The translations under genes and the position numbers were made by a program. The notes below the pieces were generated by a model that saw only the letters and a program-made list of their open reading frames with translations, was not told the origin of the DNA and searched no databases. DNA of 48,606 nucleotides from Ignavibacteria bacterium. Its GTDB lineage: Bacteria; Bacteroidota; Ignavibacteria; UBA10030. Below are positions 1 to 48,606 of the stretch, in pieces. The stretch covers positions 1 to 48,606 of the forward strand of contig VGWB01000002.1 of NCBI GenBank assembly GCA_016873755.1. Reading direction: 5' to 3'. Within the stretch, counting starts at the first letter, position 1. The number at the start of each line of letters is the position of its first letter.

Positions 1-49
1 CGGCTGAGAGCCCACCAAGACCGGCTCCGATGATGCTAACCTTCTTCAC
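1..49 (-). CDS. 5' end of an FAD/NAD(P)-binding oxidoreductase (partial, runs off window); possibly another CrtI-family carotenoid desaturase
   Basis: Minus-strand GTG at 49..47 overlaps the phr stop (GTGA). It reads VKKVSIIGAGLGGLSA, a GxGxxG dinucleotide-binding N-terminus. Only 16 codons are visible. Confidence 0.35.
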   Translation of the reverse strand, partial: MKKVSIIGAGLGGLSA

Positions 50-1473
50 GAGTTGTGGGACCTGACCGCGACGTAGAGCCGTTTGTATTCAGCCGAGACG
101 GCGGCGTGGTCGACGACCGGAGCTGGATACTGTCTCCCGATGATGCAGCCGATTTCCTTCTGCAGCGCTGGGGGCATTTCGTGCGGACCGTGGACGAACT
201 TTGCGGGGACTTTTGCAAGCTCGGGCACAAACTGCTTGATGTACTTGCTCTCCGGATCATATCGCTCAGACTGGAGCCGCGGGTTGAAGATCCTCATCGG
301 CTTCGGGTCCACCCCAGTTGATGCAGACCATTGCCAGCCACCGTTGTTCGAGGCTGTCTCGATGTCCATCAGTTTTTCTTCGAAGTAGGACGCACCTAGC
401 CGCCAGTCGTGCTGGAGATCCTTCGTCAGAAACGATGCAACGACCATCCGGGCGCGGTTGTGCATCCAGCCCGTTTGGTTCAGTTGGCGCATTCCGGCAT
501 CGACAAACGGATAGCCTGTGAGACCCTTCTTCCACGCATTGAAGAGCACCACGCTGAATTTCCACGGCATCCGGTCGAATTCCCGACGATAGTTCGACTC
601 CAGCAGCCGAGGAAAATGGTAGAGAACCGAGTGATAGAATTCCCGCCAGATCAACTCGTCCACGAATTTCTCGATTGAAGCTCGCTCGGCGTGAGCAGCA
701 GATTGGTGTGCCTTCCGGCAATCCTCAAGCATCTTCCTGATCGAGATGCAGCCGAACCGAAGATACGGTGACATCATGCTCGTCCCGTCAACAGCCGGAA
801 GGTCTCGATTCGTTGCATAGCTGCCGATCTTTCGACTCAAGAACATCCGCCATCGCCGATTCGCCTGCTTCTCTCCGCCCGGAAGAACGGGTGAAGGAAT
901 CGAAACTTCTCTCTTCAGTTCCCCCGCCCCCAAGATCCCGTCGGACGCGAGCTTCGCAGTCGTGAATCGCCGAGCCTCCCCAAACGGGGCAGGATGCGAG
1001 AGCTTTTTCCACGCATTCGCGAAGGGCGTGAAGACGACAAAGGGCTTACCATCCCCCGTCAGCACTTCGGATGGCTCGTGTACAAGAGTGTCCTTGAACG
1101 TTTGTACCTCAACTCCGGATTTTCGATACAACTCTTCGATCTTGCTGTCCTGCTCTATCGATGAGGGCTCGTAGTCACGATTGAAATAGATGGCTTGGGG
1201 CTGCAGCTCTTTCAGAAGCGTCTTGTGCACTTCCAGTACCTTCCCCCGCCGAGTCATCAGCTCTCCTCCGAGGGCCTTGAGATTCTTCCGGAGTTCAGCT
1301 AACGCTTCCGTCAGGAAATTGAATGCAGCCCCGTCGGGCGGGAGACGGCGTGTCAACTCTGTATCAGAGACAAAGAGGGGAACGACGGGTAACCCCACGC
1401 GCGTGGCGTGGTAGAGTGCAGCGTGGTCATCGACCCGAAGGTCGCGGCGGAACCAGACAATAATTGGACCCAT
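46..1473 (-). CDS. phrB: Deoxyribodipyrimidine photolyase (class I CPD photolyase/cryptochrome family)
   Basis: 475 aa. N-terminal IVWFRRDLRVDDHAAL. FAD-binding-domain motifs WREFY, TGYPFVDAGMRQL and NNGGWQW. The ATG overlaps the upstream stop (TAATG at 1471-1475). Confidence 0.93.
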   Translation of the reverse strand: MGPIIVWFRRDLRVDDHAALYHATRVGLPVVPLFVSDTELTRRLPPDGAAFNFLTEALAELRKNLKALGGELMTRRGKVLEVHKTLLKELQPQAIYFNRDYEPSSIEQDSKIEELYRKSGVEVQTFKDTLVHEPSEVLTGDGKPFVVFTPFANAWKKLSHPAPFGEARRFTTAKLASDGILGAGELKREVSIPSPVLPGGEKQANRRWRMFLSRKIGSYATNRDLPAVDGTSMMSPYLRFGCISIRKMLEDCRKAHQSAAHAERASIEKFVDELIWREFYHSVLYHFPRLLESNYRREFDRMPWKFSVVLFNAWKKGLTGYPFVDAGMRQLNQTGWMHNRARMVVASFLTKDLQHDWRLGASYFEEKLMDIETASNNGGWQWSASTGVDPKPMRIFNPRLQSERYDPESKYIKQFVPELAKVPAKFVHGPHEMPPALQKEIGCIIGRQYPAPVVDHAAVSAEYKRLYVAVRSHNS

Positions 1474-3032
1474 TAGAAGAGCTTCTTCCGCAGATAGTAT
1501 TTGACAACGTGGCTGCAGTTGTATCCAGCGGCTCCGAAAATACCTCCCCCGGGGTGCATGCTCGCGCTCGAGAGGAACAATCCTCTGATCGGGGTAGCGT
1601 AACCCGAGAGCTCGGGGAGCGGTCGAAACATGAACATCTGGTCAAGTGCCATCTCAACGTGCATGACATTCGCAGAGGGCATAGTGTGTTTCTCTTCGAT
1701 GTCCTTCGGACTCTGGATCAGCATATCGATTAGCTGATCGCTTGCTCCCGGCGCAAATCGATCGATGACGCCAAACAGCTTCCTCGCCTCGTCGACTCGA
1801 AGTTGATCCCAGGATCGTGCATCGCGCAGCCTGTATGGGTAGTACTGTCCCCATAAGAACAGTGTATCCTTCCCGTGCGGTGCCAGCGTCGCGTCCACAG
1901 CACTGAACGTCATTGCTACAACCGCAGGATGCTCCGAGGGAAGCCCTTTCAGATAATCCGCATAGGCGTCATGCAGGTATTGTGTCGATGGACAGAGAAG
2001 CTGCAAACCTTTCAGAACTTCTGCGTTTTCGGTATCACTCAGCCGATAGCGAGGAAGCGCATGAACGGCGCAACGGACCACCATGCCAAATCCGTTGCCA
2101 ACGTTAATATTCTGAATGCGCCTTCGCAGCTCCGAATGAAGTTCAGACCCGACTAATTTCAGAAAAGTTGTCTTCACATGGGCGTTAGAAACAACGGCCC
2201 GGGCAGAAAGGATGTCGCCGCTCGCAAGTTCAACCGCGTCCGCCCTACCATTTCTGACGCAGATCCGCTTGACTTCTGCTTTCGATCGGACCATTCCCCC
2301 GTGTGCCTCAATGCATTTCGCCAGGGCCTGGGTCAGCATACCTGATCCACCTCTAGGCCGGGCAGGCCCCTTCTTGTGAACCATCGAGTGCCAACCGATG
2401 AACTCCGCCGACGCGGTGTCTGTCGGTGGGGGACCGCTCTGGGCACCCCACCACGCAAGCGCAGCACGAAGTTTCTCGTTCTCAAAGGTATCGTTAATGA
2501 GCCTCCCGTAGCTCATCATGATCTTCTGGAGGAGCTCGGTTCCCTTTTTACCCGATGGTCGGAACCGCCCGAGCAGAAACGACCTGCCGAGTTTACCCGG
2601 CGTGGGTGCGCGCAGAAACGCATCGAAGACCACCTCGTTCAATGGTTGCCATTCGAGCACGAACTGGCGATAAGCCTCGGCATCCCGCTCACTCACCCTG
2701 GCTATGCTCTGGCACGTCCGGTCGAGATCCCGGTAGAACTTGATTACGGTTCCATCTTCAAATGGAGCCGACATGAACGGATCGAGCGGAATGTACTCCA
2801 GACCGTACTCCTCAAGCCGAAGGTCGCTCACAATCGGCGTGTGATGGATCATGAAGTGTGCGGATCCGCCGACATCGAGCCGAAATCCGCCGAACATCTC
2901 CTCCGTACAAACTGCTCCACCGATCGTATCCCGCCTCTCAAGGACAAGGACTTTGTATCCCCACTTGGCAAGGTAGGCCCCGGTTACCAGACCGTTGTGT
3001 CCGCTTCCAACAATGATGACATCAGCGTCCAT
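1473..3032 (-). CDS. Phytoene-desaturase-family FAD-dependent oxidoreductase (CrtI/CrtD/CrtO-like)
   Basis: 519 aa. N-terminal DVIIVGSGHNGLVTGAYLAKWGYKVLVLERRDTIGG Rossmann motif. C-terminal GLFLSSASMHPGGGIFGAAG is typical of the CrtI superfamily. Embedded in the crt cluster. Confidence 0.85.
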   Translation of the reverse strand: MDADVIIVGSGHNGLVTGAYLAKWGYKVLVLERRDTIGGAVCTEEMFGGFRLDVGGSAHFMIHHTPIVSDLRLEEYGLEYIPLDPFMSAPFEDGTVIKFYRDLDRTCQSIARVSERDAEAYRQFVLEWQPLNEVVFDAFLRAPTPGKLGRSFLLGRFRPSGKKGTELLQKIMMSYGRLINDTFENEKLRAALAWWGAQSGPPPTDTASAEFIGWHSMVHKKGPARPRGGSGMLTQALAKCIEAHGGMVRSKAEVKRICVRNGRADAVELASGDILSARAVVSNAHVKTTFLKLVGSELHSELRRRIQNINVGNGFGMVVRCAVHALPRYRLSDTENAEVLKGLQLLCPSTQYLHDAYADYLKGLPSEHPAVVAMTFSAVDATLAPHGKDTLFLWGQYYPYRLRDARSWDQLRVDEARKLFGVIDRFAPGASDQLIDMLIQSPKDIEEKHTMPSANVMHVEMALDQMFMFRPLPELSGYATPIRGLFLSSASMHPGGGIFGAAGYNCSHVVKYYLRKKLF

Positions 3033-3053
3033 CGTAACACCTGCGTGAGGCTT

Positions 3054-3695
3054 TCAAGCCTGAGGATTCACGAAACGCATCCCAACGTTTGTCAGGACAA
3101 AGTAGACGAGTTGACTAGCAAGAAGATGCGCGACCAGGGGATTTGACACCTTCTCTTTTGCATATCTGTTCAGAAGAGAAAGACACCCGTATGAAATGAC
3201 AAACCAGCTGATATAGTTGAGCTCAGTCGGGAGTCCTCCCTTCCAATGCCACAGATCGAGCGCGTCTGCGGCAAATTCCATGATAGCATCGAACACTGTC
3301 ACCAGAATCGAGGCGACGACAACCTTCTTGAATTTCAGAAAATGTCCGGATGAAATCCAGGCGGGGACGAGCACACCGAGCCACGCAAACGGGATCACCA
3401 ACGGGACATCCAGGAGTTTCGGACCTAAACGGTCTGTGTAAGCGTATTCGCCGAACGGAAAACCCAGATTCGCGCCCGAAGCTTCGCTCAGAAAGGTCAC
3501 CAGCAGAACCGTGACCCCCGCGGCGACACTTTTGAGGTTCAGCTCGTATGTCGACACGAATGCTGTTACACCGACCGCCACCATCACGAACGGGGTCAGG
3601 ACAGTCATAACAGACTCGAAGAGACGGAGGGTGTTCCACACCCCACCCGCGACGAAGAAAACATAGAGACCTGTCAAGAGAACTCTTCTATTCAT
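3054..3695 (-). CDS. Polytopic membrane 'carotenoid biosynthesis protein' family (CruF-like carotenoid 1,2-hydratase candidate)
   Basis: The start is taken at the internal ATG (MNRRVLLTGLYVFF), which overlaps the GT2 stop by 8 nt. The ORF-track start at 3785 would lie inside the GT2 gene. Multiple TM helices, a GFPFGEYAYTD motif, and crt-cluster context. Confidence 0.6.
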   Translation of the reverse strand: MNRRVLLTGLYVFFVAGGVWNTLRLFESVMTVLTPFVMVAVGVTAFVSTYELNLKSVAAGVTVLLVTFLSEASGANLGFPFGEYAYTDRLGPKLLDVPLVIPFAWLGVLVPAWISSGHFLKFKKVVVASILVTVFDAIMEFAADALDLWHWKGGLPTELNYISWFVISYGCLSLLNRYAKEKVSNPLVAHLLASQLVYFVLTNVGMRFVNPQA

Positions 3696-4854
3696 CCTTG
3701 GCCTGGGTCGTCTCGCAGACGTCGAATGGCGGTCTCGTTCCGCTCCCACGCACGGGCACCGTTCGACCCTTCCAGCGAACTCCACCGCGAACGTAGTACA
3801 GCCTTATGGCATTGAGACCGATCAGGACGGCCGCCAGTGAACCGAGTGGATGGAGAATGACTGAAACAAGGCCGTGTCGGAATCGAGTTGCCAGCATCGA
3901 TCTGAATGTGAGGTTTAATCCAACGGCGAGCATCGTAGATGCAGAAATATCGTGAAGCAAGAGCACATATGGTAGAACGAAAACCAGCAGCATCAGGGCA
4001 AGGAACGGCAGGAAAGCTGACGGCCGGAATCGAAAGGCCGCGAAGAAGTTCTTCGAGAATCCCTCGTTGATTTCCGACAGATTAGAATACATCTCGCATG
4101 CGACACTTCCGACTCCGGACGTCAGCACCAATCGCATTCCGCGGCGCTTAATGAGCCGCGCAAGAGCAACGTCCTCGACAACATTGTTCCGGACAACAGA
4201 GTGAGTTCCAACCGCTTCGTAGGCCTCACGCCGAAAAGCAAACCACTGCCCGTTGGCAGCCGAAAGAGACTCGAATTTCGTACGGAAGACCAGCGGCAGC
4301 GGCAACGCACCATACAAAATGACATCCATCATCGGTATGATGCCCTTCGCGGCGAGTCCCCTCAGGTGCTGACCGGGAAAAGACGAAACGGCGTCGGCCC
4401 GAAAGCGCTCAAACACCGCGAGGGTGTTTTCTACAGCCCTCGGGGTCGGATGCACATCGGCGTCGATGAAAATCAAGACCTCTCCTGCTGCCTTCTGCGC
4501 AAGCTGATAGCACGCCCAGTTCTTCCCTGTCCACCCCTCGGGAAGGGGTTGTCCCGCCACCACCGAGAATCTCGCATCTTTTACCGCCCAACGCTCCGCA
4601 ACGTCAAGCGTGCCGTCATCCGACTGATCATCGAGGACAATAACCTCAAGAGCCGGATAGGCTTGTTGGCTCAGGGCTTCGAGACAGCGAGGCAAGTTGA
4701 GTTCTTCATTTCGGGCCGGGATGAGGAGAGAAATCAGGGGACGCGTCGATGGCGTAGAGTATTTGCGGAGGAAGGGTCCTGCGATGACGTTGACCGCTGC
4801 AACAGCATTTATGGTCGCGAGCAAGACAATCGTAACAAGGATCAACTCGCTCAA
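3688..4854 (-). CDS. Family 2 glycosyltransferase (carotenoid glycosyltransferase candidate, CrtQ/CruC-like)
   Basis: 388 aa. N-terminal TM helix followed by LISLLIPARNEELNL...VIVLDDQSDDGT (GT2 DxD region), then C-terminal TM helices. The TTG start overlaps the acyltransferase stop (TTGA). Confidence 0.85.
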   Translation of the reverse strand: MSELILVTIVLLATINAVAAVNVIAGPFLRKYSTPSTRPLISLLIPARNEELNLPRCLEALSQQAYPALEVIVLDDQSDDGTLDVAERWAVKDARFSVVAGQPLPEGWTGKNWACYQLAQKAAGEVLIFIDADVHPTPRAVENTLAVFERFRADAVSSFPGQHLRGLAAKGIIPMMDVILYGALPLPLVFRTKFESLSAANGQWFAFRREAYEAVGTHSVVRNNVVEDVALARLIKRRGMRLVLTSGVGSVACEMYSNLSEINEGFSKNFFAAFRFRPSAFLPFLALMLLVFVLPYVLLLHDISASTMLAVGLNLTFRSMLATRFRHGLVSVILHPLGSLAAVLIGLNAIRLYYVRGGVRWKGRTVPVRGSGTRPPFDVCETTQAKDE

Positions 4855-5441
4855 TCGGCACCTTTGATTTTCGCGTACCGGTCACTGACCGAGGAACGAC
4901 CGGTCAGGAGCGGCCTGAAATCTGAGAAGTTCCGCTGGGAAATTCGGTGCTCGAGTCTCTGGATCAGTTCCCTGAGCGATCGCGTCCCGTTCTTGAAAAT
5001 CGTCTCAGCCCTCTGATCGACACACAAGATCGGCTCGCCACCGAGAATGAACACATCGGGGTATTGGTTGTCGATATATTCGATCCTGGTTGCCACAGGG
5101 ATCACATTCAGCGGCTGAGCCAGCGCAGCAATCCGGGCAAAGCCGTCTTTGTACTGGACGGGTGATCCGTACGGTACCATTTCTCCGGAAGGAAAAATCC
5201 AGAGTGACGAGCGATGGGACTGTCTCAGCACGCGGAGAGAATATTCAAACGCGGCTTTCACATCGCCGATCCGATCCGTTCGGATGCTGAACACGCCCAG
5301 TTTGCGAAAGAAGCGAAACTTCTGGAACTGTTCCTCTCCCATCATCAGATGAATGTCATCCCGGAGATGACGTTGGTTCAGGGCATAAAGGAAGAATCCG
5401 TCCCACCACGTATTGTGGTTTGCGATGTAGAGTCGCGGCAT
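4851..5441 (-). CDS. PlsC/LPLAT-family acyltransferase (carotenoid glycoside acyltransferase candidate). The ORF as called is N-terminally truncated by an in-frame TGA at 5511-5513.
   Basis: HX4D motif NHNTWWD right at the called N-terminus. The upstream in-frame sequence YISWSLKRHFHRILHDVPFYDAS looks like a genuine part of the domain. See the finding on this gene. Confidence 0.75.
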   Translation of the reverse strand: MPRLYIANHNTWWDGFFLYALNQRHLRDDIHLMMGEEQFQKFRFFRKLGVFSIRTDRIGDVKAAFEYSLRVLRQSHRSSLWIFPSGEMVPYGSPVQYKDGFARIAALAQPLNVIPVATRIEYIDNQYPDVFILGGEPILCVDQRAETIFKNGTRSLRELIQRLEHRISQRNFSDFRPLLTGRSSVSDRYAKIKGAD

Positions 5442-5568
5442 CGACGCGTCGTAGAACGGGACGTCGTGGAGGATGCGATGGAAGTGGCGTTTCAGCGACC
5501 AGGAAATATATCACCAGAACAGTGTGTTGAATAGCGGAGATTTCTCAGCTTCTGTCATGATGCCCCAG

Positions 5569-6498
5569 CTACGTCTCGGGGGTGTAGCTCAGATTTGCCG
5601 GTGAAAGCACTTTGTGATGGACAAACGACTTCAGAATCTCACTCACCTTACGGTAGCCGGGCACGACGGGACGATTCGAGAAAACGTCGTACCGGTTGCG
5701 TTCGATCTCGTACAGAATGCCGCGGTACAATCGGGCCGCAGCTATGATAGCGAATTGCCCGTCGCGGTTGAGCATCGGAATTCCGCGAGAGGCTTCTTCA
5801 AAGTATGAATGTGCGCGCTCGACGTTGAACGCCAGCAAGTCCCTCAGATTGTCAGTCAACGCCGACCTGGCGATGTGTCCTTCCGTTACCCCGAAATGCT
5901 CCATCTCGTCCTTCGGCAAGTAGATTTTCCCCCGGAGCCGCCAATCCTCCTCCCCATCTCGGAGAATATTTGCCAGCTGCATCGCAATTCCCATCTGCTC
6001 TGCATGGTTAAACGCACGACTATCCTTGTACCCGAGGACGCGCGTCATCATCAGCCCGACGACCGAAGCCACGCGATAGGTGAAGGTTCTGAGCTCGGCG
6101 AAGGAAGGGTATCGGTCGTACTCCAGATCCATCTGGACGCCGGCAATGAGTTCCGCGGGAAGGTTGACCGGGATCCTGTTCCGCAAGGCAACATCGACAA
6201 ACGCTCCCATCACGGGATGCAAGGACTCACCGGTAGTGTACGCGGTGAAGAGCTCTTCCCTCCAGCTTGCCAGTTCGCGACTCAAGAGGTCTCGTCCACG
6301 CTGCCGCGGCGCATCAACGATATTGTCAGTATATCGGCAAAACGCATAGATCGAATGCACATCCCCTTGCAGCCGCTGCGGGAGCAGCTTCGTGGCGAGG
6401 TAGAAGCTCTTGGAATACGTCCTCGTCATCAGCCGGGCAAGTTGTCTTGCCGGGACGAGATCGAGGTCTTTGTCAGCATTCGGAGTAAGCAAGTACAC
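5569..6498 (-). CDS. crtB: Phytoene synthase (squalene/phytoene synthase family)
   Basis: 309 aa. YAFCRYTDNIVD aspartate-rich region 1 and ANILRDGEEDW region 2. GTG start. Confidence 0.9.
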   Translation of the reverse strand: MYLLTPNADKDLDLVPARQLARLMTRTYSKSFYLATKLLPQRLQGDVHSIYAFCRYTDNIVDAPRQRGRDLLSRELASWREELFTAYTTGESLHPVMGAFVDVALRNRIPVNLPAELIAGVQMDLEYDRYPSFAELRTFTYRVASVVGLMMTRVLGYKDSRAFNHAEQMGIAMQLANILRDGEEDWRLRGKIYLPKDEMEHFGVTEGHIARSALTDNLRDLLAFNVERAHSYFEEASRGIPMLNRDGQFAIIAAARLYRGILYEIERNRYDVFSNRPVVPGYRKVSEILKSFVHHKVLSPANLSYTPET

Positions 6499-6513
6499 GG
6501 AAGTTCCTACGGC

Positions 6514-7167
6514 CTACAATGCTTGGAATTGGGGATCGATTCTTTGAGTGGAACCATTACGGATGCCATTGAAGAAGGAATCGAGTAACACCCGATCAGT
6601 AGTGAACACACCCCTGAAGGCAGACGTCGTTGTCAGCGAGTGCTGTTTTTCAACGCCGCGAATCATCATGCAAAGGTGCGCTGCCTCAATCTGAACGGCG
6701 ATACCTATCGGGGATAGAGTTTCCTCCAGAACGTCAGCGATCTGCTTCGTTATTCGCTCCTGAACTTGAAGGCGGCGCGAGAGAGCATCGACCACCCTCG
6801 GGAGTTTGCTCAGCCCGACGATTCTGCCCGACGGCAAGTAGGCAATGTGAGCCTTTCCGAAAAAGGAGAGCAGATGATGCTCGCAGAGCGAATAGAACTC
6901 GATATTGTGCACCAGAATCATCCCATCATACTCTTCCTCAAATACGGCTGAGCGGATGATCTGCGCCGGGTCTTGATCGTACCCGCTCGTCAAAAACTGC
7001 CACGCCTTGGCTGCACGCTCGGGGGTCTTGACCAATCCCTCACGATTCAAATCCTCTCCTGCTCCAAGAAGCAGATGTTCGTAGTGGCTCTTGAGCCGCT
7101 CGATTGATCGGGGGGGCGAATACGGACGACGGCTTGTTCGCAACGTGCGCGTTTCGTGATCGAACAC
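6514..7167 (-). CDS. folE: GTP cyclohydrolase I
   Basis: 217 aa. LVKTPERAAKAW, the CEHHLLSFFGKAHIAYLP zinc/catalytic motif, and RLQVQERITKQIA. The GTG start is uncertain. Confidence 0.93.
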   Translation of the reverse strand: MFDHETRTLRTSRRPYSPPRSIERLKSHYEHLLLGAGEDLNREGLVKTPERAAKAWQFLTSGYDQDPAQIIRSAVFEEEYDGMILVHNIEFYSLCEHHLLSFFGKAHIAYLPSGRIVGLSKLPRVVDALSRRLQVQERITKQIADVLEETLSPIGIAVQIEAAHLCMMIRGVEKQHSLTTTSAFRGVFTTDRVLLDSFFNGIRNGSTQRIDPQFQAL

Positions 7168-7431
7168 CTTGGGCCAGCGGTGTTATAGTTGTCATCTACC
7201 TCGCACACTCCTTCCTCTTGTTCTCTTTGCTCTCGATTGGTTCACTGCTTCTGAGGAACGCTTGAAACCTTCGCAGCATATGCAACAGCCTGCGACGGCA
7301 TAGTGCGGTCAACATCGATGGCAGGCCGAATACCGAGGAGAAACGCTACTTATTACCAACGTTGGTTCCTTTTCTGAGGTTCCTTGGTTCCCTCCGCTTT
7401 CGCGTCGAACACAATCCCTGTCTTGCCATTA

Positions 7432-8310
7432 TCATTTGCGACAATGGCGAGGATCAGCGATAGTCTCAAGATCGAGAATCGACTCCGAGACAAAGTCAGC
7501 CCGCAGACGGTCTCCGAATCTGGACCTCATCTCCGGACCACCGACCGCAAGACGGGCTCCGAGGCGATGAGCTGCCGGGAAGACCTTTTGATTGATTGCT
7601 CGAACGAACCTCCGCTCGTGTTCAGGCAGGTGCGCACTTACAGCCACAAGCTGTGGCTTGCGCCTCCTGATGGCGTTCACCAGAGAGTCGACGGGCGTGG
7701 ACTGCCCGAGGTTTAGAACCGCCCATCCCTCCGCCTGCAAGTAGCTCGCGATGCAGTGTAGGACAATCTCGTGGAGCTCTCCCTCGTAGCACGCGAGCAC
7801 AGCCGTTAGTCCATTCGAAGGTTTCCTGTAGACGGAAGACTGCAGGCGCACGACGGCGTCGCGAATTGTCCGACTGGCAAGATGCTCGGCGTCAACGGTC
7901 AGATTTCCGGCGGCCCACTCGTGCCCAATGTCCACGAGAGGTGGAAACACAACATCCGAGTAGAGGGAGAGCAGATCCGGTTTCGCTGCAAGCCCTGCGC
8001 GGAGGATACTCAGCGACTCAGCCAGATCACCCGCCAGCGCGGCCTCCTTCAACGGGGGCGCCAGCACATCGGTGTTTCCGGCCACCAAGTTTGCCTGCAA
8101 GTCCCGGCTTGAGAACATCTGAGCTGCCAGCTCGGGCACCTCCATTTTGTTCTCCTGGACAAAGCGGATCACCGACTGGATCGGGAACCTCCGGTGCCCC
8201 CCCTTCGTGCGGACACAACTGATGTATCCGGTATCGGACCAACGCTTGACGGTTGACTCGTTGACCGACAAGAGCTCGGCCAAGTCCCTCGAACTGTAGA
8301 TGCGTTTCAT
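7432..8310 (-). CDS. carH: MerR-family, adenosylcobalamin-binding light-responsive transcriptional regulator (CarH/LitR type)
   Basis: The start is taken at MKRIYSSRDLAELLSVNESTVKRW (MerR/HTH_17). Wx9EH signature WAAGNLTVDAEH (7882-7917). B12-binding Rossmann domain with ELHEI (lower-axial His candidate, codon 7771-7773). Adjacent to crt and phr genes. Confidence 0.85.
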   Translation of the reverse strand: MKRIYSSRDLAELLSVNESTVKRWSDTGYISCVRTKGGHRRFPIQSVIRFVQENKMEVPELAAQMFSSRDLQANLVAGNTDVLAPPLKEAALAGDLAESLSILRAGLAAKPDLLSLYSDVVFPPLVDIGHEWAAGNLTVDAEHLASRTIRDAVVRLQSSVYRKPSNGLTAVLACYEGELHEIVLHCIASYLQAEGWAVLNLGQSTPVDSLVNAIRRRKPQLVAVSAHLPEHERRFVRAINQKVFPAAHRLGARLAVGGPEMRSRFGDRLRADFVSESILDLETIADPRHCRK

Positions 8311-8356
8311 ATCGCTTTTTGAACGATTATGGTGATTTGCCCGTTTTGCACGATCA

Positions 8357-8385
8357 AAGATACGACACGGAAAGCGGTATGTCAA
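8357..8385 (-). promoter_or_regulatory. Putative sigma70-type promoter of carH
   Basis: The minus strand reads TTGACA (8385-8380), a 17-nt spacer, then TATCTT (8362-8357). It lies about 47 nt upstream of the carH ATG. Confidence 0.35.
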
Positions 8386-8480
8386 GTACTTATTTGAGAA
8401 ACGGGATGGGAGTCTTGACGGTCAGGAAGGGCCTTGCTTGGACGACGGAAAGCGCAGAAGCAGACTGCTCTCCTGAGCGT

Positions 8481-9368
8481 TCAGGGCTGGATGCTCGCTT
8501 TGGCCGCCTGCAGGGTGTTCTTGAGGAGCATGGTAATCGTCATCGGCCCTACGCCGCCGGGGACCGGGGTGATGGCCTTTGCCACCACGCTGGCCGATGC
8601 GTAATGGACATCGCCGACGATTCGATAGCCGTTTTTCGCGGACGGGTCGTCGACCCGGTTGGTGCCGACATCAATGACCACCGCGCCCTCTTTCAACATC
8701 GCTCCGGTGATAATCTCCGGTTTGCCTATGGCGGCTATGAGGATATCGGCCATCTTGGTGTAGACGGTGAGGTCCCTCGCTCCCGTGTGCGCGATCGTCA
8801 CGACGGCGTTCGCTCCAGACTGTTTCTGTAACAGGATGTTGACGATCGGTTTGCCGACGATGTTGCTGCGGCCGACGACGACCACGTGCTTTCCTGAAGG
8901 ATCGTTGCCACTCCGGATCAGAAGTTCTTGAATGCCGGCCGGTGTGCACGGCCGCATAGTATCCACCCCGATTACCAGCTTCCCGACGTTTGTAGGATGA
9001 AAGCCGTCGACATCCTTCCGCGGATCGACGCTCTCGATCACTCTGGCCTCGTTGATCTGCTTCGGCAATGGAAGCTGTACCAACACACCATGGACGCGGG
9101 GATCACGGTTGAACTCATCCACCTTCCGCAGCAGCTCCGCTTCCAGCGTTTCGGCCGGCATCCGCTCTGTCACCGAGTAGAACCCTATTTCCTCGCACGC
9201 TTTTCCCTTCATCCTGACGTACACCTGGGAGGCAGGATTGTCACCAACGAGAACAAACGCGAGCCCAGGCGCTATCCCATATGTCGCTTTGAGTCGTTCG
9301 GTCTCTTCCTTTACTTCCCGCCTGATCTCTTCGGCGATCTTCTTACCATCAATGATCTCTGCGGACAT
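8481..9368 (-). CDS. folD: Bifunctional 5,10-methylene-THF dehydrogenase / 5,10-methenyl-THF cyclohydrolase
   Basis: The start is taken at MSAEIIDGKKIAEEIR. Contains LAFVLVGDNPASQVYVRMK, VVVVGRSNIVGKP and PVPGGVGPMTITMLL. Confidence 0.93.
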   Translation of the reverse strand: MSAEIIDGKKIAEEIRREVKEETERLKATYGIAPGLAFVLVGDNPASQVYVRMKGKACEEIGFYSVTERMPAETLEAELLRKVDEFNRDPRVHGVLVQLPLPKQINEARVIESVDPRKDVDGFHPTNVGKLVIGVDTMRPCTPAGIQELLIRSGNDPSGKHVVVVGRSNIVGKPIVNILLQKQSGANAVVTIAHTGARDLTVYTKMADILIAAIGKPEIITGAMLKEGAVVIDVGTNRVDDPSAKNGYRIVGDVHYASASVVAKAITPVPGGVGPMTITMLLKNTLQAAKASIQP

Positions 9369-9473
9369 AGTTGTGTGCGTTGGTGAAATTGAGAAATCGT
9401 GGATCGGATGCGAGAATTGAACCTCCGGGCGGATCTGGCCCGGCATCTAGCATATCGCTACAGCGGTCGACAA

Positions 9474-10319
9474 CTATGAAAAGGCCGGGAATATCACCTG
9501 CTCGATTTTCGTAGCTTTGCCTGTCTCCAAATCCACTTGAAAATAGACTGCGCAGAAACGGACGTCGTGCTGGGCAAGCTCGAATTTGTACGGGACCTGG
9601 TGTTGGAAGCGCTTGATGGCAATTTCCTTCCTCATGCCGATTACGGAATCATAGGGCCCGGTCATTCCAACGTCGGTAATGTAAGCAGTACCCCTGGGCA
9701 AGATCCTTGCGTCTGAGGTCGGGATATGAGTGTGTGTACCGATAACAGCGCTGACGCGTCCCTCCAGATGCCAGGCCAACGCCATTTTTTCTGCAGTTGC
9801 TTCGGCATGCATGTCGACAACGATCACCTTCGTCTCGTTTGAAATTTTGCTGATCGCCCAATCGCCTGATTTGAACGGATCGTCGATCGGCTGCATGTAG
9901 GTGCGCCCCTGGAGGTTGATGACCCCGACGCGTCCCTTCTCTTTGATGTCATAGACCACGTACCCATACCCCGGATTCTCCTTCGGATAGTTCAGCGGGC
10001 GGAGGATGTTGCGTTCAGTGGCCAGGAGAGATTTCACCTGCCACCGATCCCAGATGTGATTTCCTGTCGTGATCACGTGAATTCCCATCTCAAAAAGCTC
10101 CTTGGCCTCCTGCTCCATGATGCTTTTTCCCTCGTTCACGTTTTCGCCGTTGGCAATACAGAAGTCGACCTCGTACTTCTTGACATACTGATTCAGGAGC
10201 TTTGAAGTGAGCGTGATTCCGGGGCGACCATTAATGTCGCCAATGAAGAATATGTTGAGCCGCTTCGACAACAGGTGTTCCTTCCAGACCGCATTATTCC
10301 TGGTGCAAGCTTCAATCAA
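9474..10319 (-). CDS. YmdB-family (TIGR00282) metallophosphoesterase
   Basis: LNIFFIGDINGRPG and ANGENVNEGKSI, plus GNHIWD and His-rich metal ligands. The TTG start is uncertain; an internal TTG at 10271 would give (M)SKRLNIFFIGD. Confidence 0.85.
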   Translation of the reverse strand: MIEACTRNNAVWKEHLLSKRLNIFFIGDINGRPGITLTSKLLNQYVKKYEVDFCIANGENVNEGKSIMEQEAKELFEMGIHVITTGNHIWDRWQVKSLLATERNILRPLNYPKENPGYGYVVYDIKEKGRVGVINLQGRTYMQPIDDPFKSGDWAISKISNETKVIVVDMHAEATAEKMALAWHLEGRVSAVIGTHTHIPTSDARILPRGTAYITDVGMTGPYDSVIGMRKEIAIKRFQHQVPYKFELAQHDVRFCAVYFQVDLETGKATKIEQVIFPAFS

Positions 10320-10390
10320 ATCACACTCAGGAAAACCGCCACAGCAATATAGAGCAAAAACGAGTCAAAGAAAAGTCGAAAAACGGAGAG

Positions 10391-10423
10391 AAACAAAAAC
10401 GGACGCCCGTTCGAGACGGACGC
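10391..10423 (-). terminator. Rho-independent terminator after the anti-sigma gene
   Basis: The minus strand reads GCGTCCGT-ctcga-ACGGGCGT (8 bp including G.U pairs), then ccgTTTTTGTTT. On the plus strand it appears as the direct repeat ACGGACGCCCGT x2. Confidence 0.5.
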
Positions 10424-10451
10424 CCGTCGTGAGAGCAGAGTTCTCCGGCAC

Positions 10452-11003
10452 TTACTTTCGCGCGCGGATCCTCGGCTGAATCAGCCACCGGTCTACTGCT
10501 CCAAGTGCGACGAGTGACAAAAGGGTCAGGAGAATCAACTTGATTGAACCGATTGCTCGCGGCTTGGGCGATAAGCTCTCCAGCTTTGTGGCTTGCACCT
10601 TCAGGAATTCCTGGACTTTCGCGTACAGATCGTCGCAAACTTTCACCATCTCTGTGATCATCGAGGGCTGCGTCGATGCACTCGAGTTCGACGACAGGAG
10701 TGCATACCCGAGAACTGCCAAGACAATCCCCATTGCGATGACGCCACCGGCATTGTTCATGATCGTTTGGATCCATCGACGCTGTCCCTTTGGAAGAATC
10801 CGCTGCATCACGCGGTCCGTGAACTTCCTTGTCGGAGCGTGAGGCGGCTGACGGCGCGCCGCCCCGACGAGGGTTCGGTGGAACTCGACCTCGGACCGGC
10901 ACCGACTGCATACTTCGAGATGTGCGATCACATGGGTTCTCTGCCCATCAAGGATCGTCCCATCAACGAACTCGAGTATCTCTCTGGTGGTCAGATGGTT
11001 CAT
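10452..11003 (-). CDS. Anti-sigma factor (zf-HC2 type), single-pass membrane protein
   Basis: 183 aa. N-terminal HLEVCSRCRSEVEF (H-x3-C-x2-C), a central TM helix, and location directly downstream of the ECF sigma gene. Confidence 0.65.
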   Translation of the reverse strand: MNHLTTREILEFVDGTILDGQRTHVIAHLEVCSRCRSEVEFHRTLVGAARRQPPHAPTRKFTDRVMQRILPKGQRRWIQTIMNNAGGVIAMGIVLAVLGYALLSSNSSASTQPSMITEMVKVCDDLYAKVQEFLKVQATKLESLSPKPRAIGSIKLILLTLLSLVALGAVDRWLIQPRIRARK

Positions 11004-11039
11004 AAAGAGTGACTCCTTGGCTAGACCTCCTTCGTGAAA

Positions 11040-11618
11040 TCAAATGGCCGCGGATTGCCTCACTCCCAGACGCCGACCCACGGCAAGCCGGAGCATCGTA
11101 CGGGCTCGAAACAGCCGAACCTTCACTGTGCCGAGGGGAAGTCCCGTGACTTCGACGATCACTTCGTAGCCCATTTCCTGGATACAGAACAGCGTCAGGA
11201 TCGTCGCATACAGCGGCGGGAGTTTCTCAATCTCGTCGAAAACGATGCTCTGAAACTCGCGCGACTCATATTCGACGTCGGGTGGAGCATCTGCACTTGG
11301 GGCATCAAGACTCCGTTCGTCATCTTCTCCCAACGCAAGGTGAGGCAAGTCCCCCTTCTTACCAAGCGCTGTCATACATACATTGCATACGATTCGGTAC
11401 AGCCACGTCGAGAAACTCGCTTTCCACTCGAAACGGGGCAGCGCTTGAAATGCCCGCACGAACGCATCCTGAATGGCCTCTTCGGCATCCTCCCGATTCC
11501 TGAGCATGCGCATCGCCAGCGTCATCGCCCTATCTTTATGACGGTCGATGAGCTCAGCGAGCGCCCGCTTCTCACCGGCGAGAATCTGCCGGATCATTTC
11601 CTGATCAGGCTTTGACAT
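11040..11618 (-). CDS. ECF-type RNA polymerase sigma-70 family factor
   Basis: The start is taken at MSKPDQEMIRQILAGEKRALAELIDRH. Region 2 (DAEEAIQDAFVRAF...FSTWLYRIVCN) and region 4 (GLPLGTVKVRLFRAR) are present. The 292-aa ORF-track form carries an implausible N-terminal extension. Confidence 0.88.
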   Translation of the reverse strand: MSKPDQEMIRQILAGEKRALAELIDRHKDRAMTLAMRMLRNREDAEEAIQDAFVRAFQALPRFEWKASFSTWLYRIVCNVCMTALGKKGDLPHLALGEDDERSLDAPSADAPPDVEYESREFQSIVFDEIEKLPPLYATILTLFCIQEMGYEVIVEVTGLPLGTVKVRLFRARTMLRLAVGRRLGVRQSAAI

Positions 11619-11646
11619 CACGTTCCCGTGCAAGACCTTGCACTTT

Positions 11647-11677
11647 CTTAGACCGCCGACGAGGACACAAGGTTTCA
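11647..11677 (-). promoter_or_regulatory. Putative ECF-type autoregulated promoter of the sigma/anti-sigma operon
   Basis: The minus strand reads TGAAACCTT, with 17 nt between TGAAAC and GGTC, then GGTCTAAG. The -10 lies about 30 nt upstream of the ATG at 11618. It resembles the -35 GGAAC / -10 GTCTAA classes of ECF promoters. Confidence 0.45.
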
Positions 11678-11696
11678 TGCCAGACTCTCGCGGCGG

Positions 11697-11727
11697 TGAA
11701 ACCTTTGCAGCAGAATCTGGGTCAAAG
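11697..11727 (+). promoter_or_regulatory. Putative ECF-type promoter of the divergent membrane-protein gene
   Basis: The plus strand reads TGAAACCTT, the same 17-nt spacing, then GGTCAAAG. It is near-identical to the motif on the opposite strand 20 nt away. Confidence 0.45.
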
Positions 11728-11784
11728 ATACCAAAGGCCTTGACCAACGTCAATTCACCACCTCGAAGAAAGGAGCTCAACAAG

Positions 11785-12132
11785 ATGGAAGGCGTCCTCA
11801 TTGTATTGATTATCTTCGGCTCGACGGGTCTTGTCGTGTGGAGATGGCTCGAGATCCGCCAGAAGGTGCTCATCACAATGCTCGAGAAGGGCGTTAGCCC
11901 CTCCGAGTTCAAAAACATCGCTACGAAGCATCTCTTTAAGCCAAGCCCGCTCTCAAGCCTGAAATGGGGATTGCTGGCAATGTTTGTGGGGATCGGCTTG
12001 ATCGTGGCAAACTGGCTGGATCAGAGCTACATTGTTCACGATTCGATCTATGTCTCAAGCATGCTTCTGTTTGGCGGCCTCGCCCTCATCATTTTCTACT
12101 TCATTGCGGCCAAGAAGATGAAGCAAGAATAG
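11785..12132 (+). CDS. Small three-TM membrane protein of unknown function
   Basis: The start is taken at MEGVLIVLIIFGS, preceded by AAGGAG. The 164-aa ORF-track form overlaps the sigma promoter region. Confidence 0.7.
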   Translation: MEGVLIVLIIFGSTGLVVWRWLEIRQKVLITMLEKGVSPSEFKNIATKHLFKPSPLSSLKWGLLAMFVGIGLIVANWLDQSYIVHDSIYVSSMLLFGGLALIIFYFIAAKKMKQE

Positions 12133-12153
12133 GAGTATCGTCTCTCTTCTGAG

Positions 12154-12190
12154 AAAGAGGTCGGGCAGTTGTCCGACCTCTTTTCGTTTA
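12154..12190 (+). terminator. Rho-independent terminator
   Basis: AGAGGTCGG(g)-loop-CCGACCTCT, a 9-10-bp stem (12156-12181), followed by TTTTCGTTT. Confidence 0.7.
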
Positions 12191-12311
12191 CCGGGACTAT
12201 CATAACAGCACTCCGGATGATGGGGCCGAATATTCGGCAGAGATTATTGTATCATGCTGGAGAGCCGGCACGAATGAACTCGATATTCACACAATTTCAA
12301 GGACTAACCCC

Positions 12312-14054
12312 ATGGAATGGTCGCTTCGGTCTGCGCTCCTCTGCACAGTGTTCCTACCGGCATTACTCTTCTCACAGAAGTCCCTCACCGGCAAATGGGA
12401 AGGGGCAATCCAAATCGCCGGTCAGGAACTGACAATACTCGTCGATTTCCAGAACGATTCCACGGCGACAATCGATATCCCCCAGCAAAGCGCGAAGGGT
12501 TTGAAACTTACCAACGTGCGCTTCCAGGATCCCGTCGTGCACTTCGAGTTACCGGCGGGACCGGGCCTCGCGGTGTTCGACGGCAGAATCAAGGAAGATG
12601 TCGTCACCGGCGAATTCACCCAGGCCGGGATGAAGGGAACATTCGAACTGAAGCGCGGCGAGGCGATCAGAGTACAGTCTTTCGACGAGGCTCCAATCCA
12701 GTTCCGACCCATTCTCGGTACATGGAATGGCGCCATCAACATCATGGGTCAATCGCTGGCAATCCTGGTGCATTTCAAGAGCGTCGCGAATGAACTGAAA
12801 GCGACGATCGACATTCCTCCACAGAACGCCTACGGATTGAACTTGAAGGACGTCAGGTATGAATCCCCGAAGATCCGCTTCGAGCTTCCGGCGGGACCGG
12901 GGCTCGCCGTCTTCGATGGCGAATTGAAGGACGAATCCATAGTCGGCAGTTTCACGCAGGCAGGAATGACCGGTACGTTTTCGTTGACGCGCGGACAACC
13001 ATTGGAGGAAGAGAAGGCAGTCGAGGAACCTCCCCCCTACAAGGAAGAAGAGGTTACGTTCTCCAACGACACGCTGAAATTCGCCGGGACTCTGACGATC
13101 CCATCGAAGCCGGGTCACCACCCTGCCGTCGTCATGATCACAGGAAGCGGACCACAGAATAGGGATGAAGAGCTCTTCGGGTTCAAGCCATTCAAAATTA
13201 TCGCCGATCACTTCACGAGGAATGGCATTGCCGTCCTGCGGTACGACGACCGGGGTGTCGGTGGCTCCGGCGGCAGCACGATGCAGTCCACAACGAGCGA
13301 TTTCGCAGACGATGTCATCGCGGCCGTGAAATACCTCCAGTCACGAACCGATATCAACCCGAAACAAATCGGGCTGTGCGGGCACAGCGAAGGAGGCCTG
13401 GTCGCTCCGCTGGCGAGTAATCGCTATGAGGACATTGCTTATATCATCCTGATGTCGGGTCCGGGAGTGGATGGCTCTCAGATCCTGTTGGCCCAGTCTG
13501 AGCTCATCCTCCGTGCCGACAGCACGAGTGAACCCGCTATCGCGGAAGCGCTTGAGCTCAACAAGAAGATCTATGCAGCAATCAGGGAGGGGAAGGACAT
13601 CGGCGTATATCGTGAGGAGATTCGCGCAGCGCTACGGAAGGAACTTGACCAGATGAATCCGGAACAGCGTAAGTCCATAACAGATGCAGATCAGTACCTG
13701 AAGATGCGACTGGAGGCGCAGATGAGGCAGGTGGAGAGCCCGTGGTTCAGATTCTTCGTCAACTACAATCCTGCGCCGGCGCTCACGCAGGTGAAATGCC
13801 CTATCCTTGCTCTCTTCGGAGAGCTGGACCTTCAGGTTCCTGCTGAACTCAACAAAGAAGCCATGGAGCGAGCGCTGAAAAACGGGAGTACCAAAGACTA
13901 CACTTTCAAGGTGTTCCCCAAGACGAATCATCTTTTCCTTTCAGCAACGACCGGGAGTCCACGCGAGTATGTATCGTTGAAGAAGGATTTCGTGCAGGGA
14001 TTCCTCGAGACGATGAGCGACTGGATTGCGAAACGTGTTACAATTGTTCGGTAA
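12312..14054 (+). CDS. Secreted alpha/beta-hydrolase (S9/dienelactone-hydrolase-like) with a duplicated N-terminal domain
   Basis: 580 aa with a signal peptide. Two ~95-aa repeats, then a hydrolase core with the GHSEGG nucleophile elbow. Confidence 0.85.
   Translation: MEWSLRSALLCTVFLPALLFSQKSLTGKWEGAIQIAGQELTILVDFQNDSTATIDIPQQSAKGLKLTNVRFQDPVVHFELPAGPGLAVFDGRIKEDVVTGEFTQAGMKGTFELKRGEAIRVQSFDEAPIQFRPILGTWNGAINIMGQSLAILVHFKSVANELKATIDIPPQNAYGLNLKDVRYESPKIRFELPAGPGLAVFDGELKDESIVGSFTQAGMTGTFSLTRGQPLEEEKAVEEPPPYKEEEVTFSNDTLKFAGTLTIPSKPGHHPAVVMITGSGPQNRDEELFGFKPFKIIADHFTRNGIAVLRYDDRGVGGSGGSTMQSTTSDFADDVIAAVKYLQSRTDINPKQIGLCGHSEGGLVAPLASNRYEDIAYIILMSGPGVDGSQILLAQSELILRADSTSEPAIAEALELNKKIYAAIREGKDIGVYREEIRAALRKELDQMNPEQRKSITDADQYLKMRLEAQMRQVESPWFRFFVNYNPAPALTQVKCPILALFGELDLQVPAELNKEAMERALKNGSTKDYTFKVFPKTNHLFLSATTGSPREYVSLKKDFVQGFLETMSDWIAKRVTIVR
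12384..12998 (+). repeat. Intragenic tandem duplication (two ~280-nt units, 12384-12662 and 12711-12998)
   Basis: Protein units share GxWxGAIxIxGQxLxILVxF...TIDIPxQxAxGLxLxxVR...FELPAGPGLAVFDGxxKxxxxxGxFTQAGMxGTFxLxRG. The similarity is also visible at DNA level (ttcgag.t.ccggcgggaccgg.gctcgc). Confidence 0.8.
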
Positions 14055-14082
14055 AAGCGTCACAATTTCAGGGAGAACCTCA

Positions 14083-15405
14083 ATGGGACATCGGATTGGC
14101 TTGCAGATCGCGGCCGTCTGGGTGCTCTGCTGCACACTTCAGTTCTCAGGGCAGGGACAGACACCGCGTGATACTGGAATAACCGTTATCCACGCCGGAA
14201 GACTCTTTGACAGCGAGCGGGGGCTTTTTGTCACCAACAGGGATATCGTGATCAAGAACAATCGCGTTGATGCGGTCGGAGAAGACCTGGCTGTACCAAC
14301 AGGGGCACGCGAGATCGACCTGCGCGGCCTCTCCATTCTTCCAGGCCTGATCGACGTGCACGTGCACCTTCTGTACCTGGAGGATGTCGTCAAAGGCTCG
14401 TTTTCCGAAGGCGTCAACGCCGTCGTGAAAGAAGGCACACCGCTGCGTGCGTTGCACGGCGCAGCCCGCGCTCGAACGTTCCTCTCCGCCGGAATCACCA
14501 CTGTTCGCGATCTTGGAAACTCCGGTCAATTCGGCGACATCGCCCTCCGGGACGCCATCAACGACGGGAGCCTCGATGGGCCGCGCATGCTTGTTTCGGG
14601 ACCGGGCCTTAGTCCGGAAGGTGGGCAATTCCCCGGGTTGCAGCAGAAACACAAAGCGATCGCCGAGGAAGAGTATCGTATAGTCCGGGGACCCGAAGAC
14701 GCGGCTCTCGCCGTACGCGAAAATGTCATCTACGGTGCGAACCTGATCAAGATCTACTCGAACAACACGCCAAACCGCGCGTACCTTTCGCTGGCCGAAA
14801 TGCAGTCGATCGTGGAAGAGGCAAAGATGTTGGGGGTTAAGGTCGCAGCTCACGCAACTAACAACGCAGCCGTTTGGCGCGCGGCGCAGGCAGGCGTCAG
14901 TTCGATTGAGCATGGCTACCAAGTGGAAGACTCGACACTGTCGCTCATGAAACAGCGCGGCGTCGTCTTTGTACCAACGGATGTCGATAGTGCGACCATC
15001 TCAGCGCTCATGGAACGGGCCCCAGCTGAAGAGAAACCACCCGAAGGTTGGATACAGCAGTATCTCAATCGCAGTCGTAATCGCTTGCAGCGCGCATTGA
15101 AAGCGGGTGTCACCATTGCTGCAGGCTCGGATATGTATGTCAAAACCGGCCGCACACAGGGGGAGGCAGCGAAGCGAGTGCTCTTCGCTTACGCGGATGC
15201 CGGGATGCCTCCGCTCCAGATTCTTCAGGCAGCAACATGGAATGCGGCAGAGCTGTTAGGTGCGAAGAACAGGCTCGGTGTAATCAAAGCGGGCGCTTTC
15301 GCTGACATCATCGCCGTTGATGGGAATCCGGATTTGGACATCCACGCCATTGAGAAAGTCCGCTTTGTGATGAAAGATGGAACGATCTATGTTGGAAAGA
15401 AATGA
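14083..15405 (+). CDS. Amidohydrolase-family metal-dependent hydrolase (secreted)
   Basis: The start is taken at MGHRIGLQIAAVWVLCC, which avoids overlap with the upstream gene. Contains LPGLIDVHVHL (HxH), AAHA, SIEHG and AAGSDM metal-ligand motifs. Confidence 0.88.
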   Translation: MGHRIGLQIAAVWVLCCTLQFSGQGQTPRDTGITVIHAGRLFDSERGLFVTNRDIVIKNNRVDAVGEDLAVPTGAREIDLRGLSILPGLIDVHVHLLYLEDVVKGSFSEGVNAVVKEGTPLRALHGAARARTFLSAGITTVRDLGNSGQFGDIALRDAINDGSLDGPRMLVSGPGLSPEGGQFPGLQQKHKAIAEEEYRIVRGPEDAALAVRENVIYGANLIKIYSNNTPNRAYLSLAEMQSIVEEAKMLGVKVAAHATNNAAVWRAAQAGVSSIEHGYQVEDSTLSLMKQRGVVFVPTDVDSATISALMERAPAEEKPPEGWIQQYLNRSRNRLQRALKAGVTIAAGSDMYVKTGRTQGEAAKRVLFAYADAGMPPLQILQAATWNAAELLGAKNRLGVIKAGAFADIIAVDGNPDLDIHAIEKVRFVMKDGTIYVGKK

Positions 15406-15437
15406 GTGTTGAGTCTTATGTGAGCTTAGCACAGGTG

Positions 15438-15468
15438 AAGGCCGGACGAAGAGTCCGGCTTTCTCATT
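15438..15468 (+). terminator. Rho-independent terminator
   Basis: GCCGGAC-gaaga-GTCCGGC (15441-15459) followed by TTTCTCATT. Confidence 0.7.
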
Positions 15469-15644
15469 CCTGCGAGACGGCTAATTCCCATCGCATAATC
15501 CAGTTGCGGCAATCGCTGCAGAGCCCACACGCATCTCGCCGTCGGTAATTTCCTTCCTTTCTGAAGAAAAAATGTTCATATTACGTGCCCGTCGATGAGC
15601 GAAACTTGATATTCTAACAAATCCCCCAAAGAAGGAGTAGGAAA

Positions 15645-16499
15645 ATGCATCTGACCACCGCCAGGATCATCGGCATGCTCGCCCTTTCCACTGCCATCGT
15701 CTCGGCGTGCCTCAGCGGAGAGAAGTTGCGCTACGCCATGAGCAAAGGCTCAACGTACGCATACTTGCTGACTCAAGAATCGAAAGCCGCTGGCAATATG
15801 ATGGGCCAGGAATTCAAGTCCACCTCAACCGCCAAGTTCTGGCTTTCGTTGCATGTGCAGGGAATCGGGAAGGATGGGGAGTTCATCTGTGTCGGGAAGA
15901 TCGATACGGCGATCATGAGTGTCGAGTCTCCCATGATGAGGGACACGGCTCTGATTCCGAGTGAGTTCTTCGGCAAGCGGGTAGGAGTAACCCTCAGCCC
16001 TACCGGAAAGACCTTGAGCGCGAGCCCGATCGACACCGTTCCGCCGGTACAAAGGTTGGCAATGCTGGGGATGTCGGGCCCTGCAGATATCTTCCGACGA
16101 ATCCTTTTCGAACTCCCCGAACAGGAGGTCGCGATCGGCGACAGCTGGAAGAATACGCGACCGGATACTTCGAGACGGATGAATATTCAGATCATTGTCA
16201 AGCCAAACACACAATACAAGATAGCCGGGACAGAGAAGGTTGGAGCGTTGGAATGCTACAAGATCGATACCGAAGGCACGGCCTCGCAATACGGTACCGG
16301 GCAGGTACAAGGCATGGAGATCGTCATAGACGGAACGATCAAGTCGAAGGGTACAATCCACTTCGCTCTGAAGGAAGGTTTGCTTGTTGGAATTGATCAA
16401 ACCACCAACGTCGAGGCAACGACATCCGGAACCGGCGAGCAGATGTTCACTCAGACAACGTCCAGCGAACAGAAAACGACGATAAAGCTCATCCGGTAG
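15645..16499 (+). CDS. Hypothetical lipoprotein
   Basis: 284 aa. Signal peptide with lipobox-like IVSAC. RBS GAAGGAG upstream. No motif I can name. Confidence 0.7.
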   Translation: MHLTTARIIGMLALSTAIVSACLSGEKLRYAMSKGSTYAYLLTQESKAAGNMMGQEFKSTSTAKFWLSLHVQGIGKDGEFICVGKIDTAIMSVESPMMRDTALIPSEFFGKRVGVTLSPTGKTLSASPIDTVPPVQRLAMLGMSGPADIFRRILFELPEQEVAIGDSWKNTRPDTSRRMNIQIIVKPNTQYKIAGTEKVGALECYKIDTEGTASQYGTGQVQGMEIVIDGTIKSKGTIHFALKEGLLVGIDQTTNVEATTSGTGEQMFTQTTSSEQKTTIKLIR

Positions 16500-16554
16500 A
16501 AGCGACGGCTCAGATCAGCAAGACTCGTATCAGTTCACCGCTCGAGGTCAATCC

Positions 16555-17988
<1,434 letters not shown>

Positions 17989-18039
17989 TAGGCTGGGACA
18001 TTCTTCGCTGCGCACGGCCACTCGTAAGGGAGTCTTCAC

Positions 18040-19419
18040 ATGGATACTCGTCAACTACAGTTGTGCAACGACATCGTCAAGAAGCACAAGATCGAGATGA
18101 TCGATCTGAAATGCATCGACCTCACCGGCTACCTTCATCATATCTCCCTCCCCGTGTTTCCCAACATCTTGAGTAAGCTTGTGACCGAGGGTATCGGCTT
18201 CGACGGCTCCAGCTACGGATTCCGTAAGGTCGAGAACAGCGATATGATCCTCGTTCCGGATCTCAGCACTGCGGTCATTGATCCCTTCCGGACCGAGGCG
18301 ACGCTGAGCTTCTATGCCCACATCCTGCTCACCGATGAGAAGAGGACACCTTTCTCACAGGACGGACGGCAACTGGCAAAGAGAGCCGAGCAGGTCATGA
18401 AGAAAACGATCGGCGCGGACAAGTCTTGGTGGGGACCGGAGTTCGAGTTCTACATCTTCTCAAAGGTCCGTTTCGATACCCGCACCTCCTCATCGTTCTA
18501 TGAAGTCGAGCACGCGGAGGAATTCTTCAAAAGCGCGTATCACGCTGCGAACCCGTTCGACGTGTATGACGACTTTCGCGATGAAGCTTGCAAGCTGCTG
18601 AAGCAATTTGGAATCAATGTAAAGTATCATCATCACGAAAGCGGTGAGCGCGGGCAGCAGGAGATCGAGACGTACTTCAATGACCTCCTGACGAGCGCCG
18701 ACAACATCGTCACAGCGAAATATGTCCTGTTCAACTTCGCCCGCCAGAAGGATCTCTACGTCACGTTTATGCCGAAGCCGATGTATCAGCAATCAGGCAA
18801 CGGTTTGCACCTGCATTTGTATTTGACGAAGAACAGAACCAATCTCTTCTACAAAAGGGGCCAGTACGCAAACCTGAGCAGATTGGCGCTGTGCTTCATC
18901 GGTGGGCTCCTTAAGCACGGCGCCGCCCTGTCTGCGTTCACCAATCCCAGCACGAACTCGTACAAGCGGCTTGTGCCGGGATTTGAGGCACCTGTCGCTC
19001 TGACCTACGGCATGGGCAATCGATCATCCGCGGTTCGGATTCCCAAGTACATCAACAACCCTGATGAGACGCGGTTCGAATACCGCCCTCCCGACGCGAC
19101 GGCAAACCCCTATCTCTGCCTCACCGCCATGATGCTCGCCGGCATCGACGGCGTCTTGAACAAAATTGATCCCGTCAAGGAAGGATTCGGTCCAATAGAC
19201 GGAAACGTGGAACACCTCGGAACGGACCAGGTTCGTTTCCTCCCTCGCAACCTCGAGGAGGCCCTCGATGCCCTCGCTCTCGACAGCCAGTTCCTCCGCA
19301 GGGATGGGATGTTCTCGGATGAATTGCTTGATCAGTGGGTAAAGATCAAGAAAGAAGAGATCAAATCGATCGGGACGATGCCGCACCCATTTGAGTACAA
19401 GCAGTATTTCAATCTCTGA
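18040..19419 (+). CDS. glnA: Glutamine synthetase, type I-like
   Basis: 459 aa. Beta-grasp N-domain (DLKCIDLTGYLHHISLP). Catalytic-domain motifs GPEFEFYIF, KYHHHESGERGQQEI, NGLHLHL, NSYKRLVPGFEAP and RIPK. Confidence 0.9.
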   Translation: MDTRQLQLCNDIVKKHKIEMIDLKCIDLTGYLHHISLPVFPNILSKLVTEGIGFDGSSYGFRKVENSDMILVPDLSTAVIDPFRTEATLSFYAHILLTDEKRTPFSQDGRQLAKRAEQVMKKTIGADKSWWGPEFEFYIFSKVRFDTRTSSSFYEVEHAEEFFKSAYHAANPFDVYDDFRDEACKLLKQFGINVKYHHHESGERGQQEIETYFNDLLTSADNIVTAKYVLFNFARQKDLYVTFMPKPMYQQSGNGLHLHLYLTKNRTNLFYKRGQYANLSRLALCFIGGLLKHGAALSAFTNPSTNSYKRLVPGFEAPVALTYGMGNRSSAVRIPKYINNPDETRFEYRPPDATANPYLCLTAMMLAGIDGVLNKIDPVKEGFGPIDGNVEHLGTDQVRFLPRNLEEALDALALDSQFLRRDGMFSDELLDQWVKIKKEEIKSIGTMPHPFEYKQYFNL

Positions 19420-19445
19420 GCATACAGCTCCATACACATGCTGGT

Positions 19446-19510
19446 AGAGCCGGACCTTGAGTCCGGCTTTTTTGTGTCGGTCAGGCTCCTTGAAAAGGGG
19501 CCTGATTTAG
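19446..19510 (+). terminator. Rho-independent terminator followed by a second hairpin
   Basis: AGCCGGAC-cttga-GTCCGGCT followed by TTTTTGTGT (19448-19476). Then TCAGGCTCC-ttgaaaa-GGGGCCTGA (19481-19505). Confidence 0.8.
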
Positions 19511-19551
19511 GTTACATTCGTGTCCAACGAACATAGCGCATTTCCTCAACC

Positions 19552-20241
19552 GTGTCGAATCCATTTCAGCTCTTCAGCTTTTCTCACTTCGTCATTATCG
19601 GGCTCATACCGGCGACTGCTGCTGCACTCGCATGGTGGTCCCGCCGAAGTGAGCGCCTCGCCCGGTACATCCGTTTCGGCCTCGGCACGATAGTGCTGAT
19701 CATTGAGCTTGCGTGGTATGCATACTATGTTCACCGCGGCTGGTTCACGTTTCCGTATAGCCTCCCGCTGCACCTGTGTGACCTTGTCCTCTGGCTTACG
19801 ATCTACACCTCCTTTACGCTCAAACCATGGTCATATGATCTCGTTTACTACTGGGGGCTCGCCGGCACGACGATGGCGGTCTTAACGCCGGATGTCTCAA
19901 CACCGGTGTTGTCGTATCTGACGCTCAGCTTCTTTGCAGCACATGGCGGCATCGTCACCACAATCCTGTTCTTGACATGGAGCAAGCAGATGCGGCCGCG
20001 CGCGGGCTCAATGTGGCGAGCTCTCCTTGCCCTGCATCTCTATGCCGGATTCGTCGGTCTCTTCAACATCATCTTCGATACGAACTATTTCTACATTTGC
20101 CAGAAGCCCGGGGAGGCTTCGTTACTGGACTATATGGGTCCATGGCCGGTCTACTTGCTTGTCGGCGATGTTCTGGGCCTGCTGTTCTTCTGGCTCCTTT
20201 CGCTCCCATTTCGGAGATCTCCACAGACGGTCCGCGGCTAG
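19552..20241 (+). CDS. Polytopic membrane protein, YwaF/TIGR02206 (TMEM164-like) family candidate
   Basis: 229 aa, GTG start, about 7 TM helices, LPLHLCD motif. Confidence 0.6.
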   Translation: MSNPFQLFSFSHFVIIGLIPATAAALAWWSRRSERLARYIRFGLGTIVLIIELAWYAYYVHRGWFTFPYSLPLHLCDLVLWLTIYTSFTLKPWSYDLVYYWGLAGTTMAVLTPDVSTPVLSYLTLSFFAAHGGIVTTILFLTWSKQMRPRAGSMWRALLALHLYAGFVGLFNIIFDTNYFYICQKPGEASLLDYMGPWPVYLLVGDVLGLLFFWLLSLPFRRSPQTVRG

Positions 20242-20292
20242 ATCACTTCATCATTCAACATTCAGTGTTCGGCGTTCAGGATTCGGAGAACT

Positions 20293-20527
20293 GATCGGTC
20301 ACACGAGTTTACCCATTTCACCGAGAGATCTAAAAAATTAAGTTGAGATATGAAACACAGACAAGAAACACACCCCTCAATCCCCTCTGCCTCTCACACA
20401 GGCATCCCACAGAGGGGACTTTTTGCGGCGGATTGTGCGGAGGATGTCCCCTCTCGTGCGCGGATTGGCGGGGTGAGAGAGGGGAGCAGGGGTGTGTTTT
20501 AAGATGGGTAAACTCGTGGATCGGTCA
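20293..20527. mobile_element. MITE-like non-autonomous element (217 bp) with target-site duplication
   Basis: Perfect 15-bp terminal inverted repeats CACGAGTTTACCCAT (20302-20316) and ATGGGTAAACTCGTG (20504-20518). They are flanked by the 9-bp direct repeat GATCGGTCA (20293-20301 and 20519-20527). The interior holds a 130-nt nested palindrome (20368-20497) and no plausible ORF. Confidence 0.6.
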
Positions 20528-20605
20528 GCATTGCATCCATAATCGAAATCACTTACTTTCTTCCCACTGAAGTGCGACCATCCACCGCAGACTGTTGGGA
20601 ACCGT

Positions 20606-21886
20606 ATGACCGTTGAGTCCTCTGCAACACTGGTGCGCGCCATCGGGCGCTGGAGCCTCGCAGCCCTCGTCATCAATTCGATCATCGGGAGCGGCGTCTT
20701 CGGCCTTCCTTCTGTGCTGGCCGGACTCTTAGGCACCGCAAGCCCATATGCCGTCCTCCTTGGCGCACTCGGCATCGGCATCATCATGGCATGCTTCGCT
20801 GAGGTCGGATCGCAGTTTCGCGATCCGGGAGGGCCCTACATCTACGCGCAGGCAACGTTCGGGAGATTCGCCGGTCTCGAAGTGGGGTGGTTGACGTGGC
20901 TAGTCCGCCTGACAGCATCGGCGGCCAACGCAAATCTGTTCGTCAATTACTTCGCCGAGTTCTGGCCCGCAGTCTCATCACCAGCCCCGCGCCTCGCCAT
21001 GCTGACGGCCATAATCGGCTTGCTTGCATATGTCAACTATCGCGGAGTTCGCAGCGGTACGACCACGAGCAACTTCTTCACGGCAGCAAAGCTCATTCCG
21101 CTGCTGATCTTCATATGCCTGGGTCTCGTCTTCCTGGCCGGATCTTCATCACCTCAACCGTCGGAACCTGCCCAGGTTGATTGGCTTAAGTCGGTCCTTC
21201 TTCTCGTCTTTGCCTACGGAGGATTCGAGGCTGCCCTGATGCCGACGGGGGAGGTCAAGAACCCGAGGCGTGATACACCGTTCGCTCTGTTCACCGCGCT
21301 CATCACGGTCACCGTGGTGTATGTCCTGGTCCAGGTCGTGGTTGTCGGAACACTCGCCGATCCCAACAGCACAAACAGACCTCTTGCGACGGCTGCACAC
21401 GTATTCATCGGCAGCGGGGGCGCTGCGTTCATTACGATCGGTGCGCTGATCTCGGTCTTTGGGTACATTTCGGCGGCAATGCTCAATGTGCCCCGACTCA
21501 CCTTCGCTTTTGCTGAACGGAAGGATTTCCCGAAGGCCTTCAGCCTTATCCATCCGAAATTCAGAACGCCCCACGTCTCCATCGCCGCATTTGCACTTCT
21601 TGTCTGGGCGCTTGCCGTCATCGGCAGTTTCGAATGGAACGCATCGATCTCCGCGGCTGCCCGTCTCCTCACATATGGTACCGTCTGCGCTGCCGTGCTT
21701 AAGCTTCGCAAAGATAAGCCCGACGCGGACGCATTTCGTCTTCCGGTGGGGAGAAGTATCGCTGTTCTCGGGATATTCGTCTCGCTCTTCCCTGTTTCCA
21801 CTATGGGCATGACGGAACTCATCGTGATTCTTTTGACGACGGCTATCGCGTTATCCCATTGGTTCGTGGTCCGAAAGATACGCTAG
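20606..21886 (+). CDS. APC-superfamily amino acid/polyamine permease
   Basis: 426 aa, about 12 TM helices, N-terminal SLAALVINSIIGSGVFGLPS signature. Confidence 0.9.
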   Translation: MTVESSATLVRAIGRWSLAALVINSIIGSGVFGLPSVLAGLLGTASPYAVLLGALGIGIIMACFAEVGSQFRDPGGPYIYAQATFGRFAGLEVGWLTWLVRLTASAANANLFVNYFAEFWPAVSSPAPRLAMLTAIIGLLAYVNYRGVRSGTTTSNFFTAAKLIPLLIFICLGLVFLAGSSSPQPSEPAQVDWLKSVLLLVFAYGGFEAALMPTGEVKNPRRDTPFALFTALITVTVVYVLVQVVVVGTLADPNSTNRPLATAAHVFIGSGGAAFITIGALISVFGYISAAMLNVPRLTFAFAERKDFPKAFSLIHPKFRTPHVSIAAFALLVWALAVIGSFEWNASISAAARLLTYGTVCAAVLKLRKDKPDADAFRLPVGRSIAVLGIFVSLFPVSTMGMTELIVILLTTAIALSHWFVVRKIR

Positions 21887-22052
21887 CCTCCCCAAATTTC
21901 GCAATGCATCCTGGACCGGCGTCGAGGGTAAGACGCGTGTAGTGCGGTTTTCTCTGCTCCTTGTAGCAACCACCGACATGCGACCGGCACTGGATAGTTG
22001 AAAGATTTCTCTTGCGGAACCTACGAGCTTTCGTGAAAAGGAGATAACCACC

Positions 22053-23789
22053 ATGAAACACAAGTTGCTTCTTCAACTCTTCCCTGCTTCTCTGATACTC
22101 TTATTTACGCTTTTCCCTTCAGCCACACGTTGTCAACTGCTTCTCTCCATCTCGTTCCCGAAAGAGCGCAGCACCGTGCCGCTCGATGGGCGCGTGCTGT
22201 TGATGATTTCAGCGGATAGCACTCGCGAGCCGCGATTTCAAATTAGCGACGGACCGACCACTCAGCAGATATTTGGGATCAACGTCGACGGCCTGAGGCC
22301 AGGCGAAGGGGCCATCGTCGATAGTAAAGCCTTCGGTTTCCCCAGGAGAAGTTTGCGGGATGTTCCGCGCGGCGAGTACTGGGTACAGGCGTTGCTTCAT
22401 AAGTACGAGACCTTTCGTCGCGCTGATGGGCACGTGGTCAGACTCCCAATGGACCGGGGAGAAGGCCAAAGATGGAATCGAGCGCCCGGCAACATCTACA
22501 GCGTTCCGAAGAAGATGCTCATCGATCCCGGGAGCTCGGAGACGATCAGCATCTCGCTCGATCAGGAGATCCCTCCCATCGATCCGCCCAAAGACACGAA
22601 GTATATCAAGCACGTCAAGATCAGAAGCGAAAAGCTCTCGAAATTCTGGGGACGAGATTTCTACCTCGGCGCGAACGTCCTGCTCCCCCACGGATGGGAA
22701 GAGCACCCCAACGCTCGTTTTCCGCTGATCGTGTACCAAGGACATTTCCCGTATACGTTCAGCGGTTTCAGGGAGACTCCACCCGATCCCAACCTGGAGC
22801 CCGAATACAGCGAGCGCTTCGGCGTGCAGGGGTACAACAGGATCGTGCAGGAGTACGCGTACAGGTTCTATCAAGATTGGACGGGGCCAAACTTTCCACG
22901 CTTCATCATAATGGAAATCCAACATGCCAATCCCTACTACGATGACTCGTACGCCGTCAACTCTGCGAACCTGGGGCCGTACGGTGATGCAATCATGTAC
23001 GAGTTGATTCCGTTCGTCGAAAGGAAATTCCGCGGAATCGGAGAAGGCTGGGCGCGCTTCACGTACGGCGGTTCGACGGGCGGATGGGAAGCCCTTGCCG
23101 TGCAGGTGTTCTATCCCGACGAGTTCAACGGCTGCTTTGCAGCCTGTCCGGACCCGATAGATTTCCGCGCCTATACCATTGTGAACATCTACGAGCACGA
23201 AAATGCCTACTACGTCGACAGCAAGTGGAAAAAGACTCCGCGTCCCGGCAAACGCAACTATCTCGGTGAAGTCAGCTCGACACTCGAAGAGATGAATCAT
23301 TACGAGCTCGTTCTCGGAACGAAGAGCCGCTCGGGGCAACAATGGGATATCTGGGAGGCGGTCTTCTCCCCTGTCGCCGAAGACGGATATCCGAAACCAA
23401 TCTGGCACAAGATGACTGGTAAAATTGATCGCTCCGTTGCTATGTACTGGCGCGAGAACTATGACCTGAGCTACATCCTGAAGCGCGATTGGGCGAAACT
23501 CGGACCGAAGCTTGAAGGGAAGATCCACATCTACTGCGGCGACATGGATAACTACTATCTCAACAACGCCGTCTACCTGATCGAGGAGTTCCTCAAGAAC
23601 ACAAAGAATCCTTTCTACGGTGGAGAGGTCGATTATGGCGACCGGGCGGAGCACTGCTGGAACGGTGACCACGCAAATCCAATCTGGATTTCGCGCCTCC
23701 GCTATCACCAGTTCTACGCACCGAAAATCGTCGATCGAATCGTCAAGACTGCGCCACCCGGTGCTGACACCTCCAGCTGGAGGTATTGA
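22053..23789 (+). CDS. Secreted esterase-like alpha/beta-fold protein
   Basis: 578 aa with a signal peptide and RBS AAAGGAG. YGGSTGGWEAL has a GxSxG-like nucleophile elbow. The 560-aa antisense ORF 22209-23891 is judged a shadow. Confidence 0.72.
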   Translation: MKHKLLLQLFPASLILLFTLFPSATRCQLLLSISFPKERSTVPLDGRVLLMISADSTREPRFQISDGPTTQQIFGINVDGLRPGEGAIVDSKAFGFPRRSLRDVPRGEYWVQALLHKYETFRRADGHVVRLPMDRGEGQRWNRAPGNIYSVPKKMLIDPGSSETISISLDQEIPPIDPPKDTKYIKHVKIRSEKLSKFWGRDFYLGANVLLPHGWEEHPNARFPLIVYQGHFPYTFSGFRETPPDPNLEPEYSERFGVQGYNRIVQEYAYRFYQDWTGPNFPRFIIMEIQHANPYYDDSYAVNSANLGPYGDAIMYELIPFVERKFRGIGEGWARFTYGGSTGGWEALAVQVFYPDEFNGCFAACPDPIDFRAYTIVNIYEHENAYYVDSKWKKTPRPGKRNYLGEVSSTLEEMNHYELVLGTKSRSGQQWDIWEAVFSPVAEDGYPKPIWHKMTGKIDRSVAMYWRENYDLSYILKRDWAKLGPKLEGKIHIYCGDMDNYYLNNAVYLIEEFLKNTKNPFYGGEVDYGDRAEHCWNGDHANPIWISRLRYHQFYAPKIVDRIVKTAPPGADTSSWRY

Positions 23790-23796
23790 GCCGACT

Positions 23797-23866
23797 GGAA
23801 ACCTTCCGACGGTTCCTCCGAATCCCAACAGCACCTTCGGAAGGTTCCAAGGGAACTTCCGTTCCC
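23797..23866. repeat. Intergenic palindromic element, copy 1
   Basis: AACCTTCCGA (23800-23809) pairs with TCGGAAGGTT (23837-23846). It contains two ACCTTC-N-GAAGGT-type sites, followed by a GGGAAC-ttcc-GTTCCC hairpin (23851-23866). Confidence 0.5.
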
Positions 23867-23923
23867 ACGCCGTCGTCCAAGTGAGAAACACCCAGTTGGC
23901 AATCCTTATATGAAAGGACGATC

Positions 23924-25282
23924 GTGAGAGCGTTGATCTTGTTGAGTGTCCTGTGTCTCTCGCTCACCCTTTGCCTGGCGCAGGAGAAGTCTGAATCAAT
24001 ACTTCCCGACACTCCTGAAGGGAAACTCGTCGTCACCTACCTGAAGGCATACAATTCCGGCGATGATCGGGCCGTGATGGAATTCTTTCGCAACAATGTC
24101 GCACCGGAGGCGTTGAGTCGGGCAAGCGCAGAGGAGCGTATGACGCGATATCGCCAATTGTACAACCGGCTTGGAGCGCTTGAGCTTCAAAGAGTGTTTG
24201 CGTCGCCAGACGGCTCGCTCCGGATCCTTGTGCGATCCGAGAAAGCAGGGTCCTTTGTCTTCGAGTTTGAGGTGGAGAGGACCCAACCGCACCGCATGGT
24301 TCGGCTGATGGTGGACCAGGCGGAGGATCAAAGCCTCTCCCTCTCGAGGAAGCGAAATCGCGCTGAACTCGTGCAAGCAGTCGAAGCTTTCATCGATTCA
24401 CTTGTTGCGGCGGACGAGTTCTCCGGCGTGGTTCTGATTGCGAAAAACGGGAGCGCGTTCTTCCACAAGGCGTACGGCTTCGCAGACAGGGAGCGTAAGA
24501 TCCTCAATCGTCCCGACACGAAGTTCAACCTCGGCTCGATCAACAAGAGCTTCACAAAAGTCGCGATCCATCAGCTTGCCGCGAAAGGAAGGCTCTCACT
24601 CGATGACCCGATCAAGAAGCATCTTCCGGACTATCCGAACCAAGATGCAGCAGAAAAGGTAAGGGTGAAACACCTGCTTGATATGACGTCCGGCATTGGT
24701 GACTTTTTCGGGGATCGCTACTTCGCGACACCAAAGGAAAAGATTAGAAGCATCAGAGATTATCTTCCTCTCTTCGCTGACAAGCCTCTCGAGTTTGCGC
24801 CCGGCACGGGACAGCGTTACTCGAACGGAGGGTACATCGTACTTGGTGCGATCGTCGAAGCAGTTACAGGAATTGACTACTACACGTTCGTGCGCGAGAA
24901 CATTTTCAAGCCCGCAGGCATGAACACGACCGAATCGTACGAGAAAGACAAGCCCGCCCCGAACCGCGCCCTCGGATATACAAGGCGTGGGGGCACATCC
25001 TGGCAAACTAACTACGAGACGCTTCCGGCGAAAGGCAGCTCGGCCGGAGGTGGCTATTCAATTGCGGAAGATATGTTGAGGTACACAATAGCACTGAAAG
25101 CAGGCGTCCTGTACCATCCTGACGCTGGAGGAGGGTTGGGTGTCGCCGGCGGCGCCCCCGGGATCAACGCGTTTCTTGATTGGGATCCTAGTGCAGATGA
25201 GGCGATTGTCGTGCTGGCAAACCTTGATCCTCCGGCCGCGGAAAGAGTTGCCCGCCGAATCCGCTTGTGGCTCCCTCGATAA
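23924..25282 (+). CDS. Serine hydrolase of the beta-lactamase/PBP (class C-like) family, secreted
   Basis: 452 aa, GTG start, signal peptide. SxxK motif in LGSINKSFTK and YSNGGY (YxN). Confidence 0.88.
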   Translation: MRALILLSVLCLSLTLCLAQEKSESILPDTPEGKLVVTYLKAYNSGDDRAVMEFFRNNVAPEALSRASAEERMTRYRQLYNRLGALELQRVFASPDGSLRILVRSEKAGSFVFEFEVERTQPHRMVRLMVDQAEDQSLSLSRKRNRAELVQAVEAFIDSLVAADEFSGVVLIAKNGSAFFHKAYGFADRERKILNRPDTKFNLGSINKSFTKVAIHQLAAKGRLSLDDPIKKHLPDYPNQDAAEKVRVKHLLDMTSGIGDFFGDRYFATPKEKIRSIRDYLPLFADKPLEFAPGTGQRYSNGGYIVLGAIVEAVTGIDYYTFVRENIFKPAGMNTTESYEKDKPAPNRALGYTRRGGTSWQTNYETLPAKGSSAGGGYSIAEDMLRYTIALKAGVLYHPDAGGGLGVAGGAPGINAFLDWDPSADEAIVVLANLDPPAAERVARRIRLWLPR

Positions 25283-25287
25283 TCGAA

Positions 25288-25333
25288 GACCTCCCGAAGG
25301 TTCTCCAGGATTTCATTCAGACCTTCGGAAGGT
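25288..25333. repeat. Intergenic palindromic element, copy 2
   Basis: ACCTCCCGAAGGT (25289-25301) pairs with ACCTTCGGAAGGT (25321-25333). It aligns with copy 1 over both arms. Confidence 0.5.
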
Positions 25334-25354
25334 TTCTAAATCCAATCCACCTGA

Positions 25355-25427
25355 ACGTTGGGAGGGAGTTCTACTCCCGACCTCCACCGGTCACGTTGGG
25401 AGGGAGCTATGCTCCCGACCTCCACCG
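25355..25427. repeat. Tandem repeat, 2 x 35 nt (38-nt period), each unit a G-rich/C-rich hairpin
   Basis: ACGTTGGGAGGGAG-nnnnn-CTCCCGACCTCCACCG occurs at 25355-25389 and 25393-25427. The units differ only at 3 loop positions. Confidence 0.75.
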
Positions 25428-26393
25428 CTAGACATGCCAAATGAAGTCGCGGTGGCGAAGGAAATACCTGATCTGCTCCACGCTCATCGCGGCCTTGCGC
25501 TGGACCGCCTCGCGGGAGTTGAAGGCGTTGTGGGGGGTGAGCAGAACGTTGGGGTGAGCAAGCAGATCGGTGATGATGCGTGTGGCGGGGGTTGATGTTG
25601 TTACCTCACTTCGCAGGCCCGTTGCGAGGTTCCCTTCATCCTCAAAGACATCCAGCCCGACTCCGTCGAGACGGCCCTCTCGTAACAGCCGTGTGAGGCC
25701 CTCCATCGACGCATGCTCGCCGCGGGCGATGTTCACGAAGATGCAACCCTTCTTTGCGGTCTTCAGCAATTCGTAGCTGAAGTACCCCCGGTTCTCGTCC
25801 GTCAGATTCATTGCACAGACGATGACATCCGCCCACGCGATTCCTTCCTGCTTCGAAACATAGGCGACGTCGGACTTGTTCGGCACGATATCGACGCCCT
25901 TCACCTCGAAACCCAACCCGCGGGCGATCCTCACAGTTTCTCCCCCAATCCTCCCGACACCGACAACCAGCAGATTCTTTCCGAGGCATTCCGAGCCCGT
26001 CAGTCCGTCCCGGTTAAAAGTCGGAAACTGCCTGATCTGCCGGGGAAGCTTCCTCAACAAGGAAATCGCAAGCAGAATCGCGTGTTCGGCTACAGCCCGC
26101 GTCGAATACTCTTCCAGGTATCCCAGCGGCAACACACTCTGGGTTTGCTTCCGATAGGCAATTAGGTGGTCATATCCTGTGCTGCGGCTGAGGATGCCGT
26201 CGAGCTTATCAGCCCATTCAATAGGGATCTTTGACTGCGTTCTGATGCTGATCAGTGGGGCTGGGGGCTGATTGTGTCCCATTTCCTGGATGGTCTTGCC
26301 CGTCAGGTCGTACGCCAATTCATCGCGCAGGATCGACCGCAAAGTTTCTGCTTCTTCTTCGAAGGCTTCGTAAAAGTAGATATTCATCATCAC
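25428..26393 (-). CDS. D-isomer-specific 2-hydroxyacid dehydrogenase (NAD-binding)
   Basis: 321 aa. LLVVGVGRIGGETVRIARGLGFEV (GxGxxG), a catalytic Arg in NIARG, and LTPHNAF (His). Confidence 0.9.
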   Translation of the reverse strand: MMMNIYFYEAFEEEAETLRSILRDELAYDLTGKTIQEMGHNQPPAPLISIRTQSKIPIEWADKLDGILSRSTGYDHLIAYRKQTQSVLPLGYLEEYSTRAVAEHAILLAISLLRKLPRQIRQFPTFNRDGLTGSECLGKNLLVVGVGRIGGETVRIARGLGFEVKGVDIVPNKSDVAYVSKQEGIAWADVIVCAMNLTDENRGYFSYELLKTAKKGCIFVNIARGEHASMEGLTRLLREGRLDGVGLDVFEDEGNLATGLRSEVTTSTPATRIITDLLAHPNVLLTPHNAFNSREAVQRKAAMSVEQIRYFLRHRDFIWHV

Positions 26394-26472
26394 TCTGATG
26401 CAATCCTAGATCCAGAGGTCCGGCGGCATCATTTTGTAGTATTCGTTAGCTCACGTGTCTCAGGCCTAGGAG

Positions 26473-28266
26473 CTACACCGCCAGTATTCTTCTTGGCCTC
26501 CCACGGGACCGCTTGCCCGGTATTGACGATGCACCGGCTATTTTCGATTTCAACCTGAAGTAGAAGCTTAGCATCTTTTCTAGATAGCCATCTGCTGCGT
26601 TGCTTCGGTCATTGTAAGCGACCGTCTCTTTCCCTATCATAAGTGTGATATATTCCAGAAAGGCTTCATCTGAACCGCTCTTTTCCTGCTTGTAGTCAGG
26701 ATTGGTCTTGTTCACCTGCACAGTTCCCCCTATGAATCGACTATGTTTATGCGCTCCCTCCTCGAATGCCGTTTCCGAATAGTTGAATCGCTGTCCCTCC
26801 CTGCCCTCCACGGCTGGAGTCTTCTGGATACGAGTAGGCCCAGCATCTCCCACCATGATGTATGCCTTGGACTCAGCTTTGACCCTATCGGCCTTCGCGA
26901 GCACTTCAGCGGGGGTGCTCCGCTTTTCCACACCCTTGAAATATACTCGAGATGATACTACGCCATCTCTTGCATCAGCTTCCATAAGGGTCAGTTCCGA
27001 GTTCTCCAGCCTAATAGTCGGACTGCTGGCTGAGATTCTTACTAGGGTACCATCAGGCACTCTTTTCGGTACCTCTGCTTTCAGCAACAAATGTGCTCTC
27101 TCTCCAACACTTGCTCGAACTGATTGTGGAACGAAATCGAAGCCGTTTGGTGGTCTGCGAGGCTCTGGCGGCTTTCTCCCCAGACCTTGAAGCATTTCCA
27201 AGTCTTTGAATTCATCCATGTTCAGGATATCTGAGGCCATCTCGATCGCTTTCCTTTGAATTTCCGTTAGCTTCCTTTCCATCTCAGCTTGTTTGAGTGC
27301 TTCAACTTCTTCCTCTATGAACGGTCTGATGTTGTAGAGTTCATCGAGAAGGGCCATCCAGTCCTCATTCTCCTCGAAGCCCGTCCGCGCCGGTAAGGGT
27401 TTCAGGAAATTTGCCTCTATATGTCCTTTCACGTTCCCGCTTGCATAGATGCTTTCTTCTAATCCGTATGCCTTCAACTGACTTACATCTTCAACTACAG
27501 CCACCCCTGTGTGCCGAAGGGCGAGCTTCCCTTTACCCGACGGGTCAAAATACAATTCAAGGCGAAATTTCTTTTGAAAGTCTCGCGCGAGACGCATATC
27601 CTTAAACTTCAATCCGATTGGGGGAAGTTCTATCCTCAGAGGTTGAACTGTGGAGGAACTCCCGCGGCAGATGACTGTGATAACAAGCGTGCCAAGTCTC
27701 AAATAATGATCGAACTTCTCGGCAAAGACCTTTTGAAGGTTCTCTGCTGAAAGCGAGCCCCGCCGTTTCGTTGGGTCGAAAAGGAGCTGAGTGATGATTA
27801 CTTTGAGGCCAGCGTGAGGTAACTCATCTCGCTTTGGCACCGATTCGAATTCTGCGGTGCTGGAACCCGACCGTAGCGTCACCTTCAGGGTTTGGGAATC
27901 CGAAGCCTTCTTCGATAGAAAAATGCATTTCTTCCCGATTTGAAGGAAGCTAAAATTCCCAATCCCGAGCTGCCCGATTTGATCGACATCCAAACTCGGT
28001 TTTACTGAGTCGGCTACCTTCTTCAGAGCATTTTCGAACTCATATCGATCCATGCCATAGGGATACTCGATAGTTATCTTATCCTTCTCTAGGGTGTAGA
28101 GAACATTGCAGACAGGAATTCCCTTCCCCGCCTTTTGCGCTTTGAGGTGCTCATCCAAAGCGTTGCTGACATGTTCCTTGATCGCATCAGCTGGATTTCT
28201 GTAAAGGCTACCAAGGAGCTGAAGCGCATTTGCTATATTAAGCTGTATTGCAACTCGGCGCGTCAT
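26473..28266 (-). CDS. Divergent GHKL-superfamily ATPase (MORC/Hsp90/MutL-like) with C-terminal AT-hook
   Basis: 597 aa. N-box EHVSNALDE and glycine loop DQIGQLGIGNFSF, but a degenerate G1 position (IEYPYGMD). Charged helical linker. C-terminal KRSRGRPRR. Low-GC gene whose start overlaps the upstream gene (ATGA). Confidence 0.68.
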   Translation of the reverse strand: MTRRVAIQLNIANALQLLGSLYRNPADAIKEHVSNALDEHLKAQKAGKGIPVCNVLYTLEKDKITIEYPYGMDRYEFENALKKVADSVKPSLDVDQIGQLGIGNFSFLQIGKKCIFLSKKASDSQTLKVTLRSGSSTAEFESVPKRDELPHAGLKVIITQLLFDPTKRRGSLSAENLQKVFAEKFDHYLRLGTLVITVICRGSSSTVQPLRIELPPIGLKFKDMRLARDFQKKFRLELYFDPSGKGKLALRHTGVAVVEDVSQLKAYGLEESIYASGNVKGHIEANFLKPLPARTGFEENEDWMALLDELYNIRPFIEEEVEALKQAEMERKLTEIQRKAIEMASDILNMDEFKDLEMLQGLGRKPPEPRRPPNGFDFVPQSVRASVGERAHLLLKAEVPKRVPDGTLVRISASSPTIRLENSELTLMEADARDGVVSSRVYFKGVEKRSTPAEVLAKADRVKAESKAYIMVGDAGPTRIQKTPAVEGREGQRFNYSETAFEEGAHKHSRFIGGTVQVNKTNPDYKQEKSGSDEAFLEYITLMIGKETVAYNDRSNAADGYLEKMLSFYFRLKSKIAGASSIPGKRSRGRPRRILAV

Positions 28267-28928
28267 GATTGTTCTCCCTTCTTCTTGAAATAGTTAAACC
28301 TATTTGTGGTCAGCGTCAACCATCGTCTGAACGAATCTTCTTCGCCTAGCATGACCAGAAGACTGGAGAGATACCCGACATCAAAAGCATCGAGCATCTT
28401 CCTGAAAATCTCCCGGGCCTCTCTCGGTCCGTCTCTGAAAAGCCTTAACTCCTCCTCCAATATCAAGAGCAACGTTTTGATTCGGAGAACCTTTTCCTCA
28501 ATTTTCTTTGCCTCTAGTTGTTTCTCTGGAAAAGGAATCGAAAGAATCTCTGCGACTCTTTCAACAACAAGACGAGGAGGGGTTGACCTTCCCTCAAGGC
28601 AATCCCGCATTGACCTAGTATCCCAGCCAACTTCGCTTGTGAAAGCATCCACGTTTCCATAGCGATGCTGCGTGGTCCACCATTCTCTCACTTCTTGCCA
28701 CACTTTTCTCGGCGCGTTTTCCTGGCTCTCCCAGGAGCTTAGGATTCTGTTGAGCTTTTGCAGGTTTTCGGGCGATGGAATCCTCCTTCTCGTACTCGAA
28801 AGCCACTTCTCTACGGTCTTCAGAGGGGTCCCAATTCGGCGAGCTATCTCTCTCTTCGATAGGCCTCTTTCTTTGGCAAATGCTTCTAACCTTGCGATGG
28901 TGGTCTGTGAGTCGTTAGGTTGATTCAT
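28263..28928 (-). CDS. Double helix-turn-helix (Xre-like) protein, partner of the GHKL ATPase
   Basis: 221 aa. LSKREIARRIGTPLKTVEKWL and a second HTH-like segment, SMRDCLEGRSTPPRLVVERVAEIL. Helical C-terminus. Confidence 0.6.
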   Translation of the reverse strand: MNQPNDSQTTIARLEAFAKERGLSKREIARRIGTPLKTVEKWLSSTRRRIPSPENLQKLNRILSSWESQENAPRKVWQEVREWWTTQHRYGNVDAFTSEVGWDTRSMRDCLEGRSTPPRLVVERVAEILSIPFPEKQLEAKKIEEKVLRIKTLLLILEEELRLFRDGPREAREIFRKMLDAFDVGYLSSLLVMLGEEDSFRRWLTLTTNRFNYFKKKGEQS

Positions 28929-28960
28929 TTCCGAGTTCCTATCTTGTCCAATGAGTTCTT

Positions 28961-28988
28961 CCTCGGCCGTTAGCTACTAGCCTCGGCC
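28961..28988 (-). promoter_or_regulatory. Direct repeats upstream of the HTH gene (possible operator)
   Basis: The minus strand reads GGCCGAGG-ctagtagctaac-GGCCGAGG (20-nt period), 33-60 nt upstream of the ATG at 28928. Confidence 0.25.
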
Positions 28989-29390
28989 TTATTTTATCCA
29001 GCATATCTTTAATTCATTTTCAATTTGCCTGAATTCCTTGTCTCCAGTTGCAAGCTGACACTTCTTCTTGAGTGCCAACGCAGCGGCGAAACAGTCCCCG
29101 TAGGACATCTTGTTAGAGGCTTTCAAACGAGCCGCCTGCAACGTCAACTCCTTGTTAGCCTCCACAATCTGCATCGGGAGTGCTCTCATCGCATCCTCAG
29201 CCAGCGTCGCGGTCTTCTCGCCTCCAGCCCTGAGTGCATGGTAGATGACCTCTCCCCAATTCACTACGCATATAAATACTTCACGATCCTTCGTAATACA
29301 TTCCTCGAAGATCTTCGCCACTTCGTCATATCCTTCGTCGCGCTCTAAATAAGCGATGAGTGCGTAACTATCCAGAACCGTTGCCTTCAT
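28989..29390 (-). CDS. vapC: PIN-domain ribonuclease toxin (type II TA)
   Basis: 133 aa. N-terminal VLDSYALIAYL (acidic Asp) and C-terminal SYGDCFAAALA, which is PIN-typical. ATGA overlap with the antitoxin gene. Confidence 0.88.
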   Translation of the reverse strand: MKATVLDSYALIAYLERDEGYDEVAKIFEECITKDREVFICVVNWGEVIYHALRAGGEKTATLAEDAMRALPMQIVEANKELTLQAARLKASNKMSYGDCFAAALALKKKCQLATGDKEFRQIENELKICWIK

Positions 29391-29617
29391 AGTTCGCGCT
29401 CCCTCTTCTTGTCCTCCATCAGGAACTTCAGCACCTTGCCCTCTGTCCCAAGCACACCAGCCAAGCTTTCGAAGTAGCTCTTATCTAGGGGTTGGATAAA
29501 GAGTTTACCGTTCTGCTCGATGAACGCGATCTTCGTTCCTTTCTTGATGCCGAACTTTCTCCTGATTTTCGCGGGCACCACGATCTGCCCCTTCGTTGTC
29601 ACAACTGATGTCTCCAT
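29387..29617 (-). CDS. vapB: AbrB/SpoVT/MazE-type antitoxin
   Basis: The start is taken at METSVVTTKGQIVVPAKIRRKFGIKKGTKIAF (SpoVT-AbrB swapped-hairpin motif). RBS AAGGAGG lies 6 nt upstream. Confidence 0.85.
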   Translation of the reverse strand: METSVVTTKGQIVVPAKIRRKFGIKKGTKIAFIEQNGKLFIQPLDKSYFESLAGVLGTEGKVLKFLMEDKKREREL

Positions 29618-29635
29618 GGTAAGCCTCCTTTCACT

Positions 29636-29667
29636 ATTATAATACGAAGAAGTCAGATGCAAGTCAA
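29636..29667 (-). promoter_or_regulatory. Near-consensus sigma70 promoter of vapBC
   Basis: The minus strand reads TTGACT (29667-29662), a 17-nt spacer, then TATTAT(AAT) (29644-29636). The palindrome AAGGTA-N-TACCTT (29675-29687) lies just upstream. Confidence 0.5.
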
Positions 29668-29786
29668 GAGAAAAAAGGTATTACCTTACCTGAGGTTGGC
29701 TTACGGTTCGCAAGGCAATTAGTTAGGAGCACTCTTGAATGACGGACGTTTGGTACGGATAGGTCTCGAACGGCAATATTTAATCC

Positions 29787-29955
29787 GGTGTGTGATAACC
29801 ACACACCCCTGCATCCCCTCTCTCCTGCGCAGAAAGCCATCGCTACAGAGGGGACCTATTACACTATGAACTCGTGGGACCGTAGGATCAACGCTCTACA
29901 CGTCCCCTCTCGAGTGTTGGGCAGCGGGCCGAGAGAGGGGATCAGAGGGGTGTGT
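29787..29955. repeat. Nested-palindrome repeat, second copy of the core found in the 20.3-kb MITE-like element
   Basis: ACACACCCCTGCATCCCCTCTCTC...ACAGAGGGGAC...GTCCCCTCTCG...GAGAGAGGGGATCAGAGGGGTGTGT. A GGTGTGTG-ataac-CACACACC hairpin sits at its 5' edge. Confidence 0.55.
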
Positions 29956-30105
29956 CAACCGACCAATGATCCAACATTCCTGCCCCTTGCGCAGCGGCAC
30001 TTCGGTAAGAGCGATTTCAGCAACAGGAGAGATCATCTGCACAGCCGGGATAGAGGAACGCTGGATAGGATTCGCACACGAGGTTGCAGCGTCTTGCCGG
30101 CGGTG

Positions 30106-31530
30106 TTAAAGGCTGAAACACACCACCCGCGTCTCCGTCATCTCTTGAATCATGCTCCAGATCCCCTGGCGGCCGACGCCGCTCAGCTTCGTCCCACCGA
30201 ACGGCATCACATCGAGGCGGTAGTCGGTCGAATCATTGACGATAACTGCGCCATACTGCAGACCAGAAACGGCTTTGAACGCGTTATCGAGTCGCTCTGT
30301 GAAGATCGCGGCGTGGAGACCGTAGTCCACCCGATTCGCGCGCTTGATGGCCTCGTCCAGGGAGGCAACGCGGTAGAGGGACACAACCGGGCCGTAGACT
30401 TCCTCGCAGTCGATCCGCACACCGCCGGGCACGTCTTCAAGCACAGCGGGCCACAGAACCGCACCCTCACGCCGGCCACCCGTCAGTATGCGCGCTCCCT
30501 TCTCCACCGCCTCCTTGACCCACGATTCAACCCTCCGGGCTTCCTTCTCCGTGAGCATGGCACACACATCGACATCCTCGGACATCGAATGACCAGCCTT
30601 CAGCCCGGCGACGTGTTTCACAAACCGGTCTCTGAATCCATCATACACTCGCTCGTGCACCAAGATACGCTGCACACCGAGGCAGTTCTCCCCCGCTTGT
30701 GCAAACGCGCCGGCTGCGATTGCCGGCACTGCCCGATCCAGATCCGCATCGTCCATAACGATCACGGGCGAGTTGGAGCCCAGCTCCATGATCACTTTCT
30801 TGATTCCCACCCACCGGCTGATCTGCAAGCCGACGTCAACGCCGCCGGTGAACGTCACCACGCGGACGCGCGGGTCACTGACCATGGCTTCACCGAGCTC
30901 ACTTCCGCGACCGGTGACCACGCTCAGTCGCCCTTTCGGCAGTCCGGCATCCATCAGGTCATGGGCAAGCATCAAGACCGAGAGTGGCGTGAGAGCGCTT
31001 GGTTTGAGAACGATGGAATTGCCTGCTGCAATTGCGGGACCAATGTTGTGTGCAGCGAGTGCGAGCGGATCGTTAAATGGTATGATCGCCGACACAATGC
31101 CAACGGGAAATCGGAAATAGTACCCCACACGATTTTCCGATCCGACCCGGCTCTCGAACGGAAGCGTCTCGCCTGTCAGCCGGCGCCCTGCCTCTGCTGA
31201 AAGTCGCAAAATGTTAGCCGCGCGAGGTGGCTCCCGACGCGCTTCGCGGATCGTCTTGCTCCCCTCGTGGGCGATCGTGTGCGCGTACTCCTCTTGTCGA
31301 TGATCAACCAGCGAAGCGGCCTTCACCAACACATCATAGCGAGCGTGGAGCGGAAAGTCTCGTTCGAGAGCCTGCACAGCCCCGTCGATTGCTGCTTTCA
31401 CATCCTCAACACCCGCAGCCGGGACCTCTCCGACCAGCGTGTTGTCGAACGGGTTGCGGACTGCTATTCTTTCCGGCCGCTCCTTCCACTCACCGCCAAT
31501 GAGCATTTTCATAAACTTGTCGTTCGTCAT
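30106..31530 (-). CDS. NAD(P)-dependent aldehyde dehydrogenase
   Basis: The start is taken at MTNDKFMKMLIGGEW. Contains VTFTGGVDVG, ELGSNSP (catalytic Glu) and FAQAGENCLGVQR (catalytic Cys). The longer ORF-track start would cover a terminator hairpin. Confidence 0.92.
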   Translation of the reverse strand: MTNDKFMKMLIGGEWKERPERIAVRNPFDNTLVGEVPAAGVEDVKAAIDGAVQALERDFPLHARYDVLVKAASLVDHRQEEYAHTIAHEGSKTIREARREPPRAANILRLSAEAGRRLTGETLPFESRVGSENRVGYYFRFPVGIVSAIIPFNDPLALAAHNIGPAIAAGNSIVLKPSALTPLSVLMLAHDLMDAGLPKGRLSVVTGRGSELGEAMVSDPRVRVVTFTGGVDVGLQISRWVGIKKVIMELGSNSPVIVMDDADLDRAVPAIAAGAFAQAGENCLGVQRILVHERVYDGFRDRFVKHVAGLKAGHSMSEDVDVCAMLTEKEARRVESWVKEAVEKGARILTGGRREGAVLWPAVLEDVPGGVRIDCEEVYGPVVSLYRVASLDEAIKRANRVDYGLHAAIFTERLDNAFKAVSGLQYGAVIVNDSTDYRLDVMPFGGTKLSGVGRQGIWSMIQEMTETRVVCFSL

Positions 31531-31584
31531 AGGTGTTGTGTGCGTTACGTCGCTTCTGTGTACGTTCGTCGCGAAAGCGCAATC

Positions 31585-31616
31585 AAAGTATCGCAAAGGG
31601 CGTCTCACCGACGCCC
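31585..31616 (-). terminator. Terminator/attenuator-like hairpin in the aldehyde dehydrogenase leader
   Basis: The minus strand reads GGGCGTC-ggtga-GACGCCC (31616-31598), followed by TTTGCGATACTTT. Confidence 0.5.
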
Positions 31617-31841
31617 CTTGCGTAGCAATCCCAACTATTCACGAATCGCCATTCGCTAGAACCTATCTCAATAACACCTTGTCATGCCCGCGGATTCTGC
31701 GTTTCTTGCATCCCGCCGGTTAGTGGCGGATAAGCGGGCATCCAGATAGGGCTTTGTTCTGGATTCCGTCTTAAAATCCGACGGAATGACTTTCCTTTTT
31801 TGAGATAACTTCTAATCACCAATCACTTCGCTTTTCACTCT

Positions 31842-32300
31842 TCACTTCCTTCTTCCACCCCTCTTCTTCCTCCCACCCTTTGCCGCTCTCTTCTTTTTCT
31901 TCGCAACCTTCTTCGGCTTCCGTTTTGGCTTCTCCACAGGCACGCTCTGCGGTCCCTTCACAAGTCCGACCAGGCAGCCAGTCGGATCCGTAAAGAGGGC
32001 AAAGGTAACCATATCGGGAACTTCCGTCACCGGCTTGACTACCGTTGCGCCCAGACTGACCGCTTTGTCCAAGTATGCCTGGGGGTCCTCCACCTGTATA
32101 TAGAACGTCGCGAACGGAGATTGATCCCCTTCGACCTGGCCGATGCCACCATTGATCCCCATTTTCAATTTGGTGTCAATCATCCCGTAGTTCATGGACG
32201 GGATGTCTTGGATGTTCCAGTCGAAGAGATTTGTGTAGAAATCCTTCGCACGCTGCAGGTCCTTAACATTGACCTCAAAATGAACCACCGCCGCTCCCAT
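31842..32300 (-). CDS. VOC (glyoxalase/bleomycin-resistance) family protein with a lysine/arginine-rich C-terminal tail
   Basis: The start is taken at MGAAVVHFEVNVKDLQRAKDFY. VOC beta-alpha-beta-beta-beta pattern. Tail KPKRKPKKVAKKKKRAAKGGRKKRGGRRK. Confidence 0.8.
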   Translation of the reverse strand: MGAAVVHFEVNVKDLQRAKDFYTNLFDWNIQDIPSMNYGMIDTKLKMGINGGIGQVEGDQSPFATFYIQVEDPQAYLDKAVSLGATVVKPVTEVPDMVTFALFTDPTGCLVGLVKGPQSVPVEKPKRKPKKVAKKKKRAAKGGRKKRGGRRK

Positions 32301-32524
32301 GTAGACCTCCGAAAATGAGGTGAGCTGATTATGTGGGCTAGATTGGGATGATTCAATACTAATTGATGGTCTTTGTTTTTGCAAGAAGCATCACGCAGAG
32401 ATTTCACGTTCACAGACGTGCCGCACTTAAGAAAAGAGAAATCGACTATTTACCATTTCAGGAAATCGTTGTATTTTCAATCGGTTTCCTTTCATCACTT
32501 CCACCTCCTCTTCCAACGGACCCC

Positions 32525-33205
32525 ATGAGTTCTACGCAGCACGTCCGGATCAACGACATTCTGTTGGGGCCGTGGGAACGCCGAGCTCTGCAATGGCTAG
32601 CCGCACGGATGCCCCCGTGGGTGACGCCCGACGTCCTCACATCCCTGGGGGTACTTTCCGCCGTCCTCATCGCGGTAAGCTACTGGCTCACGAACTTAAG
32701 TCCACTCTTCCTCTGGCTCGCCAGCCTGGGCGTTGTGTTTCATTGGTTTGCCGATAGCCTCGACGGCACTCTCGCAAGGTTCAGGCACATCGAGCGACCG
32801 AAATATGGTTATTTCGTCGACCATGTGACCGACGCCCTCAGTGAGGCGCTCATCGGCATTGGCGTCGGCCTGACCCCTTACGTCCGTTTCGATTATGCAA
32901 TGATTGCTCTCATCAGCTATCTGTTGATGTCCGTGCTGGTCTTCGTCAAAATGCACGTCACCGGAGTGTTTCAGATTTCCTTTTCAAAATTCGGTCCGAC
33001 CGAAGTTCGGGTATTCATCATCCTCTGCAACACCATCATCTTTTTCGTCGGTAATCCAATGGTTGAGACCCCACTGGGGACATCGACGATTTATGACGCG
33101 ATCGCTCTGCTCTTCGCGGCAGTACTCTTTGGCTTGTTCATCGTCATGCTCCTGCTCGAAGGCTCGAAGCTGAAGAAGCAGGAACGCACGCCGAAATCAG
33201 AATGA
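32525..33205 (+). CDS. CDP-alcohol phosphatidyltransferase family protein
   Basis: The start is taken at MSSTQHVRINDILLGP. Signature DSLDGTLARFRHIERPKYGYFVDHVTD (DGx2ARx8Gx3Dx3D). Confidence 0.85.
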   Translation: MSSTQHVRINDILLGPWERRALQWLAARMPPWVTPDVLTSLGVLSAVLIAVSYWLTNLSPLFLWLASLGVVFHWFADSLDGTLARFRHIERPKYGYFVDHVTDALSEALIGIGVGLTPYVRFDYAMIALISYLLMSVLVFVKMHVTGVFQISFSKFGPTEVRVFIILCNTIIFFVGNPMVETPLGTSTIYDAIALLFAAVLFGLFIVMLLLEGSKLKKQERTPKSE

Positions 33206-33636
33206 ACACGCAAGGCATCATCTCACCAATACTCTTTGGGAAATTTGTTTCGACGAATCTGATAGGTACCGTCGTCGATACGCTCGCCTTGTGGGTCCTG
33301 GTGACATTCGCGTTCGATACGTACCTGGAAAGATACGTTCTCGCGCCGACCATATCGTTCCAGATCGCGGTGCTGAACAACTACTCGTTATCCTACTTCT
33401 GGACGTGGAAAGGACGGGTGAAGAAAACCGTTCGCGACTACTTCCAAAAGCTTTTCTTCTACACTATCAATTGCGTTCTTGTCTTCCTTCTTAAGCTCGC
33501 ACTTCTTGTCGCCATCTCAGCGCTCCTCGATCTTCACGTCGTCTTCTGCAACCTGCTTGCCCTGACGATCACCGGACTTGTCAATTTCGCCTTGCAGGAC
33601 AGACTGATCTTTCGGCAACAAAAAAAGGCCGGATAG
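33202..33636 (+). CDS. GtrA-family membrane protein
   Basis: 144 aa with 4 TM helices. FVSTNLIGTVVDTLALWVL and WTWKGR are typical of GtrA-like proteins. ATGA overlap with the upstream gene. Confidence 0.85.
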   Translation: MNTQGIISPILFGKFVSTNLIGTVVDTLALWVLVTFAFDTYLERYVLAPTISFQIAVLNNYSLSYFWTWKGRVKKTVRDYFQKLFFYTINCVLVFLLKLALLVAISALLDLHVVFCNLLALTITGLVNFALQDRLIFRQQKKAG

Positions 33637-33653
33637 CAAATCCGACCTTTCCC
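33621..33653. terminator. Bidirectional terminator-like hairpin between convergent genes
   Basis: AAAGGCCGGA-tagcaaa-TCCGACCTTT (one mismatch), flanked by an A-run and a T-rich run. It overlaps the gtrA stop. Confidence 0.45.
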
Positions 33654-33699
33654 AAAGAAGACGAAGAATCTCCGCGCTGCTGCCAGCCCAGATCAAGAA

Positions 33700-34278
33700 C
33701 TACTTTTTCGTTATCGATCCAATCATCGCATCGAATTCTGCCGCTGCAGCGCCGACGGTCTTTTCCGGGCCGGTGAACTTGAAGAACACAAGACCCTCCG
33801 GCGCCTCAACGATTGCTCCCAGCAGGCGATAGTTCGATTTCTTCCCCTGCGATTCCATCATAGGGCCTGCCGGAGCCAGGTAGGTCCCGCCGATTTCTAC
33901 ACGCATGACGTTCATCCCGCTGACCTGCATCGTGGTCTTGACGGCCTGCCCCGCGTCCTCGAATTGGGATCCCCAACGCTCGATGTTCGAATTCACATCG
34001 CCACCCTGGCCTGCGCCAAAGAAGAAAACTGCACACTCACCTCCCTCAGAATCCCCCTCGGCCTGCGGAACAGCGTATGTCGCAACGCGCATTGATCGCG
34101 CATCGCTCTTTGTCCACCGACTCGGGTACGACCATTCGATTCCGGCAACGGTGGTCTCGGTGGCCTCTTTCGTCAAACTCACATTCTGGGATCCCTCTGA
34201 GCCCCTCTTGCCGCAACCCGGGACGGCGAACAATCCTGACATTAGCACCGCAAGCAACGGAATAAGAAACCTTCTCAT
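33700..34278 (-). CDS. Hypothetical lipoprotein
   Basis: 192 aa. Signal peptide with lipobox FAVPGC. No motif I can name. Confidence 0.7.
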   Translation of the reverse strand: MRRFLIPLLAVLMSGLFAVPGCGKRGSEGSQNVSLTKEATETTVAGIEWSYPSRWTKSDARSMRVATYAVPQAEGDSEGGECAVFFFGAGQGGDVNSNIERWGSQFEDAGQAVKTTMQVSGMNVMRVEIGGTYLAPAGPMMESQGKKSNYRLLGAIVEAPEGLVFFKFTGPEKTVGAAAAEFDAMIGSITKK

Positions 34279-34460
34279 CTAATGCTTTCCTTTCTTTTGT
34301 CTGGTTGGTTTGTCTCTCACATTTCTCATACGATAACCTGGTTGTACTGCTTCATACCGCTCTCGGAGTTCGATCGCCCACTCGGGATCACACTTTCAGA
34401 CAATATTCCCTGATCGCAGCGAGATTCATTCACGCTCCTACCATTCTGGTCGTTCAAACG

Positions 34461-35255
34461 TCATGTGACGACTGCCTTGCCGATAACCGAAACCGCGTTT
34501 ACTCCAGCGTTTGTCAGTATCCCGACTTCAGAAAGATAACTCACCATGCGCATCCCCTTCTTCGCCCAGAGAGCTGCAAGCTCCAGGTCATTCATCTGCA
34601 CAGCCGGGAATACGTTGTGGCGCTGACAAGCTTGCATGACTGATTCAATCGCCGCGACAAGGAGTGGATCGGTCATCTTCCCGCCAATGCCTAATGACAC
34701 CGAAAGATCAGTGGGCCCGGCGAATGCTATATCGACTCCGGGTATCGAGACAATCGCGTCGAGGTTGTCCAGCGCCTGACGCGTTTCGATTTGAACCACA
34801 AGGAGAGATTCCTCGTCGGCGGTCTTCATCACGTCAAGAAGCGGACCCGATTTCAAGTCGGTGTGCCCCCGGCCTACAACGCTGCCCCGCCTGCCGGTCG
34901 GCGGATACTTCATCATCTGAAGGATATCCCGGACCTGCTGCGGATCGGTGATGCGCGGTGCCATTATCCCTTGCGCCCCGCCGTCAAGAGGCTGGACGAT
35001 GTGTGCGTACGACCATTCCGGTATGCGGACGATCGGTGTAATCCCCAGCTTCTTCGCAAACCGGCTCAGGTCTGCGATCGTCTCAATGTTGAAGGTGCCA
35101 TGCTCGTTGTCGATGATCACGAAATCGAGGCCGGCGTTGGCCAGCATTTGCATCACCGACGGCTGCCGAATCTCGACCAGCATCGTGCCGACTGCGGTCT
35201 TGCCATCGCGCAGCGTGCGTTTCAGCCGATTAGGAGCAATGATATCGAGCGACAT
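34461..35255 (-). CDS. HpcH/HpaI-family 2-keto-3-deoxy-acid aldolase
   Basis: 264 aa. GTMLVEIRQPSVMQMLANAGLDFVIIDNEHG, VRIPE and IETRQALDNLDAI are typical of the family. Confidence 0.9.
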   Translation of the reverse strand: MSLDIIAPNRLKRTLRDGKTAVGTMLVEIRQPSVMQMLANAGLDFVIIDNEHGTFNIETIADLSRFAKKLGITPIVRIPEWSYAHIVQPLDGGAQGIMAPRITDPQQVRDILQMMKYPPTGRRGSVVGRGHTDLKSGPLLDVMKTADEESLLVVQIETRQALDNLDAIVSIPGVDIAFAGPTDLSVSLGIGGKMTDPLLVAAIESVMQACQRHNVFPAVQMNDLELAALWAKKGMRMVSYLSEVGILTNAGVNAVSVIGKAVVT

Positions 35256-35280
35256 GGGATCTCCATTTCCGTGGTTCTAG

Positions 35281-35312
35281 GAATGAAGAAGCCGGACTCT
35301 TCATCCGGCCTC
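35281..35312 (-). terminator. Rho-independent terminator after ispG
   Basis: The minus strand reads GCCGGAT-gaaga-GTCCGGC followed by TTCTTCATTC. It is near-identical to the terminator at 15441. Confidence 0.6.
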
Positions 35313-35334
35313 TCTGAAAGATGGGTCGAGAACG

Positions 35335-36462
35335 CTACGTCTCCGGATGGAATCGGTCGACCTCCTCCAGCACGGTGCTCACAATTTCTTCCTCTTTGAC
35401 GCGCTTGATAACCTCCCCTTTCCGATAGAGGATCGCGACGCCCTTCCCCGCTGCGATGCCGATGTCTGCCTCGCTCGCTTCACCCGGTCCGTTAACGACA
35501 CATCCCAGAACGGCAACTTTCACGGGCTTCTTCACACCGGCGAGCTTCTCTTCCAGCTGTCCCATGATGCTGAAGAGGTCAACTTCCAAACGGCCGCAGG
35601 TGGGACAGGCGATCAGCTCGACGTTCCGTGTCGCCAGGCTGAGGGAGCGGAGGATTTCTTTTCCAACTTCAACTTCCTTGACCGGATCGTCGGTGAGAGA
35701 TACACGGATCGTATCGCCGATCCCTTCAGCCAGCAGGGTCCCAATGCCGACGGCAGATTTGATTGTGCCGACCCGTGTCGTTCCCGCCTCCGTCACGCCC
35801 AGGTGAAGCGGAATATCGGTCCGTTGGGCAACCAGCCGGTACGCTTCGATCATGAGCTTGACGTCCGTCGACTTGACCGAGATAACCACGTCCTTGAACC
35901 CGAACTCGTCGCAGATCTCCACGTGGCGCATCGCGCTCTCGTACAGGGCTTCAGGCGTAGGGTACCCATGTTTTTCGAGGATATCTTCTTCCAGCGAGCC
36001 GGAATTCACACCTATCCGGATTGGTATCCGTTTGTCCTTGCAGGCAGTCAGGACTTGACGGATCCTGTCTTTTGATCCGATGTTCCCGGGGTTGATGCGA
36101 ACCTTGGCTACACCCGCCTCAACCGCCTTCAGCGCAAAGATGTGATTGAAGTGGATATCGGCTACGATGGGAACGGTCGATTGCCGCACGATTTCTTTCA
36201 TGGCCTCAGCCGCTTCCTTGTCGTTGACCGTGACCCGCACGATATCGACACCCGCTTCCGCTGCAGCAGCGATCTGGGCAACCGTTCCGGCGATGTCGTC
36301 TGTCTTGGTTTTGGTCATCGTTTGCACCGAGATCGGAGCATCGCCGCCGATCTTCACGCCACCCACGATCACCTGCCGGGTTTTCCGCCGACCGCCGACC
36401 TTGTACGTCTGGTGTGGGGGTGACGCCTGACTGAGAGAGATGTCCGGTACCGTGCTCGCCAT
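35335..36462 (-). CDS. ispG: 4-hydroxy-3-methylbut-2-en-1-yl diphosphate synthase
   Basis: 375 aa. VGGVKIGGDAPISVQTMT, RINPGNIG and the CPTCGR Fe-S motif. Confidence 0.95.
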   Translation of the reverse strand: MASTVPDISLSQASPPHQTYKVGGRRKTRQVIVGGVKIGGDAPISVQTMTKTKTDDIAGTVAQIAAAAEAGVDIVRVTVNDKEAAEAMKEIVRQSTVPIVADIHFNHIFALKAVEAGVAKVRINPGNIGSKDRIRQVLTACKDKRIPIRIGVNSGSLEEDILEKHGYPTPEALYESAMRHVEICDEFGFKDVVISVKSTDVKLMIEAYRLVAQRTDIPLHLGVTEAGTTRVGTIKSAVGIGTLLAEGIGDTIRVSLTDDPVKEVEVGKEILRSLSLATRNVELIACPTCGRLEVDLFSIMGQLEEKLAGVKKPVKVAVLGCVVNGPGEASEADIGIAAGKGVAILYRKGEVIKRVKEEEIVSTVLEEVDRFHPET

Positions 36463-36479
36463 GGATTCCTCTTGATTCC

Positions 36480-37409
36480 CTAATTCAATTTCTTGCTCGC
36501 CTCGAAGAGGATCTTCTTCTCTTCTTCCGTCAGACTCTGGTATCCGCCGCGGCTGATCTTGTCGAGGATCTCATCGATCTTCGCCTGCGTTTCGTCCTTT
36601 TCCATCTTCGGGCCTTCGGTGATGTCGTGAACCTTTGCGTCGACAATTTCTTCAAACTCTTCCGTCTGGCGCTTGGTCGTTTTCAAGTTGATCCACCAGC
36701 CGATCCGATCGATGGTGTGCTGGAACGGGACCCTCCGGCCCAAATAGAGGAGAAACACGTAGCCTGCCAGAGCTCCGCCGAGATGCGCAAGGTTCGCCAC
36801 TGCACTTTGTCCGCCGACGGAGAGAACGCCGAGGATGATCAGGCCGGCGACGAAGTACTTGGCTTTGATCGGAAGGAGGAAATAGAGGAAGATGTATCGA
36901 TCGGGGAACATTACGCCGAAGGCAACCAACACGCCGTAGACCGCGCCGGATGCTCCCACTGTCGGAACGGGCCCGCCAAAACGGCTGATAATGGATGAAG
37001 GCTCCAGAACCGGCGCGAGGAAAAGCTGGGAGAGTCCCGCAACGACACCACAGGTCAGATAGAAGACGAGGAATCTGCGGGAACCCATGACATGCTCAAC
37101 TTCCATCCCAAACATCCAGAGCCCGAAGAACATGTTAAAGAGGATGTGCCAGAAGTCAGCATGCATGAACTGGTATGTGATCAGCTGCCATGGATAGAAA
37201 CCGTACCCGAGCGGCATCAGGCCGAGGTAGTAGTTGAAAACGTATCCCAGGGGTACTCCGCCGAATGTGAACAGGTTCCCACCAAGATTGAGGAGCACGA
37301 AGACCGCACCGTTGATAATCATCAGCCACTTGATGACCGGAGGAAAGAACTGGAATCCACCGAACGTTGACGGTCGATAGTAATTGCGCTGGTTGTCGTA
37401 AATCGCCAT
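36480..37409 (-). CDS. Rhomboid-family intramembrane serine protease with a soluble C-terminal tail
   Basis: 309 aa. HILFNM, GASGAVYGVL (GxSG) and AHLGGALAGY. Confidence 0.9.
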   Translation of the reverse strand: MAIYDNQRNYYRPSTFGGFQFFPPVIKWLMIINGAVFVLLNLGGNLFTFGGVPLGYVFNYYLGLMPLGYGFYPWQLITYQFMHADFWHILFNMFFGLWMFGMEVEHVMGSRRFLVFYLTCGVVAGLSQLFLAPVLEPSSIISRFGGPVPTVGASGAVYGVLVAFGVMFPDRYIFLYFLLPIKAKYFVAGLIILGVLSVGGQSAVANLAHLGGALAGYVFLLYLGRRVPFQHTIDRIGWWINLKTTKRQTEEFEEIVDAKVHDITEGPKMEKDETQAKIDEILDKISRGGYQSLTEEEKKILFEASKKLN

Positions 37410-37427
37410 TCCCGAAAACGCAGAATT

Positions 37428-37480
37428 GAAAGAAAAAAAGAAGCTTTCGGCTTTCAGCGACTCGCCTTCAGCCGAAAGCT
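37428..37480 (-). terminator. Strong rho-independent terminator after pgk
   Basis: The minus strand reads AGCTTTCGGCT-17 nt-AGCCGAAAGCT (11 bp), followed by TCTTTTTTTCTTTC. Confidence 0.8.
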
Positions 37481-38769
37481 CGTTCCTGTGAATCTTGCCC
37501 TATGCCTTGTCGTTGAGCGCTGCCACGCCGGGCAACACCTTCCCTTCCAGAAACTCGAAGCGATGCACCGCCGCCCGTCGAGACATGCGAAACGGCTTTC
37601 TCGAGTCCGGCCTGAGCAATCGCCGAAGCGGAGTCGCCGCCGCCGACAATCGTAACCGCTCCAGCCTTCGTGGCATCAGCGAGAGCCTGAGCGATCGCTG
37701 TCGTGCCCTTGGCGAAGTTCGACATTTCGAAGACGCCCATCGGGCCGTTCCAGACCACGGTCTTCGCCATCTTGATCTGGTCGGTGAACGTCTTGATAGT
37801 CTCCGGTCCGATATCCACACCTGCCCAGTCGGCCGGCATCGAATTCACCGCAACCACTTTTGTGGCTGCCGCATTATCGAACTTTTCTGCCACGAGGGTG
37901 TCAGCGGGTAGGAGAAGTCTGACGTTCTTGGCCTTTGCCTCGGCGAGGAGCTGCTTAGCGAGCTCGATTCTGTCTTCTTCTAACAACGATTTGCCGATTT
38001 CCATTCCCTGGGCCTTGTAAAACGTGTACATCATGCCACCGCCGATCAGCAGCGCATCCACTTTGCCCATAAGGTTCTGGATGACATCGATCTTGCCGGA
38101 GATCTTTGCCCCGCCCAGAACGGCAACATACGGCTTTGCAGGATTCTCGATGGCCTTGCCGAGGTACTCGATCTCCTTCTCCATCAGGAAACCTGCCACA
38201 GCGGGCAGGAAGTGCGCGAGGGTTTCAGTCGATGCATGTGGACGGTGTGCAGTTCCGAACGCGTCGTTAACGTAGACGTCACCGTATGATGCAAGTTCCT
38301 TCGCCATCCGCTCTCGGTCAGCTGCTTCCTTGGAGGTTTCTTCCTTGTGGAAGCGCGTGTTCTCCAGCATCAGGACCTCCCCCTCTTTGAGGCCATCAAC
38401 GACTGCCCTAGTCTCAGGACCGATCGCGCCCGGAGCAAGTTTCACCGGCCTGTTGAGCAACTTGGAGAGGTGCTCAACGACCGGCTTCATCTTGTGCTTC
38501 CCTTCGATGTATTTCACCTCATCGAACGGCTTGCCATCCTTCTCGGCCTTCTCCTTGGCCTTTTGCATATCCTTTTTGGGGTCGCCGAGATGCGACATTA
38601 GGATGAGATATTTGGCTTTCTGATCAATGATGTAGTTGATCGTCGGAAGGGCCGCGCGGATTCGGATGTCGTCCTGGATGACGGCGTTCTTGAGCGGGAC
38701 GTTGAAGTCCACCCGCATCACCACACGCTTGCCACGGAGCTCGATATCGCGTACAGTCTTCTTATTCAT
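37468..38769 (-). CDS. pgk: Phosphoglycerate kinase, with an apparent 1-nt frameshift about 20 codons before the canonical stop at 37500
   Basis: The start is taken at [26 protein letters not shown]. Contains AHRPHAST and VSTGGGASL. The canonical tail [18 protein letters not shown] is encoded in the adjacent frame. Confidence 0.92.
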
Positions 38770-38805
38770 CGTAGGCCTCGCCTGCAATGTTTAGCGAAAA
38801 GTGCC

Positions 38806-39861
38806 TTACAGCTTGGAAGCCATCAGGTTGGCGAGATCAGCTGTGCGCACCGAATAACCCCACTCGTTGTCGTACCACGCAACGACCTTCACGAAGTCGT
38901 TCTTTTCTTTGCCCAGAACCGTCGTGAAGGGCAGATCCACCGACGAGCTTGCAGGATCACCCTTGAAGTCGATGCTCACCAGGGGTTCTTCGACAGCCAC
39001 CAGCACACCTTTCATCGGCCCGGCAGCCGCGTCTCGGAAGGCCTGTCGCAGCTCGTCTGACGTGCACGCCACTTCCACCTGAGCGGTGAAATCCACAACG
39101 GATACTGTCGAGGTGGGGACACGCAGTGCATAGCCATCAAACTTGCCCTTCAGTTCCGGAATGACAAGCGCCAGAGCCTTGGCCGCGCCGGTCGTGGTCG
39201 GGATGATGCTCATAGCCGCTGCGCGCGCACGACGGAGGTCGCTGTGCGGCAAGTCGAGAATTCGCTGGTCGTTTGTGTAAGCGTGAATCGTCGTCATCAG
39301 GCCGCGAACGATTCTGAATTTATCGTGCACGACCTTGGCCGCAGGGGCCAGGCAGTTAGTTGTGCAGGATGCGTTCGAAACCACGTGGTGATTCGCCGGA
39401 TCATACTTCTTGTCATTCACACCCACAACGATGGTGAGATCTTCGCCTTCTGCCGGGGCCGAAATTATGACCTTCTTGGCGCCCCCCTTGGTGATATGGT
39501 TCTCCGCACCCTTGACGGTTTTTCCCTTCTTGTTCACCCCGTCCTTCTTGATGGTAAACAGGCCTGTGCTCTCGACGACAATGTCGACTCCCAGGTCCTT
39601 CCAGGGAAGTTTGTCGAGTTCGGTCTCCTTGAAAACCTTGACCGGCTTTCCATCAACGATGAGGGTGCCTTCACCCACCTCCACCTTGCCGTTGAACCGC
39701 CCATAGTTCGAGTCGTACTTGAACAAATGAGCCATTGTTTTGAGGTCGCCGATGTCGTTGACGGCGACAACCTCGAGGGTATTCGGGTAGTAATCGCGGA
39801 TCGCCTTGAGCACCTGACGCCCGATGCGCCCAAAGCCGTTTATTCCGACCTTGACTGCCAT
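38806..39861 (-). CDS. gap: Type I glyceraldehyde-3-phosphate dehydrogenase
   Basis: The start is taken at [15 protein letters not shown], with GGAGG RBS. Contains [12 protein letters not shown] (catalytic Cys) and WYDNEWGYS. The 414-aa ORF-track form is an N-terminal overextension. Confidence 0.95.
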
Positions 39862-39902
39862 GGTTGACCTCCGGGAATAGGGGTGTACCGATCGTTCGAG
39901 TG

Positions 39903-39931
39903 AAAAAATGGGCCTTGAAAGGCCCAAAAAA
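39903..39931 (-). terminator. Terminator hairpin (bidirectional architecture) between comF and gap
   Basis: GGGCCT-tgaa-AGGCCC is flanked by A6 on the plus strand, which gives T6 after the stem on the minus strand. Confidence 0.65.
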
Positions 39932-39982
39932 GTACCCACAAATCGAGTTAAAGTCAAGGAAAGCGTATCTGCACGGCTTTCT

Positions 39983-40696
39983 TCACTCTGCCAGAGCGGA
40001 AGAGGCCGCAATGACGCGCTCAGCACCGGCAGCGCGAAGCTGGTGAGCACATGCGACGATCGTCGATCCAGTGGTAATGACGTCGTCGATCAGAATGCAG
40101 CTTTTCCCCCGGACTACCGGCATGCCATCAGGAACAATCTCAAATGCGTCCTTCACGTTCTTCGCGCGTTCATCCAGCGACAGCGTTGTCTGAGTCTGCG
40201 TGAACCTGGTACGGCGGACGAGATCGGCGCAGACCGGAATGCCCGTAATCGCACTCGCACCGCATGCGATCAGTTCGGCCTGGTTGAATCCTCGTTCACG
40301 CAGTTTCCGCCTGTGCAATGGGATGGGAATGAGACAATCGGCACGAACGCGCCAGGAATTCATCGCTTCCCCCACCTTTTTCCCGAGTTCAAGGCCGATC
40401 GACTGGAAACCCGTGTATTTCAAGGCGTGGGCAATATGCTGAAACGTTCCTTCTTTCTCGAACACGAACGCAGCCACAAGGTCATCGATCATTCTGCTCG
40501 CCAGGAGCTTGGCTCGCGTGTCCAGGTACAGCCCAAGCCCCGGATGAACGAGTTTGATGGAAGCCCAGCAGCTGCTGCAGACATGCCGCTCGCCGTCTGA
40601 GAGAAGGATTCCGCAGGAGAGGCAGGTCGGAGGGTAGAAGAAATCAAGGAGAGGAGTGAAGAACCGGCTGGAGACATTCGTTAGTGTGCGTAGCAT
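39983..40696 (-). CDS. comF: ComF-family phosphoribosyltransferase-domain protein
   Basis: The start is taken at [13 protein letters not shown]. Zinc-ribbon CLSCG...CSSCW and PRPP-binding loop [12 protein letters not shown]. Confidence 0.85.
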
Positions 40697-40801
40697 CGGG
40701 GGATCTCCGATTTCTGAATGACAATTGATGTTCCCCCAATTAACTGACCAAGACAGGACAACTGTAAATACATCTTCCCAATAGTACAAGTACACTACAA
40801 C

Positions 40802-42859
40802 CTACTTCTGCCGTTTCTCAAGCCGCTCGATCTCGTCCCGCAGCTCAGCGGCGCGCTCAAATTCCAGGTCTTTCGCGGCCCGCTTCATCTCTTCTTTGAG
40901 CTCCTCAAGAAGGTCTTTCCGCTGTTCGGGGCTGAGGTACTTCACTACGGTCTCGGAGACGTGAGCGACCTTGGCCTGCTCTTTCCTTGATGCCCGTTGA
41001 GCCGCAACGTCAGCGATGGCGGTCGCGGCGAGCACTTCCTCCACCGACTTGTAGATCGTGACGGGCCTGATACCGTGCGTCTCATTGTATTTCAGCTGCT
41101 TGCGGCGGCGGCGCCTGGTCTCATCAATCATGCGCTTCATTGACCCGGTCACCGTATCGGCATAGAGGATGACCATGCCGTTGATATTCCGAGCCGTCCT
41201 TCCGGCTGTCTGGATCAGCGAGCGATCCGAACGGAGGAAGCCTTCCTTGTCGGCGTCGATGATCGCGACAAGCGAAACCTCCGGCAAGTCGAGCCCTTCG
41301 CGGAGAAGGTTGACGCCGATCAGCACGTCGAAATCTCCGAGCCTCAGGTCACGCAGAATCTCCACACGCTCGAGCGCGTCTACCTCTGAATGGATATAAC
41401 GAACTTTGATGCCAATGTCCAGGAGATACTCTGTGAGGTCCTCTGCCATGCGCTTCGTGAGCGTCGTAACAAGAACGCGCTCCTTGCTCTGCGCACGTCT
41501 GCGAATCTCCGCAATCAAATCGTCAATCTGATGCTTGCTTGGTCGCACCTCGACCTCCGGATCGACAAGACCGGTCGGTCGAATGACCTGCTCGACGACG
41601 ATCCCTCTACATTTCTCCAATTCGAAATCGCCCGGGGTCGCGCTGACGAAGATGATCTGCTTCACCGTCGATTCCCACTCGTCAAAGGTCAGAGGTCGGT
41701 TGTCCAGCGCAGACGGGAGTCTGAAGCCATATTGCACGAGTGTTTCCTTGCGGGACCGGTCGCCGTGGTACATGCCGCGGATCTGCGGGACCGTGACGTG
41801 CGATTCATCGATCACCGTAAGAAAACCCCCGGGGAAGTAGTCCAGGAGACAATAGGGCCGTGATCCGGGCGGTCTACCGGCAAGGTGCCGCGAGTAGTTC
41901 TCGATTCCCGAGCAGTATCCGATTTCCCTCATCATCTCCATGTCGAAGCGGGTACGCTGCTCGAGGCGCTGCGCTTCCAGCAGTTTCCCCATCGAACGGA
42001 GCTCCGCCAGGTGTTCCTTCAACTCCGCAGTAATCGTTGTAAGCGCTCGCTCAATGCTCGGGCGCGTTGTAACGAATTGCCTAGCCGGATAGACAATCTC
42101 GAAGTCGGTCTCGGCCAGAATCCTACCGTCGGTTTTCTGAATGTAGGAGATCCGCTCGATTTCATCGCCGAAGAACTCGACGCGAAGAGCTTCTTCATTT
42201 TCGTACCCCGGGATTATTTCAACGACGTCGCCGCGTACGCGAAACGATCCGCGAGAGAACTCGTAGTCATTTCGAGCATACAGCATATCCAGCAGTTTCT
42301 TCAGGACCTCGTTCCGCCCTATCTTCTGAGCTTTTCTCAGCGGAAGCGTCTGCGAGATCCATTCCTCGGGCGCGCCGATACCGTAGATACAGCTCACCGA
42401 CGCAACGACGATCACGTGCGGATCGCCGCTCAACAGCGCGCTCGTCGCCCGCAATCGCAACCGATCGATTTCGTCATTGATCGAAGAGTCCTTGGCAATG
42501 TATGTGTCCGTTGTCGGAATATAGGCTTCGGGCTGGTAGTAGTCGTAGTAGCTAATGAAGAACTCGACACGGTTTTTCGGGAAGAAGCTTTTGAACTCAC
42601 CATAGAGCTGCGCGGCGAGCGTCTTGTTATGAGACATCACCAGCACAGGCTTGTTGGTGTGCTGGATGACATTGGAGATAGTGAAGGTCTTACCGCTCCC
42701 TGTGACGCCAAGAAGCGTCTGGTAGCGGTCACCGCGGACCACGCCCTCAACGAGTTGCTTGATCGCTTCGGGCTGGTCACCGCTCGGTTTGTAATCGGAG
42801 ACGAGCTGAAAAGACACTGGGGGATTTTCGGTTTGCAGTTGCCAATTGTCGATTGGCAA
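40802..42859 (-). CDS. uvrB: Excinuclease ABC subunit B
   Basis: 685 aa. [10 protein letters not shown], Walker [13 protein letters not shown], helicase motifs, and a C-terminal UVR domain ([11 protein letters not shown]). The TTG start is uncertain; GTG at 42817 is an alternative. Confidence 0.96.
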
Positions 42860-42900
42860 TCAGCAGTATGTCAGTGGTTACAGTCTGAGATCAACAATTT

Positions 42901-43353
42901 CTAGATTTCTGCTTTGCCGCCGGTCCTTGCTACATTGAGGAACGCGTCGCGAACAAAGTCGGCCGCGTTTGTCTCGAACCCCGGCGGGATTCCCTTCTTC
43001 AACTGATCGTACGCAAATGGATTGCCTCCGGCGGAAATGGTCATATTTGGATTGACAACGATCGCGCGGGTGGCACCGCCACATTTCATCACAACGCTCG
43101 CCTTCACATTCGGGAAGGTTGCTTCGATCACGGCGTCTACATGAACATCGACGCCCAGCACCTTCAGCGCGTCCGGCGAGTCACACTGGACATCAACGTT
43201 CTGCGTCTTCAGAAACGCCAGGCTGTCCTGCACACATTTCCGAGCAAGAGCCGCCACTTCCTGGGCGACGGTCGTAAACTTATCTCGATCAGTAGTAAAC
43301 TTGGACCACTCTTTGATGGTATTGAGCAAAATGTTCTTCGTTGCATCGTTCAT
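42901..43353 (-). CDS. Hypothetical protein
   Basis: 150-aa ORF with normal composition, ATG start, no motif I can name. Confidence 0.6.
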   Translation of the reverse strand: MNDATKNILLNTIKEWSKFTTDRDKFTTVAQEVAALARKCVQDSLAFLKTQNVDVQCDSPDALKVLGVDVHVDAVIEATFPNVKASVVMKCGGATRAIVVNPNMTISAGGNPFAYDQLKKGIPPGFETNAADFVRDAFLNVARTGGKAEI

Positions 43354-43550
43354 AATGCCCCCTACATGTAATCTGTGATGAACTGCGGAGCGAGGAAGAG
43401 GTCACCTCGTCCGTACACCATCTGCCTGGAATCCTGAGCTACAAGGAAGTGGAATCGACTACCAATATACCTTTTCGGTCGACGTTTTGCAAGATTGCCC
43501 GCTTGCTTCCCAAACATCTCTTTTCTACCTTATCGACTATTAAAGCAGAA

Positions 43551-43877
43551 ATGAAACGTCTGGCGCTACTTCTCCCCGTTTTGTCACTCCTGCTCGGTGC
43601 TTGTCGCGAATCACAGACGCCGACTGACCTCCGGGAGGATGAACTGATCAGCGTGTATGCGGAGTTGCTCGTGATGCACGAGCAATTCAAAGCTTCCTCA
43701 TCCCCAATCGACTCCGCAGAGTACAACAGAAGGGTGGAGCAGGTGTTGATATCACACGGGTTCACCAAGGAAGAATTCTACAGCCACATCGAAGCGCAAC
43801 TGCAATCTGCCGACAAATTCCGCCGTTTCCACGAGAAGCTCAACGCCAAACTCGAGCAGCGGAAATCCAAGTCGTAA
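43551..43877 (+). CDS. Small lipoprotein of unknown function
   Basis: The start is taken at MKRLALLLPVLSLLLGAC (lipobox). Helical remainder. Confidence 0.6.
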   Translation: MKRLALLLPVLSLLLGACRESQTPTDLREDELISVYAELLVMHEQFKASSSPIDSAEYNRRVEQVLISHGFTKEEFYSHIEAQLQSADKFRRFHEKLNAKLEQRKSKS

Positions 43878-43913
43878 ATGCTTCCGTCAATAACTTCATC
43901 AGGAGGAAACAGT

Positions 43914-45410
43914 ATGTATCGACGAATCCTCTTTTTTCTTCTCTCCATTTGTCTCCTCGCCTTTTCTATGGGGTGGGGACAGGATGGATTCAAGGCAGTT
44001 CAGAAACAGGTCATTGAGTATCAGCTCAAGAATGGGCTCAAGTTCCTCATCCTGCCACGCCATGACGCGCCCGTGGTTTCGTTCAACACCTATGTTGATG
44101 TCGGATCGGTGAACGAGAACCGAGGCATCACGGGGCTTGCCCATATCTTTGAGCACCTTGCGTTCAAGGGCACATCCGACATCGGCACGAGAGATTTCAA
44201 GAAAGAGAAAGCAGCGCTCGATGCATTGGACAAGGCGTGGGCTGCCTGGCGAGCGGAGGCGAACAAGGGATCGCGCGCCGATTCGACCAAAGTGGGCAAT
44301 CTTCATCAAGCGTTTGAGAAGGCACAGGACGCGGCGTCGGCTCTTGTCGAAAACGGTGAATTCGACAAGGCCCTCGAGGAACAAGGAGGTGTCGGGCTGA
44401 ACGCCGGGACGGGTGCAGACGCTACGCAGTATTACCTGAACCTGCCGTCGAACAAGATCGAGCTTTGGTTCTCGCTCGAGTCGTCACGATTCCTCGATCC
44501 GGTCATTCGCGACTTTTACAAAGAAAAGGATGTGGTGATGGAAGAGCGGAGGATGCGGACCGAGAGCAATCCCATCGGTAAGCTTGTTGAGGAATTCCTT
44601 GCGATCACCTACAAGTCACACCCCTACAAGGAGCCGGTCATCGGCCATATGTCTGATCTTGAGGGGATCACGCGAGACGAAGCGCTGGCCTTCTACAAGA
44701 AGTACTACGTACCGTCCAATATGGTCATCGCCGTCGTGGGTGATGTGGAGGAGAAGCACGTGAAGCGCCTCGCCGACATGTACTTCGGCCGGATTCCATC
44801 GGGATCCAAGCCACCCGGCGTTCGAACGGTCGAACCCGAGCAGCAGAGCGAACGGAAAGTGGTCCTGCGGGAGCAATCGCAGCCGATTCTGTTGGTCGGC
44901 TTCAAGAAAGGATCAGCGATGCACCCGGACGACGCCGTGTACGATGCGATCTCGGACATCTTGAGCTCCGGACGGACCTCACGACTGTACAAATCGCTCG
45001 TGCGAGACAAGAAGCTCGCCATCCAGGCGGCCGGTTTCTCGGGGTTCCCGGGCCAGAAATATCCAAACCTCTTTGCCTTTTTTGCAGTCCCGGCCCAGGG
45101 GAAGACAAACGACGAGTGCCTTGCAGCGATCGATGAGGAGATTGAGAAGTTGAAGAAGGAACCTGTGGGAGACGATGAATTGAACGCGGTGAAAACGCGG
45201 GCGCGCGCGAACCTCATACGGTCGCTGGCATCCAACGCCGGCATGGCCAACCAGCTCACGTTCTATGAAGTCATTCAGGGCGACTGGCGTAACATCTTCA
45301 CGCAGCTGGACAGGATCAATGCGGTCACACCTGCTGACATCCAGCGCGTCGCCAACGAGATCTTTGTGAACTCCAACCGCACGATCGGCACGATCGAGCC
45401 AGCCAAATAA
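43914..45410 (+). CDS. M16-family zinc peptidase (pitrilysin/insulinase-like), catalytic subunit
   Basis: The start is taken at MYRRILFFLLS, after AGGAGG. Inverted zinc motif HIFEH (HxxEH) plus a downstream Glu region. Confidence 0.9.
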   Translation: MYRRILFFLLSICLLAFSMGWGQDGFKAVQKQVIEYQLKNGLKFLILPRHDAPVVSFNTYVDVGSVNENRGITGLAHIFEHLAFKGTSDIGTRDFKKEKAALDALDKAWAAWRAEANKGSRADSTKVGNLHQAFEKAQDAASALVENGEFDKALEEQGGVGLNAGTGADATQYYLNLPSNKIELWFSLESSRFLDPVIRDFYKEKDVVMEERRMRTESNPIGKLVEEFLAITYKSHPYKEPVIGHMSDLEGITRDEALAFYKKYYVPSNMVIAVVGDVEEKHVKRLADMYFGRIPSGSKPPGVRTVEPEQQSERKVVLREQSQPILLVGFKKGSAMHPDDAVYDAISDILSSGRTSRLYKSLVRDKKLAIQAAGFSGFPGQKYPNLFAFFAVPAQGKTNDECLAAIDEEIEKLKKEPVGDDELNAVKTRARANLIRSLASNAGMANQLTFYEVIQGDWRNIFTQLDRINAVTPADIQRVANEIFVNSNRTIGTIEPAK

Positions 45411-45422
45411 GGAGAACCAGCC

Positions 45423-47555
45423 ATGAAAGCACCACGCTTACTCTCAATCGTCACGCTGGTTTTCGCGTTTGTCATTGCCGGCGCCGCCCAGACATCGACT
45501 AGGCCTCAGCACTACAAGAAACTCAAATACCCACCGCTACGCGAGGTCCAGCTCCCTGAGCCGGTGCGATTCACCCTGGCCAACGGCATGGTGGTCTACC
45601 TCCTTGAGGACCACACGCTTCCACTTATTGAGGGCTCCGTTCTTGTCCGCACGGGATCTCGGTACGAACCGGCGGAGAAGGTTGGGCTCGCGTCGATCAC
45701 CGGTCAGGTCATGCGCACCGGGGGCACCACCGCGAAAATGGGGGACGAGTTGGACGAAATGCTTGAGAAGGTCGGCGCATCCGTCGAAACGTACATCGGG
45801 ACGAGCTCAGGGGGGGCGCGACTCTCCGTGCTGAAGGAGGACATCGATCTCGGCCTCAGCGTTCTGGCCGATATTCTCAAGAACCCTGCGTTTCGCGATG
45901 ACAAGATCGATCTCGCCAAAGTGGCAGCGCGTTCGGCCATCTCGCGACGTAACGATCAGGTGATGGCGATCGCCGCTCGCGAATTCAACCGGCTTATCTA
46001 CGGCCCGAACCATCCGTACGCACGGATGACAGAATACACAACGATCGAGAACATCACCAAGCAAGACCTGATTGATTTTCATAAGAAGTACTACGCTCCG
46101 AACAACATGATGCTTGCGCTGTGGGGAGATTTCAGCACGGCGGACATGAGAGCGAAGGTTGAGCTAGCATTCGGTGGGTGGGAGCGAAAAGAAGTAGCTC
46201 TTCCGCCTGTGCCCCAGCCCCGTTTGGCATCTCAGAAAACGGTCAACTACATCAAAAAGGACGACGTCAACCAGTCGAACATCTACATCGGCCACCTCGG
46301 CGGCTTGCTGAACGATCCGGAGGGCAGTCAGCTCAACGTCGCCGATGAAGCCTTGGGGGGCGCGTACGCTTCGCGGTTGTTCAAGAAGGTGCGAACGGAA
46401 CAGGGACTGGCTTACTCGGTTGGCAGCTTCTGGGGCGAGAGCTACGACTACCCTGGTGTCTTCAGGATGAGCGGCTCGACGAAATCAGGCTCCACATTGA
46501 AGATGGTTCGGTCCATCATCACGGAGTTCGAGAATTTCATCAAGAACGGAATCACGGATGAAGAGCTGAAGTATGCCAAGGATTCGTACCTCAACTCGTT
46601 CGTTTTCCGCTACGACACAAAGGGAAAGGTCATCAACGAGCTCATGACGCTCGAGTATTACGGTTATCCGAAGGACTTCATCCGCAAACAACAGCAGGAG
46701 ATTCAGCACGCAACGAAGCAGAGCGTGAACGAGGCCGTGCAGAAGCGGTGGAAACCGGAGGTCCTCTCTATTCTGGTCGTTGGCAAGGATACGGACTTTG
46801 ACGAACCTCTGAGCACACTGGGACCGTCAGTGCGAGCGGTCGATATCGCCATCCCCGCTCCGCCCGAGCGGATCCCCGACCCGACACCCGAGACGATTGC
46901 CAAAGGGAAGGAGATCCTGAAGAAGTCACAGACAGCCATGGGCGCCGCGGCGCTTCTCGGTATCAAGGACGTCGTGCTCGCGGGCAAGCTTACGCAATCG
47001 ACACCGATGGGCGAATTTGCCATGGACGCCGAGATCCAAATGGTGCGACCGACCAAACTGGCTATGCAAATGAAAACACCGATGGGCGACATGCAGATGG
47101 TCTTCGACGGCACAAACGGCTGGGTGAAAGGCGCGATGGGGACGCGGGACCTCCCCGGCTCTCAAACCGAGAATCTGCAGAAGCAGGTCATCGGTGATGT
47201 CCACTATATCTTGCAGAACCTTGAGAGAGCGGACTACACAGCACAGTACTTGCGCGATGAGACGATTGATGGGAAGCCGACAAATATCGTAATCGTCCGA
47301 TACACACCGATGAACTATGCTATACGACTTTTCATCGATGCACAGAGTGGTCTGGTTGTCAAGAAGATCGCGCGGGGTATGAGTGCAACCGGTCCGGCAG
47401 ACATCGAAGAGGCGTTCTTGGATTATCGAACAGCGGACGGCGTACAATTCCCATTCAAGACCACTGCTTCAGCCGACGGTAAGAAGGTCTCGGAAGTCGT
47501 TGCAACGTCGATCAAGGTCAACGGAGGAGTGAAGGAAGAGATATTCAAGAAATAG
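45423..47555 (+). CDS. M16-family peptidase homologue lacking HxxEH (non-catalytic partner), fused to a ~235-aa C-terminal beta-rich domain
   Basis: 710 aa with a signal peptide. M16 N- and C-domains, with ITGQVMRTGGT in place of HxxEH. The extension spans 46848-47552. Confidence 0.85.
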   Translation: MKAPRLLSIVTLVFAFVIAGAAQTSTRPQHYKKLKYPPLREVQLPEPVRFTLANGMVVYLLEDHTLPLIEGSVLVRTGSRYEPAEKVGLASITGQVMRTGGTTAKMGDELDEMLEKVGASVETYIGTSSGGARLSVLKEDIDLGLSVLADILKNPAFRDDKIDLAKVAARSAISRRNDQVMAIAAREFNRLIYGPNHPYARMTEYTTIENITKQDLIDFHKKYYAPNNMMLALWGDFSTADMRAKVELAFGGWERKEVALPPVPQPRLASQKTVNYIKKDDVNQSNIYIGHLGGLLNDPEGSQLNVADEALGGAYASRLFKKVRTEQGLAYSVGSFWGESYDYPGVFRMSGSTKSGSTLKMVRSIITEFENFIKNGITDEELKYAKDSYLNSFVFRYDTKGKVINELMTLEYYGYPKDFIRKQQQEIQHATKQSVNEAVQKRWKPEVLSILVVGKDTDFDEPLSTLGPSVRAVDIAIPAPPERIPDPTPETIAKGKEILKKSQTAMGAAALLGIKDVVLAGKLTQSTPMGEFAMDAEIQMVRPTKLAMQMKTPMGDMQMVFDGTNGWVKGAMGTRDLPGSQTENLQKQVIGDVHYILQNLERADYTAQYLRDETIDGKPTNIVIVRYTPMNYAIRLFIDAQSGLVVKKIARGMSATGPADIEEAFLDYRTADGVQFPFKTTASADGKKVSEVVATSIKVNGGVKEEIFKK

Positions 47556-47647
47556 CCGACGATTCTGTGCCAGCGGCGCATCTCCCCCGAAGGCAACTGG
47601 GACTATTGCTCGCGCGCTTGGATTTCCGGTTGAATTCCGAGGTTGGA

Positions 47648-47674
47648 ACGGAAAAGGTGACGCTTCTTTTCCGT
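47648..47674. terminator. Hairpin between convergent genes (weak terminator candidate)
   Basis: ACGGAAAAG-9 nt-CTTTTCCGT, with no clear U-tract on either strand. Confidence 0.3.
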
Positions 47675-47698
47675 CCTCGATGCGGGGAGGTGAGGCTA

Positions 47699-48606
47699 TC
47701 AATTCCCTTTCTTCACGGTGAACTTAAAGGCGCTGCCTTTCCCGACTTCGCTCTCGACCCAGATCCTCCCGCCGTGAGCCTTGATGATCTCACGGCAGAT
47801 CCATAGACCGAGACCCGAGCCTTTGATCTTGCCTGCCTCACCGGAGTCAACGCGCGTATACTTCTGGAAGAGTCTGCCGACGTACTCCTCTGGTATCCCA
47901 AGCCCCTCATCGCACACCGAGAAGAGCACTTCCTCTGGCGAACCTTCGTGGGGACCAACGGTTACCGAAATTTGCCCCCCTCCCGGGGAATACTTGACGG
48001 CATTCGAGATCAGGTTTTGCAGCACCTGACGCAGTTTGCTCTGGTCCCCGCGTACGTAGGAATGGTTCACATCGACAGTAGAAACAAACGTATGCCGTGC
48101 ACTGATTTTGACCATCGAGACCGCTTCCTGGATGATGGACTCGACGTTCGCCACCTTGAATTGATAGTTGAGCTGTCCCGACTCGATCTTTGCAATCGAA
48201 AGCGTGTCTTCCGCCAGTTTGCTGAGCTTGCTCGCCTGATCGACGATGATATTAAGATACTCCCGGAGGCGATCAGAACTGATTTCTCTCCGCAGGAGCG
48301 ACTTCGCCGCGAGCATGATGGTGGACAGCGGTGTGCGAAAATCGTGCGAGACGATGCCGACAAAGTCCGTTTTCAGCCGATCCAATTCCACCAGCCGCTG
48401 ATTGCTCTTCTTGATCTGGTCGAACAGCTTGGCGTTGCGAATAGCACTTCCGATCTGGTCACAGAGCGTCCTGAGCACAACCACGTCCGTTTCGTCGAAG
48501 GCATACAGCTTGGTATCTTCCACATTGAGCACGCCGACGACTTCGTTCCCGATCATGATGGGAAGAGCAAGTTCTGAGTTCGTGTTATGATACTGGTAGG
48601 CGAGGT
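47699..48606 (-). CDS. Sensor histidine kinase (GAF-HisKA-HATPase_c), 5' end beyond the window
   Basis: The frame stays open to the window edge (LAYQYHNTNSELALPIMIGNEVVGVLNVED, GAF-like). H-box VSHDFRTPL, N-box NLISNAVKY, G1 DEGLGI and G2 GSGLGL. Confidence 0.9.
   Translation of the reverse strand, partial: LAYQYHNTNSELALPIMIGNEVVGVLNVEDTKLYAFDETDVVVLRTLCDQIGSAIRNAKLFDQIKKSNQRLVELDRLKTDFVGIVSHDFRTPLSTIMLAAKSLLRREISSDRLREYLNIIVDQASKLSKLAEDTLSIAKIESGQLNYQFKVANVESIIQEAVSMVKISARHTFVSTVDVNHSYVRGDQSKLRQVLQNLISNAVKYSPGGGQISVTVGPHEGSPEEVLFSVCDEGLGIPEEYVGRLFQKYTRVDSGEAGKIKGSGLGLWICREIIKAHGGRIWVESEVGKGSAFKFTVKKGN

Follow-up and report, generated by a model that had tools for sequence, protein, structure and literature searches.

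The window analysed here, a stretch of 48,606 nt from an Ignavibacteria bacterium (contig VGWB01000002.1), carries on its minus strand two genes that encode a predicted Hsp90-like GHKL ATPase and a smaller HTH protein, hereafter called the partner (Table 1). As the first-pass annotation of this DNA had correctly stated, coordinates included, the two ORFs overlap by 4 nt (TCAT on the plus strand at 28263–28266, i.e. ATGA on the minus strand); in related loci the spacing between the stop of the partner and the start of the ATPase ranges from a 2-nt gap to a 23-nt overlap. The adjoining toxin-antitoxin (TA) pair, which had also been noticed, consists according to Pfam of a MazE/AbrB-type antitoxin and a PIN domain protein. 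The antitoxin is likely to start at an ATG preceded by GGAGG; the mechanically called ORF extends to 29662, and the copies in the related loci L010 and L048 are 76 aa long. Upstream of mazE we found a promoter-like site that matches the consensus at 10 of 12 positions, and no such site was found in the 60-nt gap between the PIN and HTH genes; the former is probably the common promoter of a MazE-PIN-HTH-ATPase operon. The GGCCGAGG repeat in the PIN-HTH spacer was considered as a conserved operator and rejected, as it is not kept in L010 or L048. The pair occupies 2.5 kb, or 3.2 kb including vapBC, and lies in what had been called a low-GC island: the GC dip is real, though modest (0.48–0.52 at 26–30 kb vs about 0.53–0.58 elsewhere in the window). 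A search for island boundaries in the window revealed no tRNA, integrase, or flanking direct or inverted repeats.

Table 1. Genes and predicted features of the locus (positions within the window).
Feature	Positions	Strand	Basis
Hsp90-like GHKL ATPase gene, 597 aa	26473..28266	-	ORF
Basic tail KRSRGRPRR with RGRP AT-hook core, aa 585–593	26488..26514	-	Sequence; disordered in AF2 model
Family-specific C-terminal beta+helical domain, aa 495–576	26539..26784	-	Invariant columns
Ig/FN3-like beta-sandwich, aa 376–473	26848..27141	-	All-beta in AF2 model
48-residue helix, aa 301–348	27223..27366	-	DSSP on AF2 model, pLDDT 84–90
Middle (Hsp90 M-like) alpha/beta domain, aa 161–300	27367..27786	-	Foldseek; invariant basic residues
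Bergerat-fold ATP-binding domain, aa 1–160	27787..28266	-	Invariant columns; TRAP1, HtpG, GRP94 profile matches
Partner gene, 221 aa	28263..28928	-	ORF; Pfam HTH_3; 51 homologues
VapC-type PIN toxin gene, 133 aa	28989..29390	-	Pfam PIN, E 7e-19
MazE/AbrB-type antitoxin gene, likely 76 aa from ATG at 29617	29387..29617	-	Pfam MazE_antitoxin
Sigma-70-like promoter TTGACT-17-TATTAT upstream of mazE	29639..29667	-	Consensus match only

Domain composition of the ATPase

The N-terminal domain of the ATPase matches the Pfam family HATPase_c_3 (PF13589; aa 26–136, 29.2 bits vs a gathering cutoff of 25, E 1.1e-6), and profile matches over aa 19–121 relate it to TRAP1 (E 1e-5), HtpG (5e-5) and GRP94. 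GHKL motif I (E-x3-N-x2-D) is present as E31/N35/D38 within the N-box EHVSNALDE (aa 31–39), which takes the form KEHxSNAxDE in long and short members of the family alike, and motif III, the G2 lid (GxxGxG), is present in the glycine loop DQIGQLGIGNFSF (aa 95–107), where G98-Q-L-G101-I-G103 is invariant or nearly so and aligns with GQFGVGF of Hsp90. In an alignment of 46 sequences E31, N35, D38, Y68, Y70, G71, G98, L100, G101 and I102 are invariant, and with them the predicted catalytic Glu, the predicted Mg-binding Asn and the putative ATP lid, although the lid region itself (aa 89–100) has a low pLDDT in the AF2 model. The positions of N-box and glycine loop had been given correctly on first reading, and the invariant columns together with the Pfam score indicate more than a chance resemblance. 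In the G1 box (IEYPYGMD, aa 66–73) DxGxG is replaced by the invariant Y68-P-Y70-G71-M. YPYGM follows an acidic residue (E or D) in about 87% of the loci, the others having A, H, G, C or S at this position, and two HMMER alignments differ on whether E67 or Y68 is the counterpart of the adenine-binding Asp. The first-pass annotation had described this box as degenerate, and it does depart from DxGxG, but judging from the alignment the variant [ED]YPYGM is an invariant signature of the family rather than a sign of decay. ATP binding is still to be regarded as putative, because G1 is non-canonical and its first residue is non-acidic in about 13% of the loci.

A Foldseek search of the PDB with the AF2 model of the ATPase (pLDDT 79, pTM 0.49) identified Hsp90, TRAP1, HtpG or GRP94 in all of the best 50 matches (E about 1e-12, probability 1.0, identity 12–18%), with domain-level alignments (rmsd below about 10 Å) of about 370 columns that cover the N and M domains of Hsp90. 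The modelled fold is therefore Hsp90-like, comprising an N-terminal plus a middle domain, and the arrangement of the domains is uncertain because of the pTM of 0.49. Thus the GHKL fold proposed on first reading was recovered both by profiles, with PF13589 above its cutoff, and by structure, with a Foldseek probability of 1.00 to Hsp90 N-domains. The middle domain has no PDB or Pfam match at the sequence level, its likeness to Hsp90 being structural only. Its residues R169, R251 and R294 are invariant, with R294 located in the loop LPARTGFEEN, and we regard FLKPLPARTGFEEN as a candidate catalytic-arginine loop, in which R294 may serve as the catalytic residue.

Downstream of the middle domain, the charged helical stretch that had been noted earlier corresponds in the AF2 model to the 48-residue helix, a candidate coiled coil or dimerisation arm. 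The following region had been described as about 250 aa with no motif, a statement that must be revised, since it resolves into the long helix, an optional Ig/FN3-like beta-sandwich and a family-specific C-terminal domain. The beta-sandwich is missing from both short-form classes (proteins of about 480 aa), and the same domain is found in a sister HATPase_c_3 family and, in 12 copies, in a protein of 2048 aa; in one relative the copies are followed by sigma70-r4 and DnaA-C HTH domains. The C-terminal domain, with conserved polar residues E498, H508, S509, R510, N519, K546, E547 and E563, was found to be confined to the ATPase's own family among 1.84 billion representatives. No PDB-sequence or Pfam match was obtained for aa 366–597, and the C-terminal dimerisation domain of Hsp90 was not detected there. 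The arrangement H508 ... N519 ... N522/D524 in the C-terminal domain recalls HNH, but this reading, drawn from the motif pattern only, was rejected because no profile supports it. In agreement with the first-pass annotation, Pfam and PDB searches revealed no recognisable nuclease or other effector domain in either protein.

The C-terminus carries the R-G-R-P core with basic flanks that is characteristic of an AT-hook, and may be considered a putative DNA-binding tail. The claim that the protein ends in an AT-hook thus holds for the window, but it does not extend to the whole family: the AT-hook is frequent rather than defining, because an exact RGRP is present in 31 of 50 long-form-plus-partner contexts, with a GRP-like sequence in 4 more, and in only one of 23 partner-less short forms.

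The partner and the genomic context of the pair

The partner contains an XRE-type HTH_3 domain (aa 16–63, Pfam E 7.6e-8), for which alone the fold search found structural neighbours, and which resembles HipB, HigA, GraA and HicB-type antitoxins in local, non-significant matches. Two HTH-like segments had been claimed for this protein; the one at aa 16–63 stands, but the other, a unit of three helices at aa 93–128, is visible in the AF2 model (all-helical, pLDDT 79) and finds no profile support. The alignment of homologues shows a variable HTH region and a near-invariant C-terminal helical bundle (aa 140–217), for which neither Pfam nor PDB sequence searches returned a match. We also considered whether the partner is shared with the sister family, and rejected this, as the conserved downstream gene of the latter (217 aa) is unrelated (hhalign probability 0.1%).

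Homologues of the ATPase number at least 386 full-length sequences at 50–90% identity and span about a dozen phyla, CPR bacteria included, with full-length identity of 50–64% across Synergistota, Chloroflexota, WS2, CPR and others. In the long-form and the short-plus-partner classes the gene of the partner immediately precedes that of the ATPase, and among long-form loci with enough upstream sequence the only exception is L107. The HTH-ATPase pairing seen in the window is thus strictly conserved in the main clade, and there exists in addition a partner-less clade of Acidobacteriota type (at least 23 contexts) in which the N-box and lid motifs of the ATPase are intact. Perfect co-variation of the partner with the beta domain was rejected, as L117 and L119–L124 are devoid of the beta domain yet keep the partner. 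Across 93 independent contexts with 566 kb of flanking sequence the pair is the sole conserved unit; its distribution is sporadic, single-copy and with no conserved synteny, and its two genes travel together between bacteria that are only distantly related. Searches of INPHARED, PLSDB and IMG/VR for carriage by phages, plasmids or viruses found no homologues.

Among the neighbours in the 93 contexts, MazE-PIN upstream of the pair recurs in the window's clade only, and no other family recurs. In this clade the TA genes are more than merely nearby, in that MazE-PIN-HTH-ATPase travels as a four-gene block. The block has different flanks in L010, L048/L050 and L051, and is syntenic in L049. We surveyed the 150 nearest ORFs, located within 1.8 kb of the pair in 55 contexts, and found as the most frequent families PIN (8), N6_N4_Mtase (5), ResIII (3) and Mrr_N (3), followed by HSDR_N, EVE, Eco57I, PemK, GmrSD_N, MmeI_Mtase and HNH (2 each), with PADLOC matches to mad2 (9), MTase_II (5) and PglX (3), all counts being tallied by family rather than per locus and obtained with a crude ORF caller. 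The distance-matched control, 5.5–10 kb away, consists of housekeeping genes. Individual loci adjoin CBASS plus Schlafen/AlbA (L047), TIR plus AbiJ plus an integrase (L008), MTase-Mrr/Prim-Pol/resolvase (L044) or PLD-SNF2/MmeI-type MTase/GmrSD (L001, where the pair is convergent with the restriction-modification (RM) genes); in L005 the pair is inserted between leuC and leuD, and in L010 and L046 it is flanked by housekeeping genes. These data show the pair to be located in small islets made up of TA and restriction genes, and the defence-type context suspected from the window is borne out by variable neighbourhoods rich in TA, RM and defence genes.

Comparison with known GHKL systems

The closest structural relatives of the ATPase are members of the Hsp90 family (HtpG, TRAP1, GRP94 and cytosolic Hsp90), whose N and M domains provide the best fold matches and whose GQFGVGF lid is resembled by the GQxGxG of the family described here. 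Unlike Hsp90, the ATPase has [ED]YPYGM instead of DxGxG, the place of the C-terminal dimerisation domain is taken by a helix, followed by an Ig-like domain, a domain of novel type and a tail that is basic or an AT-hook, and the family is associated with an HTH partner and with mobile, sporadic contexts. None of the NCBIfam models matches the ATPase of the window, and a short-form relative scores 29.6 bits vs the 455-bit cutoff of PRK14083 ("HSP90 family protein").

The first-pass annotation had named MORC and MutL alongside Hsp90 as likenesses of the ATPase, and our analysis does not support the first two: by fold and profile the nearest relatives are Hsp90, TRAP1 and HtpG, and MORC and MutL are absent from the best 50 fold matches and the best 60 profile matches. 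The motif specific to MORC, GhXhhpXXRhl in the S5 domain (PMC2292703), is likewise missing; a regular expression run over the alignment matched one of 46 sequences, at a non-conserved site. MORC and paraMORC1–5 of RM operons (Iyer, Abhiman & Aravind 2008, PMC2292703) do share with the family a GHKL domain followed by a second alpha/beta domain, the HATPase_c_3 match, a sporadic, laterally mobile distribution and RM-rich neighbourhoods. The pair, in contrast, is not linked in a conserved manner to SF2 helicases, methylases or nucleases, RM genes being frequent nearby but no constant companions, and its conserved partner is an XRE-HTH protein; paraMORC3 and paraMORC4 carry a fused nuclease or TIR domain, neither of which was detected here.

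CapK/CapS and VapKSC (Chambers et al. 2026, PMC13373217) are also two-gene modules of a GHKL and an HTH protein located by diverse immune operons, with a variant linked to a VapC/PIN toxin (PMC13373217). CapK is an HTH-STAS-GHKL protein of the SpoIIAB-type Ser kinases, and CapS has the composition STAS-wHTH (PMC13373217). Identity with this system was ruled out by the missing STAS domains and the different type of GHKL domain: Pfam detects no STAS in our pair, its presence in the partner is contradicted by an all-helical model, and the ATPase, with its middle domain, is of the Hsp90 type. In addition, VapC at the window's locus retains its own MazE-type antitoxin, unlike in VapKSC. Shedu type I-D (paraMORC3), e.g. 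VcSduA (PMC12137116), resembles the ATPase in its N-terminal GHKL domain, clamp-like middle domain and defence context, but VcSduA ends in a DUF4263 nuclease of the PD-(D/E)xK type (PMC12137116), where the ATPase has no recognisable nuclease and no PADLOC match. Finally, many BFVD models of phage RIIA match the predicted N+M GHKL fold (E about 1e-9, 320–350 columns), and RIIA too acts in phage-host conflict; however, it is phage-encoded, about 700–800 aa long, different in its C-terminal half and not similar to the ATPase in sequence.

The statement that the pair could not be matched to a named system agrees with these comparisons, since the PADLOC and NCBIfam models fail to match it. PADLOC-DB v2.0.0 contains no match for the ATPase, its short forms or the sister family, and weak matches of the partner are confined to the HTH region (RmrA, E 0.002). 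We found no prior description of the family in the literature; the DefensePredictor paper was considered as one and discarded, as it holds a generic mention of HATPase in a figure legend, from which no match could be established.

Possible functions of the pair

We tentatively propose, with a probability of roughly 40%, that the pair forms a horizontally mobile module, complete in itself, whose two genes are translationally coupled and encode an Hsp90-type GHKL ATPase with a putative DNA-binding tail and a dedicated HTH adaptor. It would most likely act in genetic conflict, either in anti-invader defence or in the maintenance of a mobile element. By analogy to Hsp90, MutL and MORC, the ATPase could dimerise through its N-domains upon ATP binding and additionally through the long helix or the C-terminal domain, and might close on DNA as an ATP-gated clamp. 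Basic or AT-hook tails would engage DNA, favouring AT-rich minor grooves, and the partner may dock onto the ATPase via its invariant C-terminal bundle, so that its variable HTH region could bring the complex to specific DNA, act as a repressor of the operon that encodes it, or do both. As there is no nuclease, the complex would block or compact its target DNA, or else use ATP to remodel a bound protein; in the window's clade this protein could be the co-transcribed VapBC complex. A more specific version, which we consider speculative and improbable as it stands, is that a dimeric, ATP-gated clamp on an Hsp90 scaffold, steered by AT-hook tails and the HTH adaptor, would recognise AT-rich invading DNA and trap it topologically or compact it with no effector, as a bacterial functional analogue of eukaryotic MORC silencing that would have arisen independently from the chaperone branch, or else that client remodelling frees a toxin, e.g. 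VapC, on infection. Several observations speak against the proposed defence or maintenance module: the inter-phylum identity of 50–60% exceeds what is usual for fast-evolving immune genes, the AT-hook is absent in about a third of the long forms and in nearly all partner-less short forms, a partner-less clade exists, the flanks in L010 and L046 are housekeeping genes, and no effector is recognisable.

One could also imagine that the pair senses stress and regulates the immune or TA operons next to it, in analogy to CapK/CapS, CapH/CapP or BrxR. The ATPase would then sense a signal, for instance damaged or foreign DNA, and the HTH partner would act as a repressor until released, with VapBC being controlled or triggered in the window's clade. 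The combination of HTH and GHKL proteins beside many different defence systems, the putative common promoter with VapBC together with the recurrence of the four-gene block, and the precedent of a GHKL-plus-HTH pair that regulates immune operons and has been co-opted with a VapC toxin (PMC13373217) are all consistent with this possibility. We nevertheless consider it rather doubtful, as there is no operon that the pair regularly precedes or whose orientation it regularly shares (it runs convergently to the RM genes in L001 and lies among housekeeping genes in L010 and L046), no neighbour recurs outside one clade, and in the VapBC clade the pair lies downstream of the TA genes, away from the TA promoter. 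Moreover, the ATPase resembles Hsp90, middle domain included, and not a SpoIIAB-type kinase, neither protein has STAS, and a highly conserved four-domain protein of 600 aa would be large for a sensor-regulator.

The gene order, with a small HTH gene placed first and coupled to a larger one, is that of type II TA systems, and suggests an addiction module in which the partner, as an autoregulating antitoxin, would neutralise the ATPase via its C-terminal bundle, and the free ATPase would be toxic, e.g. by clamping the chromosome. The XRE-type HTH, as in antitoxins (though the matches to HipB, HigA, GraA and HicB-type proteins are non-significant), the invariant putative interaction domain of the partner, and the mobile, single-copy, scattered occurrence among TA genes such as PIN and PemK would fit this model. 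Yet at least 23 Acidobacteriota-type contexts have an ATPase with intact motifs and no partner, which is hard to square with a toxin that requires an antitoxin; together with the lack of a known toxin domain and the size of the partner, large for an antitoxin with 221 aa and three domains, this makes the addiction module unlikely. We find it very unlikely that the pair works as a chaperone of the Hsp90 family, in a housekeeping or accessory role, or as a DNA-repair ATPase akin to MutL, and that its location in variable regions is incidental. Structure and profile searches do rank true chaperones first, the NCBIfam model "HSP90 family protein" gives a weak match to the short forms, sequence conservation is high and the surroundings at some loci are housekeeping genes. 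On the other hand, the distribution is sporadic with no conserved synteny in 93 contexts, one copy resides inside a leu operon, the low-GC signature is present, no NCBIfam HSP90/HtpG model reaches its cutoff, and the Hsp90 match ends at about 370 columns, leaving an unrelated C-terminal half; an HTH partner and a putative DNA-binding tail are foreign to chaperones, and the genes closest to the pair belong to TA and RM systems.

GHKL ATPases are well known in conflict systems, including MORC/paraMORC, GHKL-Shedu, CapK and SLFN-pAgo. To our knowledge, all cases described so far are MutL/MORC-like or kinase-like and work with a nuclease, a helicase, a TIR domain or a phospho-substrate. The ATPase of the pair is instead predicted to belong to the Hsp90 branch, has no recognisable effector and includes two domains that lack Pfam models, and its XRE-HTH partner carries a novel putative interaction domain. 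The family is spread over about a dozen phyla, yet neither current annotation nor defence catalogues register it. We suggest that the pair is a credible candidate for an immunity or addiction module of a new kind. If this module defends or stabilises DNA, its mechanism would necessarily be non-nucleolytic, i.e. clamping, silencing or client remodelling.

The GHKL ATPase and its fold

The 597-aa ATPase and its 221-aa helix-turn-helix (HTH) partner are encoded by two minus-strand ORFs, and the TCAT on the plus strand at 28263-28266 yields an ATGA common to both genes; the ORF coordinates and lengths, as well as the motif positions proposed for the ATPase in the first-pass annotation, proved exact on re-reading of the sequence. 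Pfam identified the HATPase_c_3 domain at aa 26-136 with a score just above the gathering value (29.2 vs 25 bits), and the PADLOC and NCBIfam models gave no match to this protein. A homology search revealed at least 386 homologues, nearly all of 585-600 aa and alignable over their full length at 50-64% identity (one at 89%), with no name more specific than "hypothetical" or "ATP-binding protein". In an alignment of 46 sequences the N-box residues E31, N35 and D38, the ATP-lid residues G98, L100, G101 and I102, and the unusual G1 segment Y68-P-Y70-G71-M are invariant, the last being preceded by E or D in ~87% of loci. The G1 position had been described as degenerate; its form is indeed unusual, but because the segment is invariant it is a family signature rather than a sign of decay.

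The AlphaFold2 model derived from these aligned sequences (pLDDT 79, pTM 0.49) comprises the regions listed in the table. The best 50 PDB matches identified for it by Foldseek are Hsp90-family chains only, including Hsc82, TRAP1, HtpG and GRP94 (E ~1e-12, probability 1.00), with alignments of ~370 columns that span the N-terminal and middle domains. The family profile likewise ranked TRAP1, HtpG and GRP94 first among PDB sequences, neither MORC nor MutL occurs among its best 60 matches, and the MORC-specific S5 motif, as defined by Iyer et al. (PMC2292703), was matched in only 1 of the 46 family sequences. The fold ranking, the profile ranking and the missing S5 motif thus identify the protein as an Hsp90-like GHKL ATPase that is not MORC- or MutL-like, so that of the original "MORC/Hsp90/MutL-like" assignment only the Hsp90 part is retained. 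We reject a bona fide Hsp90, since identity is only 12-18%, the NCBIfam Hsp90 models fail, and everything past ~residue 370 is unrelated to Hsp90. Comparison with BFVD matched the N-terminal plus middle fold of the model to many models of phage RIIA, the "protector from prophage-induced early lysis" (E ~1e-9), which suggests that RIIA may share the GHKL-plus-middle-domain plan; giant-virus Hsp90s are also among these matches.

Features of the window around the module, and regions of the ATPase
Feature	Position	Strand	Length or basis
ATPase ORF	26473..28266	-	597 aa
Partner ORF	28263..28928	-	221 aa
Putative σ70-like promoter, TTGACT-17-TATTAT	5' of mazE		sequence match
Direct repeat GGCCGAGG-N12-GGCCGAGG	28961-28968 and 28981-28988
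Two tandem copies, ACGTTGGGAGGGAG..CTCCCGACCTCCACCG	25355-25427		35 nt each, 91% identical
ORF with basic C-terminal tail (KPKRKPKKVAKKKKRAAKGGRKKRGGRRK)	31842-32384	-	180 aa
α/β N-terminal region of ATPase	to ~aa 290		AlphaFold2 model
48-residue helix of ATPase	aa 301-348		AlphaFold2 model
All-β domain of ATPase	aa 376-473		AlphaFold2 model
Small β-plus-three-helix domain of ATPase	aa 495-576		AlphaFold2 model
Disordered basic tail of ATPase	C-terminal end		AlphaFold2 model

The C-terminal half of the ATPase and a sister family

A profile of aa 366-597 run against 1.84 billion cluster representatives matched only 143 proteins, and in this search the last domain (aa ~476-597) is restricted to the ATPase family of the window. 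The β domain is found also in a sister family of HATPase_c_3 proteins of 620-760 aa, often in two copies, and one 2048-aa protein contains 12; since the co-matches include FN3-containing proteins, we assign it as an Ig/FN3-like β-sandwich. One 941-aa relative (P0268) bears, after ~500 N-terminal residues without annotation, two copies of the Ig-like domain, a sigma-70 region 4 resembling that of MzaA from the MZA anti-phage system, and a DnaA C-terminal HTH; the latter two domains support a DNA-directed role of this wider group. The exact RGRP AT-hook tail is present in 31 of 50 contexts with the long form (i.e. with the β-sandwich) and the partner, with GRP-like variants in 4 more, and in 1 of 23 partner-less short forms; the ATPase tails are basic in all cases examined. 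The extremely basic tail of the 180-aa ORF product is a second lysine/arginine-rich C-terminus close to the module.

The rare sister family (~746 aa in P0213, P0318 and relatives, with genes at 4971-8910 of locus L129 and 4914-7834 of locus L132) combines HATPase_c_3 with two Ig-like copies and has its own conserved downstream accessory gene (217-220 aa, 50% identity between loci), whose product has no Pfam match and is unrelated to the partner in the window. In L129, genes for a ResIII/DEAD helicase and a MarR-like protein lie just upstream on the opposite strand.

The partner and the conservation of the pair

Two HTH-like segments had been noted in the partner: the first is an XRE-type HTH_3 (aa 16-63, Pfam), and the second corresponds in the AlphaFold2 model to a three-helix unit (aa 93-128), followed by a C-terminal bundle, the whole model being helical (pLDDT 79). 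Foldseek matched the HTH alone, to HipB, SinR, Aca1 and antitoxins, with no significant whole-length match (best E 0.86). The partner forms a family of its own, with 51 matches, mostly of ~221 aa, at 40-74% identity; in their alignment the N-terminal part is variable and the C-terminal 70 residues are nearly invariant.

Look-ups of exact proteins, together with species genomes and metagenomes, gave 132 loci; 128 carry the family and together with the window collapse to 93 independent contexts, which fall into three classes: the long form with partner, a ~480-aa form that lacks the β-sandwich and keeps the partner (L117, L119-L124), and partner-less forms of ~460-480 aa, mainly from Acidobacteriota. 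The second class refutes the idea that the partner tracks the β domain. The HTH-GHKL pairing is conserved in the long form: wherever the sequence 5' of a long-form ATPase gene extends far enough, a partner HMM detected the partner as the next gene upstream, with L107 as the one exception; the two genes lie at most 2 nt apart or overlap by up to 23 nt. The partner is dedicated to the ATPase and co-inherited with it. In L107 (~380-1680) it was not detected even at relaxed HMM settings, and the upstream space holds two overlapping plus-strand ORFs (161 and 142 aa) and a 400-aa antisense ORF; the partner could have been replaced or have highly diverged. Three loci have split or truncated ATPase copies (three reading frames in L037, two pieces in L040, fragments only in L043), probably pseudogenes or assembly errors, which as such would indicate occasional decay of the module.

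The family is present in Acidobacteriota, Chloroflexota, Synergistota, CPR (Saccharibacteria, Paceibacterota), Gemmatimonadota, Armatimonadota, Firmicutes, Zixibacteria, Coatesbacteria, Aminicenantes and WS2; no homologue was found in phage, plasmid or viral-contig collections. When every neighbour up to 6 kb away was clustered (566 kb of flank), PIN with MazE was the only recurrent family, in five contexts, each belonging to the clade nearest to the window. L049 is syntenic with the window and the flanks of L010, L048/L050 and L051 differ, hence MazE-PIN-HTH-ATPase moves in this clade as a four-gene block; the pair is laterally mobile as a unit.

Genomic neighbourhoods and predicted function

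In the window, the toxin-antitoxin (TA) pair noted at the outset consists of two same-strand genes immediately upstream of the module, for a MazE/AbrB-type antitoxin and a PIN (VapC) toxin, and a 2-hydroxyacid dehydrogenase gene lies downstream (Pfam). The supposed low-GC island is real but modest, 0.48-0.52 at the module vs ~0.53-0.58 elsewhere in the window. The putative promoter before mazE, with none seen in the 60-nt PIN-HTH gap, suggests that the four genes form a single operon; where the pair stands alone, a TTGACT element is present in its own upstream region. The direct repeat in the 60-nt gap, which runs from the stop codon of PIN to the start of the partner gene, is not conserved in the matching spacers of L010 and L048, and thus may be a chance occurrence or a lineage-specific operator. 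The tandem copies, each internally palindromic, lie between the convergent genes 23924..25282(+) and 25428..26393(-) and have the appearance of either a bidirectional terminator or a REP-like element.

Elsewhere, in L047, the pair directly separates a CBASS operon (CD-NTase plus Cap15) from DUF4062/Schlafen-AlbA genes, and in L008 its neighbours are TIR, AbiJ and an integrase. In L001 it converges with genes for a PLD-SNF2 helicase, an MmeI-type methyltransferase and GmrSD; in L044 a methyltransferase-Mrr fusion, Prim-Pol and a resolvase fragment are nearby; in L046 Shedu is 5 kb away; and in L005 the pair is inserted between leuC and leuD with three other small genes. L047 57-7026, with the partner shortened to 154 aa, the pair on one strand between the CBASS operon and two HATPase_c_4 proteins (DUF4062 and SLFN_AlbA_2-HTH_24), is a compact multi-system defence island. 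In L005-L007 (Dehalococcoidia, ~9339-13705) the pair sits in a 4.4-kb islet that splits the leu biosynthetic operon, together with an 80-aa zinc-ribbon-like ORF, a DUF6946 protein and a 298-aa protein with a weak HNH match below the cutoff (E 7.5e-4).

Among the 150 nearest ORFs (all <=1.8 kb away) from 55 partner-containing contexts, the top Pfam families are PIN (8), N6_N4_Mtase (5), ResIII, Mrr_N and UPF0020 (3 each), then HSDR_N, EVE, Eco57I, N6_Mtase, PemK, GmrSD_N, MmeI_Mtase and HNH (2 each), and the top PADLOC families are mad2 (9), type II methyltransferases (5) and PglX (3), whereas 97 control ORFs 5.5-10 kb away in the same loci are dominated at the top by housekeeping families (N_methyl, glutamine synthetase, TPR, ABC transporters); the ORF caller was crude, and the numbers count families rather than giving statistics for each locus. 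The module thus resides in small islets of TA, restriction-modification (RM) and defence genes within ordinary chromosome.

The large protein is a GHKL ATPase of the Hsp90 type whose catalytic Glu, Asn and lid are intact, and the pair has no detectable effector domain. We favour, with a probability of roughly 0.4, a role in conflict, either in defence or in the maintenance of an element, whose output would be non-nucleolytic. By analogy to Hsp90, MutL and MORC, the ATPase would dimerise N-terminally on ATP to form a clamp, its basic or AT-hook tail could engage DNA, and the partner might dock through its invariant C-terminal bundle, with its variable HTH serving in targeting or autoregulation.

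Regulation of adjacent operons, as by CapK/CapS, a pair of GHKL and HTH proteins that controls neighbouring immune operons and was also co-opted with VapC (PMC13373217), is rather unlikely. The analogy is useful, but CapK is an HTH-STAS-GHKL protein of the SpoIIAB kinase type and CapS a STAS-wHTH protein (PMC13373217), whereas STAS is absent from both proteins of our pair and the ATPase is Hsp90-like, which rejects membership. A TA-like addiction module is weakened by the partner-less clade and seems less likely still, and we consider a housekeeping chaperone or repair factor improbable. ParaMORCs and GHKL-Shedu resemble our pair in their GHKL-plus-second-domain plan and RM context, but they carry or are linked to nucleases, helicases or TIR domains (PMC2292703, PMC12137116), unlike the family described here. 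Our literature search found no published description of this architecture. The family is, as far as its predicted function goes, a previously undescribed variant of a known theme, GHKL ATPases in conflict systems, and the module is worth cloning.
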